A stretch of 32,950 nt of DNA, taken from the IMG/VR virus record IMGVR_UViG_3300010429_000248. One strand, given 5' to 3'. The notes beneath the pieces are model-generated. The model was not told the origin of the DNA. It worked only from the letters and a program-made list of their open reading frames with translations, and searched no databases. Numbering within the stretch: the first letter of the stretch is position 1; every line of letters begins with the position of its first letter. Made by a program: the position numbers and the translations under genes. Positions 1 through 32,950 of this stretch are shown piece after piece. The DNA comes from a virus.

Positions 1-127
1 AACAATTGATGAAAGCCGTTTCTGCCTTTTGGCGTTGATTTGAAATAGGCATCGCCTTTCAGGTCAACCAATGTCGGTCTCAAAATAGCGTTCCAAGTAT
101 TCATCAAATCGCTTACCATTGCCGCCT
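1..127. repeat. Terminal direct repeat identical to 32824..32950, interpreted as the overlap of a circular contig
   Basis: Bases 1-127 (aacaattgatgaaagccg...ccattgccgcct) recur exactly at 32824-32950. The terL reading frame is continuous across the implied junction. Confidence 0.95.
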
Positions 128-494
128 CATCGAATATCAGGCGCTTGTATTTTCTGCCACGAACAGCGTCAGCCGCTTCAGCAGACCACATTTCAATCAC
201 GCCCCCCGTGACCAGCTCAAGCCGATGTTCCTGTTCGCTCTTATCCTTTTTCAGCGGCGCGAAGACATTGACGAACTCACGCCACACGTCCGAAAGCATC
301 TTGTAAGTTGGGAACATAATTCCAACTGGCGCTCCTGCTAAAACCACCGGGACCGCCTCGAAGATGTCAAGTTGTGTTTTGCCAAATCGCCTACCACAAA
401 CCTCCACGTTGAACCGCTTTGCTTCATCGAGTATCTGTCGTTGTGCCGGATGTGGCGCATTAGGCAGGATTAATTCGATTTGTCTGGTCGGCAT
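1..494 (-). CDS. terL: Terminase large subunit, N-terminal ATPase part (continues at 32823 downward once the circle is closed; about 407 aa in total)
   Basis: Absent from the ORF track because it runs off the window edge. ATG at 494 gives MPTRQIELILPNAPHPAQRQILDEAKRFNVEVCGRRFGKTQLDIFEAVPVVLAGAPVGIMFPTYK... It has a Walker-A-like GRRFGKT and a Walker-B-like LIFDEAA. Its last residues ...LIFDEAAMVSDLMNTW are the first residues of ORF 32094..32942. Confidence 0.85.
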   Translation of the reverse strand, partial: MPTRQIELILPNAPHPAQRQILDEAKRFNVEVCGRRFGKTQLDIFEAVPVVLAGAPVGIMFPTYKMLSDVWREFVNVFAPLKKDKSEQEHRLELVTGGVIEMWSAEAADAVRGRKYKRLIFDEAAMVSDLMNTWNAILRPTLVDLKGDAYFKSTPKGRNGFHQL

Positions 495-873
495 ATCTCA
501 CAATAATCTCAAGCGCGTTTCCTTCCGCGCCTGTTACCTCTGACTTTTGCGGCACTTTGCCAAGTTCCCGTTCGATAATCTCAGTGGCAACCGCCTGTTT
601 GATGCGGTCGTCACGCACACGCAATCCAGCAATCTTCACCTTCGCGGCTTCCTCAACCGCATCAGATAGCAACATGACGGCTCTGACTGCCTTGTCTTTT
701 CTCAATCTATCGGCGCGACTATTTAGTTCATCAATGTTTCTGTTATTCAACCAGCCTTTAGAAAACCCACAATTCCGCAGTGCTTCCGCGTTACTAACCG
801 CATCAGACCGCGCTAAAACATAGGCGGTCTCTCGCTCATCGAGCGTGTCAAAAACAGTACTTGTGCGGTTCAT
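460..873 (-). CDS. terS: Putative terminase small subunit (HTH protein)
   Basis: 137 aa, immediately upstream of terL and overlapping its start by 35 nt. It has an HTH-like segment ETAYVLARSDAVSNAEALRNCGFSKGW. The call rests mainly on position. Confidence 0.6.
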   Translation of the reverse strand: MNRTSTVFDTLDERETAYVLARSDAVSNAEALRNCGFSKGWLNNRNIDELNSRADRLRKDKAVRAVMLLSDAVEEAAKVKIAGLRVRDDRIKQAVATEIIERELGKVPQKSEVTGAEGNALEIIVRYADQTNRINPA

Positions 874-881
874 TTTGGTAC

Positions 882-1058
882 TTAGCTCTTTACCCTCGCA
901 TCGAACACCAACGGAACGCCCTCGCGCTTCGCCTCAATCAGCATCGCCATTTGCGGGATTGCCGACTCTGGTAAGTCAAGCGTTATTCGGATGCCTCCAT
1001 CCGATAGCGTCTGCGCCTTTGCCACAATCGCGTCAAAGCGAATTACTGCCTCTGCCAA
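882..1058 (-). CDS. Small hypothetical protein (58 aa, TTG start), below the ORF-track cutoff
   Basis: My translation is LAEAVIRFDAIVAKAQTLSDGGIRITLDLPESAIPQMAMLIEAKREGVPLVFDARVKS. GAGG lies 5 nt upstream of the TTG at 1058. Codon usage matches the phage. The stop is 10 nt before terS, and the ORF is in frame with the preceding HNH stop. Confidence 0.35.
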   Translation of the reverse strand: MAEAVIRFDAIVAKAQTLSDGGIRITLDLPESAIPQMAMLIEAKREGVPLVFDARVKS

Positions 1059-1070
1059 ATCAGCCTCGTC

Positions 1071-1802
1071 TTAAACAGTAATCGCGCTTCGTCTTTGCGC
1101 GAGAAGCCACTCGATAGGAGTTTTATCTTTCTTGCTCATGTTACATTTTTTGCACGCTGGAACAATATTGTCCATTGTTGTTCCGCCACCTCGTGAGACT
1201 GGAATTACATGTTCTTGTTGAATGTTTTCTTCACTTCCACAATAGGCGCACCTATTACCGTACATTTCTAAAATCAATCGCCATTGCACCGTTGTAAGAT
1301 CACAGACCAATCCTTTTTTTCGTGCGTTTCTTCGGCTTGAGGCGGATGCAATAGCCTGTTTTCCGCCATCCGATTGTCGATAAAGTGCTCTTGTCTGTTT
1401 ATAAAGATCGCTTTCTTGATACTTTTTTCTTTGCAACACGCGTTCTGGTCTTGCATTATCGAGTTGGTGTTTTTCTCTTCGTTCTGGAGTGCTATTTAGC
1501 TTTCGAATGTACTCGTGGTATTTTTCTGACTTTTGATAGTTTTGTTTATATTCCTTGCCTTTATCGGTTTTGAACCATTTGCGTGTTGCTATTCTGTTTT
1601 GCTCTCGGAGTTTTTCGATATTCTCTTCACGCCACTTTGCTTTTGACTCAGCCCAACGTCCTTCAGCATTGCCAGCTTTTAAGTATGCTTTTGAACATTC
1701 TTTGCACCACCCACACAAGCCGTCGTAACGAGATTTGTTCTTGTAAAACTCGCAAGTGTTCAAGATGCGATTACATTTAGGACATAATTTAGACATAATC
1801 AT
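1071..1802 (-). CDS. HNH endonuclease (free-standing, terminase-associated position)
   Basis: C-terminal HNH motif CAYCGSEENIQQEHVIPVSRGGGTTMDNIVPACKKCNMSK and an N-terminal CPKC...CKEC zinc ribbon. The gene is visibly AT-rich, with A-ending codons unlike its neighbours. Confidence 0.85.
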   Translation of the reverse strand: MIMSKLCPKCNRILNTCEFYKNKSRYDGLCGWCKECSKAYLKAGNAEGRWAESKAKWREENIEKLREQNRIATRKWFKTDKGKEYKQNYQKSEKYHEYIRKLNSTPERREKHQLDNARPERVLQRKKYQESDLYKQTRALYRQSDGGKQAIASASSRRNARKKGLVCDLTTVQWRLILEMYGNRCAYCGSEENIQQEHVIPVSRGGGTTMDNIVPACKKCNMSKKDKTPIEWLLAQRRSAITV

Positions 1803-1886
1803 TCTGCCAAACCAATCGAGTGCGCAATACCATGCGCGAGTACGTCCACAAACACTCGCGTCCGCCCTGAAAGTCGGTCAGCCACT

Positions 1887-2237
1887 TCATTGCGGCTTCA
1901 CTCGCGGCTTTGGCACTGGCTTCGACACGAGCGCCAGGATTTCCTTCGCCTGCTTGTCGTGCGTGTTGATGTCCGCGCGCATCTCGTCAACGGTCATTAC
2001 CAGCTTGCCGGTAATCGAAGCGAGGTTGGCGAGGCTCTCATTCACGTCGCTCATCGCGCAATTGTTTTCCTCGCGCTGTTCCTTGTTGAACTGCCGCCAT
2101 TGGTTATCAACCTTGAAGATAAATTCTTGCCATTTTTCGGATTGCTTTGTCAGCCATGCCAGCACACCGCCGAAGAACGCGATGAATAGGCAAACGTAGA
2201 CCGCTTGCTCCCATGCAATAATAGGCACAGCTTCCAT
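1887..2237 (-). CDS. Membrane protein with one N-terminal TM helix, possible lysis accessory
   Basis: 116 aa with the hydrophobic helix VYVCLFIAFFGGVLAWL followed by a charged helical region. It lies directly downstream of the holin-like gene. Confidence 0.55.
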   Translation of the reverse strand: MEAVPIIAWEQAVYVCLFIAFFGGVLAWLTKQSEKWQEFIFKVDNQWRQFNKEQREENNCAMSDVNESLANLASITGKLVMTVDEMRADINTHDKQAKEILALVSKPVPKPRVKPQ

Positions 2238-2243
2238 CGCCGG

Positions 2244-2630
2244 TTACCCTTTGTCCAGCCAGCGCTCGGTAGCCGACTGCGTTTCCGGCTTGTTGATTAG
2301 TTGCAGCACCGCCGCCTCGATAGCCGCGTCGATCAGGTCAATGTCCACGCTCACGTGCCGCGCCTCAAGCCACAACTCCACGATCTGGATCGCGTACTGT
2401 TTCTTGTCGTCAATCAGCTCGGCAATGCCAGCTTGTTCCGCTGCCCTCACCGCCATCTTGGCAGCGTCTTCGAGCAAGTCGGTGATCTGCGGCGCGAATG
2501 AGTCCTTAGCCTGCATCCAAGCCTTACGTGCCAGCGCAATCACCAGCCCCAAGACAGCGACCGCGAGTGGCGGCAATACGGCGATCAGCACCGCTTCCAG
2601 TACCTTGCTAAATATCGGCATCCAGTCCAT
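2244..2630 (-). CDS. Holin, LL-H-like family
   Basis: 128 aa with the N-terminal TM segment VLEAVLIAVLPPLAVAVLGLVIAL. The following AAKMAVRAAEQAG...KKQYAIQIVELWLEARHVSVDIDLIDAAIEAAV pattern matches what I recall of Holin_LLH proteins. Confidence 0.6.
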   Translation of the reverse strand: MDWMPIFSKVLEAVLIAVLPPLAVAVLGLVIALARKAWMQAKDSFAPQITDLLEDAAKMAVRAAEQAGIAELIDDKKQYAIQIVELWLEARHVSVDIDLIDAAIEAAVLQLINKPETQSATERWLDKG

Positions 2631-2653
2631 TCAAAGCCTCCGTAAGTTATTGA

Positions 2654-2920
2654 TTATTCGTGAACGTGTGAGATTTCCCTGCATCCGCGCAAGGCAAAGG
2701 TCGGTTTAGCTCGATAGCCGCCCCGACCATTAGGTTCGATTTCTGACAATTGAAGGTGCTCGTGCCGTCTGTCGCTAAGCTCAACGCGGTTATTGTCGTT
2801 GACGATTAGCCGTAACCATTCAGGCCATTCGGCGGCAACGTAACCATAGATACTTCCACACTCAGCACAAATCCAACGTTTATTGGTTATCGACTTGCCG
2901 CATGGACAGAATCTTGCCAT
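2654..2920 (-). CDS. Zinc-ribbon protein (trimmed to an internal ATG)
   Basis: MARFCPCGKSITNKRWICAECGS gives CxC...CxxC. GAGGA lies 8 nt upstream of the ATG at 2920. The longer track ORF (to 3121) would overlap the HTH gene 2952..3164 in another frame. Confidence 0.6.
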   Translation of the reverse strand: MARFCPCGKSITNKRWICAECGSIYGYVAAEWPEWLRLIVNDNNRVELSDRRHEHLQLSEIEPNGRGGYRAKPTFALRGCREISHVHE

Positions 2921-2951
2921 AGTTAGTCCTCTACTAAAGATAGCGTCACAA

Positions 2952-3164
2952 CTATGCCTTACTATGCAATTTATCGAGTAATTTGGAAATATGACCTTGC
3001 GAATATCCGAAGATTGAACCAATCTCAGTTTGACTAAACCCACATACCCATAGGTACAAAATAGCTCGGTCGATGTGACCGAGCTTGTCGATTGCCCTTT
3101 GCGCGTCCAGCTTGTTGTCAACGCTCATCGTGTCGTTCGTTGCGAACATGTCATCCAAGTTCAT
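2952..3164 (-). CDS. Sigma-70 region-4-like HTH protein, candidate late-gene regulator
   Basis: 70 aa. IDRAILYLWVCGFSQTEIGSIFGYSQGHISKLLDKL resembles ECF-sigma region 4 or a LuxR-type HTH. It is the last gene before the lysis and packaging genes. Confidence 0.6.
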   Translation of the reverse strand: MNLDDMFATNDTMSVDNKLDAQRAIDKLGHIDRAILYLWVCGFSQTEIGSIFGYSQGHISKLLDKLHSKA

Positions 3165-3475
3165 TCCGCCTCCAATGCCTTCCTGACCATCTCAACAGCC
3201 TCGCCGCTCTTGACCGCCTTGCCGTCGAACGACAGCACGCGCCAGCCGGCTAATTGCGCCAGGTTCGCCTTCTCGTAATCGCGCCTTATCCCCAAGCCGG
3301 TCGAGTGCCCTCCGCGCGTGAACGTGCCGCCGTTGATCTCAATCAGCAACCGCGCCTCACGAAAGCAGAAGTCGAACCGGAACTTGCGCCCTGGTATCAC
3401 GCACGCCTCCCGCTCCGGCTCTGGCAACCCCAACGCTCTAACCTGCACAACGAACAGGTCCTCAAGCTCGCTCAT
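3161..3475 (-). CDS. Vsr/DUF559-like PD-(D/E)XK endonuclease
   Basis: 104 aa. The RKFRFDFCFREARLLIEINGGTF...H pattern is typical of very-short-patch-repair-like or DUF559 nucleases. Confidence 0.6.
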   Translation of the reverse strand: MSELEDLFVVQVRALGLPEPEREACVIPGRKFRFDFCFREARLLIEINGGTFTRGGHSTGLGIRRDYEKANLAQLAGWRVLSFDGKAVKSGEAVEMVRKALEAE

Positions 3476-3954
3476 TTCAGCCCCATCCGGTTTAGCGCCG
3501 TCTTGACCGCCGGACGGCTGACCTTGAACTCCCTGCTCAAGCCCCAGATGCTGTGCCCGTCCGAACGCAACCGCGCCAGCCTTGCCAGTTGCTCACCTTC
3601 GAGCGCGTAAGGCTTGAATTTCGGCTGCTCTTTCAACTCCAGCCCCCTTTCCACCATAACCCGTTTGATGCGCTCGTTGCTCACGCCCAACCCAAGCCGG
3701 ATGTCGGTCAACGTGCTGCCGTCAAATACCATGTCCGCGATGCGGTTTTCCAACTCAATCTGCTCATCGGTCTTGTGCACCACGTGGGTTGCCCTTTCGT
3801 TGTGCGGTGTGCGCTCCTCGCCTTGTTGCCAGCGCGGGCACTCCAGTAACCCGCCCTCAAGCTGGAACTCCCACTCATTCAGCACCACGCAGAATCCGAT
3901 CACCGGATCGCTTGACCTGTTCCAATGCTTGCAATTCAGGCAGTTAGTCTTCAT
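3472..3954 (-). CDS. DNA-binding protein (N-terminal Cys cluster plus resolvase-type HTH)
   Basis: Trimmed to the ATG at 3954 (MKTNCLNCKHW...), which overlaps the micro-ORF upstream. C-terminal HTH: SIWGLSREFKVSRPAVKTALNRMG. Confidence 0.6.
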   Translation of the reverse strand: MKTNCLNCKHWNRSSDPVIGFCVVLNEWEFQLEGGLLECPRWQQGEERTPHNERATHVVHKTDEQIELENRIADMVFDGSTLTDIRLGLGVSNERIKRVMVERGLELKEQPKFKPYALEGEQLARLARLRSDGHSIWGLSREFKVSRPAVKTALNRMGLK

Positions 3955-4045
3955 CGCGCGCCCCTGCGACCAACAGCGCGAACACCAACAGCCCAACGTT
4001 CGCGCCAACGAAGATGCCAACGATCAAGCCGGTAACGAAGCTCAT
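3944..4045 (-). CDS. 33-aa single-TM micro-protein (not in the ORF track)
   Basis: My translation is MSFVTGLIVGIFVGANVGLLVFALLVAGARDED. Its ATG overlaps the stop of 4042..4359 as ATGA, and its 3' end overlaps the ATG at 3954. Confidence 0.45.
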   Translation of the reverse strand: MSFVTGLIVGIFVGANVGLLVFALLVAGARDED

Positions 4046-4359
4046 CTCTGCCTCCACTCATCCACCAACTTGCGCCACTCGTTCTCGGCTCGCGTCACGA
4101 TGTCGTTGTCCATGCCGTCCTGGTTCAGCAGAATGTTGCCGACTGCGATGAGCCATCCAATCATCTGCTCCGCACGTCTGGCACGAGTGTACAATCTACG
4201 CGCCTCGTCAAATAACGTACCTATACGTGATTCCAAATGTGATAACTCAGACGCTAACTCGTCACACTTAGCCTCCGACTCCTCCAACTTGCGCTTCAAC
4301 TCCTGATTGTCAATCCGGTACGCCGTAATCAGCGCGTCCTTGCATTTCTTGGCTTTCAT
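4042..4359 (-). CDS. Hypothetical coiled-coil protein
   Basis: 105 aa with a heptad-like charged sequence (LKRKLEESEAKCDELASELSHLESRIG). It is packed in the operon with overlapping stops. Confidence 0.6.
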   Translation of the reverse strand: MKAKKCKDALITAYRIDNQELKRKLEESEAKCDELASELSHLESRIGTLFDEARRLYTRARRAEQMIGWLIAVGNILLNQDGMDNDIVTRAENEWRKLVDEWRQR

Positions 4360-4532
4360 GCCGCCACCTCCGCCTCACGCTCGACCCACATCTGCACCGC
4401 TTGCGCCAAGTCGCGCATCTGCTCGCCATTCAGCCACCACGGATTGAAGCCTTGTATAAATACCTGCGTCATTCCTTCATGTTCGCGCAACGAAACATTA
4501 CCTGCGATTATTGACTTGCTCACGTCTACCAT
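4356..4532 (-). CDS. Hypothetical protein (58 aa, trimmed start)
   Basis: The ATG at 4532 (MVDVSKSIIAGN...) is preceded by AGGAG 9 nt upstream. The longer track ORF overlaps 4498..4695. Confidence 0.45.
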   Translation of the reverse strand: MVDVSKSIIAGNVSLREHEGMTQVFIQGFNPWWLNGEQMRDLAQAVQMWVEREAEVAA

Positions 4533-4695
4533 CGGTCTGCTCCTGTTTCTGATCCGTTCGTTCCGCCCAAGTGTCATCCACGATCCAGTTGCGGTCGTGG
4601 CACTCAGCCTCAATCAGCTTGCGGAGGCGCGAGTACGTCAGCGCCTCCACCTCGAACTCACCCGACTCGTTGTAGTTTCGGATGAGGTAGCGCAT
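4498..4695 (-). CDS. Hypothetical protein (65 aa)
   Basis: Its start codon overlaps the ssb stop. No recognisable motif. Confidence 0.45.
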   Translation of the reverse strand: MRYLIRNYNESGEFEVEALTYSRLRKLIEAECHDRNWIVDDTWAERTDQKQEQTDGRREQVNNRR

Positions 4696-5051
4696 TAGTA
4701 ACTCTCGTCAATTTCCGGCTCAGCCTTGCCACCCAGGAAGCGCACATTGTCCGCCACCACGTCGTAGCTCGCGCCCCACGTGCCGTCCTTGCGCTGGAAC
4801 ACTTTCGGACCGCCGTTCGCGTCTGGCGCAAGCCTGCCTTCGACCAGCACCTTGCTGCCCTTCGTCAGGAATTGCGCGCACGATTCCGCTTGCTTGTCCC
4901 AGACGGTAATATGCCACCAGGTTGTTTCGTCTTTGTCGCCATATTTGCGCGACGTTGCCACCGATAGCGTGCAGACAGGCTTGGCGTCTGCGGTGAAGCG
5001 GAGTTCTGGGTCGCGTCCGAGATTGCCGATAATGATTAGTTTTTGGTACAT
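4695..5051 (-). CDS. ssb: Single-stranded DNA-binding protein
   Basis: The OB-fold signature MYQKLIIIGNLGRDPELRFT...TTWWHITVWDKQAE...KGSKVLVEGRL and an acidic C-terminal tail EPEIDESY. Confidence 0.9.
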   Translation of the reverse strand: MYQKLIIIGNLGRDPELRFTADAKPVCTLSVATSRKYGDKDETTWWHITVWDKQAESCAQFLTKGSKVLVEGRLAPDANGGPKVFQRKDGTWGASYDVVADNVRFLGGKAEPEIDESY

Positions 5052-5233
5052 TATTTCTGCTCCTCTGAATTAGTTTGAACTTTCAACTTGTCTCGAATAT
5101 CGAGGTAATCCACGCACTCCGCCGCGTCCTCGTCCCGCGTGATCCGTGCGCACTTGTGAAGCACGCAGTACCAGTAAGGCGGGAACGCGTCCGGCTTGTT
5201 GCTCGACCAGTAGCATTGAGAGCAATATTTCAC
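5051..5233 (-). CDS. Cys-rich small protein (GTG start overlapping the upstream stop)
   Basis: VKYCSQCYWSSNKPDAFPPYWYCVLHKCARI... The GTG at 5233 overlaps the TGA of 5230..5973 as GTGA. The longer track ORF would overlap that gene by 100 nt. Confidence 0.4.
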   Translation of the reverse strand: MKYCSQCYWSSNKPDAFPPYWYCVLHKCARITRDEDAAECVDYLDIRDKLKVQTNSEEQK

Positions 5234-5973
5234 CGCGCGCCTCGCTTCGACCAGGCTTCGTAAGTGCCAGCCTGAACGATCGCGTCGTACTTGGTCGGCT
5301 TCGCACCGTTCCTGCCTTCGCGCTTCCAACGTTCCAAGATGCTGTTGACATAGCCGAACGTCTTGCCCTTGCCAGTCGCTTCGGCAATGGCGTCACGAAC
5401 CCAGCCGGCGGAGTAGATGTTCACCGCGCTGTCTATGGCGGTGGCGATGCGTTCTGTAACCGGCGTTATGGCTTCGAATGCCACGTACAATTCTGAGTTT
5501 TTGCCTGAATAAGCAGCAGCTGGTTTATCTTTTAATTCTTCATCTGTATGGGTATTAACATGGGTATGGGTATGGCTTTCGTTTTGCTTTTCATTTGCTT
5601 TCATTTTGCTTTCGTTTTGCTTTTCGTTTGCTTTTGCTGGACGACCTCCTTGCTTTCCTGCGTCTGACCTTTTGCTTTTTATTTCTTCGATTTGTGTGCG
5701 TGAATAGTTGTAATCAAGGAAGTCGTGGATGAGGTATCCGCCCTCCACTCTATCGAGTAAATCGCACTCAACAAGGCGGTCTGCAAGTTCTTTTGGTCTG
5801 CGTTGGAATGCCTGCATACCAACTAAATCGAGCATGTCATCAGCGATAAAACCTTCAGTCAAAAACGCGTTGCAATGGCATAGTGCAGCCACGTAAAATA
5901 TGATCGCATCCTTACCAGATTTTCGCACCTTCGGATGATTAAAAAAGTTGTCGTCAATGCGCGCCCAAGCCAT
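5230..5973 (-). CDS. Replisome organiser / DnaD-domain replication protein
   Basis: 247 aa. The N-terminus MAWARIDDNFFNHPKV and the C-terminal region AGWVRDAIAEATGKGKTFGYVNSILERWKREG resemble a DnaD-like domain. The central low-complexity linker is encoded by the repeats at 5548-5640. Confidence 0.65.
   Translation of the reverse strand: MAWARIDDNFFNHPKVRKSGKDAIIFYVAALCHCNAFLTEGFIADDMLDLVGMQAFQRRPKELADRLVECDLLDRVEGGYLIHDFLDYNYSRTQIEEIKSKRSDAGKQGGRPAKANEKQNESKMKANEKQNESHTHTHVNTHTDEELKDKPAAAYSGKNSELYVAFEAITPVTERIATAIDSAVNIYSAGWVRDAIAEATGKGKTFGYVNSILERWKREGRNGAKPTKYDAIVQAGTYEAWSKRGAR
5575..5640. repeat. Six tandem 11-nt units GCTTT(T)C(G/A)TTT(T), iteron-like, inside the replication gene
   Basis: The units start at 5575, 5586, 5597, 5608, 5619 and 5630. 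The 24-mers 5575-5598 and 5608-5631 match at 23 of 24 positions. An adjacent ATGGGT hexamer recurs at 5548, 5560 and 5566. Confidence 0.8.
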
Positions 5974-6353
5974 CAGAACAATCCGATCTGCGGCGCGCGG
6001 TCCAGCTCCAACTTTGCCGGCAACTTTGCGCGTTCGATCACCATCCGGCGCTTGCGTGTCGTGTTCTCGCGGCTCAGCAATTCGTTCGCCACGTGCCAGC
6101 GTTCCTCTTCGTTGTTGATAATCCAGCGCCCTGCAATGCCAGCATGAGCGCCGATTGGCCAGCCGTAGTCAACCACCAACGTTTCCAGCATGTCGCGTAC
6201 CTGGCGCTCACCGAAGCCAACCCGCTCCGCTAACTTTTCGATGCGTACGGCGTTGTCCTCACCGATGTGGTCGCTCATGCAAGCGGCAACCAGGCGGATG
6301 TCGGCTTCCTTGATCTCGGCAGATTTCAGGCGGTAATAATCACTTGGGTTCAT
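5973..6353 (-). CDS. Hypothetical early protein
   Basis: 126 aa. The stop overlaps the next gene start. No motif recognised. Confidence 0.6.
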   Translation of the reverse strand: MNPSDYYRLKSAEIKEADIRLVAACMSDHIGEDNAVRIEKLAERVGFGERQVRDMLETLVVDYGWPIGAHAGIAGRWIINNEEERWHVANELLSRENTTRKRRMVIERAKLPAKLELDRAPQIGLF

Positions 6354-6416
6354 AGATGCCCTTCTTCCGGTGAATAACGCCCGCCGGCAGGCTCGTGGGT
6401 GAAGGAGGCATCCACG

Positions 6417-7061
6417 CTAAATTTCTTTATTCGCGCGTGCCTTGATGATGACCTTGCTGGCGGCCAACTTGTCCTCGTAAACCTTGCGGTCTTCAGGGTT
6501 CAGGTTGTTGTTCTTGAGCGCCTTATTGATCCCCAACTGCATCGCCTGAAGCTTCTCGCTTGGCAGGTCGCTGTATTTGACGCCTTCGCTGTTGGTCATG
6601 ATGAGCGCCCGTTCCAACGGCATTGTTGGCGCTTCAGGATCTTCAACCTTGACCGGCGCGGCTTGTGGCTTGTTCGCGTCACCGTCTTCGTCTGAGTAAA
6701 TGCCCAGCAACGAGGCTAAAGCGTAGCGGCGCAAGTATGTTATGATTGACCCAGCCACCTGTGCGCTTGACTTGCCGCGTTCCTCGCCAACTGACATTGA
6801 AACGGAGCTGCAGATCCATTCGCCTGAGTTGTGGATGAGTACGGTCTCGACACCGATCACCCCGTCTTCGCCAAAAGTGAGTTGACTGGTCGCCAGACCG
6901 TACTTGGCTAATATCGGCTTGACCGCGTGGATGATTGCGCCTAAACTGGCGTAACCGTTCTTGAGGAATGGATTGACCGAATCGAATTTGATGGCAGGAA
7001 ATTCCGCCTGTGCTTGGCTGAGCGCCTTCGATAGATTGACGATACTTTCTGACTTGTTCAC
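6417..7061 (-). CDS. erf: ERF-family single-strand annealing protein
   Basis: LSKALSQAQAEFPAIKFDSVNPFLKNGYASLGAIIHAVKPILAKYGL matches the ERF N-terminal pattern. Trimmed to the GTG at 7061, which has AAGGAG 5 nt upstream and overlaps the TGA of 7058..7249 as GTGA. Confidence 0.8.
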   Translation of the reverse strand: MNKSESIVNLSKALSQAQAEFPAIKFDSVNPFLKNGYASLGAIIHAVKPILAKYGLATSQLTFGEDGVIGVETVLIHNSGEWICSSVSMSVGEERGKSSAQVAGSIITYLRRYALASLLGIYSDEDGDANKPQAAPVKVEDPEAPTMPLERALIMTNSEGVKYSDLPSEKLQAMQLGINKALKNNNLNPEDRKVYEDKLAASKVIIKARANKEI

Positions 7062-7249
7062 GATAGCTCCTTTACGCGTTCCTTTGCGAGCATGACTTCT
7101 TCCATAATGGCATCGATCTCTCGCTTGTTCAAATTCCAACTGATACTGTGCGGGATCATCTCTTGCATTTCCTGCCTGAGATAGCGCACCGTTTCCATTG
7201 CGTGCTCGATTGAGAATTGGTATTCCAGCAACAGCTTGCTTTCGGTCAT
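7058..7249 (-). CDS. Hypothetical protein (63 aa)
   Basis: Listed in the ORF track. It is translationally coupled on both sides. Confidence 0.5.
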   Translation of the reverse strand: MTESKLLLEYQFSIEHAMETVRYLRQEMQEMIPHSISWNLNKREIDAIMEEVMLAKERVKELS

Positions 7250-7353
7250 CGGATACGCTCACTCTCTGTCAGTACGTCGCTAATCCACGCCAGCAAAACG
7301 AACGGCGCGCCGATTACGATTGTCATCAAGATAAACGCTAACGCTGCTTCCAT
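7246..7353 (-). CDS. 35-aa single-TM micro-protein (not in the ORF track)
   Basis: My translation is MEAALAFILMTIVIGAPFVLLAWISDVLTESERIR. Its TGA overlaps the ATG at 7249. Confidence 0.4.
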   Translation of the reverse strand: MEAALAFILMTIVIGAPFVLLAWISDVLTESERIR

Positions 7354-7362
7354 GTCTGCCTC

Positions 7363-7911
7363 CTAAAATGATTGTGATTTGTTGCGAATTTCTGCAACAA
7401 GTTGAATGTAGTTTTCGCCGCGTGCTATCATCGCTATCGGACCGGAAGATAAATAGCCGAATTTCCTTGCAATTTCTGATTGAGAAACCCCCTTGTCAAG
7501 CAGTTCTAAAACCTCAACTAATTGGCTTTTTGTAAGTCTTCGTGTGCTCCGATTAGCATCCCCTAATTTTTTATAGGTTGCTTGAAGGTGTCCTTTGTCA
7601 AACGCATCTTTCCAGTTATCGTATGGAGTGCCAAGAAATAAGTGTTCAGGATTTACGCATTTAGGATTGTCGCAAGTGTGACAAACCCATTGACCGTCGG
7701 GAATGTCCCCGTAATTGAGAATGTAGGCTATTCTGTGAGCAAGAAAAGCCTTAAGCACTCGATTTTCTTTTATGTGCAAATAGCCATAGCCAATCGATTT
7801 AGTTGTGCCATTCCATGTCCAACAGCCATCGTCACTTTTAGTAAATCGTTCATAAAAACGTGCGATTACTCGTTCTGGTATTTGGTCTAACCTAAGTCCC
7901 TTTTTTACCAT
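7363..7911 (-). CDS. HNH homing-type endonuclease with a C-terminal HTH
   Basis: GYGYLHIKENRVLKAFLAHRIAYILNYGDIPDGQWVCHTCDNPKCVNPEHLFLGT is HNH_3-like. C-terminal HTH: VSQSEIARKFGYLSSGPIAMIARG. The gene is AT-rich. Trimmed to the ATG at 7911, with GGAG 7 nt upstream. Confidence 0.8.
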   Translation of the reverse strand: MVKKGLRLDQIPERVIARFYERFTKSDDGCWTWNGTTKSIGYGYLHIKENRVLKAFLAHRIAYILNYGDIPDGQWVCHTCDNPKCVNPEHLFLGTPYDNWKDAFDKGHLQATYKKLGDANRSTRRLTKSQLVEVLELLDKGVSQSEIARKFGYLSSGPIAMIARGENYIQLVAEIRNKSQSF

Positions 7912-7921
7912 CTCTACTCCA

Positions 7922-8128
7922 TTAAAAAGGCACATCATCCAACGTTGGATCGTTGGGCTTGATAAATCCACAATGCCAGCACTCGCGGCTCGCGGTCTTG
8001 TACGTGTGCGTGCAATTCGCCTGGATTTCGGCAACCTCTTCGTTCGTGCCGGCTTCGGCTATCGCGTTGACGATTGTCATGTGGTAGCGCCAGTCGTCGT
8101 TGGCGTCTAATTGCGTGTGTCCGTCCAT
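7922..8128 (-). CDS. Hypothetical small protein with a C..H..CxxC cluster
   Basis: 68 aa. CTHTYKTASRECWHCG may bind zinc. Its ATG overlaps the stop of the RHH gene as TAATG. Confidence 0.55.
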   Translation of the reverse strand: MDGHTQLDANDDWRYHMTIVNAIAEAGTNEEVAEIQANCTHTYKTASRECWHCGFIKPNDPTLDDVPF

Positions 8129-8283
8129 TAGTTGCCTCTCAGTTGGTAAGCCGCTTCGATCAAAATGCGGATTGTTTCGGACCTTGTGACCCTGGTCATC
8201 TCGTCTAACTTGGCGAGTGCCTCATCGGTCAGCCATACCCCTACCAGTGTTCTTTTGTTGTTCTGCTTGTTTCGTGTTGCCAT
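8128..8283 (-). CDS. Ribbon-helix-helix (Arc/CopG-like) protein, Cro-analogue position (not in the ORF track)
   Basis: My translation is MATRNKQNNKRTLVGVWLTDEALAKLDEMTRVTRSETIRILIEAAYQLRGN (51 aa). It is the first gene downstream of a consensus leftward promoter, has a GAGG Shine-Dalgarno motif, and is divergent from the cI-like gene. Confidence 0.6.
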   Translation of the reverse strand: MATRNKQNNKRTLVGVWLTDEALAKLDEMTRVTRSETIRILIEAAYQLRGN

Positions 8284-8325
8284 TCAACCTCTCTCTATTT
8301 ACGCTGTTAACTCGTTCTGATGGTG

Positions 8326-8353
8326 ATTATACACTATTGTGTATTCTTGTCAA
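8326..8353 (-). promoter_or_regulatory. Leftward early promoter, sigma-70 consensus
   Basis: The minus strand reads TTGACA (8353-8348), a 16-nt spacer, then TATAAT (8331-8326). This is about 45 nt upstream of the RHH gene start. Confidence 0.7.
8329..8344. promoter_or_regulatory. 16-bp palindromic operator candidate ATACAC-TATT-GTGTAT
   Basis: A perfect inverted repeat overlapping the -10 and spacer of the leftward promoter. The half-site ATTGTGTAT recurs at 8388-8396, overlapping a TATAAT at 8394-8399 on the + strand. Confidence 0.6.
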
Positions 8354-8420
8354 GCACTTTTCACCGAATTAGTAAAATTGGTCTGGAATTGTGTATAATG
8401 TCAATAAATGGTGATTTATT

Positions 8421-8807
8421 ATGCAAACACTGAAAGAATGGCTGGAATATAAATATTTGGAATGGCAAGCCGAACACGGCCGACTGTCTCTAAAAAAGTG
8501 GTCGGATATGCTCGGAATTAAATACAGCTACCTGATGAATATGGTTAGCGGTGAGAACCTGTCAACGTCGATGCAAACGGCTTATGCTATCGGTGAGCGG
8601 CTTGGCGACTTCACGATCCTCGAAGTGTTAGGCTATCCCGTGCCAGACGCGCCACTAATCGGCTTGGCGGATGATGAGCGCAAGGTTGTGCTGGACTGGC
8701 TCGAAAGCGTGAAATTAGCGCTGGACAAAGTGCCCGAAGCGGAACGAATGAGTAAGCTCAACGAAATTCTGGCAGGGCTGCCTGATGCTGAGATGGATGC
8801 GGATTGA
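8421..8807 (+). CDS. cI-like repressor (XRE-type HTH)
   Basis: 128 aa with the HTH LKKWSDMLGIKYSYLMNMVSGE. GGTGA lies 8 nt upstream of the ATG. It is divergent from the RHH gene and lies upstream of int on the same strand. Confidence 0.65.
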   Translation: MQTLKEWLEYKYLEWQAEHGRLSLKKWSDMLGIKYSYLMNMVSGENLSTSMQTAYAIGERLGDFTILEVLGYPVPDAPLIGLADDERKVVLDWLESVKLALDKVPEAERMSKLNEILAGLPDAEMDAD

Positions 8808-8843
8808 GTAAGTCGTTTCATGGTGTGTTGCCCTCCCACGTGT

Positions 8844-8863
8844 ATTATAGCACGCCTGTGCTA
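8844..8863. repeat. 20-nt motif ATTATAGCACGCCTGTGCTA (hairpin-capable), copy A
   Basis: It matches 9999-10018 at 18 of 20 positions. It contains the TAGCAC-GCCT-GTGCTA hairpin followed by ATTATT, 37 nt after the cI stop, so it may also be a weak terminator. Confidence 0.6.
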
Positions 8864-8964
8864 ATTATTGCAATGGTAGCAACCTTAACAAATCGCGTGA
8901 CATTAGGTGACTGGCTTAATAGCGGAATGATAGTGGCAAACACAGCGAACCAACGAGGCGAGTT

Positions 8965-9016
8965 GTTCCCGTGGCCTAATGGATAAGGCACTGGCCTCCG
9001 AAGCCGGTCATGTGGC
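8965..9016 (+). other. tRNA-Arg(CCG)-like 5' fragment, candidate attP core
   Basis: It folds by eye as GTTCCCG-TG-GCCT-AATGGATA-AGGC-A-CTGGC-CTCCGAA-GCCGG-TCATG-TGG. That gives an acceptor 5' strand, a D arm, and an anticodon arm with loop CTCCGAA. No canonical T loop and no CGGGAAC 3' acceptor strand follow. Confidence 0.55.
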
Positions 9017-9074
9017 ACAATCGCCGCCAGCAACTCAGCCCCCTCGTTGAAGCGCACAATTATTGGCGGTAGCA

Positions 9075-9995
9075 ATGAAACAAGGTGACTGGCTTATCCC
9101 AAAAACGCACGATCCCGACAATATTCCTCGCTGGTTCGATGCCTTCCTTTTGGACCGCCGCGCTCAAGGTATGGCGACTGGCACGCTCGAATTCTACCGT
9201 TGGAAGCTGCGCCTTGTTGACCTGTTCCTGAGTTCTCAGAATATCAGATTGGTTAGTGAATTGACGCCCGACCTTGTTCGCTCGCTTCTTATCCACCTCG
9301 AAGAAACACACAATCCAGGCGGCACGCACCAAGTCTACCGCGCGCTCCGAACGTTCCTGAACTGGTACGCTATCGAAGCCGACCCGCCCGACTGGCATAA
9401 TCCCATGAGCAACGTCAAGCCGCCCAAATTGGTGGAGCGCCCGCTTGCGCCGATCTCTATTACTTACCTGAAGAAACTTGTCGCCGCGTGCCCTGACAAT
9501 TTCACCGGCATCCGTGACCGCGCCATTATGCTGTTTCTTTTCGACACTGGTCTGAGAGCCGCCGAACTAATCGCACTTGACCGCGAGGATGTGGATGAGA
9601 TTGACGGCTCGGTGAACGTCAGGAACGGCAAAGGCGGCAAGCCGCGCCTCACCATCATCGGTAAGCGCACCCGCAAGGCTTTACGCGCGTTCCTGCGCTC
9701 ACGAAGTGATGAGGAAGACGCGCTGTTCGTGACCGATGATCTGGAGCGGATGAGTTATCGCGGGCTTGATAATATGCTGAGAAGACGCGCTGAGTTGGCG
9801 AAAGTGCCGAAGCCGACGTTGCATAGTTTCCGGCGCGCGTTTGCATTGAATAGCCTCCGTAATGGCATGGACGTGTTCAGTTTGCAGCGCCTTATGGGGC
9901 ACGCCGACCTTCAAGTGATGAGGCGCTATCTGGCACAAACCGACGACGATCTTCGCACCGCGCACGCCAAAGCGAGTCCAGTTGATTGCTGGTAG
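9075..9995 (+). CDS. int: Tyrosine recombinase / phage integrase (XerC/D-like)
   Basis: Catalytic signature FDTGLRAAEL (R), HSFRRAFA (HxxR) and GHADLQVMRRYL (H...Y), with an N-terminal SAM-like core-binding domain. The ORF track starts at a TTG at 9063. I prefer the ATG at 9075, but this is uncertain. Confidence 0.9.
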   Translation: MKQGDWLIPKTHDPDNIPRWFDAFLLDRRAQGMATGTLEFYRWKLRLVDLFLSSQNIRLVSELTPDLVRSLLIHLEETHNPGGTHQVYRALRTFLNWYAIEADPPDWHNPMSNVKPPKLVERPLAPISITYLKKLVAACPDNFTGIRDRAIMLFLFDTGLRAAELIALDREDVDEIDGSVNVRNGKGGKPRLTIIGKRTRKALRAFLRSRSDEEDALFVTDDLERMSYRGLDNMLRRRAELAKVPKPTLHSFRRAFALNSLRNGMDVFSLQRLMGHADLQVMRRYLAQTDDDLRTAHAKASPVDCW

Positions 9996-9998
9996 GTA

Positions 9999-10018
9999 AT
10001 TATCGCACGCATGTGCTA
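9999..10018. repeat. 20-nt motif ATTATCGCACGCATGTGCTA, copy B
   Basis: It matches 8844-8863 at 18 of 20 positions. It starts 4 nt after the int stop and is followed by GGTTTTTGG. Confidence 0.6.
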
Positions 10019-10046
10019 CTCGCGGTTTTTGGGGCGGATTTTGGGC

Positions 10047-10058
10047 TTAGAAGCGATT
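10047..10058. repeat. Inverted single copy (TTAGAAGCGATT) of the 10223-10252 repeat unit
   Basis: Exact reverse complement of AATCGCTTCTAA. Confidence 0.7.
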
Positions 10059-10140
10059 GTGGTTGTAACGGAAAAAACGATTAATTGCGTGCGAAACCGC
10101 AATCGGACTGCGGAATTTCACGGAACGAAATTGCCGAAAA

Positions 10141-10180
10141 GTGCGGAATGAAATAGGCGTAATTCTCGGACATTCCGCAC
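10141..10180. repeat. Inverted repeat GTGCGGAAT ... ATTCCGCAC (9-bp arms, 22-nt spacer)
   Basis: The arms are at 10141-10149 and 10172-10180. A further TGCGGAAT lies at 10109-10116, and GCGGAATGA also occurs at 8922-8930, upstream of the tRNA fragment. Confidence 0.65.
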
Positions 10181-10222
10181 AATGAAACCGCGCCAAGTCG
10201 CACATTATGCTGATCATAATCA

Positions 10223-10252
10223 CGCTTCTAATCGCTTCTAATCGCTTCTAAT
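10223..10252. repeat. Three perfect tandem copies of CGCTTCTAAT (10-bp phasing), arm-type-site-like
   Basis: The sequence cgcttctaatcgcttctaatcgcttctaat, read directly, is flanked by partial TAATC units. Confidence 0.9.
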
Positions 10253-10284
10253 CACAATTATCGTTGGAGTTATGTGCAGGCGCT

Positions 10285-10308
10285 CACGTTTATCATTTGA
10301 TAAATGTG
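10285..10308. repeat. 24-bp near-perfect palindrome CACGTTTATCAT/TTGATAAATGTG
   Basis: 10 of 12 positions are symmetric. The inner 16 bp, TTTATCA-TT-TGATAAA, are perfectly symmetric. Confidence 0.75.
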
Positions 10309-10485
10309 AACTAGTAATTAGGTTTATCCTGCTTTGTGGTTCAAAGGTGATGAATATTCAGACTTTTGAATGAGATTGTAAGTTTTGCGCTTATTCTTTC
10401 AATGATGTAAGCGACTTTGAAACATTCCTTGTCACCGAACCTTTACTATCGTGCTCGTTTCGTGACTCAAAGTAGCACCATAGTA

Positions 10486-10511
10486 AAGAGCCACCCTTGC
10501 GAGTGGCTCTT
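10486..10511 (-). terminator. Candidate intrinsic terminator of the long leftward operon
   Basis: The minus strand reads AAGAGCCAC-TCGCAAGG-GTGGCTCTT followed by TACTAT. This is a 9-bp stem and an 8-nt loop, with the U tract partly inside the stem. It is downstream of the last minus-strand gene and of the tRNA-like element. Confidence 0.45.
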
Positions 10512-10591
10512 GCCTTGCCGAGCATTGGCGCGCGCTGCCAGTCGGCGGGTCTCAGAAAGGTGCGCATTGTCAAGAGGCGTTCCGGACACTA

Positions 10592-10657
10592 TGCGGAGGT
10601 GGTGGGAGTCGAACCCACGTGTATGCGCCCCGAAAGACGCGCGTCCCCGTCACCCCC
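10592..10657 (-). ncRNA. tRNA-like element: acceptor helix with a G3:U70 pair plus a canonical T arm, no D or anticodon arms (tmRNA-TLD-like or Ala-minihelix-like)
   Basis: The minus strand reads GGGGGTG-ACGGGGACGCGCGTCTTTCGGGGCGCATACAC-GTGGG-TTCGACT-CCCAC-CACCTCC-G-CA. GGGGGTG pairs with CACCTCC over 7 bp, and the third pair is G:T. The T arm is canonical. Confidence 0.6.
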
Positions 10658-10680
10658 ATTTCACTATATTATCACATCGG

Positions 10681-10875
10681 CTAACCTGCCACCTTATTCT
10701 TATCGGTCTGATACCACCCCTGCCCCTTGAAGTGCACCTCCACCGGCAGCCACACGCGCTCCATCAACTCGCGGCACTCGGCGCACACCGGCTCCTCGCG
10801 CTCCTCCATGTCGTACGGCTGCCAGACTTCGACGCGCTTGCCGCATTGCGTGCATTTGTAGACGTAGACGGGCAT
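10681..10875 (-). CDS. FmdB-family zinc-ribbon protein
   Basis: MPVYVYKCTQCGKRVEVWQ...VCAECRELMERVW..VHFKGQGWYQTD matches the FmdB/CxxC_CxxC_SSSS pattern. It ends with a TAG stop. Confidence 0.8.
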   Translation of the reverse strand: MPVYVYKCTQCGKRVEVWQPYDMEEREEPVCAECRELMERVWLPVEVHFKGQGWYQTDKNKVAG

Positions 10876-10877
10876 GG

Positions 10878-11099
10878 TCAGGCCTTCCTGTACGCGGTCG
10901 CCGGCTTGCCGTTCTGCGTTCTAACTTGCCGCGCGATTAGCTGACCAGCGGCAAGTTTGTTCTTCAGCACCGCCGCTGCTTTGCTCCAGCTACAACCCGT
11001 GTAATCTGCGACGCTCTGAGCGGTTACCTCGTCAGGCGCGATGTCGGGCAAGCCTAACTCGCGCGCAAGCTCTTCGAGGAGTTCATATTCGGTCATCAT
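10878..11099 (-). CDS. Small winged-helix-like protein
   Basis: 73 aa (VADYTGCSWSKAAAVLKNKLAAGQLIARQVRTQNGKPATAYR). It has an ATGA overlap with the phosphoesterase gene. Confidence 0.55.
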   Translation of the reverse strand: MMTEYELLEELARELGLPDIAPDEVTAQSVADYTGCSWSKAAAVLKNKLAAGQLIARQVRTQNGKPATAYRKA

Positions 11100-11896
11100 A
11101 GCGTTATCACCTTTCGACCGTCCGGTTGCCCCTTGTACCTTGCGTGCGACAAATCCAACTTGCCGTCATTGAGTAATACCGCGCCAATGTCCGAGCGCCG
11201 TGTGTTGCCAGCCACGCGGTTGGCGTAGGTGGTCTTCAACTGCCACGACGGGCACTGAATAAGCCGCGTATTCTCGAACTTCGAGCCGCTATCGTCCATC
11301 GTGTGCAAGTGACCCCTGAAGATGTAATGTGGCAATGGCAAGCCTGATTGAGCGTAATCTAGCATAATCTCAGACGCCAGACTTGCCGCGCTTGAAGTCC
11401 ACGGTCTGAAGCCAGCCCGCCCGTGGTGCGCCAAGTCAACCAGAACGCCGTCAATGTCGATGGTCATTTGTTGCTCCACGTAATCAGCGCCGAGCTTGCG
11501 GTATAAATCAGCTTCAATGGCATGGTCGGGTCCAGCGTGAACGGCTGTTCCCAAGATGCCAATAAACTTGTCGGCAATGTCGCGGTAAGGTTGCAACAAC
11601 TCCAGCGCCATGACCGCTTGATCGCCGACTTCCTGAACCAATTGCGTGCTGTCGTGGTGGTACGAGTCAATCACGTCGCCCAAGTGAGCAACGATCACGC
11701 GCTTCTTCTTGCGCTTCTCGTTTACGTAATCCCAGAAGTCAACCCAGTTACGATGTAGCCATCGTTGCAAGCGGTTGGCTTCCATGACTTGCGCCTCGTA
11801 ACTGGAGCGGTTGTGCACCGTGAACTTCAACGGAGCAATAGCGGTTGAACTGCCAATATGAGTATCAGACAGAACGACCAGGATTGTTCCGCTCAT
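11096..11896 (-). CDS. Calcineurin-like metallophosphoesterase
   Basis: Motifs VLSDTHIGS (DxH), HLGDVIDSYHH (GDxxD), GTAVHAGPDH, DLAHHG and RGHLHT (GHxH). Confidence 0.75.
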   Translation of the reverse strand: MSGTILVVLSDTHIGSSTAIAPLKFTVHNRSSYEAQVMEANRLQRWLHRNWVDFWDYVNEKRKKKRVIVAHLGDVIDSYHHDSTQLVQEVGDQAVMALELLQPYRDIADKFIGILGTAVHAGPDHAIEADLYRKLGADYVEQQMTIDIDGVLVDLAHHGRAGFRPWTSSAASLASEIMLDYAQSGLPLPHYIFRGHLHTMDDSGSKFENTRLIQCPSWQLKTTYANRVAGNTRRSDIGAVLLNDGKLDLSHARYKGQPDGRKVITL

Positions 11897-13701
11897 GCCA
11901 CGAGCCTTGTCACGTCCGCAGTCACGACCAAGCCGCCCGTTGTGAGCGTACTCACCTCCGCCGCTTCGATTAGCTGAATGTCGTACACGTAAGAGCCGGG
12001 CACAAGATCATCCGTAACAGCCGCCTTGAGCATGATCGTTATGTCACCTGTTGGCGCGTCGGTTATGGTAATCGAGCCGTCCGTGCCGGTCGTGTAAGCC
12101 GCTCCGTTCAAGCGCACAAGCCCGTCTGTCAAGCCGGTGGCGTTCTTGCGGATGCGGACAATGGCGTCGTCATCAGCTTCGTAGGCGGAGCGTTTGATCG
12201 TAAAGTCGAGGCTAACGTACGATGCCAGACTGCCTAAGTTGAGCAATGCCGCCGAGAGCGTGTCGCCTCGCAGGATTGTTATTGTCGAGCCAATTACGGC
12301 GGTCACAAATTCAACCGAGCTCACATTCAACTTGTCTAAAACATCGTCTACTTTGTCGCCGATGATTTCAAGTTCCTCTGAAGTAGCAATACCAGTAGGG
12401 TCAACGGTTGCTGAAGCGTCAATCTTATTTGGGACTGTGAATGCCATTTGATCGGTCTTTACTTTTATGGCATCAACGTTCCCGTCAATAGTTGCCAGCG
12501 CTGTTGAGGTCGCCAACCCAGATGTATCCACAGTTGCGGTTGCATCGATCTTATTTGGTGTGGTGAATACCATCTGGTCGGTCTTCGCCTTGATCGCCGC
12601 AATGCCAGCGTTATCAGGCGCAGTATAGCCAGATGCCAACAGGGGCGCTGTTGGGATAGCCGCAATCGCCGCCGTGTATTCGCCAGCTTCAGCAGGCGCG
12701 GCAGGAATAAGGTCGGTCTTCAGCTTGATAGCGTCCACAATGCCGTCAATCGTGGTAATCTCGGTGTCGATGAAGTTGTCCACCGCGTCAAGAGCCGCCG
12801 CCGTTGCTAACGCGCTCACATCCGCCTTGTAATCGTTGATGGTCTCGGACGGCACGACCTTCTGATTTTTCGCACCGAATGAACCAACCGAAGTGTGGTC
12901 TGCAATCGCCTCGTCCCAGACCGCGTCTGCCACGCTTGCGGCTGTTGGTGCTGCGGCAATCGTGTCGGTCTTTGCTTTGATGGCGTCAATCAGCAAGTCG
13001 GTTCTGCCACCGTCGGCAAGTTCAGCCTGCAACTCGTTGGTGTCAGCCAGAATGTCAGCTATTTCCGTATCAAGGAAGTTGTCGATGGTGTCAATCTTGC
13101 CGTCAAGTGCTGTAATGGATGCGGCGGTAGCAACCGTGCTCAACTCACCGCTCGCTATTTTGACCCCGTCCGTGCCAGTGTCGGTCAGGATAGCCGCCGT
13201 GTCCGACTTGACAGCCGGTAGGTCAGTGTCGTGAATGTCGGTCAGCATCGTTTCCAAGCCATCAACGAGGTCATCCAAAGTCGTGCCCGTATCTTCCAAG
13301 ATGGCGGCTGATGTTGTCTGTGTGGCAATATCATTCGGGTCGTTGGTCAGCAATTGCACTTCCAATAAGACAGGTGCCATGTTAGCCGCCCCCTTCAGCA
13401 TCACGATTGCGCTTGGCACGCCCGTTGCGCATACCGCGTCTGGCAGGTCGAGCCTGTAAACGCCCGGCATGTTCGTGGCGTCCACCTCAACGAACCCACC
13501 GTCCGAGTGTGCCCCCGTGACGGTCTGCGTTGCCAACGTGATTGCCGCCGCGCTTCCGAGTGGGCGGACATAGTAGGCGGTCAGTGAGGCTGTGTTGTAT
13601 GCCAAACCTGCCAGCCCAACGCCCGTAGTCTTGGAACTATCTTGCGCGAACAGGTAGACCGTTACGTCCGTTGCCGCTTTTTTGAGTGTGAGTTTAGCCA
13701 T
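11893..13701 (-). CDS. Tail fiber with repetitive Ala/Thr/Asp-rich shaft
   Basis: 602 aa with repeated modules (IDTIDNFLDTEIADIL / VDNFIDTEITTIDGIVDAIKLKTD / IKAKTDQMVFTTPNKIDATATVD / IKVKTDQMAFTVPNKIDASATVD). It lies at the distal end of the tail module. Confidence 0.7.
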   Translation of the reverse strand: MAKLTLKKAATDVTVYLFAQDSSKTTGVGLAGLAYNTASLTAYYVRPLGSAAAITLATQTVTGAHSDGGFVEVDATNMPGVYRLDLPDAVCATGVPSAIVMLKGAANMAPVLLEVQLLTNDPNDIATQTTSAAILEDTGTTLDDLVDGLETMLTDIHDTDLPAVKSDTAAILTDTGTDGVKIASGELSTVATAASITALDGKIDTIDNFLDTEIADILADTNELQAELADGGRTDLLIDAIKAKTDTIAAAPTAASVADAVWDEAIADHTSVGSFGAKNQKVVPSETINDYKADVSALATAAALDAVDNFIDTEITTIDGIVDAIKLKTDLIPAAPAEAGEYTAAIAAIPTAPLLASGYTAPDNAGIAAIKAKTDQMVFTTPNKIDATATVDTSGLATSTALATIDGNVDAIKVKTDQMAFTVPNKIDASATVDPTGIATSEELEIIGDKVDDVLDKLNVSSVEFVTAVIGSTITILRGDTLSAALLNLGSLASYVSLDFTIKRSAYEADDDAIVRIRKNATGLTDGLVRLNGAAYTTGTDGSITITDAPTGDITIMLKAAVTDDLVPGSYVYDIQLIEAAEVSTLTTGGLVVTADVTRLVA

Positions 13702-15031
13702 GAAAGCCTCCAGAAAGTGATTGCATTTGTGCGTTCATATTGACGCGGAGTAAAGTGCCGGATGCGGCTTCGGTGTAGAGGACGGTCAAGACGGGTCGGT
13801 AGGCTTCGGTAGTGTAGTTTGGAGGGCAGTGGCGCATCAGGTAGTTTGCTTCAATGGCTGTATTTGTTCTGTCGTTTTCTTGAATAAGACCATAATAAGT
13901 AATACCGGTCTTATTAATCCAATCTGTGTCAAGGTTGCCACTCGTTTCGGGCGTATTTACCGCTAAATTCTGCCTGTTACACCATGTCTCAATGTCAGAG
14001 GTTGTTAACGCATCCCAAACAGTTTCTCTGTTTGCTGCATTGGTAATATCTGCGTCAAATGCCGACCAGTCATATTTGACGAGATAATAGTCATAATCGG
14101 CACTGATATAAACATTTACCCCTGTACCAGTAAAATTGACCTGAGTAACCGTTGATGCAGCCCCAATTGAAGATGTGTCAAACTTGTGTAATATTCGGTA
14201 GCATGTGTAATTAGGGTTTGCATATAAAACGCCGAGGTATCCATAAGCGACACCAAGCCGCGCAGCAGTGGTGCTAGTAGCTCTTGCGGCAGAGAAATCA
14301 GTGCCCGCCGCACTATTTATCTTTACACTATCACTCGCCCCTGCAAAGTCAGGGTCAATCACCACCGGATACACCGCTCCCGTCACATCCGCTTGAAACT
14401 CCACATAACCGTTCACATACGAGCCGGTGCAAGGTAGTTGCGTTGGTTCGCCCATCTCATCGAAAGTGGAGTCCGTTGCGGTAGTCGGAGTAAGCTGCCC
14501 CAAGCGTTCCCCATCCGCCCCGAACAGCACGCCCTCAATCTCGGTGATGCCAACAAGATCAATCTTCTGTCTGAAGCGGGTTGGCGCGTTAGCGTTCAGC
14601 AGTATCCAGTCGGTTTTGATGCCATTCCAGCGCGAGTGAATAACCCGCGTCACGTTCCTGACGCTGGTAAGCGTGATGTCTTTGCCCTCTCTGCTGATGC
14701 CATTGACAAGCAGGTTGCCCCACCGCTTCGTGGCGGTCAGCCAGCATTGCGGTCTATTGAGAACAAGATACTCTGTTTCCACGTTCCGGCGCGGATACCA
14801 ACGCCACGCCCCGATTGAGTCAAAGCGGACTTTATGGTTCATGCGAGACGCGCGGAATGAGAAGCCATCTGCCCCGTCTGATTCCCAGTCCTCGACAAGT
14901 TGTCGCCAAGAGCCAGCCTCGTCCTGATAGCTCACATCCGCGCCTGAGATTTCCTGCGTGAATGTGCCTTCCGGTTGCTCGTCATCGTGGTACTCGATGA
15001 ACTTGCGCCCACGCCTTACTTCGTGCCTCAT
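13694..15031 (-). CDS. Tail-module protein, possible receptor-binding or baseplate protein
   Basis: 445 aa after trimming to the ATG at 15031, which overlaps the lysin stop as ATGA. No motif recognised. The C-terminal half is AT-richer. Confidence 0.55.
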   Translation of the reverse strand: MRHEVRRGRKFIEYHDDEQPEGTFTQEISGADVSYQDEAGSWRQLVEDWESDGADGFSFRASRMNHKVRFDSIGAWRWYPRRNVETEYLVLNRPQCWLTATKRWGNLLVNGISREGKDITLTSVRNVTRVIHSRWNGIKTDWILLNANAPTRFRQKIDLVGITEIEGVLFGADGERLGQLTPTTATDSTFDEMGEPTQLPCTGSYVNGYVEFQADVTGAVYPVVIDPDFAGASDSVKINSAAGTDFSAARATSTTAARLGVAYGYLGVLYANPNYTCYRILHKFDTSSIGAASTVTQVNFTGTGVNVYISADYDYYLVKYDWSAFDADITNAANRETVWDALTTSDIETWCNRQNLAVNTPETSGNLDTDWINKTGITYYGLIQENDRTNTAIEANYLMRHCPPNYTTEAYRPVLTVLYTEAASGTLLRVNMNAQMQSLSGGFHG

Positions 15032-16386
15032 GCTTGCCTCCGATATGAAACTATGCGATAGACAAATCTCTTCGCGTCCTTGTACCTGCTCTTGAATGAG
15101 CCTTGCCAGCCGTCCCACGAGTCAATCATCACGTAGTCCTCATTCGCTAACTTGCCGATGAGCAGCACGTAGTGGTCGTTGATTACAGCGGACGAAGGCA
15201 CGAAATCCACGTGTACAATTACCGGCTCGCCTCTGTCTAAGCAAGCGTCAATCTGCGACAATGGCGCTGGAACATCCATGCAGTCAACCCACGTTGCAAT
15301 CGGGAACGGTATCTTGCCCCAATAGAGCAAGTTCTCGTTAGCGTAGCCGCCGTTCTGCGTGAGCCAAGTGTTGAGCCGCGCGGGGTCGGTGTCGATGCCA
15401 TAAAACTTCTGCACCATCGCCACGCACGTAATCAGGCAGCCGTTCCAGCCGATGGTGGTTGAGCTCGTGCCAAGCCGGTTGTTCTTCCAGCGTGGGTCGT
15501 TCTGGCTATAAGGCTCGACTGCCAAAGTACCGCTCGGTGGTGGTGCTGGCGGCAAGTTGGTAACACGCTTGATATACTTCTGGCTCACCCAAGCATTGAC
15601 ACGCACCCAATCGCCAGCCTCTTCGTAGACGGTCACCTTGTTGCCGATGTTCAGCTTGCCGATGATAGTACCACCTGCTGATGCCCTGACATTCAACACG
15701 CCAGCCGTGACAGAAGCCTCGTAAGGCAAGCCGACTGGTTCAGGTTCGGGTTCAGGCGGAGTAACAACCGCGCCAACCCAAGCGTCAAACTCGGCTTGTG
15801 TTCCGTAGAACTGGCTCAAATCAACGCCCCGTGCATAGCCAGCGATGCGCCCTGTTTCCGTGCCGTGATTCTGCCAGAGCCAATAGCCATTCGCACCTTG
15901 CGGCAACCAGGGAGTTGTCGCGCCGTAATGCGCAACCCACAATTTGTATTCGTTGTAGTAAGGCGTGCTACCCATAATGCGTTGCCATTGCACCTTGCTG
16001 GTATAGATGCCAGTCACATACGCGTCCATTCGCCCAAGATATTCGTCAACGGTCTTCTTCGTCAAAGGTTCGGCGTTATTCTCAAGCTCCACGTCCGCCC
16101 AGAAACCGAGCTGCAATGTCTTGCCGTTGATAGCGTTCATCGCAACCCCAACCTGCTCGCTGATAGGCTGGTACTCGGTGATGAACTGGTACGCCCCCAC
16201 CGGCACGCCCCTGCGCGTGAACTCGCGGTAATGGTTCTCGAACTCGATGTCCGCGCCGTCCCAACGATTAGGAACGCCAGAGCCGTAAGCTGCACGGATG
16301 ATTACGCCTGAGATGGCCGCGCTCATCGCATCGTAGTCAATCGCGGATGAGGGTTGGTAATAACTTATGTCAAGTATTGGTTTCAT
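15028..16386 (-). CDS. Trimodular peptidoglycan hydrolase: GH25 muramidase, SH3-like domain, C39-like Cys peptidase
   Basis: The N-terminus ILDISYYQ...GVIIRAAYG...FWADVE...GVDLSQFYG is GH25-like. The middle VLNVRASAGGTIIGKLNIGNKVTVYEEAGDWVRVN is SH3b-like. The C-terminal EPYSQNDPRW...GWNGCLITCVAM...NDHYVLLIG...IDSWDG is a Cys/His peptidase (C39_2-like). Confidence 0.8.
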   Translation of the reverse strand: MKPILDISYYQPSSAIDYDAMSAAISGVIIRAAYGSGVPNRWDGADIEFENHYREFTRRGVPVGAYQFITEYQPISEQVGVAMNAINGKTLQLGFWADVELENNAEPLTKKTVDEYLGRMDAYVTGIYTSKVQWQRIMGSTPYYNEYKLWVAHYGATTPWLPQGANGYWLWQNHGTETGRIAGYARGVDLSQFYGTQAEFDAWVGAVVTPPEPEPEPVGLPYEASVTAGVLNVRASAGGTIIGKLNIGNKVTVYEEAGDWVRVNAWVSQKYIKRVTNLPPAPPPSGTLAVEPYSQNDPRWKNNRLGTSSTTIGWNGCLITCVAMVQKFYGIDTDPARLNTWLTQNGGYANENLLYWGKIPFPIATWVDCMDVPAPLSQIDACLDRGEPVIVHVDFVPSSAVINDHYVLLIGKLANEDYVMIDSWDGWQGSFKSRYKDAKRFVYRIVSYRRQA

Positions 16387-17033
16387 TTCACGTACTCCGT
16401 ATCGCTGCCCGCGCTGTCGATTTCAAAGTGAACATCGAAACTAAGAATGCCGACAAAGTCCTGAACGTCATTATCCACTTCCGCTCCGCCAGTAAATAAT
16501 GTTGAAGTGTTAGCCACGTCCCTGAATATCTTGAATAAAACTATGTCGGATAATCCAGCACCTTCGGGCGGCGTAATTGAACCAAATTTTGTGATTTGAT
16601 TCAGATTGCCAGTTGACCAAGTAAATGCGTTGGCGGTATGTTTCTGATAAGTGAATGTTTGATTTTCTTGTGCGCCATTGATATTCCACGCATAACTAAT
16701 AAGCAGGTTTGGCATCGCGGCAGCTGTTTGTATCCAATGCACATGCGGATAAATAACAGTGCCCGTTTTCCAACGGTGGCTCATCTGAACTGCCATCGTG
16801 GTATAGTCGCTCAAACTGCATGACTTGTTGTAAACAACTTGAACATATAACGGACTAACTACAATGTGCGAACTCGGTGACTCCATCTTCTGCCCGACTA
16901 ACCCATATTGCAGGTCGTCAAAGTACGTGTCCGCATACATGCCGGCTTTGTGCGCACCGTGAGCCTTCAGCCGCTCGACCTCGCGCTCCAGCTGCTTCAG
17001 CCGGTTCAGCATCGTTTCGTCAAAGTTACTCAT
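16383..17033 (-). CDS. Hypothetical tail/baseplate protein
   Basis: 216 aa with a short N-terminal coiled coil (LNRLKQLEREVERLKAH) followed by a beta-rich region. It lies between the Tal-like gene and the lysin and is AT-richer. Confidence 0.55.
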   Translation of the reverse strand: MSNFDETMLNRLKQLEREVERLKAHGAHKAGMYADTYFDDLQYGLVGQKMESPSSHIVVSPLYVQVVYNKSCSLSDYTTMAVQMSHRWKTGTVIYPHVHWIQTAAAMPNLLISYAWNINGAQENQTFTYQKHTANAFTWSTGNLNQITKFGSITPPEGAGLSDIVLFKIFRDVANTSTLFTGGAEVDNDVQDFVGILSFDVHFEIDSAGSDTEYVK

Positions 17034-18121
17034 AGCTCACCTTCCAGCTTGATGTCAAGTTGCTCCCCGCCGTCTTGGTCGACCTTAACCCGAACGCTCT
17101 TCACGTGGCAATCAACGTAAAAGCCGAACGCCTCAACTGACAGAACGTCGCCAAACCAATAATGGATGCCATATTGCATGCCCGGCGTGTCGTGCAGCGT
17201 GCCGGTTAATAATTGGCGTGGTTTGAACTCCTCCAGCGCTGCATCGCCGTCCGCGTTCAGGCTTGCGGTTGTGCTGTCATCCCTTGAGTCCTTCATGTAT
17301 TCGCGTCTGTTCCACTTGCTTGCTCCAACCCGTGCGGTGTTTGTCCTCGTGACCAGCGTCCTTGCGGCATCCTCGCCCTGCCCGCCAACCAGAATGGTGT
17401 TGCGCTCGTCCGCGTGGTACGTGCCGAATGTGGCTTGGCTCAGATTGCCGTATTGCTTGCCTACCAAGCGCGGATCGCCGGACGAACGCCCGTGATTCTG
17501 CCCGCGTTGCCCGGTGTAAGTCCGGAACTCGAATGTGCCCGGCGCGGTCCTCACCACGTCGAAGCTCAGCTTTACGCCACCCGTTTCCGCCAGTTCTGCC
17601 AATTCCTGAATGACCGTCAAAACGTTCCGGTAAGCAAATTCGAACGTAACCGAAGCCCCACCTGCGCCCAAGTTAGGCGCACAAGTCAACTTCGTCCTTG
17701 TCGTGCCAGCCGTTGCGCCTAACTGTTCCTCAACAATGGCTTTCATCATGTCGTCAGGAATGGCAGTCTTCGAAGCGCCAGCCGATGCCGCGTAAGCCCA
17801 AACAATCGCCGTGTCCAGTAACCAGTTCGCATCGAACGCGGTAAGTTGGATATATTCAGCCCCGTCACCGTCCGCCCAAAACTCCCAGTTCTGCAGGAAG
17901 TACGCGGTCTCGTTTTGCAATTCAAGCGTGCCGTTCTTTTCGCGCCACACCTCGAAGATGTCGCCAACCGCGAACTGGTCGTATTGCATCAAACCGCGCG
18001 GCAGGTTGATTACCAGTGAGCCGATTTGATTCTGCGTCTTGATGTATTCGAGCGAATTGAACGCCTGAATAACGCCTTTGCGAACGCCTTCGTGGGTGTA
18101 CCAAACAGCCTCGTATCTCAT
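17030..18121 (-). CDS. Tal-like / baseplate-hub tail protein
   Basis: 363 aa after trimming to the ATG at 18121, which overlaps the Dit stop as ATGA. The call rests on its position directly after Dit. Confidence 0.5.
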   Translation of the reverse strand: MRYEAVWYTHEGVRKGVIQAFNSLEYIKTQNQIGSLVINLPRGLMQYDQFAVGDIFEVWREKNGTLELQNETAYFLQNWEFWADGDGAEYIQLTAFDANWLLDTAIVWAYAASAGASKTAIPDDMMKAIVEEQLGATAGTTRTKLTCAPNLGAGGASVTFEFAYRNVLTVIQELAELAETGGVKLSFDVVRTAPGTFEFRTYTGQRGQNHGRSSGDPRLVGKQYGNLSQATFGTYHADERNTILVGGQGEDAARTLVTRTNTARVGASKWNRREYMKDSRDDSTTASLNADGDAALEEFKPRQLLTGTLHDTPGMQYGIHYWFGDVLSVEAFGFYVDCHVKSVRVKVDQDGGEQLDIKLEGEL

Positions 18122-20637
18122 AACAGCGCCCCGTCCAGCCCCCAAAATTGCGGATTCCATTGAATAAACGCGCCTGACCCTAAATCAGGATCACTGTCAG
18201 GATAGAACAGTGAGATGAGGTTATTGCCCGGCTTCAAGTAGAAGTCGCCATAATCCGAGCCCGGAACGATATAGCGCATGAGGTTGCCGCGCCCCGACCA
18301 ACCGCCCTGAAACTTCAAGTTGAGCGGGTCGAAGAATAGGTTTATCCACTCGCCAGCGTTCAAAGTCAAGCCGTCAAACGCGATTGTCTTGCCGGTGCTG
18401 TAGTTAGTGATCGCCTTGAGCGTGCCCGGCCCGTGCACCTGAATGACCGGGTACGTGTTCGCTGACGCGCTTGCCACGTTCAGGTTGAGCGCCACCACGC
18501 CGGTGAAGGCGTTGACGTCCGGCGTTTCGTATACGGTTGAGAAATCGCCACCAACATAGAGCGAGCCGTCGGAGGCGGGTAGAAACGATAATACCATCAG
18601 ATCACCCGGTAAGTTGATGTCTAAGGGTTGCCAAGCGCCGTTTGACCAAACAGCCATGCGGTCTGTAAGTGTCAAACCACCAGCAGCAGTAAACACACCG
18701 CCTGCATATACTTTTCCGGATTTATATACTATTGCAGTAGGTACATCATTTAATCCCGTACCTAACGATTCCCATGACGCGCCGTTCCAACAAGCGATGT
18801 AGTCAGCATTAGCAACACCCCCTGCATTAGTAAAATAGCCCCCGACAAATAGTTTGCCAAAGTCGTCAAAAGCAATACAAGTAACCGTATTACCTAATTC
18901 AACCGTACCAACTCGGACAAATGCTGTGCCGTTCCAATAACACAAATAATCACCATAAGTACCATCGGCGTTACCAAAGTTTCCACCAATATACAGATTT
19001 CCATTCTGTGCGAATGCCAATGCTGAGACATCACTGCTTAATCCGGTAGCAAGTGCGCTCCACGTCGTTCCATTCCATTTGGCAACCTTTATTGTGTTAG
19101 CAACACCACCGGCGCTTGTAAAACTACCCGCTGCATAGATATCACCATTTGACGCAACAGCAATATCATAAACATTGTTATTCGTGCCAGTCCCGAGTGT
19201 ATTTTCTGTCGGTGTACCATACAAATCTGTAATTTTACATATTCTATTTATTGCGGTTGAACCAACATTTGTGAATGCACCTCCGACATACAAATCCCCT
19301 TTCGCATCGAAAGTCATGCACAAAACATCATAATTAATCCCTGCTATAACTTTTTCCCACGCCCCACTCACCGGATTCCAACGCACTAAGTAATCCGCTT
19401 CTGGTATACCGCCGGCGTTTACAAACGAGCCCCCCACGTAAATCTTACCGTCCGGGCCTTCCGCCATGCAATCAACTCTTTCATTTAGCCCGTTGCCGTC
19501 ATCTGCGCCGTTGAGTAAGCTCTCATAAGCCGCCCCATTCCACTTGCACCAATTACCCTGTGGGTCGCGCTTGACGATGTGCTCCGCCGGAAAGTTGGCG
19601 TACAGGTCGAGCTCCTTGCCCTCGTTGTACGCGCCCTGAAGCAAGCCGGAGGGGATGGTGAACGACAGAATGTCCTTCTGGAACACCGGCATACTCGGCG
19701 TGTCTTGGTGGCTCGGTTGAGGAACGCAAACGATGTCGACCGGTTGCGTGGCTTCGTCACCGTTAGCCGCGAAGCCTTGATACCTGATTACACGCCGCTC
19801 TTCAGCCGCGCCAAACAAGTAATCAGGACGAAGCGCGTCGATAATGACCTTGCGATTGGCTTGCAGGTCGCCTTGATTGTCGCCTGAATAAGCAAGTACC
19901 ATGCTGAAATTGCGTGACTTGCGGATGTGCGTCTGGTACATATCGCCGCCCGAAGTCATCTTGGTCATGACTTGATTCCATTGCCCGTTGCCAAGCCCTT
20001 GCACGCTGATAATCTTGGCGTAGGTCGAAATGTCAATCAGCTCACCGCCCAGCCCGTTGAAAGCCGAGCGCTCGGAGCTTGAATTGCGCGCCGCGCCAGT
20101 CCAGCGACAGCCGGATAAATAGCCTTCGATAAATGTGGTCGCCTTGCTCGCTTGCTCGAATTGCGCGCCGTCAACGTAATAGACAGCGGTAGAAGCTACG
20201 GCTAACCGCTCAACAGTCACAACGTAATTCGACACGGATTCGGCTGCCGTGTGTGTTACTTCCACCCTTTGCCAATAGCCAGTTGCGGTAAAAACGGTCT
20301 GTGCTTTAACCTCAAAGCCTGAATTTCTAATAGTAATAATCATTGATTGTCCAGCCACACCTTTTACGTCGCAACTGAACGTAAAATCCAAATCGTCAAC
20401 AACAGTCAAACCTTGATAGACCGCCGCACTTGGCACGTTGTTCGCCGTATTGACCTTGAGCGAATAAGCGCCGCGCCTTGCATCGTCAGGATGCGAGGCA
20501 ATCGTCACGCCAGCGCCGGATGCCGTCCAGCCGGTCACGTATTCGGGACCGGAAAATTGCGGGTTCTTGATTTGATTCGTGCCGGCTGCCGGCTTGACGA
20601 TCCAGAATTTCCAGTTTTCTAATTTCGGTGCTGTCAT
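18118..20637 (-). CDS. Evolved distal tail protein (Dit) with an N-terminal CBM-like domain and an inserted 7-blade beta-propeller
   Basis: Its ATG at 20637 overlaps the tape-measure stop. Seven repeats of about 50 aa begin GGSF, GGAF, AGSF, GGNF, GGYF, GGVF and GGDF (about aa 400-700, nt about 18514-19566). The flanking segments resemble the Dit N-terminal and galectin-like C-terminal domains. Confidence 0.6.
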   Translation of the reverse strand: MTAPKLENWKFWIVKPAAGTNQIKNPQFSGPEYVTGWTASGAGVTIASHPDDARRGAYSLKVNTANNVPSAAVYQGLTVVDDLDFTFSCDVKGVAGQSMIITIRNSGFEVKAQTVFTATGYWQRVEVTHTAAESVSNYVVTVERLAVASTAVYYVDGAQFEQASKATTFIEGYLSGCRWTGAARNSSSERSAFNGLGGELIDISTYAKIISVQGLGNGQWNQVMTKMTSGGDMYQTHIRKSRNFSMVLAYSGDNQGDLQANRKVIIDALRPDYLFGAAEERRVIRYQGFAANGDEATQPVDIVCVPQPSHQDTPSMPVFQKDILSFTIPSGLLQGAYNEGKELDLYANFPAEHIVKRDPQGNWCKWNGAAYESLLNGADDGNGLNERVDCMAEGPDGKIYVGGSFVNAGGIPEADYLVRWNPVSGAWEKVIAGINYDVLCMTFDAKGDLYVGGAFTNVGSTAINRICKITDLYGTPTENTLGTGTNNNVYDIAVASNGDIYAAGSFTSAGGVANTIKVAKWNGTTWSALATGLSSDVSALAFAQNGNLYIGGNFGNADGTYGDYLCYWNGTAFVRVGTVELGNTVTCIAFDDFGKLFVGGYFTNAGGVANADYIACWNGASWESLGTGLNDVPTAIVYKSGKVYAGGVFTAAGGLTLTDRMAVWSNGAWQPLDINLPGDLMVLSFLPASDGSLYVGGDFSTVYETPDVNAFTGVVALNLNVASASANTYPVIQVHGPGTLKAITNYSTGKTIAFDGLTLNAGEWINLFFDPLNLKFQGGWSGRGNLMRYIVPGSDYGDFYLKPGNNLISLFYPDSDPDLGSGAFIQWNPQFWGLDGALL

Positions 20638-22319
20638 GCCCAAGCCTCCATCAATTCAAACGCCGTCCTCACGTCAGCCGCGTTAGCGGTGGTCGGCATG
20701 TTCAAAGTGTAATAATTCGTAATCGAATCCCCCATTGCGCCAACCTGGTTGTTCGCAACGATCCTCCCAGTCGTGTCAGGCACAAACAACTCCGGCCCGC
20801 GTTCACCGACCAGATAAGGCGTATTGCCGAACGCCACGCCGCCGGTCGCCAGTCCGGTTGTTCCGCCGCCGCTCCAGCTCCAAGTGTCTGTCGGCGCGTT
20901 TGGCAGACTGCCGGTGGTTGTAATCACAATGTCAATGTTGTATTGCTTTTCGAGGTCGTTTAGCTTGCCTTGCAGCTCGTCAACCAATCCCTGAGCGTCA
21001 ATAACTGACTGTTGCATTGGTAGAAACACACCATCAAACGCCGATAGTGCTGCAGCAGCTCCTTCAGGATTTTCAATTAGCGTCTTGAGTAGGTCTGGAA
21101 TTGCCAGTTCCATTTTGTATTCGACAGCGTATGAAGTGCCGGCATACTTGTCGAGTATTTCCAACCGGCTGATTAAATCTTCGCCCTCTAATCCAGCGTC
21201 CTTCAACCCTTGCACGAGGTCGCTTGCAACGCCCTGGCGGAACGTTGAAATCGACACGTTCAAATCAAGCTGCGCGTCAATCAAGCCTTCTTCGAGCACC
21301 TTTTTCTGGTCTTCGTAGGCTTGAGTGATCGCTTCGATCTTTGCCTTAGCTAACACGGACTCAACCCCAACATCGGTTGTGGATGATGCCAGATTGTCGG
21401 CTGCAACCGCCGACCCGTTCATTGCCGCAGCATAAGCGTCGTGACTTGCTTTTACATCGTACAACTGTTCAGAACTGGTCAATGCCATCTCGTTGAGCAT
21501 TGCCATCGAGTCCGCAGTTGTCATGTTGCGGTTGTAGATTTTCTTCATTGAATTGTCGTATTCAGTAGAAGAAATCTTGCCGAGCTTGACCAATTCGGTT
21601 AGATTGTCGCCAACCATTTTGCGCATACCGGTAATGTCGCCGGAAGCGGTCATTTGTTTCAATGTGCTGGTTAGTCCAGGCAACACCGCTTTACCAAATT
21701 CATTTTTGAATCCAGTCCAAGCATCCCCCGCATTGTCTAATCCGTCTTTTAGTTCTTTTGCATCCTGCGCCGCCGCTTCGGTTACAACCAGGCTATCATC
21801 AATAGCTGCCGTGCCTTCACGAATAGCGTCACCGCCAGCGAGTAAGAACGGCATCATGTCCGCGTAGCTTTTACCGAATATCTTCGATGCAATTGACGCA
21901 CGTTGAGCAGGATCTTCAATTGCCAGCAACTCATCAGACAATAGCGCAATGTTCTCAATGGTTGGCAAGAATCCGTTCTTGAGCGCCAATTCCATTGAAC
22001 GTTGCATCGTCTCAACTGGAACGCGGAAGTCATCTGCGGCCTGCGCCAGCCGACTCATTTCTTCAGTAGTTATGCCTGCTAACTGTGCGGATAAGCGCAT
22101 TGAGTCCGCATAGTCAGCCCAATCCATTACTGATGATTTAATGAACTTGCCCGCTGCTCCGACTGCGGCAGTTAGTGAAACAAGTCCCGCGATCTGTTTG
22201 ACAATGCTACCGCCAAAGCTCTCAAGTGAACCCTTAGCGTCACTCAGCCCTTTTTGCAGACCGCTTGTATCAGCGCCAATCGTGGCGAACAGCGTCGCAA
22301 TGTTAATCCCGCCAGCCAT
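20634..22319 (-). CDS. Tape measure protein
   Basis: 561 aa, helical and rich in Ala, Leu, Asp and Gly. It lies immediately downstream of the frameshifted chaperone pair. Confidence 0.8.
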   Translation of the reverse strand: MAGGINIATLFATIGADTSGLQKGLSDAKGSLESFGGSIVKQIAGLVSLTAAVGAAGKFIKSSVMDWADYADSMRLSAQLAGITTEEMSRLAQAADDFRVPVETMQRSMELALKNGFLPTIENIALLSDELLAIEDPAQRASIASKIFGKSYADMMPFLLAGGDAIREGTAAIDDSLVVTEAAAQDAKELKDGLDNAGDAWTGFKNEFGKAVLPGLTSTLKQMTASGDITGMRKMVGDNLTELVKLGKISSTEYDNSMKKIYNRNMTTADSMAMLNEMALTSSEQLYDVKASHDAYAAAMNGSAVAADNLASSTTDVGVESVLAKAKIEAITQAYEDQKKVLEEGLIDAQLDLNVSISTFRQGVASDLVQGLKDAGLEGEDLISRLEILDKYAGTSYAVEYKMELAIPDLLKTLIENPEGAAAALSAFDGVFLPMQQSVIDAQGLVDELQGKLNDLEKQYNIDIVITTTGSLPNAPTDTWSWSGGGTTGLATGGVAFGNTPYLVGERGPELFVPDTTGRIVANNQVGAMGDSITNYYTLNMPTTANAADVRTAFELMEAWA

Positions 22320-22322
22320 TAG

Positions 22323-22753
22323 TTATTTCCTTTTCGATAGCGTTTTGTTCGCTTTACTCTTAGCATCGCGCACCTGTATCCATTCCGCAAAGTCCTGCAC
22401 CGACAGCGCGTCTACAATCTCAAGCGTCCAACCGGTTTCCTTGACCATTTCCCAGCGCCAGTATTCCCAGGGGACGCCAGCGTTCCCGATTAGTCCGAGG
22501 TAGACGCGCCCGCCAAGTTTTTTGACGTGGTAGTGTCAATCGCTTCCTTGAAGGACTCGAACAAACCAGTCGCAATCCGCCGATAATCAACCGGTGAAAG
22601 ATCAGTCAATTCATCGGCGGTCATGCCGACTATCTTGGCAACGATCAGGTCGTTGGTGTCCTCGTCGGTTGACTTATCGAGCAGGAGTCGCCATTCCTTT
22701 TGAGAAATGGCGCTCCAGTCGTATTTGATAATCGCTCCATTGGTTAGTTCCAC
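22323..22753 (-). CDS. Tail assembly chaperone -1 frameshift product (GT-like)
   Basis: After a -1 slip at A_AAA_AAC, the frame stays open: ...KKLGGRVYLGLIGNAGVPWEYWRWEMVKETGWTLEIVDALSVQDFAEWIQVRDAKSKANKTLSKRK. It ends at a TAA 3 nt before the tape-measure ATG. Confidence 0.7.
22490..22753 (-). CDS. Tail assembly chaperone (G-like)
   Basis: 87 aa, acidic, lying between the tail tube and tape-measure genes. It contains the slippery heptamer near its 3' end. Confidence 0.75.
   Translation of the reverse strand: MELTNGAIIKYDWSAISQKEWRLLLDKSTDEDTNDLIVAKIVGMTADELTDLSPVDYRRIATGLFESFKEAIDTTTSKNLAGASTSD
22517..22523 (-). promoter_or_regulatory. Slippery heptamer A_AAA_AAC for the -1 programmed frameshift
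   Basis: The minus strand reads acg tcA AAA AAC ttg in the zero frame of the chaperone gene. Confidence 0.7.
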
Positions 22754-22754
22754 G

Positions 22755-23159
22755 TTAGCTCCAAGCGCCGTTGCTTACGAACGTGCAGCTAATTGCGATC
22801 ACGTCTGAGTAAGGCGTGTCAAGGCTCGGACCCGTCACGATTGCAGGATAGGTGCGCAACAGGTTGCCAGTCGCAGTACCTTCAGGATAGACAAGCAGCG
22901 TGCCTTCATTGCCAGCCGCAAGTGCGCCCATGATTGCTGTGCCAGCCGTGCCTTTAGGGTACAAGCCGGAATAGCTGATCGAAGCGCTTTTGATGGTCGG
23001 AATAGACGTGGTGTGCGTGTCATTCCCTGCGGTAGTGTCGGCAAGGTTGACCGATTCCGAGATGCTAATTGAGCGATAATCGCCGTTCAGTGCGACCGTT
23101 CCTCCGGTCCAAACCCAGCTAATAATCGCTGCTTTTCCAGTAATATTGTTTTCAGCCAT
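22755..23159 (-). CDS. Major tail tube protein
   Basis: 134 aa, lying immediately upstream of the chaperone pair. The call rests on position. Confidence 0.6.
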   Translation of the reverse strand: MAENNITGKAAIISWVWTGGTVALNGDYRSISISESVNLADTTAGNDTHTTSIPTIKSASISYSGLYPKGTAGTAIMGALAAGNEGTLLVYPEGTATGNLLRTYPAIVTGPSLDTPYSDVIAISCTFVSNGAWS

Positions 23160-23192
23160 TTGTAAAGTCCTCCAATTTGATTAGTTGATTGT

Positions 23193-23600
23193 TTAATCTA
23201 AGCGAACGCGATAATATGCGCCGCAAGTCCACGTTGTTTTGCCTGCTTCGTCTAATTCAGGCATGAATATCTCTTCCTCACGCGCCAGCCAATAATTGCT
23301 CCAGCCCGTTACGGTCAAGTTTGTTTGCATGAGTGACGCGACCAGCCCGTCAATTGTTGCCGCCTGCTTTGCGGTCGCCGCATAACTGCGGACATATACC
23401 ACCTCATTCACGCTCGTGTTCGGTGTCATGTTCTCAGCCCCGCCGCCTGAATACGACCAGATCACGAACGGCAATGCTTTGTCTTCAGGCGCGTAACCGT
23501 GATAAATAGCCGTGCCGCCTAATGCCGAAACAAGCGCCGTGCCACCGGTCAGCCTGGTGTTGATAGCCGAGTTCAATGCGTTAAAAGGTGAGAGCGTCAT
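23193..23600 (-). CDS. Tail terminator / tail completion protein (DUF3168-like)
   Basis: 135 aa, upstream of the tube gene. YHGYAPEDKALPFVIWSYSGGG resembles gpU/DUF3168-type proteins, from memory. Confidence 0.45.
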   Translation of the reverse strand: MTLSPFNALNSAINTRLTGGTALVSALGGTAIYHGYAPEDKALPFVIWSYSGGGAENMTPNTSVNEVVYVRSYAATAKQAATIDGLVASLMQTNLTVTGWSNYWLAREEEIFMPELDEAGKTTWTCGAYYRVRLD

Positions 23601-23914
23601 CGCCAGGGCGTCCTTTTAGATGGCGTTCCTCGCCGGTCTGAGCGCGGGTAAAATGTGGGGGTTGTTCTCGCTGGCGCAGGTCTCGCTGGCGCGGGTCTCG
23701 TTATTGCAGGTCTGCTTGCCGGCGGTCTCGTAGGTCCAGCAATTAGCCTTCGAGCTGGAACAGATCTTCGCGCTGGTGTTGCCGCGCGGGTTATTGGCGC
23801 GCGCCTTGTAAAAGTCGATGTAATCCTTCGCAAGGTTGGCGAGTAACTATGGGTCGTGATTGTTGCCCTATTTGACGGTCTGCGCCTTGTTACATTGATT
23901 GTCGGATATGGCAT
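23597..23914 (-). CDS. Doubtful ORF (Arg/Pro/Thr-rich, 105 aa); the true coding frame of this insert is unresolved
   Basis: It has an ATG with GAGGA 3 nt upstream and an ATGA overlap at its end. However, 23 of 105 residues are Arg, mostly AGA/AGG/CGA codons that are rare in neighbouring genes. An alternative frame has normal codon usage (see findings). Confidence 0.3.
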   Translation of the reverse strand: MPYPTINVTRRRPSNRATITTHSYSPTLRRITSTFTRRAPITRAATPARRSVPARRLIAGPTRPPASRPAITRPAPARPAPARTTPTFYPRSDRRGTPSKRTPWR

Positions 23915-23930
23915 TAATCCTCACTTTCTG

Positions 23931-24260
23931 TCATTTCACAACGCCCTTTTTCAAGCGTTCGATGAATAGTTGTTGCTCCGCTTCTACCGCCGGCTTCAGG
24001 TAAGGTTGAGCCGCCATGCGTGACGTGCCAAGCTCCACGTAAGCCGCATATTCGGCGGTAAATTCCACGTTCACAAAGCCGGACGAAGCGTACTCTGCAT
24101 TGACATTGCCAGTGCTTTTCAGGAAGCCAGTTCTACGAGGTGCTTTTTCTACCGCAATACCCAACACGTGGAACGCCGTTGCTCTGACAACCTGATCCCG
24201 ATTACCAGGCACTTGCGCAATCAGCTCATTCAGCTTGGTCGTGTCAATGCTGACGCTCAT
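23931..24260 (-). CDS. HK97 gp10-like head-tail joining protein
   Basis: MSVSIDTTKLNELIAQVPGN...RRTGFLKST...AEYAAYVELGTSRMAAQPYLKPA is the typical gp10-family pattern. Trimmed to the ATG at 24260. Confidence 0.65.
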   Translation of the reverse strand: MSVSIDTTKLNELIAQVPGNRDQVVRATAFHVLGIAVEKAPRRTGFLKSTGNVNAEYASSGFVNVEFTAEYAAYVELGTSRMAAQPYLKPAVEAEQQLFIERLKKGVVK

Positions 24261-24262
24261 GC

Positions 24263-24625
24263 TCACGAAACACGCTCCAATTCCGCCCGCACGACTGCCT
24301 TCCACGACTGCCCATCATTGACGCTCAATACCGCGTAAGTGCGCCCATCCGCCGAAATGCGGTTGGTCGTGTCAAGCTCCGTATCATAAGGCAGACTCAA
24401 TACCGCTTTCGAATAAGGCTGCACCACGCCGCCAGCCATTGTTTCTGTTCCAGAACGATAGTCAATCCGGCAAGCCACCGATGCGGTTGCCGTGCCCCAC
24501 GCTTCGGTCAATCCGCCTTCACCATCGCCGGTATACGTCACCGCCAGAATAGAGCAAGTGTCAGGCAGCAGGTTGCCAATGTCGGACCGCATTTGTGCCA
24601 GTTCAGCATCGGTTAGCCAACTCAT
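24263..24625 (-). CDS. Head closure / head-tail adaptor protein
   Basis: 120 aa. Gene order and a pattern like the SPP1 gp16/HK97 gp9 class (LPDTCSI...YRSGTE...). Confidence 0.5.
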   Translation of the reverse strand: MSWLTDAELAQMRSDIGNLLPDTCSILAVTYTGDGEGGLTEAWGTATASVACRIDYRSGTETMAGGVVQPYSKAVLSLPYDTELDTTNRISADGRTYAVLSVNDGQSWKAVVRAELERVS

Positions 24626-25197
24626 ATATCGTCCCTCACAATCTTGACCGTCTGTATGCTTTCGCTTGAGCTGCGTGCCTGGTAGAACGCGGCCATGTCA
24701 AGGAACGCCTTCGCTTGATGTGAACGCTTGACGTTGTGCCCGTCGGTTGACCAGTCGACCTTCTCAGCCGCGTGTGACGCCTTGACGCGCCAGATATCAG
24801 CCGCCGCCGCGTTCAGGTCGTAAGCGAAACCGCTCCACCACAACGACTTACCCGCCTGATCGGTCGCGAACGTTGCAATGCCCCGCGCGTAATCCATCGA
24901 AGTTGGCGTGACTGTGCCACTTACGTCCTCAACTTTGAATACCGCCGTGCCACCTTCAATGTTAGGAACGTCGGTTCTGTATTGCGTGTAAACCGGCGAA
25001 CCGCCTGAGTACGAAACTACCGGCGTCATGTCAGCGTGGATATATTCAACCTTATGGCGGTCAAGCACATTCTGGATTTGAATGTCATCCCAATAGTTTG
25101 TAATACTGGAATCGGTCGTAACCGTCCACTCAGTCGCGCCGGCGTTGGCATAGCCGCGTACCGTGTCAATTAATGTCTGCATCCCTGTTCGTGCCAT
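24622..25197 (-). CDS. Hypothetical virion protein in the head-tail connector position
   Basis: 191 aa, the first structural gene after the modification cassette. No motif recognised. Confidence 0.5.
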   Translation of the reverse strand: MARTGMQTLIDTVRGYANAGATEWTVTTDSSITNYWDDIQIQNVLDRHKVEYIHADMTPVVSYSGGSPVYTQYRTDVPNIEGGTAVFKVEDVSGTVTPTSMDYARGIATFATDQAGKSLWWSGFAYDLNAAAADIWRVKASHAAEKVDWSTDGHNVKRSHQAKAFLDMAAFYQARSSSESIQTVKIVRDDI

Positions 25198-25198
25198 T

Positions 25199-25951
25199 TC
25201 ACCTCATGCTTTCAGCGAGCCACTTGTCGCGGTTACGCTCTTCCCGCCAGCCGATATGGTATCCACTATGTCCTGCGCAGCGGTAGCAGGATGCCGGTGT
25301 ATCGGGTTGATTCAAATAATTCGATAATGCCTGTTCCGTTAGCCCTTTCACTTTGATGCCGTCCGCTTCTTTTGCCAGTCCTAAGATCAACTCAGGGATG
25401 AACGGGCTTGTGCAGCACCTGTAGAAGTAACCGTTATCCAGCACCCGGCAATAAGTGCGATACCAGCAGCCTTTATATATTCCAGCCGCCTCTGCATCGC
25501 TTGCCGTGCGTTTGTACAGCAGGGTCGTAAAGTCATCCCGCCCGTTCTTGACGCGCAAAACCTTTCCATGTTCGGCGCATTTAGCCTGCACAAAATCCAA
25601 ATCCACCGGCTTGCCAGGGTACAGCGTCAAGTCAATCTCATCCGCAAGTTGCCAGAACGTTTCAGTCATTGCCCTCAAGCGCGCGCCGTTCGTCCAAACT
25701 TCGATAATGTCAACCGTGCCGCTTTCGCGTACAGCCTTCAGCACCGCGTCAATGTCAGGGTGCAGGGTGGGTTCGCCGCCGATTGCCGCCCAACGGCTGA
25801 TATGCGCCACCCTTCCAAAGTCGCGCAGGTCGCGCCCGACTTGCTCCGCGCTCAAGCGTTCGCCCTTTTGCATCGGGATAAAGTGATTGCACCCGATACA
25901 GGCGTTCTGGCAAGCCAGCGTGATATTCGTTTCAACGTGTTCTATCAGCAT
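25199..25951 (-). CDS. Radical SAM enzyme with a Cys-rich C-terminal auxiliary (SPASM/twitch-like) region
   Basis: CQNACIGC (CxxxCxxC) at residues 14-21 and a GGEPTLHP SAM-binding motif. The C-terminal cysteines are GCWYRTYCRVLDNGYFYRCC...CYRCAG. Confidence 0.8.
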   Translation of the reverse strand: MLIEHVETNITLACQNACIGCNHFIPMQKGERLSAEQVGRDLRDFGRVAHISRWAAIGGEPTLHPDIDAVLKAVRESGTVDIIEVWTNGARLRAMTETFWQLADEIDLTLYPGKPVDLDFVQAKCAEHGKVLRVKNGRDDFTTLLYKRTASDAEAAGIYKGCWYRTYCRVLDNGYFYRCCTSPFIPELILGLAKEADGIKVKGLTEQALSNYLNQPDTPASCYRCAGHSGYHIGWREERNRDKWLAESMR

Positions 25952-26586
25952 GAGTAGTCCATGACCTCAAGCGTCTCAAAGTACATTTCCGGCAAGTTGT
26001 ACATGCCAAAGTGCGGCAAGGTTCCAGCGCCGGGCCTGATACTTTCGTACCGCGCGGCAATGGCTTCCCGCTCCGCGCGCGACTTGACAAGGAACTTGTG
26101 ATGCTCAATGGGGAACGGTACTAATTGCCCCGTTCCGTACGGGCTGCCAACGTGGATCTCATTGCGCCCGCCCGACTTCGCACGCGTGCTCAAGCGCGTC
26201 TGATAATCAGGCAGCAGCGCGGGTAGGAAATGCCGCTCGTCACCCCAAAGGTAAGGGCGCACGAAGGCGAACACTTCGCCAGCCTCGTACCATTCAGCCG
26301 CCAGCCAGTCAAGTAGGGCGATGCTGATTGTTTCATCATCATCGAGCCGCAGGATGTAATCACCCGTGCAATGTTTCAGCACCTCATCCAGAACACTCTC
26401 GATGTAGCCCTTGCTTTTCACCCTCACAACCACGTCTGCCAGCGCCTCAATGGCTTTAGGCGCGCTTTCGCGGTCAATGCCGATAACCAGTTCAGCACCC
26501 AGCGCGTCCGCGTCTTTGCGCATACGGGCAATAAACCTTTCGGCGTGTGCCTCGCAATTAGTGACGGTGACAATGGATAGACTCAT
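25945..26586 (-). CDS. Glycosyltransferase, GT-A fold (family 2-like)
   Basis: MSLSIVTVTN... N-terminal Rossmann-like strand and an LRLDDDE DxD motif. 213 aa. Confidence 0.6.
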   Translation of the reverse strand: MSLSIVTVTNCEAHAERFIARMRKDADALGAELVIGIDRESAPKAIEALADVVVRVKSKGYIESVLDEVLKHCTGDYILRLDDDETISIALLDWLAAEWYEAGEVFAFVRPYLWGDERHFLPALLPDYQTRLSTRAKSGGRNEIHVGSPYGTGQLVPFPIEHHKFLVKSRAEREAIAARYESIRPGAGTLPHFGMYNLPEMYFETLEVMDYSC

Positions 26587-27041
26587 GCTTGTTTCCTTAG
26601 CACGTAGCCGATGTTCGACCTGTTATCGCGCCGTTCGACTGATTCAACCGTCCACCATTTGTTTTGTGGGAAGTAGAATTTGCCATAATTAGCGTGATAA
26701 TCCGTGCGGCTATCCCAGTAATCAAAGGTGTGTTCGTGGAACAGTTTGCGGTGGGTCGGGTCAATGTGCGAGTTTTCGTGATCCCATGCTGGCAAGCGCA
26801 AAACCAGCGTTCCATCCGGTACGAGTATGCGCCAACACTCAACCAGCCACTCGCTAATATCGACCTTCAAGTGCTCCATAACGTCAAGCGCGATGATTTT
26901 GTCAAACTCTTCATCGCCCCAAATCCAGGGCATTACTTCCAAATCCCATACGATGTCTACAAAGTCAGAGTGCTTTTCCTTGTCGTGGTTGACCGCACCT
27001 TCTATCGGTCTGATTCCGCAGCCTAATTGAAGTGTGCTCAT
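26583..27041 (-). CDS. Class I SAM-dependent methyltransferase
   Basis: Motif I LQLGCG, with IALDVMEHL and LVPDGTLVL (Methyltransf_11/23-like). Confidence 0.75.
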   Translation of the reverse strand: MSTLQLGCGIRPIEGAVNHDKEKHSDFVDIVWDLEVMPWIWGDEEFDKIIALDVMEHLKVDISEWLVECWRILVPDGTLVLRLPAWDHENSHIDPTHRKLFHEHTFDYWDSRTDYHANYGKFYFPQNKWWTVESVERRDNRSNIGYVLRKQA

Positions 27042-28222
27042 GCTTTCACCGCCTGCTCGAAACTGGTAGCCGACTTGTCCTTGATAATCTGCTCCATCTC
27101 TTTCAGTACCGGCTTCCAGTATTGGCGTGTCACATCATCGGCATCGTAAGGCAACGCGCCCCGTCTTGCCTGATTGCGCAACTCGTAATCACCTTTCGCT
27201 GCGTAAGCCTGCTCCATTCGGTCATAGATCGCCGCTGTGGTCGCCTGCCATTGGAACGCGTCAAAGTAATCGTGATAAACCGGCAGCGCCTCTGCTTTGT
27301 CAATCTTCCAGCCTGCAAAACATAACTCGCTCATCGAAGTCCAGTCGCCAACAATCACCGGTGTTCCGCAAGCCTGCGCTTCGAGAATCGGAATACCAAA
27401 CCCTTCGCCCAATGCCACGTTAGTCAACACGTCCATTCCGTTGTAAGCATCAACCATGTACTCATCAGGAAATCCGAGCCCGTAATGGTACGGATCGCAA
27501 AACACAACGTCCTCGCCAAGTTTCAGCCCCATCCGTTTGATGAATTTCGGCAGGTTCACAACCTCCCCGCCGTTCAAACCTGCGTCTGTATGCAGATACA
27601 TCATCGTGTCGGGGTGTTCGTGATGCAAAGCGGCAAATGCGGCAATTTGCTCATAGAACGCCTTGCGAGAAGGATTGCCCTTGTTCGCTGCGACCATTCC
27701 AACAATGAACTTATCCTGTGGCCATTCCAGGTGTTCGCGTGCCTCTTGTCTGTCTAACGGCTTGAACACTTTCGTGTCAACCGCGTGCGGAATGTACCAA
27801 GCGTCCAGACCTGCCATTTCGCACATCCGCTTGCCAAACTTGCTCATTGCGATTACTTTGGTTGCCTTCCTTGCCGATGCCAGCACGTTTTCCGGCATTG
27901 GCTCGTGGTCTATCGGAAACCAGGGAAACCAGGGCATCGGTATGTTTTCAGACTGAACGACCCAAATATCGAGCAGAGTAATGACCGCGTCTGCTTGATC
28001 CCAAACCGCGTGAGCACCGATAACATCTTGCCCGTATGGGTGTTTGAATGACGGATAGACCTTGATCCCGTTGACATTCAACACACCGCTTTGCACGCCA
28101 AAAAAGGCTGTGATAGAGATACCTCCGTCAAGCAGTTTCGCAAGACGAGGCACGAATGTTTTTGTTTGATTCCCATAGCCAGTACAAGCGGCTGGGCTGT
28201 TACTGAACCAGTTGATTCTCAT
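27038..28222 (-). CDS. Glycosyltransferase, GT-B fold (family 4/1-like)
   Basis: The EGFGIPILEAQACGTPVIV signature (E-x7-E). Trimmed to the ATG at 28222, with GGAGG 12 nt upstream. Confidence 0.8.
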   Translation of the reverse strand: MRINWFSNSPAACTGYGNQTKTFVPRLAKLLDGGISITAFFGVQSGVLNVNGIKVYPSFKHPYGQDVIGAHAVWDQADAVITLLDIWVVQSENIPMPWFPWFPIDHEPMPENVLASARKATKVIAMSKFGKRMCEMAGLDAWYIPHAVDTKVFKPLDRQEAREHLEWPQDKFIVGMVAANKGNPSRKAFYEQIAAFAALHHEHPDTMMYLHTDAGLNGGEVVNLPKFIKRMGLKLGEDVVFCDPYHYGLGFPDEYMVDAYNGMDVLTNVALGEGFGIPILEAQACGTPVIVGDWTSMSELCFAGWKIDKAEALPVYHDYFDAFQWQATTAAIYDRMEQAYAAKGDYELRNQARRGALPYDADDVTRQYWKPVLKEMEQIIKDKSATSFEQAVKA

Positions 28223-28324
28223 ATTGTTTTCAAGCCTCCAGCTTGCGCTCCGTTGGGGCAAGGAAGCGGTGGAGCGTGCCGTTTGTCGGGGTATACGCCC
28301 TATCCTTGCCCATCAAGTCAGTTG

Positions 28325-29164
28325 TTAGACAGACGTGCCCTTCAACTGCACGCCGTAGGTTGGTCGGTATACACCGTAGCCGTAGACCATCGAAGCGTTG
28401 AGTTCCCACGCGCCAACACCGGCGTATGAGGCATCCCATTGCGGGTTGATCGTGAATCCCTGACGAATGTCGAGGGCAAGTGCTTCCTTGCTGAACATTG
28501 CACCGATTGCGGCAGTACCGCTTGTGATGTTTGCGTCAACGAAGAAGTCCATATTGTCGAGAGAGGCTTGATAAAAGCCGCTCATAAAGCGATTCTTCAA
28601 GTCTTCGCTCTGCATGAGGGTCGGAACACCGGATGAAGCGGAAGTCAGGTAGTACCATTGCATCGGGTGGATCACGACCGAGTAACGACCGTAGATTTTG
28701 TTCCCGCGCATAACAGCCTGTGCGTTGAAGACGTTAGCCCAAGTCAAAGTGCCGCCTGCTGTTCCCACAGTGCCACCGGTCAAGCCAGCCAATGTACCGG
28801 CAAGGTTGGTATCAATGTGAGCAGCGGCGGTTTCGCCCAAGTAACGACCTGCGTCACGTTGTGCACCGGCAGGATCGCTCTTAATGCGGTTCATGGTCAG
28901 GCTAATCTGCTGACCATAGGTTGAAGGCGTGATTGTGCCCCCAGCGGTTGCGCTGAAGGTTTCAGCGGTCATATCCACAGTGCCAGCGATGGCGCTAAAA
29001 GTACCGCCGCTGTATTCGCCGTAGACGCGGGGTGCAAGACCCTGATAGTCGCCGAAAGTTGTTACCAATGGCGCAAGTACGTTGCCTTCCTGCGCGGTAA
29101 ATAGCGCAAGTTCGTAAACGTTTGCGACCAAAGTTTTGATGTCATCATAAGTTGATGCAGCCAT
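28325..29164 (-). CDS. Major capsid protein (HK97-fold expected)
   Basis: 279 aa, directly downstream of the scaffold gene, with AGGAG upstream. The composition and length are typical. The call rests on position and pattern. Confidence 0.75.
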   Translation of the reverse strand: MAASTYDDIKTLVANVYELALFTAQEGNVLAPLVTTFGDYQGLAPRVYGEYSGGTFSAIAGTVDMTAETFSATAGGTITPSTYGQQISLTMNRIKSDPAGAQRDAGRYLGETAAAHIDTNLAGTLAGLTGGTVGTAGGTLTWANVFNAQAVMRGNKIYGRYSVVIHPMQWYYLTSASSGVPTLMQSEDLKNRFMSGFYQASLDNMDFFVDANITSGTAAIGAMFSKEALALDIRQGFTINPQWDASYAGVGAWELNASMVYGYGVYRPTYGVQLKGTSV

Positions 29165-29176
29165 AATGTATTACTC

Positions 29177-29743
29177 CTATTGAGGATTTTCAGGTCCCCA
29201 GTTGATTCCGCCGCCCCTCCAAATATTCGCGTCACTCCCGACAAGTCTTTCGAGCTTCTGTGCTCGTGTTTCCTCTTTCGAGGCTTGCTCACCTGGATTC
29301 GTAGCGCCCGTATTCGGTGCGGCTTTTTGTTTCGGTTGCGTTTCGAGGATAAACTTCGCGTCCGCTTCCAGTTCTTCCGGCGTCTCGCCTTTCAATCTGT
29401 CAGCCAAGCGCGGGTCTAATCCCACTTTTGCCGCAATGTCATGTTGCAACCTATTAATTTCAAGTTGCCTGACTTTCAATTCAAGTTCCTGCGCGTGTTT
29501 GTTGGCTCGCTCAATTTCGGTCATCTCGGCTTCCTTGCGCTTAGCCTCTTCCTGCTCAAACTTCGCCAGTTTCTTGAAGTGACGATCTGCCTCATCCGCC
29601 TTATTCTTTGCGCGGCGTTCGGCTTCGTCCAATCGCGCTTTCAACTCCTCAACCGTCTCGGTCTTGTCGATTACTTGCGTGTCAACCTGTTGTTCGCCTG
29701 TCTCAGGCGCTTTCAATTCGTCCACCATCTCGGTTTCCTCCAT
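29177..29743 (-). CDS. Capsid scaffolding protein
   Basis: 188 aa after trimming to the ATG at 29743. It is highly charged with coiled-coil character (EELKARLDEAERRAKNKADEADRHFKKLAKFEQEEAKRKEAEM) and lies between the head accessory and capsid genes. Confidence 0.7.
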   Translation of the reverse strand: MEETEMVDELKAPETGEQQVDTQVIDKTETVEELKARLDEAERRAKNKADEADRHFKKLAKFEQEEAKRKEAEMTEIERANKHAQELELKVRQLEINRLQHDIAAKVGLDPRLADRLKGETPEELEADAKFILETQPKQKAAPNTGATNPGEQASKEETRAQKLERLVGSDANIWRGGGINWGPENPQ

Positions 29744-29745
29744 GA

Positions 29746-30735
29746 TTATTTCGTTTTGTACGGCGGCTCTCCGCCAAGTAAATCCCAAAGCGGCTTGGTC
29801 TGAAGCATCTCGCCGTAGACATCATCATGCCGCCGTCCTAACATATCCTTAAGCTCAAATCCACCGGCTTTCCAAACGTCAAAAGTTTGTTTCCCCATCA
29901 TCTTTTCTTGCTCTGATTCAGATAGTCCCTTGAACCAGTCCTCCCCTTTTTGATTGTCGTATTCGTACCCCTTCACAACCGGCGTGCTCACGCACCTGCA
30001 GTTGTAGTGGCTGTCCATTGGCTCGTCTATTTCGTGGATTGTGCCATTCTCAATCGCACAAGCCATGCAAACATCGCCATCCATTGACGCGTTCCACATC
30101 CAACCGATCACCACGTCCGCGTTCGCCGCGTAACTTGCCCGCGCCGCTTCTCGGTTGGCGTAAAGCTGAGAGGTGCGTGACATTCTCATCGCGTCCGTCA
30201 GTCCGCCACCCATAACTGATTCGAACATCTTCGCAGTCTTAGCAGGGTTGTATCCAAGCGCAATACCCTCAAGCAACGAGTCCGCTACCTTCTGCGCGTG
30301 CGTGCCAGCCAGCTCACCAATCCGTTTCCAGAGCGGCGAATCTTCCTGCAGAAAACCGAGCATCGAATATATCGCGTTCGTTGGCAAGGACTTCGGCAAT
30401 GCGTAACCAGCCGCTTTCAAGTAAGCCGCCGTCTGCTTGACCGCTAAGTCAATGGAGGCCTGCGCGTTAGCCTTGATTTCCATCTCAACGAAGCCGGAGT
30501 ATTTCGTAAGCTCCGATTCGATAGACCTGATAAGGTTCTGATACTGCGCAAGCCTGAATACCTGCCCCTTTGTCGGCTCTTCCATGTTCGAAATAACCAG
30601 CAATAGCGCGTCCAGTTTGTCCTTCATCCGTGCGTAAAGTTGCGAGTAGGTTCGCGCCAATCGCCCCAACGCCAAAGCGTCCTGTCGGTTGACGGCGTTT
30701 CTAAACTGCGTGGCGAGTTCGGTCGGTGTTGGCAA
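29746..30735 (-). CDS. Minor head protein, SPP1 gp7 / Mu F-like
   Basis: The WMWNASMDGDVCMACAIENGTIHEIDEPMDSHYNCRCV motif, typical of the Phage_Mu_F family. It lies directly after the portal gene. Confidence 0.75.
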   Translation of the reverse strand: MPTPTELATQFRNAVNRQDALALGRLARTYSQLYARMKDKLDALLLVISNMEEPTKGQVFRLAQYQNLIRSIESELTKYSGFVEMEIKANAQASIDLAVKQTAAYLKAAGYALPKSLPTNAIYSMLGFLQEDSPLWKRIGELAGTHAQKVADSLLEGIALGYNPAKTAKMFESVMGGGLTDAMRMSRTSQLYANREAARASYAANADVVIGWMWNASMDGDVCMACAIENGTIHEIDEPMDSHYNCRCVSTPVVKGYEYDNQKGEDWFKGLSESEQEKMMGKQTFDVWKAGGFELKDMLGRRHDDVYGEMLQTKPLWDLLGGEPPYKTK

Positions 30736-30738
30736 GTG

Positions 30739-32082
30739 TTATCCTCCTTGACTAAAAGTCCTGAGAAGTGCACTTCCAAGATTATCACCAGCCGCCGATT
30801 CGTCAGCAATGCGCTGTTCCTCGTCTTCCCAAACGTAGCCCCTTATGCCAGCCGCCGTCTGTTTGCTCACCAAGCCAAGCTCCAAATCGGTCCGGATAGC
30901 GAGTGCGACCTCGCTGTCGTTGGTAGGCATAATATCAGGCCATTCGACCTCGCCGCCGTCCGAATCAGGCGCGCCGGCAAGCTCCAAAAGCCGGTGATTG
31001 ATTTCCACAATCCCCTCACCGTAAAGCCCCCGCTTCTCTTCGAGCTTGCTCAGCGCATCCTGGTACAACACGCGTAAACCGAAGTTCGTCAATGAACCGA
31101 GTTTATCCGCCAGCGAGTCAATGTCCACCGACCGCGCAACGTCAAACATAGCCTGGCGCAGGTAGCGGATGAAGCTCAAAGACGAGCCCAAATCCGACTG
31201 CATCTCAAGGTTCTGGATCATGCCGTTAGAGTCGGATAGCATAACCATCTCATCCACGCCCCACTCCACCTTCGCCTGACTCAACGCGCCCCGTCCCCAT
31301 GTCTTCGGATGTGCGTGATATTTGATAATCTTCGCCGTGTTGGACGAAACAAAATTGATCTTGTCCTGCAAGTCAATCAGGTCGGCGGTAATGTCGGGTC
31401 GTCCGTAAGGACTGCCGACTTCTGGTAAGTTCTGCCAGTGCACAATTGGCGCGAAGTCGTACTCCCACACCTGCACGTTGGTTTGCTCCCAGCGTGCCCC
31501 GTTGATTGATTCGTAATCGGTGATAATCCAGTTACCCGTATCAGGATCGTGCTCCGTAACCTGCCGAATCGCCTTGTCCTTGCCGGTTGTCTGGTCAACA
31601 ATCGCATACGCGATGGTGTAGCGAATGACCGTCTCAATATCCTCTGCCAGCGCGTCCATTGTCACGGTTGCAGGATCCAACGCAATCAAGCGCGGAACTA
31701 ACCTGCCGTCCCTCGTGAGCGCCCCGTCTGGCAGTATCTTCATGTAGCACGTGCCAGCTTCAGCCCCGTAGACTGCCGTTTGTTTTAAGAGGTTCTGCTT
31801 GCGGTTAGCGCGCCACACCTCGTCAATGTACTGCTGCGCCGGCGCGTCTGATTCGCCAGGCAGGTCAAACGCCGGCTCTTTGCCGAACAGGTTGGCCACG
31901 CTCCGGTCCACCTGCAAGCCGATAAAATTAACGATAATGGCATCATCCGCCGACTTAATCGGTTGCTTGTGAATGCCCTTGCGATAATCGCGCCGAGTCG
32001 TTAGCTCGTTCTGTTTTGTCACCCACTCGTGGCCAAGCAGCGGTTCAAGTAACCAGTTCCGAAAGTTAGTTAATAATCCCAT
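30739..32082 (-). CDS. Portal protein
   Basis: 447 aa, lying between terL and the Mu-F-like gene. The size and order are canonical. Confidence 0.75.
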   Translation of the reverse strand: MGLLTNFRNWLLEPLLGHEWVTKQNELTTRRDYRKGIHKQPIKSADDAIIVNFIGLQVDRSVANLFGKEPAFDLPGESDAPAQQYIDEVWRANRKQNLLKQTAVYGAEAGTCYMKILPDGALTRDGRLVPRLIALDPATVTMDALAEDIETVIRYTIAYAIVDQTTGKDKAIRQVTEHDPDTGNWIITDYESINGARWEQTNVQVWEYDFAPIVHWQNLPEVGSPYGRPDITADLIDLQDKINFVSSNTAKIIKYHAHPKTWGRGALSQAKVEWGVDEMVMLSDSNGMIQNLEMQSDLGSSLSFIRYLRQAMFDVARSVDIDSLADKLGSLTNFGLRVLYQDALSKLEEKRGLYGEGIVEINHRLLELAGAPDSDGGEVEWPDIMPTNDSEVALAIRTDLELGLVSKQTAAGIRGYVWEDEEQRIADESAAGDNLGSALLRTFSQGG

Positions 32083-32093
32083 ATAGCCTCACT

Positions 32094-32950
32094 CTAATAT
32101 TCATAGAACGGATTCTTGACCACACGTACACGCTGTTCCATGCCACTCCACGCAATCGCCAGGCTCATCACGCAGTCGTCGTGCATCCCTGACGGCGCGC
32201 TGTAGCTGAAGCTGCCCGACGCGTTCCTGGTCGCCTCGAAACTCAATAACTCACCGACCAGCACCGCGTCGTTCAGGACTCGAATCTGCCCATTTTCGAA
32301 GGCTGATTGCAAGCTCTGAATAATTGACTGCTTCGTCGCCGAAGTCGTCGTAAATGGCACGATATTCAAACCACGCTTGACTAAATTATCAATAACTGGT
32401 CTACCAATGCTGTTCGATTCCACAAGCATGGATGACATGTGATAACGCTGGTACACGCTTACCAATCTGTCTTCCAAGACCGGGTAATCCACGCGGTTGA
32501 AGCGATCCTGCCAGACTTGCTCACGCGCTTCCACATCGAACACGCACACCACCGTAAAATCAACGGATGAAGCCACGTCCACGCCGGCAATGTACTGACG
32601 GTTAGGCTGCGGCTCTTGCGGTGATAATATTGCAGCCTCCTGAACGCGCCGGAAGACGCCGCCGTCAGAATCTATAAATTCTGCCAACACTTCCTGACGG
32701 TAAATCAATTCCGGCATAGTGTCACGCATGGCCTCAACTTCGCTTTTTGCAATGGTCGGGTTGGCGCTTGTCGGAAATTGCCACGACTTCCATTCGGTAT
32801 TCAATTCGTCTTGCCCCAACTGGAACAATTGATGAAAGCCGTTTCTGCCTTTTGGCGTTGATTTGAAATAGGCATCGCCTTTCAGGTCAACCAATGTCGG
32901 TCTCAAAATAGCGTTCCAAGTATTCATCAAATCGCTTACCATTGCCGCCT
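32094..32950 (-). CDS. terL: Terminase large subunit, C-terminal nuclease part (frame stays open to the window end)
   Basis: The ORF track gives 282 aa. The frame stays open upstream of the listed Met to base 32950 and joins the 1..494 segment. It lies directly upstream of the portal gene. Acidic motifs (IAGVDVASSVDFTV, MHDDCVMSLAIAW) resemble RNaseH-like terminase nuclease domains. Confidence 0.85.
   Translation of the reverse strand, partial: AAMVSDLMNTWNAILRPTLVDLKGDAYFKSTPKGRNGFHQLFQLGQDELNTEWKSWQFPTSANPTIAKSEVEAMRDTMPELIYRQEVLAEFIDSDGGVFRRVQEAAILSPQEPQPNRQYIAGVDVASSVDFTVVCVFDVEAREQVWQDRFNRVDYPVLEDRLVSVYQRYHMSSMLVESNSIGRPVIDNLVKRGLNIVPFTTTSATKQSIIQSLQSAFENGQIRVLNDAVLVGELLSFEATRNASGSFSYSAPSGMHDDCVMSLAIAWSGMEQRVRVVKNPFYEY
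32824..32950. repeat. Second copy of the terminal direct repeat (same as 1..127)
   Basis: Exact 127-nt identity with the window start, read by eye. Confidence 0.95.

Follow-up and report, generated by a model that had tools for sequence, protein, structure and literature searches.

A tag-less mini-tmRNA, probably derived from tmRNA, behind the last late gene of a temperate phage

The window, that is the whole 32,950-nt stretch of DNA analysed here (IMG/VR record IMGVR_UViG_3300010429_000248), represents a temperate phage of 33 kb whose host is probably an uncultivated member of the Chloroflexota. Directly past its last late gene, and on the same strand, lies a small RNA gene that we call a mini-tmRNA, which consists of the tRNA-like domain (TLD) of tmRNA. 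The features of the locus are as follows.

8965..9035, plus strand: tRNA-Arg(CCG)-like element, probable true attP core (Rfam tRNA model, 34.1 bits)
9063..9995, plus strand: tyrosine integrase (phrog_1, E 6e-44; PF00589), converging on the mini-tmRNA and lying outside the RNA gene
10486..10511, minus strand: terminator-like hairpin AAGAGCCAC-8 nt-GUGGCUCUU (inverted repeat), about 85 nt downstream of the mini-tmRNA, with a weak U-tract
10591..10594, minus strand: discriminator G73 at 10594, then CAU; CCA not encoded (direct reading)
10595..10657, minus strand: body of the TLD-only mini-tmRNA gene, G1 to C72, 63 nt (Rfam tmRNA ends, covariance model R1, TLD pattern)
10595..10601, minus strand: 3′ acceptor strand CACCUCC, with U70 at 10597 opposite G3 (reading, Rfam alignment, MFE fold)
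10602..10618, minus strand: T arm GUGGG-UUCGACU-CCCAC, with a canonical T loop and three stem pairs that covary among relatives
10625..10642, minus strand: P2-like hairpin GCGCGUCUUUCGGGGCGC (MFE fold; a hairpin stands at the same place in every relative)
10643..10649, minus strand: shortened D-loop analogue CGGGGAC (compared with CGGGUAUCGA in the relative L141 and with the class consensus GGnUUCGAC)
10651..10657, minus strand: 5′ acceptor strand GGGGGUG, pairing with 10595-10601 and followed by A8 at 10650
10663..10692, minus strand: promoter-like site GTGGCA-18 nt-TATAGT (consensus scan; putative function)
10681..10875, minus strand: last late-operon gene, a 64-aa Zn-ribbon (FmdB-like) protein (PF09723, phrog_1076)

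Read on the minus strand with G1 at 10657, the RNA is GGGGGUG-A-CGGGGAC-GCGCGUCUUUCGGGGCGC-AUACAC-GUGGG-UUCGACU-CCCAC-CACCUCC-G-CAU. All seven acceptor pairs form, G3:U70 included, the T arm directly adjoins the 3′ acceptor strand in the canonical stacking arrangement, and the helix pairs are intact throughout (12/12). The 32 nt between the 5′ acceptor strand and the T arm hold no ORF or stop-terminated frame. An unconstrained MFE fold returns exactly the acceptor, the internal hairpin and the T arm; its energy z-score is only -1.3, which is not significant, and as such scores are weak for these GC-rich sequences, stability was not counted as evidence. A first-pass annotation of this DNA had described the 7-bp acceptor helix with G3:U70 abutting a canonical T arm, and direct reading, Rfam alignment and MFE fold all agree with it. 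Its remark that the 32-nt spacer lacks D and anticodon arms also stands, the Rfam tRNA model giving no match at the element. The hairpin it had drawn in the spacer, CGGGGAC/GUCUUUCG, gives way to a better supported 6-bp pairing, GCGC.GU/CG.GCGC at 10642-10625. The two reservations it had expressed, a G discriminator and the lack of an encoded CCA, are both read directly in the sequence. The window copy is thus a reduced variant. After position 8 the D-loop analogue GGnUUCGAC is absent, with GG kept and UUCGA missing, and no relative examined shares its G73, all of them having A73. The relative L271 has a D-loop analogue shortened in the same way, yet A73 and ACCA are present.

The Rfam tmRNA model RF00023 aligned to the element over model positions 1-374, with 27 nt in place of the 326-nt body, so that both tmRNA termini were recognised, as the first-pass annotation had suspected from the look of the gene ends. 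The score, 34.7 bits with an E value of 1.1e-11 over 2.7 kb, fell short of the gathering score (47). ARAGORN did not find a tmRNA in the window and reported an anomalous 'tRNA-???' with a 2-nt anticodon at 10593-10663 on the minus strand, while the mascRNA/menRNA-like family RF01684 reached 19.9 bits against a gathering score of 42.5 (E 0.95). The TLD pattern GGGGNNGA-N20-50-GGTTCGANTCCNNNCNNCTCC matched once in the window and never in 100 shuffles. The covariance model R1, trained on 75 mini-tmRNAs from IMG/VR that were retrieved with a pattern which the window element also matches, gave 43.5 bits (E about 8e-7 over 158 kb) and no other match in the window. With the same model, the TLD-only tmRNA of phage DS6A scored 48.6 bits, the relatives 50-55 and true tRNAs 17-31, making the window element the lowest of the members with a canonical T loop. 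Megablast of positions 8000-13000 against GenBank phages gave no match, and blastn of the element against the same set gave only matches of T-arm length to tRNAs and tmRNAs. A genome scan with the 24-nt T-arm/acceptor pattern retrieved full-length ssrA genes of many phyla only, and revealed neither a host nor prophage junctions.

The element is therefore a tmRNA tRNA-like domain without the mRNA-like and pseudoknot body. Its 5′ GGGGGUGA and 3′ ACGUGGGUUCGACUCCCACCACCUCC are identical to those of full-length ssrA genes, found in Holophagae, Thermoanaerobaculia, Opitutae, Geobacteraceae, Halanaerobium and others, and it shares with them the coaxial stack of acceptor and T arm and the G3:U70 pair. 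In contrast to ssrA, it lacks the resume codon, tag ORF and pseudoknots and measures about 63 nt instead of 320-380 nt. Over 100 host ssrA genes were inspected: all have A73 and nearly all ACCA, whereas the window has G73 and no CCA. In its 3′ part, 26 nt are identical to the ssrA 3′ ends of many phyla; it is this identity alone that suggests mimicry of the host TLD.

In the literature searched, TLD-only tmRNAs are described for one cultured phage, DS6A, and for some organelles. The DS6A molecule, which has no coding sequence, is entered on the tmRNA Website as 'Phage__Mycobacterium.9' and treated by Mao et al. 2009 and by Hudson, Lau & Williams 2014 (PMC4131195); the window element is of the same kind. 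In both, a hairpin joins the two tmRNA termini in place of pseudoknots and tag ORF, the Rfam tmRNA signature is sub-threshold (43.2 bits in DS6A, 34.7 in the window), G3:U70 is present and CCA is not encoded (ACUA and GCAU, respectively). Both genes follow directly on the last late gene, with the same orientation, and are unlinked to the attP, which is tRNA-derived in each phage: that of DS6A is found 11 nt past gp33 and about 10 kb from the integrase, and the integration target of this phage is tRNA-Lys, not ssrA (PMC10865867). The two RNAs differ in length from G1 to C72 (79 nt in DS6A, 63 nt in the window) and in discriminator (A73 and G73). Of the two, only DS6A has the D-loop analogue (UGGUGGUCGAC) and an internal UAAAACC-N4-GG motif, which recurs in most of the IMG/VR mini-tmRNAs listed; its P2 is also longer. 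The DS6A element also has C8 and the T arm GAGUUCGAUUCUC, which placed it outside our first regex pattern, and it was found by Rfam. The host phyla are Actinobacteria for DS6A and, probably, Chloroflexota for the window phage. Reduced tmRNAs are also known from jakobid mitochondria and, as CDS-less forms of about 65 bp, from plastids of Mallomonadaceae (PMC11915505). These organellar TLD-only molecules, of about 65 nt and without a tag frame, are thought to act with SmpB (PMC11915505); they replace the full tmRNA, whereas the phage RNA would coexist and compete with a full-length host tmRNA. A paper on AcrIIIA1, which deals with host t(m)RNA fragments, was set aside as irrelevant to the mini-tmRNA.

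In related phages (L141, L273-L283, L274, L271, L151 and L154) the element occupies the corresponding position behind the same late genes; in L273-L283 and L274 the upstream gene encodes a Zn-ribbon homologue of 38-41% identity. The compensatory changes that the first-pass annotation had proposed to look for were present in all three helices. The acceptor pair G5:C68 becomes C5:G68 in L151 and L154, three T-stem pairs show compensatory changes, and an A-U to G-C change distinguishes the hairpins of L141 and L273, although the middle hairpins of the relatives are otherwise unrelated in sequence. In an alignment of 11 sequences, 100% of the cells are paired, compared with 55-65% when the partners are slid, and the covariation of 0.282 (0.080 in shuffles) was reached by 0 of 500 shuffles, counts that lean on model-fitted alignments and on sequences retrieved by patterns fixing part of the helices. 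The element is thus conserved and covarying as an RNA in related phages, and the first-pass proposal of a tRNA-like domain without tmRNA body at the end of the late operon holds, given the Rfam ends and the R1 score. L151 and L154 have the non-canonical T loop UGCAAU, and a role that is strictly tRNA-like or depends on SmpB does not sit easily with such a loop in this group of phages. The intergenic regions between integrase gene and mini-tmRNA aligned poorly between the window and L141 (MAFFT).

A pattern scan of IMG/VR retrieved at least 108 distinct mini-tmRNAs of 55-79 nt, at least 90 of them fully paired. The pattern placed no demand on position 73, and A73 was found in 90 of the 90 fully paired elements among the matches listed. 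With a control pattern requiring G3:C70, look-alikes were rare, were mostly true tRNAs and had mixed discriminators. Among 135 immediate neighbours of the listed elements, portal and TerL head the Pfam families, and no integrase figures in the top 25. Upstream neighbours are co-oriented with the mini-tmRNA in 57 of 69 cases; most elements lie within gene arrays of their own orientation, in some cases between TerL and portal. RNAalifold on a 75-sequence MAFFT alignment recovered the acceptor and T stems only, the P2 region being misaligned. Hardly any of these elements is called by ARAGORN, and Rfam at its gathering threshold is also silent: mini-tmRNAs are common in uncultivated phages and overlooked by standard annotators. 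An AUG...UAA frame in a 76-nt IMG/VR family was considered as a hidden mini tag ORF; its product, MLIQILI, is not tag-like, the frame is absent from the window, and it was taken as chance.

The mini-tmRNA is probably transcribed. A gap of 23 nt separates its G1 from the TAG stop codon (10683-10681) that closes the last late gene; the first-pass annotation was right about the strand and the position behind this gene and counted 24 nt. The -10-like box that it had noticed upstream was recovered by the consensus scan as TATAGT, which ends at 10663, 5 nt ahead of G1, and overlaps TGATAATAT. Box and spacer are kept in the diverged relative L154 ('gtgataacataatgaaatGGGG'), and similar -10-like boxes precede the mini-tmRNA of L141 and the 76-nt IMG/VR family. 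The terminator-like hairpin that had been proposed downstream exists as an inverted repeat at 10511-10486, but its U-tract is poor and a terminator scan did not call it. In L273-L283, a strong terminator directly follows the mini-tmRNA and the last ORF runs into it.

Our preferred explanation, to which we give a probability of about 0.6, is a tag-less mini-tmRNA derived from ssrA that would retain the TLD only, bind the partners of tmRNA and compete with the host tmRNA. We infer transcription, processing, partner binding and an effect on trans-translation along the following lines. The RNA gene would have kept from ssrA the 7-bp acceptor with G3:U70, A8, a P2 stub and the T arm. Its transcript would arise by read-through from the late genes, or else its own -10-like box would set the RNA start at or next to G1. 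The 3′ end would then be trimmed and, because CCA is not encoded, completed by the host enzyme. The TLD-like fold may bind the host partners of tmRNA, above all SmpB, possibly also AlaRS and EF-Tu. Lacking a resume codon and tag ORF, the RNA could not direct protein tagging and would compete with the host tmRNA, so that host trans-translation might be lowered or rewired during late infection. By analogy, a decoy role towards AlaRS, SmpB or EF-Tu, which the first-pass annotation had listed, would fit the only experimental precedent, that of DS6A-like constructs in E. coli: a DS6A-like TLD-only molecule inhibits tmRNA there (Mao et al. 2009 as cited in PMC4131195 and PMC11915505), and TLD constructs inhibit tmRNA whether chargeable or not (PMC4131195). 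Given G73 and the shortened D-loop analogue, it is more probable that the window copy acts as a decoy for SmpB, itself poorly chargeable, than that it donates alanine.

The position of the element, in the classic lambda-like spot between the end of the late operon and the 3′ end of the integrase gene, raises the question of an attachment site. The attP of ssrA-integrating phages and islands (Williams 2002/2003; mycobacteriophage cluster K1 attB-9) comprises the 3′ portion of ssrA through the gene end, and a functional tmRNA is restored upon integration. The window resembles such sites in its 3′-terminal ssrA segment and nearby integrase gene, and the first-pass annotation had listed a relic ssrA-type attP among the possible roles. 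The 3′ part would then be a host ssrA identity block, of which the 26-nt match could be a sign, and the 5′ strand an accidental capture; in L141, moreover, a 10-nt copy of the 3′ acceptor strand (CACCTCCACT) stands 27 nt downstream. We consider this very improbable. Homologues of the integrase (48-69% identity) all have tRNA-derived att sites immediately 5′ of int: tRNA-Met in L142, tRNA-Lys in L154 and tRNA-Arg in L141. L149 is an island between identical tRNA-Met copies, and in L151 a 50-nt tRNA-Met 3′ fragment with arm repeats occupies the att site. In the window, a block of 37 nt in the tRNA-Arg(CCG)-like element is identical to part of the intact tRNA-Arg of L141; arm-type repeats flank the element (8905-8918 and 9083-9096), with inverted repeats also around the core. 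Since this integrase family appears to recombine at a tRNA-derived site immediately 5′ of int, sequence comparison indicates that the mini-tmRNA is not the phage attP, which would lie on the other side of the integrase gene. All 17 contigs examined that carry the neighbouring gene show the attP (unintegrated) arrangement. Unlike an ssrA-type attP, the element includes the 5′ strand and stops short of A73-CCA: its identity to ssrA ends at C72, with GCAU in place of ACCA, and a tmRNA gene produced by recombination there would have G73 and lack CCA. Conservation and covariation extend to the 5′ acceptor strand, A8 and the hairpin, the Zn-ribbon gene and mini-tmRNA are kept in L273, L274 and L279 with no integrase downstream, and the commonest neighbours of the class do not include integrases. 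Repeats at 10040-10260 were considered as arm sites and rejected, being too distant from either candidate core, core and arm repeats having been found 5′ of int.

Chance resemblance or a degenerate ordinary tRNA, for which the forced ARAGORN call and the unremarkable energy z-score could be cited, deserves hardly any credence in view of the RF00023 E value, the pattern's failure to match shuffled sequences, the homologues in many phages and the absence of D and anticodon arms. More weight, though still little, goes to the view that ancestors used the RNA and that it is now a non-functional relic decaying in the window lineage. On this view G73, the missing CCA and the shortened D-loop analogue would have abolished its function. 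With G73 and a truncated D-loop analogue, the window copy stands apart from a class that has A73 throughout, and it could be impaired or decaying: its discriminator differs from those of all relatives and of the 90 fully paired IMG/VR elements listed, its R1 score is the lowest of the canonical-T-loop members, and in L151 and L154 the T loop is no longer canonical. Against decay, every helix pair is intact, the shortened D-loop form recurs in L271 beside A73 and ACCA, the upstream -10-like box is conserved with L154, and inhibition of tmRNA by TLD constructs does not depend on chargeability (PMC4131195). The element is also identical in contigs of several samples, though the whole phage is near-identical in them too. 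Slightly less probable than a relic is a purely cis-acting mark, with no trans role, at which RNase P and RNase Z would cut and so set or shield the 3′ terminus of the late polycistronic mRNA. The same-strand position 23 nt past the last late gene agrees with such a mark, as do the co-oriented arrays of the class, at times between TerL and portal, and the arrangement in L273-L283, where the last ORF enters the element and a terminator directly follows. An RNase P/Z substrate, however, does not need the combination of G3:U70 and A73, yet A73 is class-invariant; G3:C70 look-alikes are rare and mostly true tRNAs; and the conserved -10-like box is so placed that it would start transcription at G1. 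Processing, also among the roles listed in the first-pass annotation, may come in as a secondary effect, compatible with the tag-less competitor of host tmRNA that we favour.

Trans-translation is the main bacterial ribosome-rescue pathway, and some phages depend on it; to our knowledge, its manipulation by phages has barely been explored. The window adds a clear second lineage of phage TLD-only tmRNA, probably in phages of uncultivated Chloroflexota, and such RNAs are common in viral metagenomes, with alanine identity elements and inside late operons. They provide natural variants (A73 or G73, D-loop analogue present or absent, T loop canonical or non-canonical) for defining the minimal RNA that engages SmpB, AlaRS and the ribosome, and the same set bears on whether phages inhibit or hijack ribosome rescue. 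We tentatively suggest, as a broader reading that we hold with less than even confidence, that mini-tmRNAs form a large missed class of phage RNAs which keep the complete set of alanine identity elements (G3:U70 and an invariant A73), are co-transcribed with late and structural genes and reprogram ribosome rescue, the group of the window phage evolving towards a non-chargeable, pure protein decoy. Rescue would then be reprogrammed through alanyl transfer without tagging ('tag-less rescue') or through a block of tmRNA-SmpB; tag-less rescue would spare phage proteins ssrA-directed proteolysis. The drift towards a decoy would be visible in G73 and the shortened D-loop analogue of the window element and in the UGCAAU T loop of L151 and L154.

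The window is a whole metagenomic phage contig of about 33 kb (ENA ERZ27257455 k141_186315; G+C content 52.6%), and a direct read of its minus strand placed the element immediately behind the late operon:

down to 10681, minus strand: late operon, with terminase, portal, head, tail and endolysin genes
10875..10681, minus strand: 64-aa Zn-ribbon gene, last of the late operon
10657..10591, minus strand: mini-tmRNA (mini), GGGGGUG-A-CGGGGAC-GCGCGUCUUUCGGGGCGC-AUACAC-GUGGG-UUCGACU-CCCAC-CACCUCC-G-CAU

The first-pass annotation was right about the strand, but the mini begins 23 nt, not 24 nt, past the Zn-ribbon stop codon. ARAGORN labelled it 'tRNA-???' and nothing better. The Rfam tmRNA model fits over its positions 1-374 by jumping a 326-nt body, with a score of 34.7 bits (E 1.1e-11) that lies below the gathering score of 47. 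The minimum free energy fold consists exactly of the acceptor stem, one hairpin and the T arm, and its energy is ordinary for the composition (z = -1.3). A pattern for the tRNA-like domain (TLD) of tmRNA matched once in the window and in none of 100 shuffles. Taken together, these results confirm the element at this position. The internal hairpin, previously drawn as CGGGGAC/GU(C)UUUCG, is better drawn as GCGC.GU/CG.GCGC.

Compensatory changes, which the first-pass annotation had suggested looking for in related phages, were found in the acceptor (GGGGGUG/CACCUCC versus GGGGCUG/CAGCUCC), the T stem (GUGGG/CCCAC, AGCGG/CCGCU, GGCGG/CCGCC, GUCGG/CCGAC and GGGGG/CCCCC) and the middle hairpin. The latter is present in every relative with unrelated sequences, and shows an A-U to G-C exchange between the related loci L141 and L273. 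In an alignment of 11 sequences that was fitted to the structure model, and for which 9 came from patterns fixing parts of the helices, 100% of cells were paired, against 55-65% with partners slid. Double changes occurred in 4 pairs (14 cells), and the covariation score was 0.282 versus 0.080 in shuffles, 0 of 500 reaching 0.282. The contigs L151 and L154 were not pattern-retrieved. The -10-like motif reported upstream is indeed present as TATAGT, ending 5 nt before G1. It is kept in L154 ('gtgataacataatgaaatGGGG' versus 'gtgataatatagtgaaatGGGG'), and similar boxes precede the L141 mini and an unrelated 76-nt family. These boxes suggest that a primary transcript could start at G1.

That 76-nt family emerged from a first IMG/VR scan, in which 15 contigs from another kind of phage carried the mini beside the large terminase gene; its loci are:

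L001-L015, L249, L266 (e.g. L001 5049-5124): 76-nt mini family, TATACT box 7 nt before G1

The ends (acceptor, T arm) are as in the window and the middle is A+U-rich and unrelated; an internal frame, AUG CUU AUC CAA AUA CUC AUC UAA, is probably a chance occurrence. A general TLD pattern (GGGGNNGA, a 20-50 nt gap, GGTTCGANTCC, NNNCNNCTCC) then matched at least 120 IMG/VR loci, with at least 108 distinct mini sequences of 55-79 nt (L156-L270). Among the matches listed, at least 90 distinct minis have 7/7 acceptor and 5/5 T-stem pairs; chance should make the pattern-free positions pair in far fewer than 5% of cases. The discriminator, free in the pattern, is A in 90/90 of these fully paired minis, and the next base is mostly C. 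In contrast, a G3:C70 control pattern gave 60 distinct sequences, 28 of them fully paired and more than half ordinary tRNAs, with mixed discriminators (A 11, U 9, G 8). Selection thus appears to act on the alanine identity set in this class. ARAGORN reports almost none of the minis listed, most of which share with the published TLD-only tmRNA of mycobacteriophage DS6A a motif in the P2 hairpin, UAARRCC-N4-GG, reminiscent of the conserved segment that precedes the resume codon in full-length tmRNAs. A covariance model built from 75 class sequences (R1) scored the window mini, its sole match in the window, at 43.5 bits, its relatives at 50-55, DS6A at 48.6 and true tRNAs at 17-31 bits. This score, the alignment of both ends of the Rfam model and the compensatory changes support the earlier description of a TLD of tmRNA without its body. 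The window mini adds a new, somewhat reduced representative to the TLD-only phage tmRNAs, a kind already known but obscure; that these are widespread and unannotated in viral metagenomes is the more interesting by-product.

Integrase is absent from the top 25 Pfam families of the 135 immediate neighbour ORFs, in which Portal (7) and TerL (7) lead, and the upstream neighbour is co-oriented with the mini in 57 of 69 cases. One phage group, at L157, L173, L196, L205, L235, L267 and L268, has the mini flanked by a pair of long co-oriented ORFs (~375 and ~470 aa). Since Phage_portal and TerL_ATPase were counted over the whole set and not assigned to individual ORFs, these two ORFs could be portal and TerL or something else. 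A TROVE (Ro60-like) protein is encoded by one neighbour. A separate 63-nt tRNA-like mini (L310, L319, L349, L350; GGGGATGA...ATATAAGCGTGGGTTCGATTCCCACCATCCCC-tttt) keeps the acceptor, hairpin and T-arm layout with G3:C70 and a U discriminator, without the alanine identity elements.

In closer relatives the position of the mini is conserved. L141, whose integrase is 69% identical, carries it in the matching convergent position (Rfam tmRNA, 35.3 bits). A metagenome scan yielded further relatives (L273, L275, L279-L283, L274) with homologues of the window proteins p266, p73 and Zn-ribbon (38-89% identity) upstream of the mini; after it come a terminator and early genes (RecT, methyltransferases), with no integrase. 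R1 also picked up diverged copies, missed by Rfam, at the syntenic spot of two contigs:

L151 5830..5762, minus strand: mini variant
L154 1625..1550, minus strand: mini variant

Both have the GGGGCUG/CAGCUCC acceptor, A8 and A73, and their T stems covary (CCGCC/GGCGG versus GCGGC/GUCGC). Their non-canonical 6-nt T loop, UGCAAU, is the worst fit to the main model and suggests a looser constraint on the T loop in some members of this phage group. The mini is associated with the end of the late operon rather than with the integrase gene (int). In L141 (4146..4100, minus strand) the 10-nt 3' acceptor strand with the discriminator (CACCTCCACT) recurs 27 nt 3' of the mini, followed by a palindrome, AATTGAGT-TTT-ACTCAATT; the repeat may be the footprint of an old 3'-end recombination or duplication. 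In L274 (4858-5224, minus strand) ARAGORN called a permuted two-piece tmRNA around the 70-nt mini, probably an artefact since its tag, ATNKGHNILTRAHREPVL, is unlike known tags.

The first-pass annotation had also offered a relic ssrA-type attP. The tyrosine integrase gene (9063-9995, plus strand) converges on the mini from ~600 nt away, and a convergent spot near int is the classic location of attP; we therefore examined homologous integrases and their loci. In L149 (Anaerolineaceae MAG; integrase 57% identical) an island has a complete tRNA-Met gene at each end, the two being identical and the first directly 5' of int. In L151 (a 35-kb phage from the same samples; 58%) the last ~50 nt of that tRNA-Met, preceded by GGTCAAAAGCGGAA repeats, stand just 5' of int, as do tRNA-Met in L142, tRNA-Lys in L154 and tRNA-Arg(CCG) in L141. 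The window has the equivalent:

8965-9035, plus strand: tRNA-Arg(CCG)-like element directly upstream of int (Rfam tRNA, 34.1 bits)
8905-8918 and 9083-9096: AGGTGACTGGCTTA direct repeats around it, with counterparts in L141

A CAACGAG/CTCGTTG inverted repeat also flanks it, as in L151 and L149. The element shares with the intact L141 tRNA-Arg a perfect 37-nt block that starts at acceptor position 5 and reaches the 3' side of the anticodon stem; past it the two diverge completely. Unusually, its 5' two-thirds are tRNA-like; the 3' third is unrelated and the T loop non-canonical, so that integration would rebuild the tRNA at attR from the phage-borne 5' half. Judged from this architecture, the element is probably the true attP core. 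The integrase site and the mini are thus on opposite sides of int; the mini is independent of attP, and a relic attP is very improbable. Between int and the mini, non-coding DNA at 10022-10260 is repeat-dense:

10223-10253: CGCTTCTAATC, three tandem copies, with an inverted copy at 10047-10058
10109-10180: TGCGGAAT-type repeats
10022-10045: GCGGTTTTTGGG, two copies

The repeats may represent operators, iterons or a small regulatory region; a block, ATTCCGCAGTCCGATTGCG, is kept in L151 downstream of its int.

The remaining alternatives bear on function. A decaying, non-functional copy would fit the G discriminator, present as the earlier annotation had cautioned, and the shortened D-loop analogue (CGGGGAC in place of GGnUUCGAC). 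L271, a related locus, has that shortened form alongside A73 and ACCA, which makes G73 the real outlier of the window copy; we consider decay unlikely. A role confined to cis, as a mark for RNase P/Z processing of the late mRNA, agrees with the co-oriented position behind the late operon and is compatible with a tmRNA-derived gene; in view of the upstream -10 box, we judge it slightly less likely still. Chance resemblance to tmRNA termini, given the shuffles, is negligible. We favour a TLD-only tmRNA-derived RNA gene, not an attP, with a probability of 0.8.

DS6A offers the closest precedent, being listed with a 'TLD only' tmRNA (Hudson, Lau & Williams 2014, PMC4131195). We mapped its element to JN698994 28478-28560, starting 11 nt after the gp33 stop on the same strand, ending in ACUA and ~10 kb from the integrase gene; its Rfam tmRNA signature is sub-threshold like that of the window mini (43.2 bits). 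DS6A integrates at tRNA-Lys (PMC10865867). As related in PMC4131195, a molecule similar to the DS6A TLD, chargeable or not, strongly inhibited tmRNA, perhaps through SmpB titration (Mao et al. 2009). A 2025 tmRNA database paper repeats the DS6A point and adds ~65-bp CDS-less plastid tmRNAs (PMC11915505). A survey of phage genomes relied on ARAGORN, and therefore saw full-length forms only (PMC9004378). In our non-exhaustive literature search, no description of the class beyond DS6A was found.

The mini would be transcribed when the late operon is read through, or from the -10 box; its 3' end would be trimmed and, because CCA is not encoded, CCA added. It could then bind SmpB at the TLD elbow, and class members with A73 would probably be alanylated and delivered by EF-Tu. 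Having no resume codon, the RNA would direct no tagging, and the net effect would be competition with host tmRNA, for which SmpB titration is the tested precedent, or a peptide transfer without a tag. AlaRS recognises its RNAs chiefly by G3:U70, with a contribution from A73. With G73 we therefore expect weaker charging of the window copy, which would favour a decoy role. This specific mechanism is somewhat short of an even bet; gene and mechanism assessed jointly are reasonably probable.

Elsewhere in the window, HNH endonuclease genes (7363-8034 and 1071-1802, both minus strand) are missing from the otherwise near-identical contigs L017 and L144 of other samples, a polymorphism typical of mobile homing-type HNH genes.

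What the first reader, a model, noticed from the sequence alone, without database searches (positions are those of the whole stretch)
25199..28222. Radical-SAM / GT2 / methyltransferase / GT4 cassette embedded between the capsid and connector genes
Four enzyme genes sit in the middle of the head morphogenesis operon, directly after the major capsid gene. They have overlapping stops and starts (25945-25951, 26583-26586, 27038-27041, 25197-25199), so they are co-expressed with the virion proteins.
- GT-B glycosyltransferase with the EGFGIPILEAQACGTPVIV signature.
- Class I SAM methyltransferase with LQLGCG.
- GT-A glycosyltransferase with LRLDDDE.
- A 250-aa radical SAM protein with CxxxCxxC, GGEPTLHP and a Cys-rich C-terminal region suggesting an auxiliary Fe-S cluster.
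From memory, GT plus O-methyltransferase genes in structural operons have been tied to capsid and tail-tube glycosylation in some mycobacteriophages. I do not know of a radical SAM partner described in that context.
Small radical SAM enzymes with twitch or SPASM domains either oxidise or rearrange sugars (BtrN-type) or cross-link peptides (sactipeptide or ranthipeptide maturases). The cassette may therefore build a methylated, radically tailored glycan on a virion protein, or combine glycosylation with a peptide cross-link.
The cassette is separated from the capsid gene by the only sizeable untranslated gap in the late operon (28223-28324). That gap has long-range complementarity, GGCAAGGA with TCCTTGCC (28257-28264 with 28303-28310), which might attenuate enzyme expression relative to capsid.
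Basis: partly seen in the sequence, partly recalled or inferred. Interest (0 to 1): 0.75.

Follow-up and report, generated by a model that had tools for sequence, protein, structure and literature searches.

The report
Phage capsid-adjacent sugar-tailoring gene island
Right after its capsid gene, this temperate tailed phage carries four co-translated enzymes that build and tailor a sugar chain, one of them a radical-SAM sugar epimerase/dehydrogenase of a kind known only from antibiotic pathways; this matters because near-identical phages swap this gene set like bacterial serotype loci, although what gets glycosylated is still unproven.

Summary
On the minus strand, MCP (28325-29164) is followed by a 102-nt leader, then GT4/GT-B (27038-28222), a small class I methyltransferase (26583-27041), a GT-A enzyme (25945-26586) and a 250-aa radical SAM protein (25199-25951), then the head-tail genes.

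The radical SAM protein is a twitch-domain enzyme. Its closest solved relative is SpeY, the spectinomycin sugar dehydrogenase (TM 0.91, profile E 2e-42). It is not a peptide cross-linker. It has Cys at the column where SpeY has Ser, which I recall as the H-donor Cys183 of the epimerase HygY, so I predict an epimerase.

In every uncut locus (22/22) it co-occurs with one uncharacterised GT-A family. Neither family appears in 50,697 GenBank phage records.

Phages with 83-97% identical capsid proteins keep GT4 but swap the genes behind it. The slot holds MT only, or other GT2/GT34/CmcI-type MT sets, or GT-A plus rSAM. A Microcystis phage has an NAD-dependent sugar epimerase there.

The gap is a conserved, covarying, probably pseudoknotted RNA leader of GT4, not a terminator. 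It has no Rfam match.

Most likely the island makes a late-expressed, methylated and epimerised glycan on a virion protein. The target is inferred, not shown.

The parts
28325..29164 (-). Major capsid protein gene. It lies immediately upstream of the island and is the presumed, unproven acceptor of the glycan.
   Evidence: Pfam Phage_capsid_4 E 1.9e-7, and phrog_267 major head protein. It is 83-97% identical in contigs that carry different tailoring gene sets.
28223..28324 (-). Conserved structured RNA leader of GT4, 102 nt.
- Outer 9-bp stem: 28311-28303 with 28264-28256.
- 'UAG' followed by a short hairpin.
- C-rich loop segment CGCUCC at 28276-28271.
- Candidate pseudoknot partner GGAGCG at 28251-28246.
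- SD hairpin at 28245-28231, with GGAGG at 28239-28235.
   Evidence: - The exact 26-nt core occurs in 22 IMG/VR contigs.
- Mean pairwise identity is 92.9% for the leader, against 81-82% for the flanking coding sequence.
- A covariance model hits exactly upstream of GT4 in L004, L008, L009, L010 and L017.
- 71 of 72 stem cells are paired, and 7 of 9 positions show two-sided compensatory changes across six lineages, including Microcystis phage Mae-JY09.
- A covarying 5-6-nt loop/downstream complement is present in all seven lineages.
- There is no Rfam match and no terminator-scan hit.
27038..28222 (-). GT4 (GT-B fold) glycosyltransferase. It is the constant anchor gene of the island and the presumed priming transferase.
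   Evidence: - Glyco_trans_1_4 and Glycos_transf_1 score above gathering. phrog_2170 E 1.7e-33. EX7E motif present.
- 45% identical to the Mae-JY09 'RfaG glycosyltransferase', which sits in the same position.
- 34% identical to the Pontimonas phage phiPsal1 GT, which sits between the MCP and neck genes.
- 82-94% identical in all island variants.
- No transmembrane segment.
26583..27041 (-). Minimal class I SAM-dependent methyltransferase of 152 aa, with motif I at the N-terminus. Presumed sugar O-methyltransferase.
   Evidence: - Methyltransf_11, 25.9 bits against a cut-off of 21.2. phrog_6636 methyltransferase.
- Relatives replace it with FkbM (MT21) domains fused to GT4, CmcI/MT24 domains fused to the GT-A, or free-standing MT23/MT24 genes.
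25945..26586 (-). GT-A fold glycosyltransferase of an uncharacterised family (alignment A4). It is the obligate partner of the radical SAM gene.
   Evidence: - Glycos_transf_2, 28.0 bits against a cut-off of 23.3.
- Invariant residues R80, D82-D84, E85, H145, H162 and K164.
- AF2 pLDDT 96.3.
- Best Foldseek matches are the ThuS/SunS peptide S-glycosyltransferases (TMq 0.58-0.61), then RmlT and TarS.
- It co-occurs with the rSAM family in 22 of 22 uncut loci and in none of 60 loci holding more distant rSAMs.
- No match in GenBank phage records.
25199..25951 (-). Twitch-domain radical SAM enzyme of the SpeY/HygY/BtrN type. Predicted sugar C-H epimerase, or possibly a dehydrogenase.
   Evidence: - CX3CX2C at C14/C18/C21, and GGEPTLH at 58-64.
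- C162, C179, C180, C222 and C225 are invariant.
- Profile match to PDB 7wzv (SpeY), E 1.9e-42 over residues 7-247.
- AF2 pLDDT 95.6.
- Foldseek to SpeY: TMq 0.91, rmsd 1.8 A, 27% identity. BtrN is next.
- Cys168 aligns with SpeY Ser183. That column is Cys in 75 of 120 SpeY-like proteins.
24622..25197 (-). Conserved 191-aa protein that closes the island and opens the head-tail connector block. It has no family assignment.
   Evidence: No Pfam or PHROG hit. It lies directly after the island in all lineage members, at 35-73% identity, one base after the rSAM stop codon.

Best explanation
**What it is.** The region is a late-operon glycan-building and glycan-tailoring island.

**How it is expressed.** It is transcribed with the head genes. 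Its first gene is translated from behind a structured leader RNA. The remaining genes are translationally coupled.

**Proposed steps.**
1. The soluble GT4 enzyme, the only constant gene of the island, transfers a first sugar from a host nucleotide-sugar pool onto the acceptor.
2. The GT-A enzyme adds a further sugar.
3. The twitch radical SAM enzyme acts on the assembled glycoside, as its relatives HygY and SpeY do.
4. The small methyltransferase O-methylates the glycan.

**Radical SAM chemistry in detail.**
- The enzyme cleaves SAM to form the 5'-deoxyadenosyl radical.
- This radical abstracts the carbinol hydrogen of one sugar carbon.
- Because Cys168 occupies the H-donor position, the enzyme returns a hydrogen to the opposite face. 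This epimerises the sugar in place into a rare sugar.
- Family members with Ser, Thr or Arg at this position would instead pass the electron to the auxiliary cluster and yield a keto-sugar.

**Acceptor.** The most likely acceptor is a virion protein, above all the major capsid protein. The result would be a strain-specific glycan coat.

**Shown.**
- Gene identities, folds and conserved residues.
- Obligate pairing of the GT-A and the rSAM.
- Island hypervariability.
- Covariation in the leader RNA.

**Inferred.**
- Order of the steps.
- Identity of the sugars.
- Epimerase versus dehydrogenase outcome.
- The acceptor.
For: **Enzyme classes.**
- Established.

**Radical SAM enzyme.**
- It aligns end to end with SpeY, with all four auxiliary-cluster Cys conserved.
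- Column 168 separates SpeY orthologues (Ser/Ala) from all more distant relatives (Cys). The window protein has Cys.

**Relatives of the rSAM are linked to sugar chemistry.**
- Cellular relatives sit beside GT1/EryCIII-like, GT8 and GT2 genes.
- Some are fused to GT28, Methyltransf_11 or FkbM domains.

**Same-slot replacement.**
- Microcystis phage Mae-JY09 has GT4 (45% identical) followed by an NAD-dependent sugar epimerase/dehydratase where the window has the rSAM (PF01370, E 6e-32).

**Position next to the head genes.**
- The island lies between the MCP and connector genes in phages with three different MCP families: Phage_capsid_4/phrog_267, phrog_1357 and phrog_771.
- The same position is used in phiPsal1, which its describers call lytic.

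**Links to protein glycosylation.**
- Some island variants carry Maf/MptE-like domains. From my own knowledge, these are known from flagellin O-glycosylation.
- The best structural matches of the GT-A are peptide glycosyltransferases, by a small margin.

**Hypervariability.**
- The tailoring genes differ between phages with 83-97% identical MCP. This is what one expects for an exposed glycan under diversifying selection.

**Location in the cell and expression.**
- None of the four proteins has a transmembrane segment. They overlap by ATGA or ATGCTGA.

**Precedent.**
- Phage-encoded GTs plus an O-methyltransferase glycosylate the capsid and tail tube of mycobacteriophages. This is Freeman et al. 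2023, as summarised in PMC11600133 and PMC11256854.
Against: - No experiment or sequence feature identifies the acceptor. MCP C-termini in the lineage vary (GTSV, GKAT, GKAA) and some have no Ser or Thr in the last four residues.
- Gene position is a weak argument, because morons also insert between head and tail genes.
- The window phage has an integrase, so lysogenic conversion is possible.
- In L002/L003 the island lies next to replication genes rather than next to the MCP.
- The epimerase call depends on mapping HygY Cys183 to this column from memory. Neither the paper nor the HygY sequence was available.
- Cys180 is invariant in the phage family and has no counterpart in SpeY. It is unexplained and could change the chemistry.
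- The radical SAM domain scores just under Pfam's gathering threshold.
Confidence: 0.5

Rival explanations
1. The island modifies a host cell-envelope polymer (wall teichoic acid, another wall polysaccharide, LPS or EPS) rather than the virion. The purpose would be lysogenic conversion, superinfection exclusion, or stopping progeny from re-adsorbing to lysed cells. The hypervariability would then reflect receptor or serotype switching.
For: - The window phage is temperate: it has a tyrosine integrase at 9063-9995.
- Foldseek matches of the GT-A include the wall-teichoic-acid glycosyltransferases TarS and RmlT.
- The endolysin is a GH25 plus SH3 type, common in phages of Gram-positive hosts.
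- The conserved leader could hide a promoter that is active in the lysogen.
- Serotype-like gene swapping fits a cell-surface glycan equally well.
Against: - All four proteins are soluble. There is no GtrA/GtrB-type membrane component and no flippase.
- The genes are translationally coupled inside the late head operon. No sigma-70-type promoter was found in the leader.
- The same GT4-MT-GT2 arrangement between the MCP and neck genes occurs in phiPsal1, described as lytic.
- The island's position after the MCP recurs in phages with unrelated MCP families.
Confidence: 0.22
2. The island hypermodifies phage DNA with a glycan, as in the phage GT-A/GT-B (plus sugar epimerase) clusters that glycosylate 5hmC.
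For: - Phage GT-A and GT-B enzymes, sometimes paired with an epimerase, build di- and trisaccharides on 5hmC (bioRxiv 10.1101/2023.12.21.572611).
- Their GT-A enzymes share an R...DDD motif, which the window GT-A also has (R80, D82-D84).
- In L002/L003 the island sits beside replication genes and a MazZ-like dGTP diphosphohydrolase domain.
- In L020 a DNA N6/N4 methylase is inserted in the island.
Against: - Those clusters sit next to C5-MT plus 5mYOX/TET, or next to thymidylate-synthase homologues, which create the hydroxymethyl acceptor. None of these families was found among the ORFs scanned across the 33-kb window.
- The cited paper itself considers GT contigs without such neighbours less likely to modify DNA.
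- Position and translational coupling tie the island to the head genes.
- The methyltransferase is a 152-aa Methyltransf_11-like protein, not a DNA methyltransferase.
Confidence: 0.08
3. The island makes a diffusible glycoside, an aminoglycoside-like or other small molecule. The basis is that SpeY, HygY and BtrN are all aminoglycoside enzymes and that MshA-type GT4 enzymes glycosylate cyclitols.
For: - The closest characterised relatives of the rSAM act in spectinomycin and butirosin pathways.
- The best NCBIfam hit of GT4 is MshA, the inositol-phosphate glycosyltransferase (E 1e-10, far below its cut-off).
- Cellular relatives of the rSAM lie in clusters that look like natural-product clusters, with AsnB-like, FkbO-like and EryCIII-like genes.
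Against: - There is no cyclitol synthase, aminotransferase, exporter or resistance gene in the window or in related loci.
- Four genes are too few for such a pathway.
- Placement in the head operon and serotype-like variation are not expected for a metabolite cluster.
Confidence: 0.05
4. The radical SAM enzyme is a peptide maturase (sactipeptide or ranthipeptide type) that cross-links a virion protein, with glycosylation as a separate event.
For: The protein has a Cys-rich C-terminal region. Weak N-terminal similarity to several peptide maturase models appears in NCBIfam (E 1e-3 to 1e-2, far below their cut-offs).
Against: - At 250 aa the protein has no RRE domain and no 7-Cys SPASM motif.
- The four auxiliary-cluster Cys and the whole chain superpose on the sugar dehydrogenase SpeY (TM 0.91).
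- The peptide maturases CteB, SuiB and anSME reach only TM 0.4-0.55.
- The enzyme is obligately paired with a glycosyltransferase.
- An NAD-dependent sugar epimerase replaces it in the same slot in Mae-JY09.
Confidence: 0.03

Closest known systems
SpeY (spectinomycin; PDB 7WZV), HygY (hygromycin B) and BtrN (butirosin; PDB 4M7T): twitch-domain radical SAM sugar dehydrogenases and epimerases
   Same: - Same fold and length class. TMq is 0.91 to SpeY and 0.60 to BtrN.
- Same CX3CX2C motif.
- The same four auxiliary-cluster cysteines are conserved.
- Relatives are linked to glycosyltransferases and methyltransferases.
- Cys is present at the column that is Ser in the dehydrogenase SpeY.
   Different: - Only 27% identical to SpeY.
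- About 50 residues shorter at the N- and C-termini.
- An extra invariant Cys180 (RCC, against RCPQ in SpeY-like proteins).
- Encoded by phages, in a head-gene operon, with no aminocyclitol pathway nearby.
- Substrate unknown.
Mycobacteriophage virion glycosylation (Che8 and cluster F1/O phages; Freeman et al. 2023)
   Same: Phage-encoded glycosyltransferases plus an O-methyltransferase. The proposed outcome is a glycan coat on capsid or tail proteins.
   Different: - In those phages the genes lie near the right genome end or in tandem elsewhere, not between the MCP and connector genes.
- They have no radical SAM enzyme.
- Glycosylation there is shown by MS. Here it is inferred.
- The hosts differ. 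No Mycobacterium phage appeared among the GT4, GT-A, rSAM or portal protein matches.
GT4-MT-GT2 cassettes between head genes in isolated phages: Pontimonas phiPsal1, Synechococcus S-CBS4, Microcystis Mae-JY09
   Same: - A homologous GT4 (27-45% identical) in the head module.
- It is accompanied by a SAM methyltransferase and a second GT or a sugar epimerase.
- Mae-JY09 also has the covarying leader RNA.
   Different: - These phages lack both the radical SAM family and its partner GT-A family.
- Their cassettes are annotated in GenBank but, as far as the held literature shows, never studied.
Phage DNA glycan hypermodification clusters (C5-MT / 5mYOX / GT-A / GT-B / epimerase)
   Same: Phage GT-A and GT-B enzymes together with a sugar epimerase, and an R..DDD motif in the GT-A.
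   Different: There is no C5-MT, 5mYOX/TET or ThyS-like gene in the window. The island sits in the head operon, not in the DNA-metabolism region.
Chlorovirus PBCV-1 A064R capsid glycosylation enzyme (two GT domains plus a methyltransferase). Cited from my own knowledge.
   Same: A virus-encoded GT + GT + sugar O-methyltransferase logic acting on the major capsid protein. Relatives of the window island also have GT-MT fusions.
   Different: It is a eukaryotic giant virus with unrelated sequences, N-linked glycans and no radical SAM step.

Membership tests
Radical SAM superfamily | CX3CX2C motif binding the SAM-cleaving [4Fe-4S] cluster near the N-terminus | tested here: met
   C14, C18 and C21 are invariant in 40 of 40 aligned family members and in the 226-sequence joint alignment.
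Radical SAM superfamily | Match to the Pfam PF04055 model at the gathering score | tested here: inconclusive
   The score is 28.7 bits against a gathering score of 29.5. Many homologues carry a precomputed PF04055 hit. The GGEP SAM-binding motif is present.
Twitch-domain radical SAM sugar dehydrogenase/epimerase (BtrN/SpeY/HygY type) | Abridged C-terminal domain that ligates one auxiliary [4Fe-4S] cluster through conserved cysteines | tested here: met
   C162, C179, C222 and C225 are invariant and align with the corresponding Cys of SpeY-like proteins (119-120 of 120). Cluster binding itself cannot be tested with these tools.
Twitch-domain radical SAM sugar dehydrogenase/epimerase (BtrN/SpeY/HygY type) | Whole-chain structural and profile similarity to a solved member | tested here: met
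   hmmsearch to 7wzv_A gives E 1.9e-42 over residues 7-247. Foldseek gives TMq 0.91 and rmsd 1.8 A.
Twitch-domain radical SAM sugar dehydrogenase/epimerase (BtrN/SpeY/HygY type) | Abstraction of the carbinol hydrogen of a glycoside or cyclitol substrate | not testable with these tools
   This needs anaerobic reconstitution with candidate substrates.
HygY-type epimerase (as opposed to SpeY-type dehydrogenase) | Cysteine H-atom donor at the position equivalent to HygY Cys183 | tested here: inconclusive
   - The window protein has Cys168 at the column of SpeY Ser183 (native numbering).
- That column is Ser/Ala in SpeY orthologues and Cys in all more distant relatives.
- Equating the column with HygY Cys183 rests on my memory of Besandre et al. 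2021.
SPASM/RRE peptide-modifying radical SAM maturases (sactipeptide or ranthipeptide type) | 7-Cys SPASM motif binding two auxiliary clusters, and an N-terminal RRE peptide-binding domain | tested here: not met
   There are only five C-terminal Cys in a 250-aa protein with no N-terminal extension. Peptide maturase structures match at TM 0.41-0.55 only.
GT4 / GT-B glycosyltransferases (Pfam Glycos_transf_1) | Pfam match at gathering score and the EX7E motif in the C-terminal Rossmann domain | tested here: met
   Glyco_trans_1_4 scores 35.2 bits (cut-off 27) and Glycos_transf_1 scores 30.8 bits (cut-off 26.4). The sequence E-GFGIPIL-E is present.
GT2 / GT-A glycosyltransferases | GT-A fold with a DXD metal- and nucleotide-sugar-binding motif | tested here: met
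   PF00535 scores 28.0 bits against a cut-off of 23.3. D82-D84 are invariant. The AF2 model (pLDDT 96.3) matches GT-A enzymes only.
Class I SAM-dependent methyltransferases | Rossmann-type fold with a glycine-rich motif I | tested here: met
   Methyltransf_11 scores 25.9 bits against a cut-off of 21.2. Motif I is LQLGCG at residues 5-10. The substrate (a sugar O atom) is inferred from fused FkbM/CmcI-type domains in relatives.
Phage virion glycosylation system (mycobacteriophage type) | Glycans covalently attached to capsid or tail tube subunits, dependent on phage GTs | not testable with these tools
   This needs MS of virions or co-expression. Only the gene content (GTs plus a methyltransferase) and late-operon placement are shown.
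Phage DNA glycan hypermodification cluster | GTs next to enzymes that create a hydroxymethyl-pyrimidine acceptor (C5-MT plus 5mYOX/TET, or a ThyS/dCMP-hydroxymethylase homologue) | tested here: not met
   Pfam scans of 45 window ORFs found none of these families. The part of the genome outside the window was not seen.
Gtr-type seroconversion module | Membrane-bound bactoprenol glycosyltransferase, flippase and serotype-specific transmembrane GT | tested here: not met
   The maximum 19-residue Kyte-Doolittle hydropathy is 0.79-1.33 in the four proteins, so none has a transmembrane segment.

The most novel reading that the evidence does not exclude
Tailed phages of several lineages carry a serotype-like glycan locus behind the capsid gene. 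Its tailoring modules are exchanged between near-identical phages.

One such module is a phage-specific twitch radical SAM enzyme with its dedicated GT-A. It would perform post-transfer, radical-mediated epimerisation or oxidation of a sugar already attached to a virion protein. That chemistry is so far known only from aminoglycoside antibiotic pathways.

The whole locus would be controlled by a previously undescribed pseudoknotted leader RNA that could be a ligand-sensing riboswitch.
Probability: 0.3. Interest if true: 0.85.

Novelty: new variant of a known kind. Interest (0 to 1): 0.66.

Why it matters
- **Scope of virion glycosylation.** It has been demonstrated only for some actinobacteriophages and was judged rare elsewhere. 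This island and its relatives occur in cyanophage, marine actinophage and many uncultured phages. That suggests a widespread, modular and rapidly exchanging phage glycan locus anchored to the capsid gene.
- **Radical SAM enzymology.** If the radical SAM enzyme edits a sugar after transfer, that would be a first for radical SAM chemistry in protein, or at least macromolecular, glycosylation. It would also show how a small genome makes rare sugars without nucleotide-sugar pathways.
- **A built-in experiment.** The Cys/Ser/Arg variation at the H-donor column offers a natural test of the epimerase/dehydrogenase switch.
- **A new RNA motif.** The covarying leader RNA is a candidate new cis-regulatory motif with an isolate, Mae-JY09, in which it can be tested.
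- **Practical uses.** Glycan coats affect phage stability, adsorption and immune recognition. Swappable tailoring modules could be used to engineer them.

Tried and rejected
**Terminator or attenuator reading of the gap.**
- The consensus scan found no terminator there.
- The single-sequence fold z-score was only -0.87.
- The element proved real only through comparative analysis.

**Rfam.**
- There was no hit in the gap at E <= 1.

**Origin and host.**
- Megablast of 25 kb against E. coli genomes found nothing.
- blastn against the phage collection gave only an 86-nt GT4 hit.

**Defence-system membership.**
- PADLOC gave only generic N-terminal similarity of the rSAM to pVip.

**NCBIfam.**
- Only weak N-terminal MoaA, viperin and maturase similarities appeared, all far below their cut-offs.

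**Prophage copies in reference genomes.**
- The best cellular hits are about 29% identical. They belong to the SpeY-like cellular family and are not prophage copies.
- Cluster look-ups of the three NCBI-sourced homologues gave no names.

**Literature.**
- A full-text search for the PDB code returned nothing relevant.
- The HygY paper and the Freeman 2023 paper are not held. The SpeY paper was not found.

**MCP C-terminal Ser/Thr tail as a glycosylation signature.**
- The tails vary and some lack Ser and Thr, so this gives no evidence either way.

**RNAalifold's inner 6-bp helix.**
- I replaced it with a short hairpin after UAG plus a pseudoknot, based on the distant leaders.
- MAFFT could not keep the 3' arm in register, so pair counts were made by script.

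**Other.**
- One malformed Pfam call errored.

Full report
**1. Observation**

All genes in the region lie on the minus strand. Their order is:
- large terminase (32094-32942, cut by the window end)
- SPP1-type portal (30739-32082)
- MuF-like head morphogenesis protein (29746-30735)
- scaffold protein (29177-29788)
- major capsid protein (28325-29164; Phage_capsid_4, phrog_267)
- a 102-nt gap
- the four enzyme genes
- a conserved 191-aa protein, head completion, HK97 gp10-like, tail completion, tail tube and tape measure genes

The four enzymes were assigned as follows:

| Gene | Coordinates | Pfam result |
|---|---|---|
| GT4 | 27038-28222 | Glyco_trans_1_4 and Glycos_transf_1 above gathering; phrog_2170 E 1.7e-33 |
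| MT | 26583-27041 | Methyltransf_11 above gathering |
| GT2 | 25945-26586 | Glycos_transf_2 above gathering |
| rSAM | 25199-25951 | Radical_SAM 28.7 bits, gathering 29.5 |

The junctions are ATGA, ATGA and ATGCTGA overlaps. None of the four proteins has a hydrophobic segment. Their GC3 matches that of the neighbouring structural genes.

**2. The radical SAM enzyme**

*Family.* A search of 5.8 billion proteins returned 102 full-length homologues of about 250 aa. All come from metagenomes or unnamed records. In an alignment of 40 of them, C14, C18, C21, GGEP, C162, C179, C180, C222 and C225 are invariant.

*Closest solved structure.* A profile of that alignment hits one PDB sequence far above all others: 7WZV, E 1.9e-42 over residues 7-247. 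The AF2 model (pLDDT 95.6) superposes on it with TMq 0.91 and rmsd 1.8 A. The entry is "a Twitch Radical SAM Dehydrogenase SpeY". BtrN is next at TMq 0.60. Peptide maturases reach only 0.41-0.55.

*Comparison with the SpeY-like family.* I rebuilt a SpeY fragment from the printed alignment and searched with it. This gave 120 SpeY-like cellular proteins, including one that UniRef names SpcY. In a joint alignment of 226 sequences:
- The four auxiliary-cluster cysteines are shared by both families.
- Window Cys180 is invariant in the phage family, but is Pro, Ala or Val in SpeY-like proteins.
- The column of window Cys168 equals Ser183 of native SpeY.
- That column is Ser or Ala in all close SpeY orthologues (the top 40 hits, with one exception) and Cys in essentially all more distant relatives.

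[quoted passage not shown] I saw only this title, in reference lists. From memory, that residue is Cys183. If so, the window enzyme and its nearest relatives (21 of 106 family members) are epimerase-type. Members with Arg, Ser or Thr at this position would be dehydrogenase-type. This step is inferred.

*How widespread the family is.*
- A scan of 1.84 billion representatives gives 346 proteins at E <= 1e-30.
- Some are fused to Glyco_tran_28_C, Methyltransf_11 or FkbM domains.
- Cellular relatives at 25-30% identity sit next to EryCIII-like GT1, GT8 and GT2 genes.
- No member occurs in 50,697 GenBank phage records.
- The best BFVD match has only 17% identity.

**3. The GT-A partner**

The 213-aa GT2 belongs to an uncharacterised family. 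The search gave 282 hits, and almost none of the 120 listed has a precomputed Pfam hit. R80, D82-D84, E85, H145, H162 and K164 are invariant.

The AF2 model (pLDDT 96.3) has a GT-A fold. The best matches are the peptide S-glycosyltransferases ThuS and SunS (TMq 0.58-0.61), then RmlT and TarS. The margin between them is small.

HMM scans of fetched loci show perfect linkage with the rSAM. Every uncut locus whose rSAM scores at least 232 bits also has this GT-A at 252 bits or more (22 of 22; L015 is cut). None of 60 loci with more distant rSAMs has it. The family is absent from GenBank phage records.

**4. Context in other phages**

*Same lineage.* In IMG/VR relatives (MCP 33-39% identical), the island again lies between the MCP and the 191-aa protein.

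*Other MCP families.* It also lies just after the MCP, or before the connector genes, in phages with different MCP families: phrog_1357 in L001 and phrog_771 in L019 and L024.

*Variation in the accessory enzymes.* These include:
- GT4 fused to an FkbM methyltransferase
- the GT-A fused to a CmcI/MT24 methyltransferase
- Maf/MptE-like domains
- inserted homing endonuclease or DNA methylase genes

*Isolated phages with a GT4 homologue in the head module.*
- Microcystis phage Mae-JY09: MCP, a 132-aa protein, GT4 (45% identical), a 210-aa protein, an NAD-dependent epimerase/dehydratase, a 183-aa protein, then the head-tail adaptor.
- Pontimonas phage phiPsal1: MCP, GT4, SAM methyltransferase, GT2, then the neck protein. 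Its describers call it lytic and do not discuss it further.
- Synechococcus phage S-CBS4: portal, a hypothetical protein, GT, galactosyltransferase, SAM methyltransferase.
- Tetrasphaera phage TJE1 has a nucleotidyltransferase, sugar epimerase, methyltransferase and GT cluster beside the terminase genes.

The SDR epimerase in the rSAM's slot in Mae-JY09 is a non-orthologous replacement. It supports a sugar-epimerising role for the rSAM.

**5. A hypervariable island**

Twenty further contigs share the window's leader sequence. Seventeen of them have an MCP 83-97% identical to the window's. L176 has 56%, and two contigs lack the gene. These contigs keep GT4 (82-94% identical) but differ in what follows it:

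| Variant | Gene set after GT4 | Loci |
|---|---|---|
| A | MT, GT-A, rSAM | window, L007 |
| A' | a 48%-identical GT-A, then a 97%-identical rSAM | L006 |
| B | MT only | L169, L178, L180, L181, L186 |
| C | MT, GT34-like protein | L167, L183 |
| D | classical GT2, short GT2-like protein, CmcI-type rhamnosyl-O-methyltransferase-like protein | L168, L172, L173 |
| E | GT2, MT23/11-like protein | L175, L176 |

This is the pattern of a serotype locus: a constant priming enzyme with exchangeable tailoring modules. It argues that the product is an exposed glycan under diversifying selection.

**6. The gap is an RNA leader of GT4**

*Conservation.* The 9-bp complementarity is real. The 102 nt are 92.9% identical on average among these contigs, against 81-82% for the adjacent 300 nt of MCP and GT4 coding sequence. 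L006 and L007 were found by protein similarity, so they are free of ascertainment bias. They give 87-88% for the leader, against 66-71% (MCP) and 78% (GT4).

*Distant copies.* A covariance model built from nine leaders hits exactly upstream of GT4 in L004, L017, L008, L009 and L010. In L004 the element is not next to the MCP gene, so it belongs to GT4. Independent folds of nine leaders all give the long-range stem.

*Covariation.* With the register anchored on an invariant UAG, 71 of 72 cells in the stem pair. Seven of the nine positions show two-sided compensatory changes across six lineages, including Mae-JY09.

*Other features.*
- A short hairpin follows the UAG, with GGG/CCC changing to GAG/CUC in L006.
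- A GA(A/C)AA stretch comes next, then a C-rich segment.
- That segment has a 5-6-nt Watson-Crick complement starting 4-6 nt after the stem in all seven lineages. The sequences covary, for example CGCUCC/GGAGCG, CCCUCC/GGAGGG and UCCCUG/CAGGGA. This is a candidate pseudoknot.
- The Shine-Dalgarno sequence lies in a further small hairpin.

*What it is not.* There is no U-tract, no terminator-scan hit and no Rfam match. Its function is unknown. A translational operator or a riboswitch-like leader that sets enzyme levels relative to capsid protein is my inference.

**7. Target and rivals**

*DNA glycosylation.* Known phage DNA-glycan clusters sit next to C5-MT plus 5mYOX, or next to ThyS homologues. 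None of these was found in scans of 45 window ORFs. Those scans did find an integrase, ERF, SSB, HNH endonucleases, a GH25/SH3 lysin and a holin.

*Envelope modification.* It stays possible because the phage is temperate and the GT-A resembles WTA glycosyltransferases. Against it:
- all four proteins are soluble
- the genes are coupled inside the late operon
- the same arrangement occurs in a phage described as lytic

*Small-molecule product.* The pathway genes this would need are absent.

[quoted passage not shown] It best fits the position of the island, its coupling and its hypervariability. It is not shown here.

**8. Verdict**

The rSAM does sugar chemistry, not peptide cross-linking. The gap is a structured leader RNA. 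The acceptor is unproven.
- The island is a new variant of a known kind. The new elements are the phage-specific twitch rSAM with its GT-A partner, the serotype-like exchange of tailoring genes behind the capsid gene, and the covarying GT4 leader RNA.

Noticed in passing
window 28223-28324 (minus strand); also L004 5478-5538, L008 6460-6556, L009 7016-7118, L010 4810-4927, L017 5689-5791, and L166 about 6700-6787 (Mae-JY09): The GT4 leader looks like an undescribed RNA motif. It has a covarying 9-bp stem, an invariant UAG, a small hairpin, a GAAAA-like stretch, and a C-rich loop that can pair with a G-rich segment just after the stem (candidate pseudoknot). It has no Rfam match. It is present in an isolated cyanophage, where it could be tested.
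   Followed up: partly
L167-L186 (IMG/VR contigs), compared with window 25199-28222: Contigs with MCP 83-97% identical to the window carry at least five different tailoring gene sets after a conserved GT4. This is a serotype-like hypervariable island. In L006 the rSAM is 97% identical but the GT-A only 48%, so recombination occurs inside the island.
   Followed up: partly
Joint alignment of P0107-P0226 (SpeY-like cellular proteins), column of window residue 168: Close SpeY/SpcY orthologues, including ones from Photorhabdus, Xenorhabdus and Erwinia, have Ser or Ala at native position 183-184. Essentially all more distant relatives have Cys. This column may predict dehydrogenase versus epimerase activity across the whole cellular family.
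   Followed up: partly
window residue Cys180 of the rSAM (codon at about 25412-25414): Cys180 is a second cysteine directly after the cluster ligand Cys179 (motif RCC). It is invariant in all 106 phage-family sequences and absent from all 120 SpeY-like proteins (RCPQ). Its role is unexplained. It could be an alternative ligand or H donor, or a redox partner.
   Followed up: no
L002 5317-5763 and L003 79-525: A phage contig carrying the rSAM, GT-A and GT4 genes also encodes a dGTP_diPhyd_N (MazZ-like) domain, a Prim-Pol and a DUF4406 protein next to the island. MazZ-like enzymes are associated, from my own knowledge, with 2-aminoadenine (Z) genomes. In this phage the island lies by the replication genes.
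   Followed up: no
window 23597-23914 (minus strand): A 105-aa ORF extremely rich in Arg, Pro and Thr lies between the HK97 gp10-like and tail completion genes. In the relative L007 those two genes abut with nothing between them. It may be an insertion or a spurious ORF.
   Followed up: no
window 9063-9995 (+), 6417-7262 (-), 1071-1802 (-), 7363-8034 (-): The window also holds a tyrosine integrase, an ERF recombinase and two HNH endonucleases, one with an HTH domain. Elsewhere it has an SSB, a GH25 plus SH3_3 endolysin and an LL-H-type holin. The phage is therefore temperate, and the lysin type hints at a Gram-positive or similar host. No close isolate exists. The nearest portal match is Mae-JY09 at 32%.
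   Followed up: partly
L017 7993-8643; L020 8316-9119: Mobile or foreign genes are inserted inside the island in relatives: a GIY-YIG/NUMOD3 homing endonuclease in L017 and an N6/N4 DNA methylase in L020. This fits the island being a recombination hot spot.
   Followed up: no
P0254 (2198 aa), P0341, P0351, P0328: There are large fusion proteins with a C- or N-terminal rSAM of this clade. One is a 2198-aa protein with a methyltransferase-like region and the rSAM at residues 1958-2192. Others are rSAM fusions with GT28, Methyltransf_11 and FkbM domains. Their genomic contexts were not examined.
   Followed up: no
L188 (Tetrasphaera phage TJE1, record 5388-10731): An isolated actinophage has a fuller sugar pathway next to its terminase genes: nucleotidyltransferase, guanylate kinase, nucleotide-sugar epimerase, methyltransferase and a GT4 homologue. 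This suggests some phages also activate their own sugar donor.
   Followed up: no
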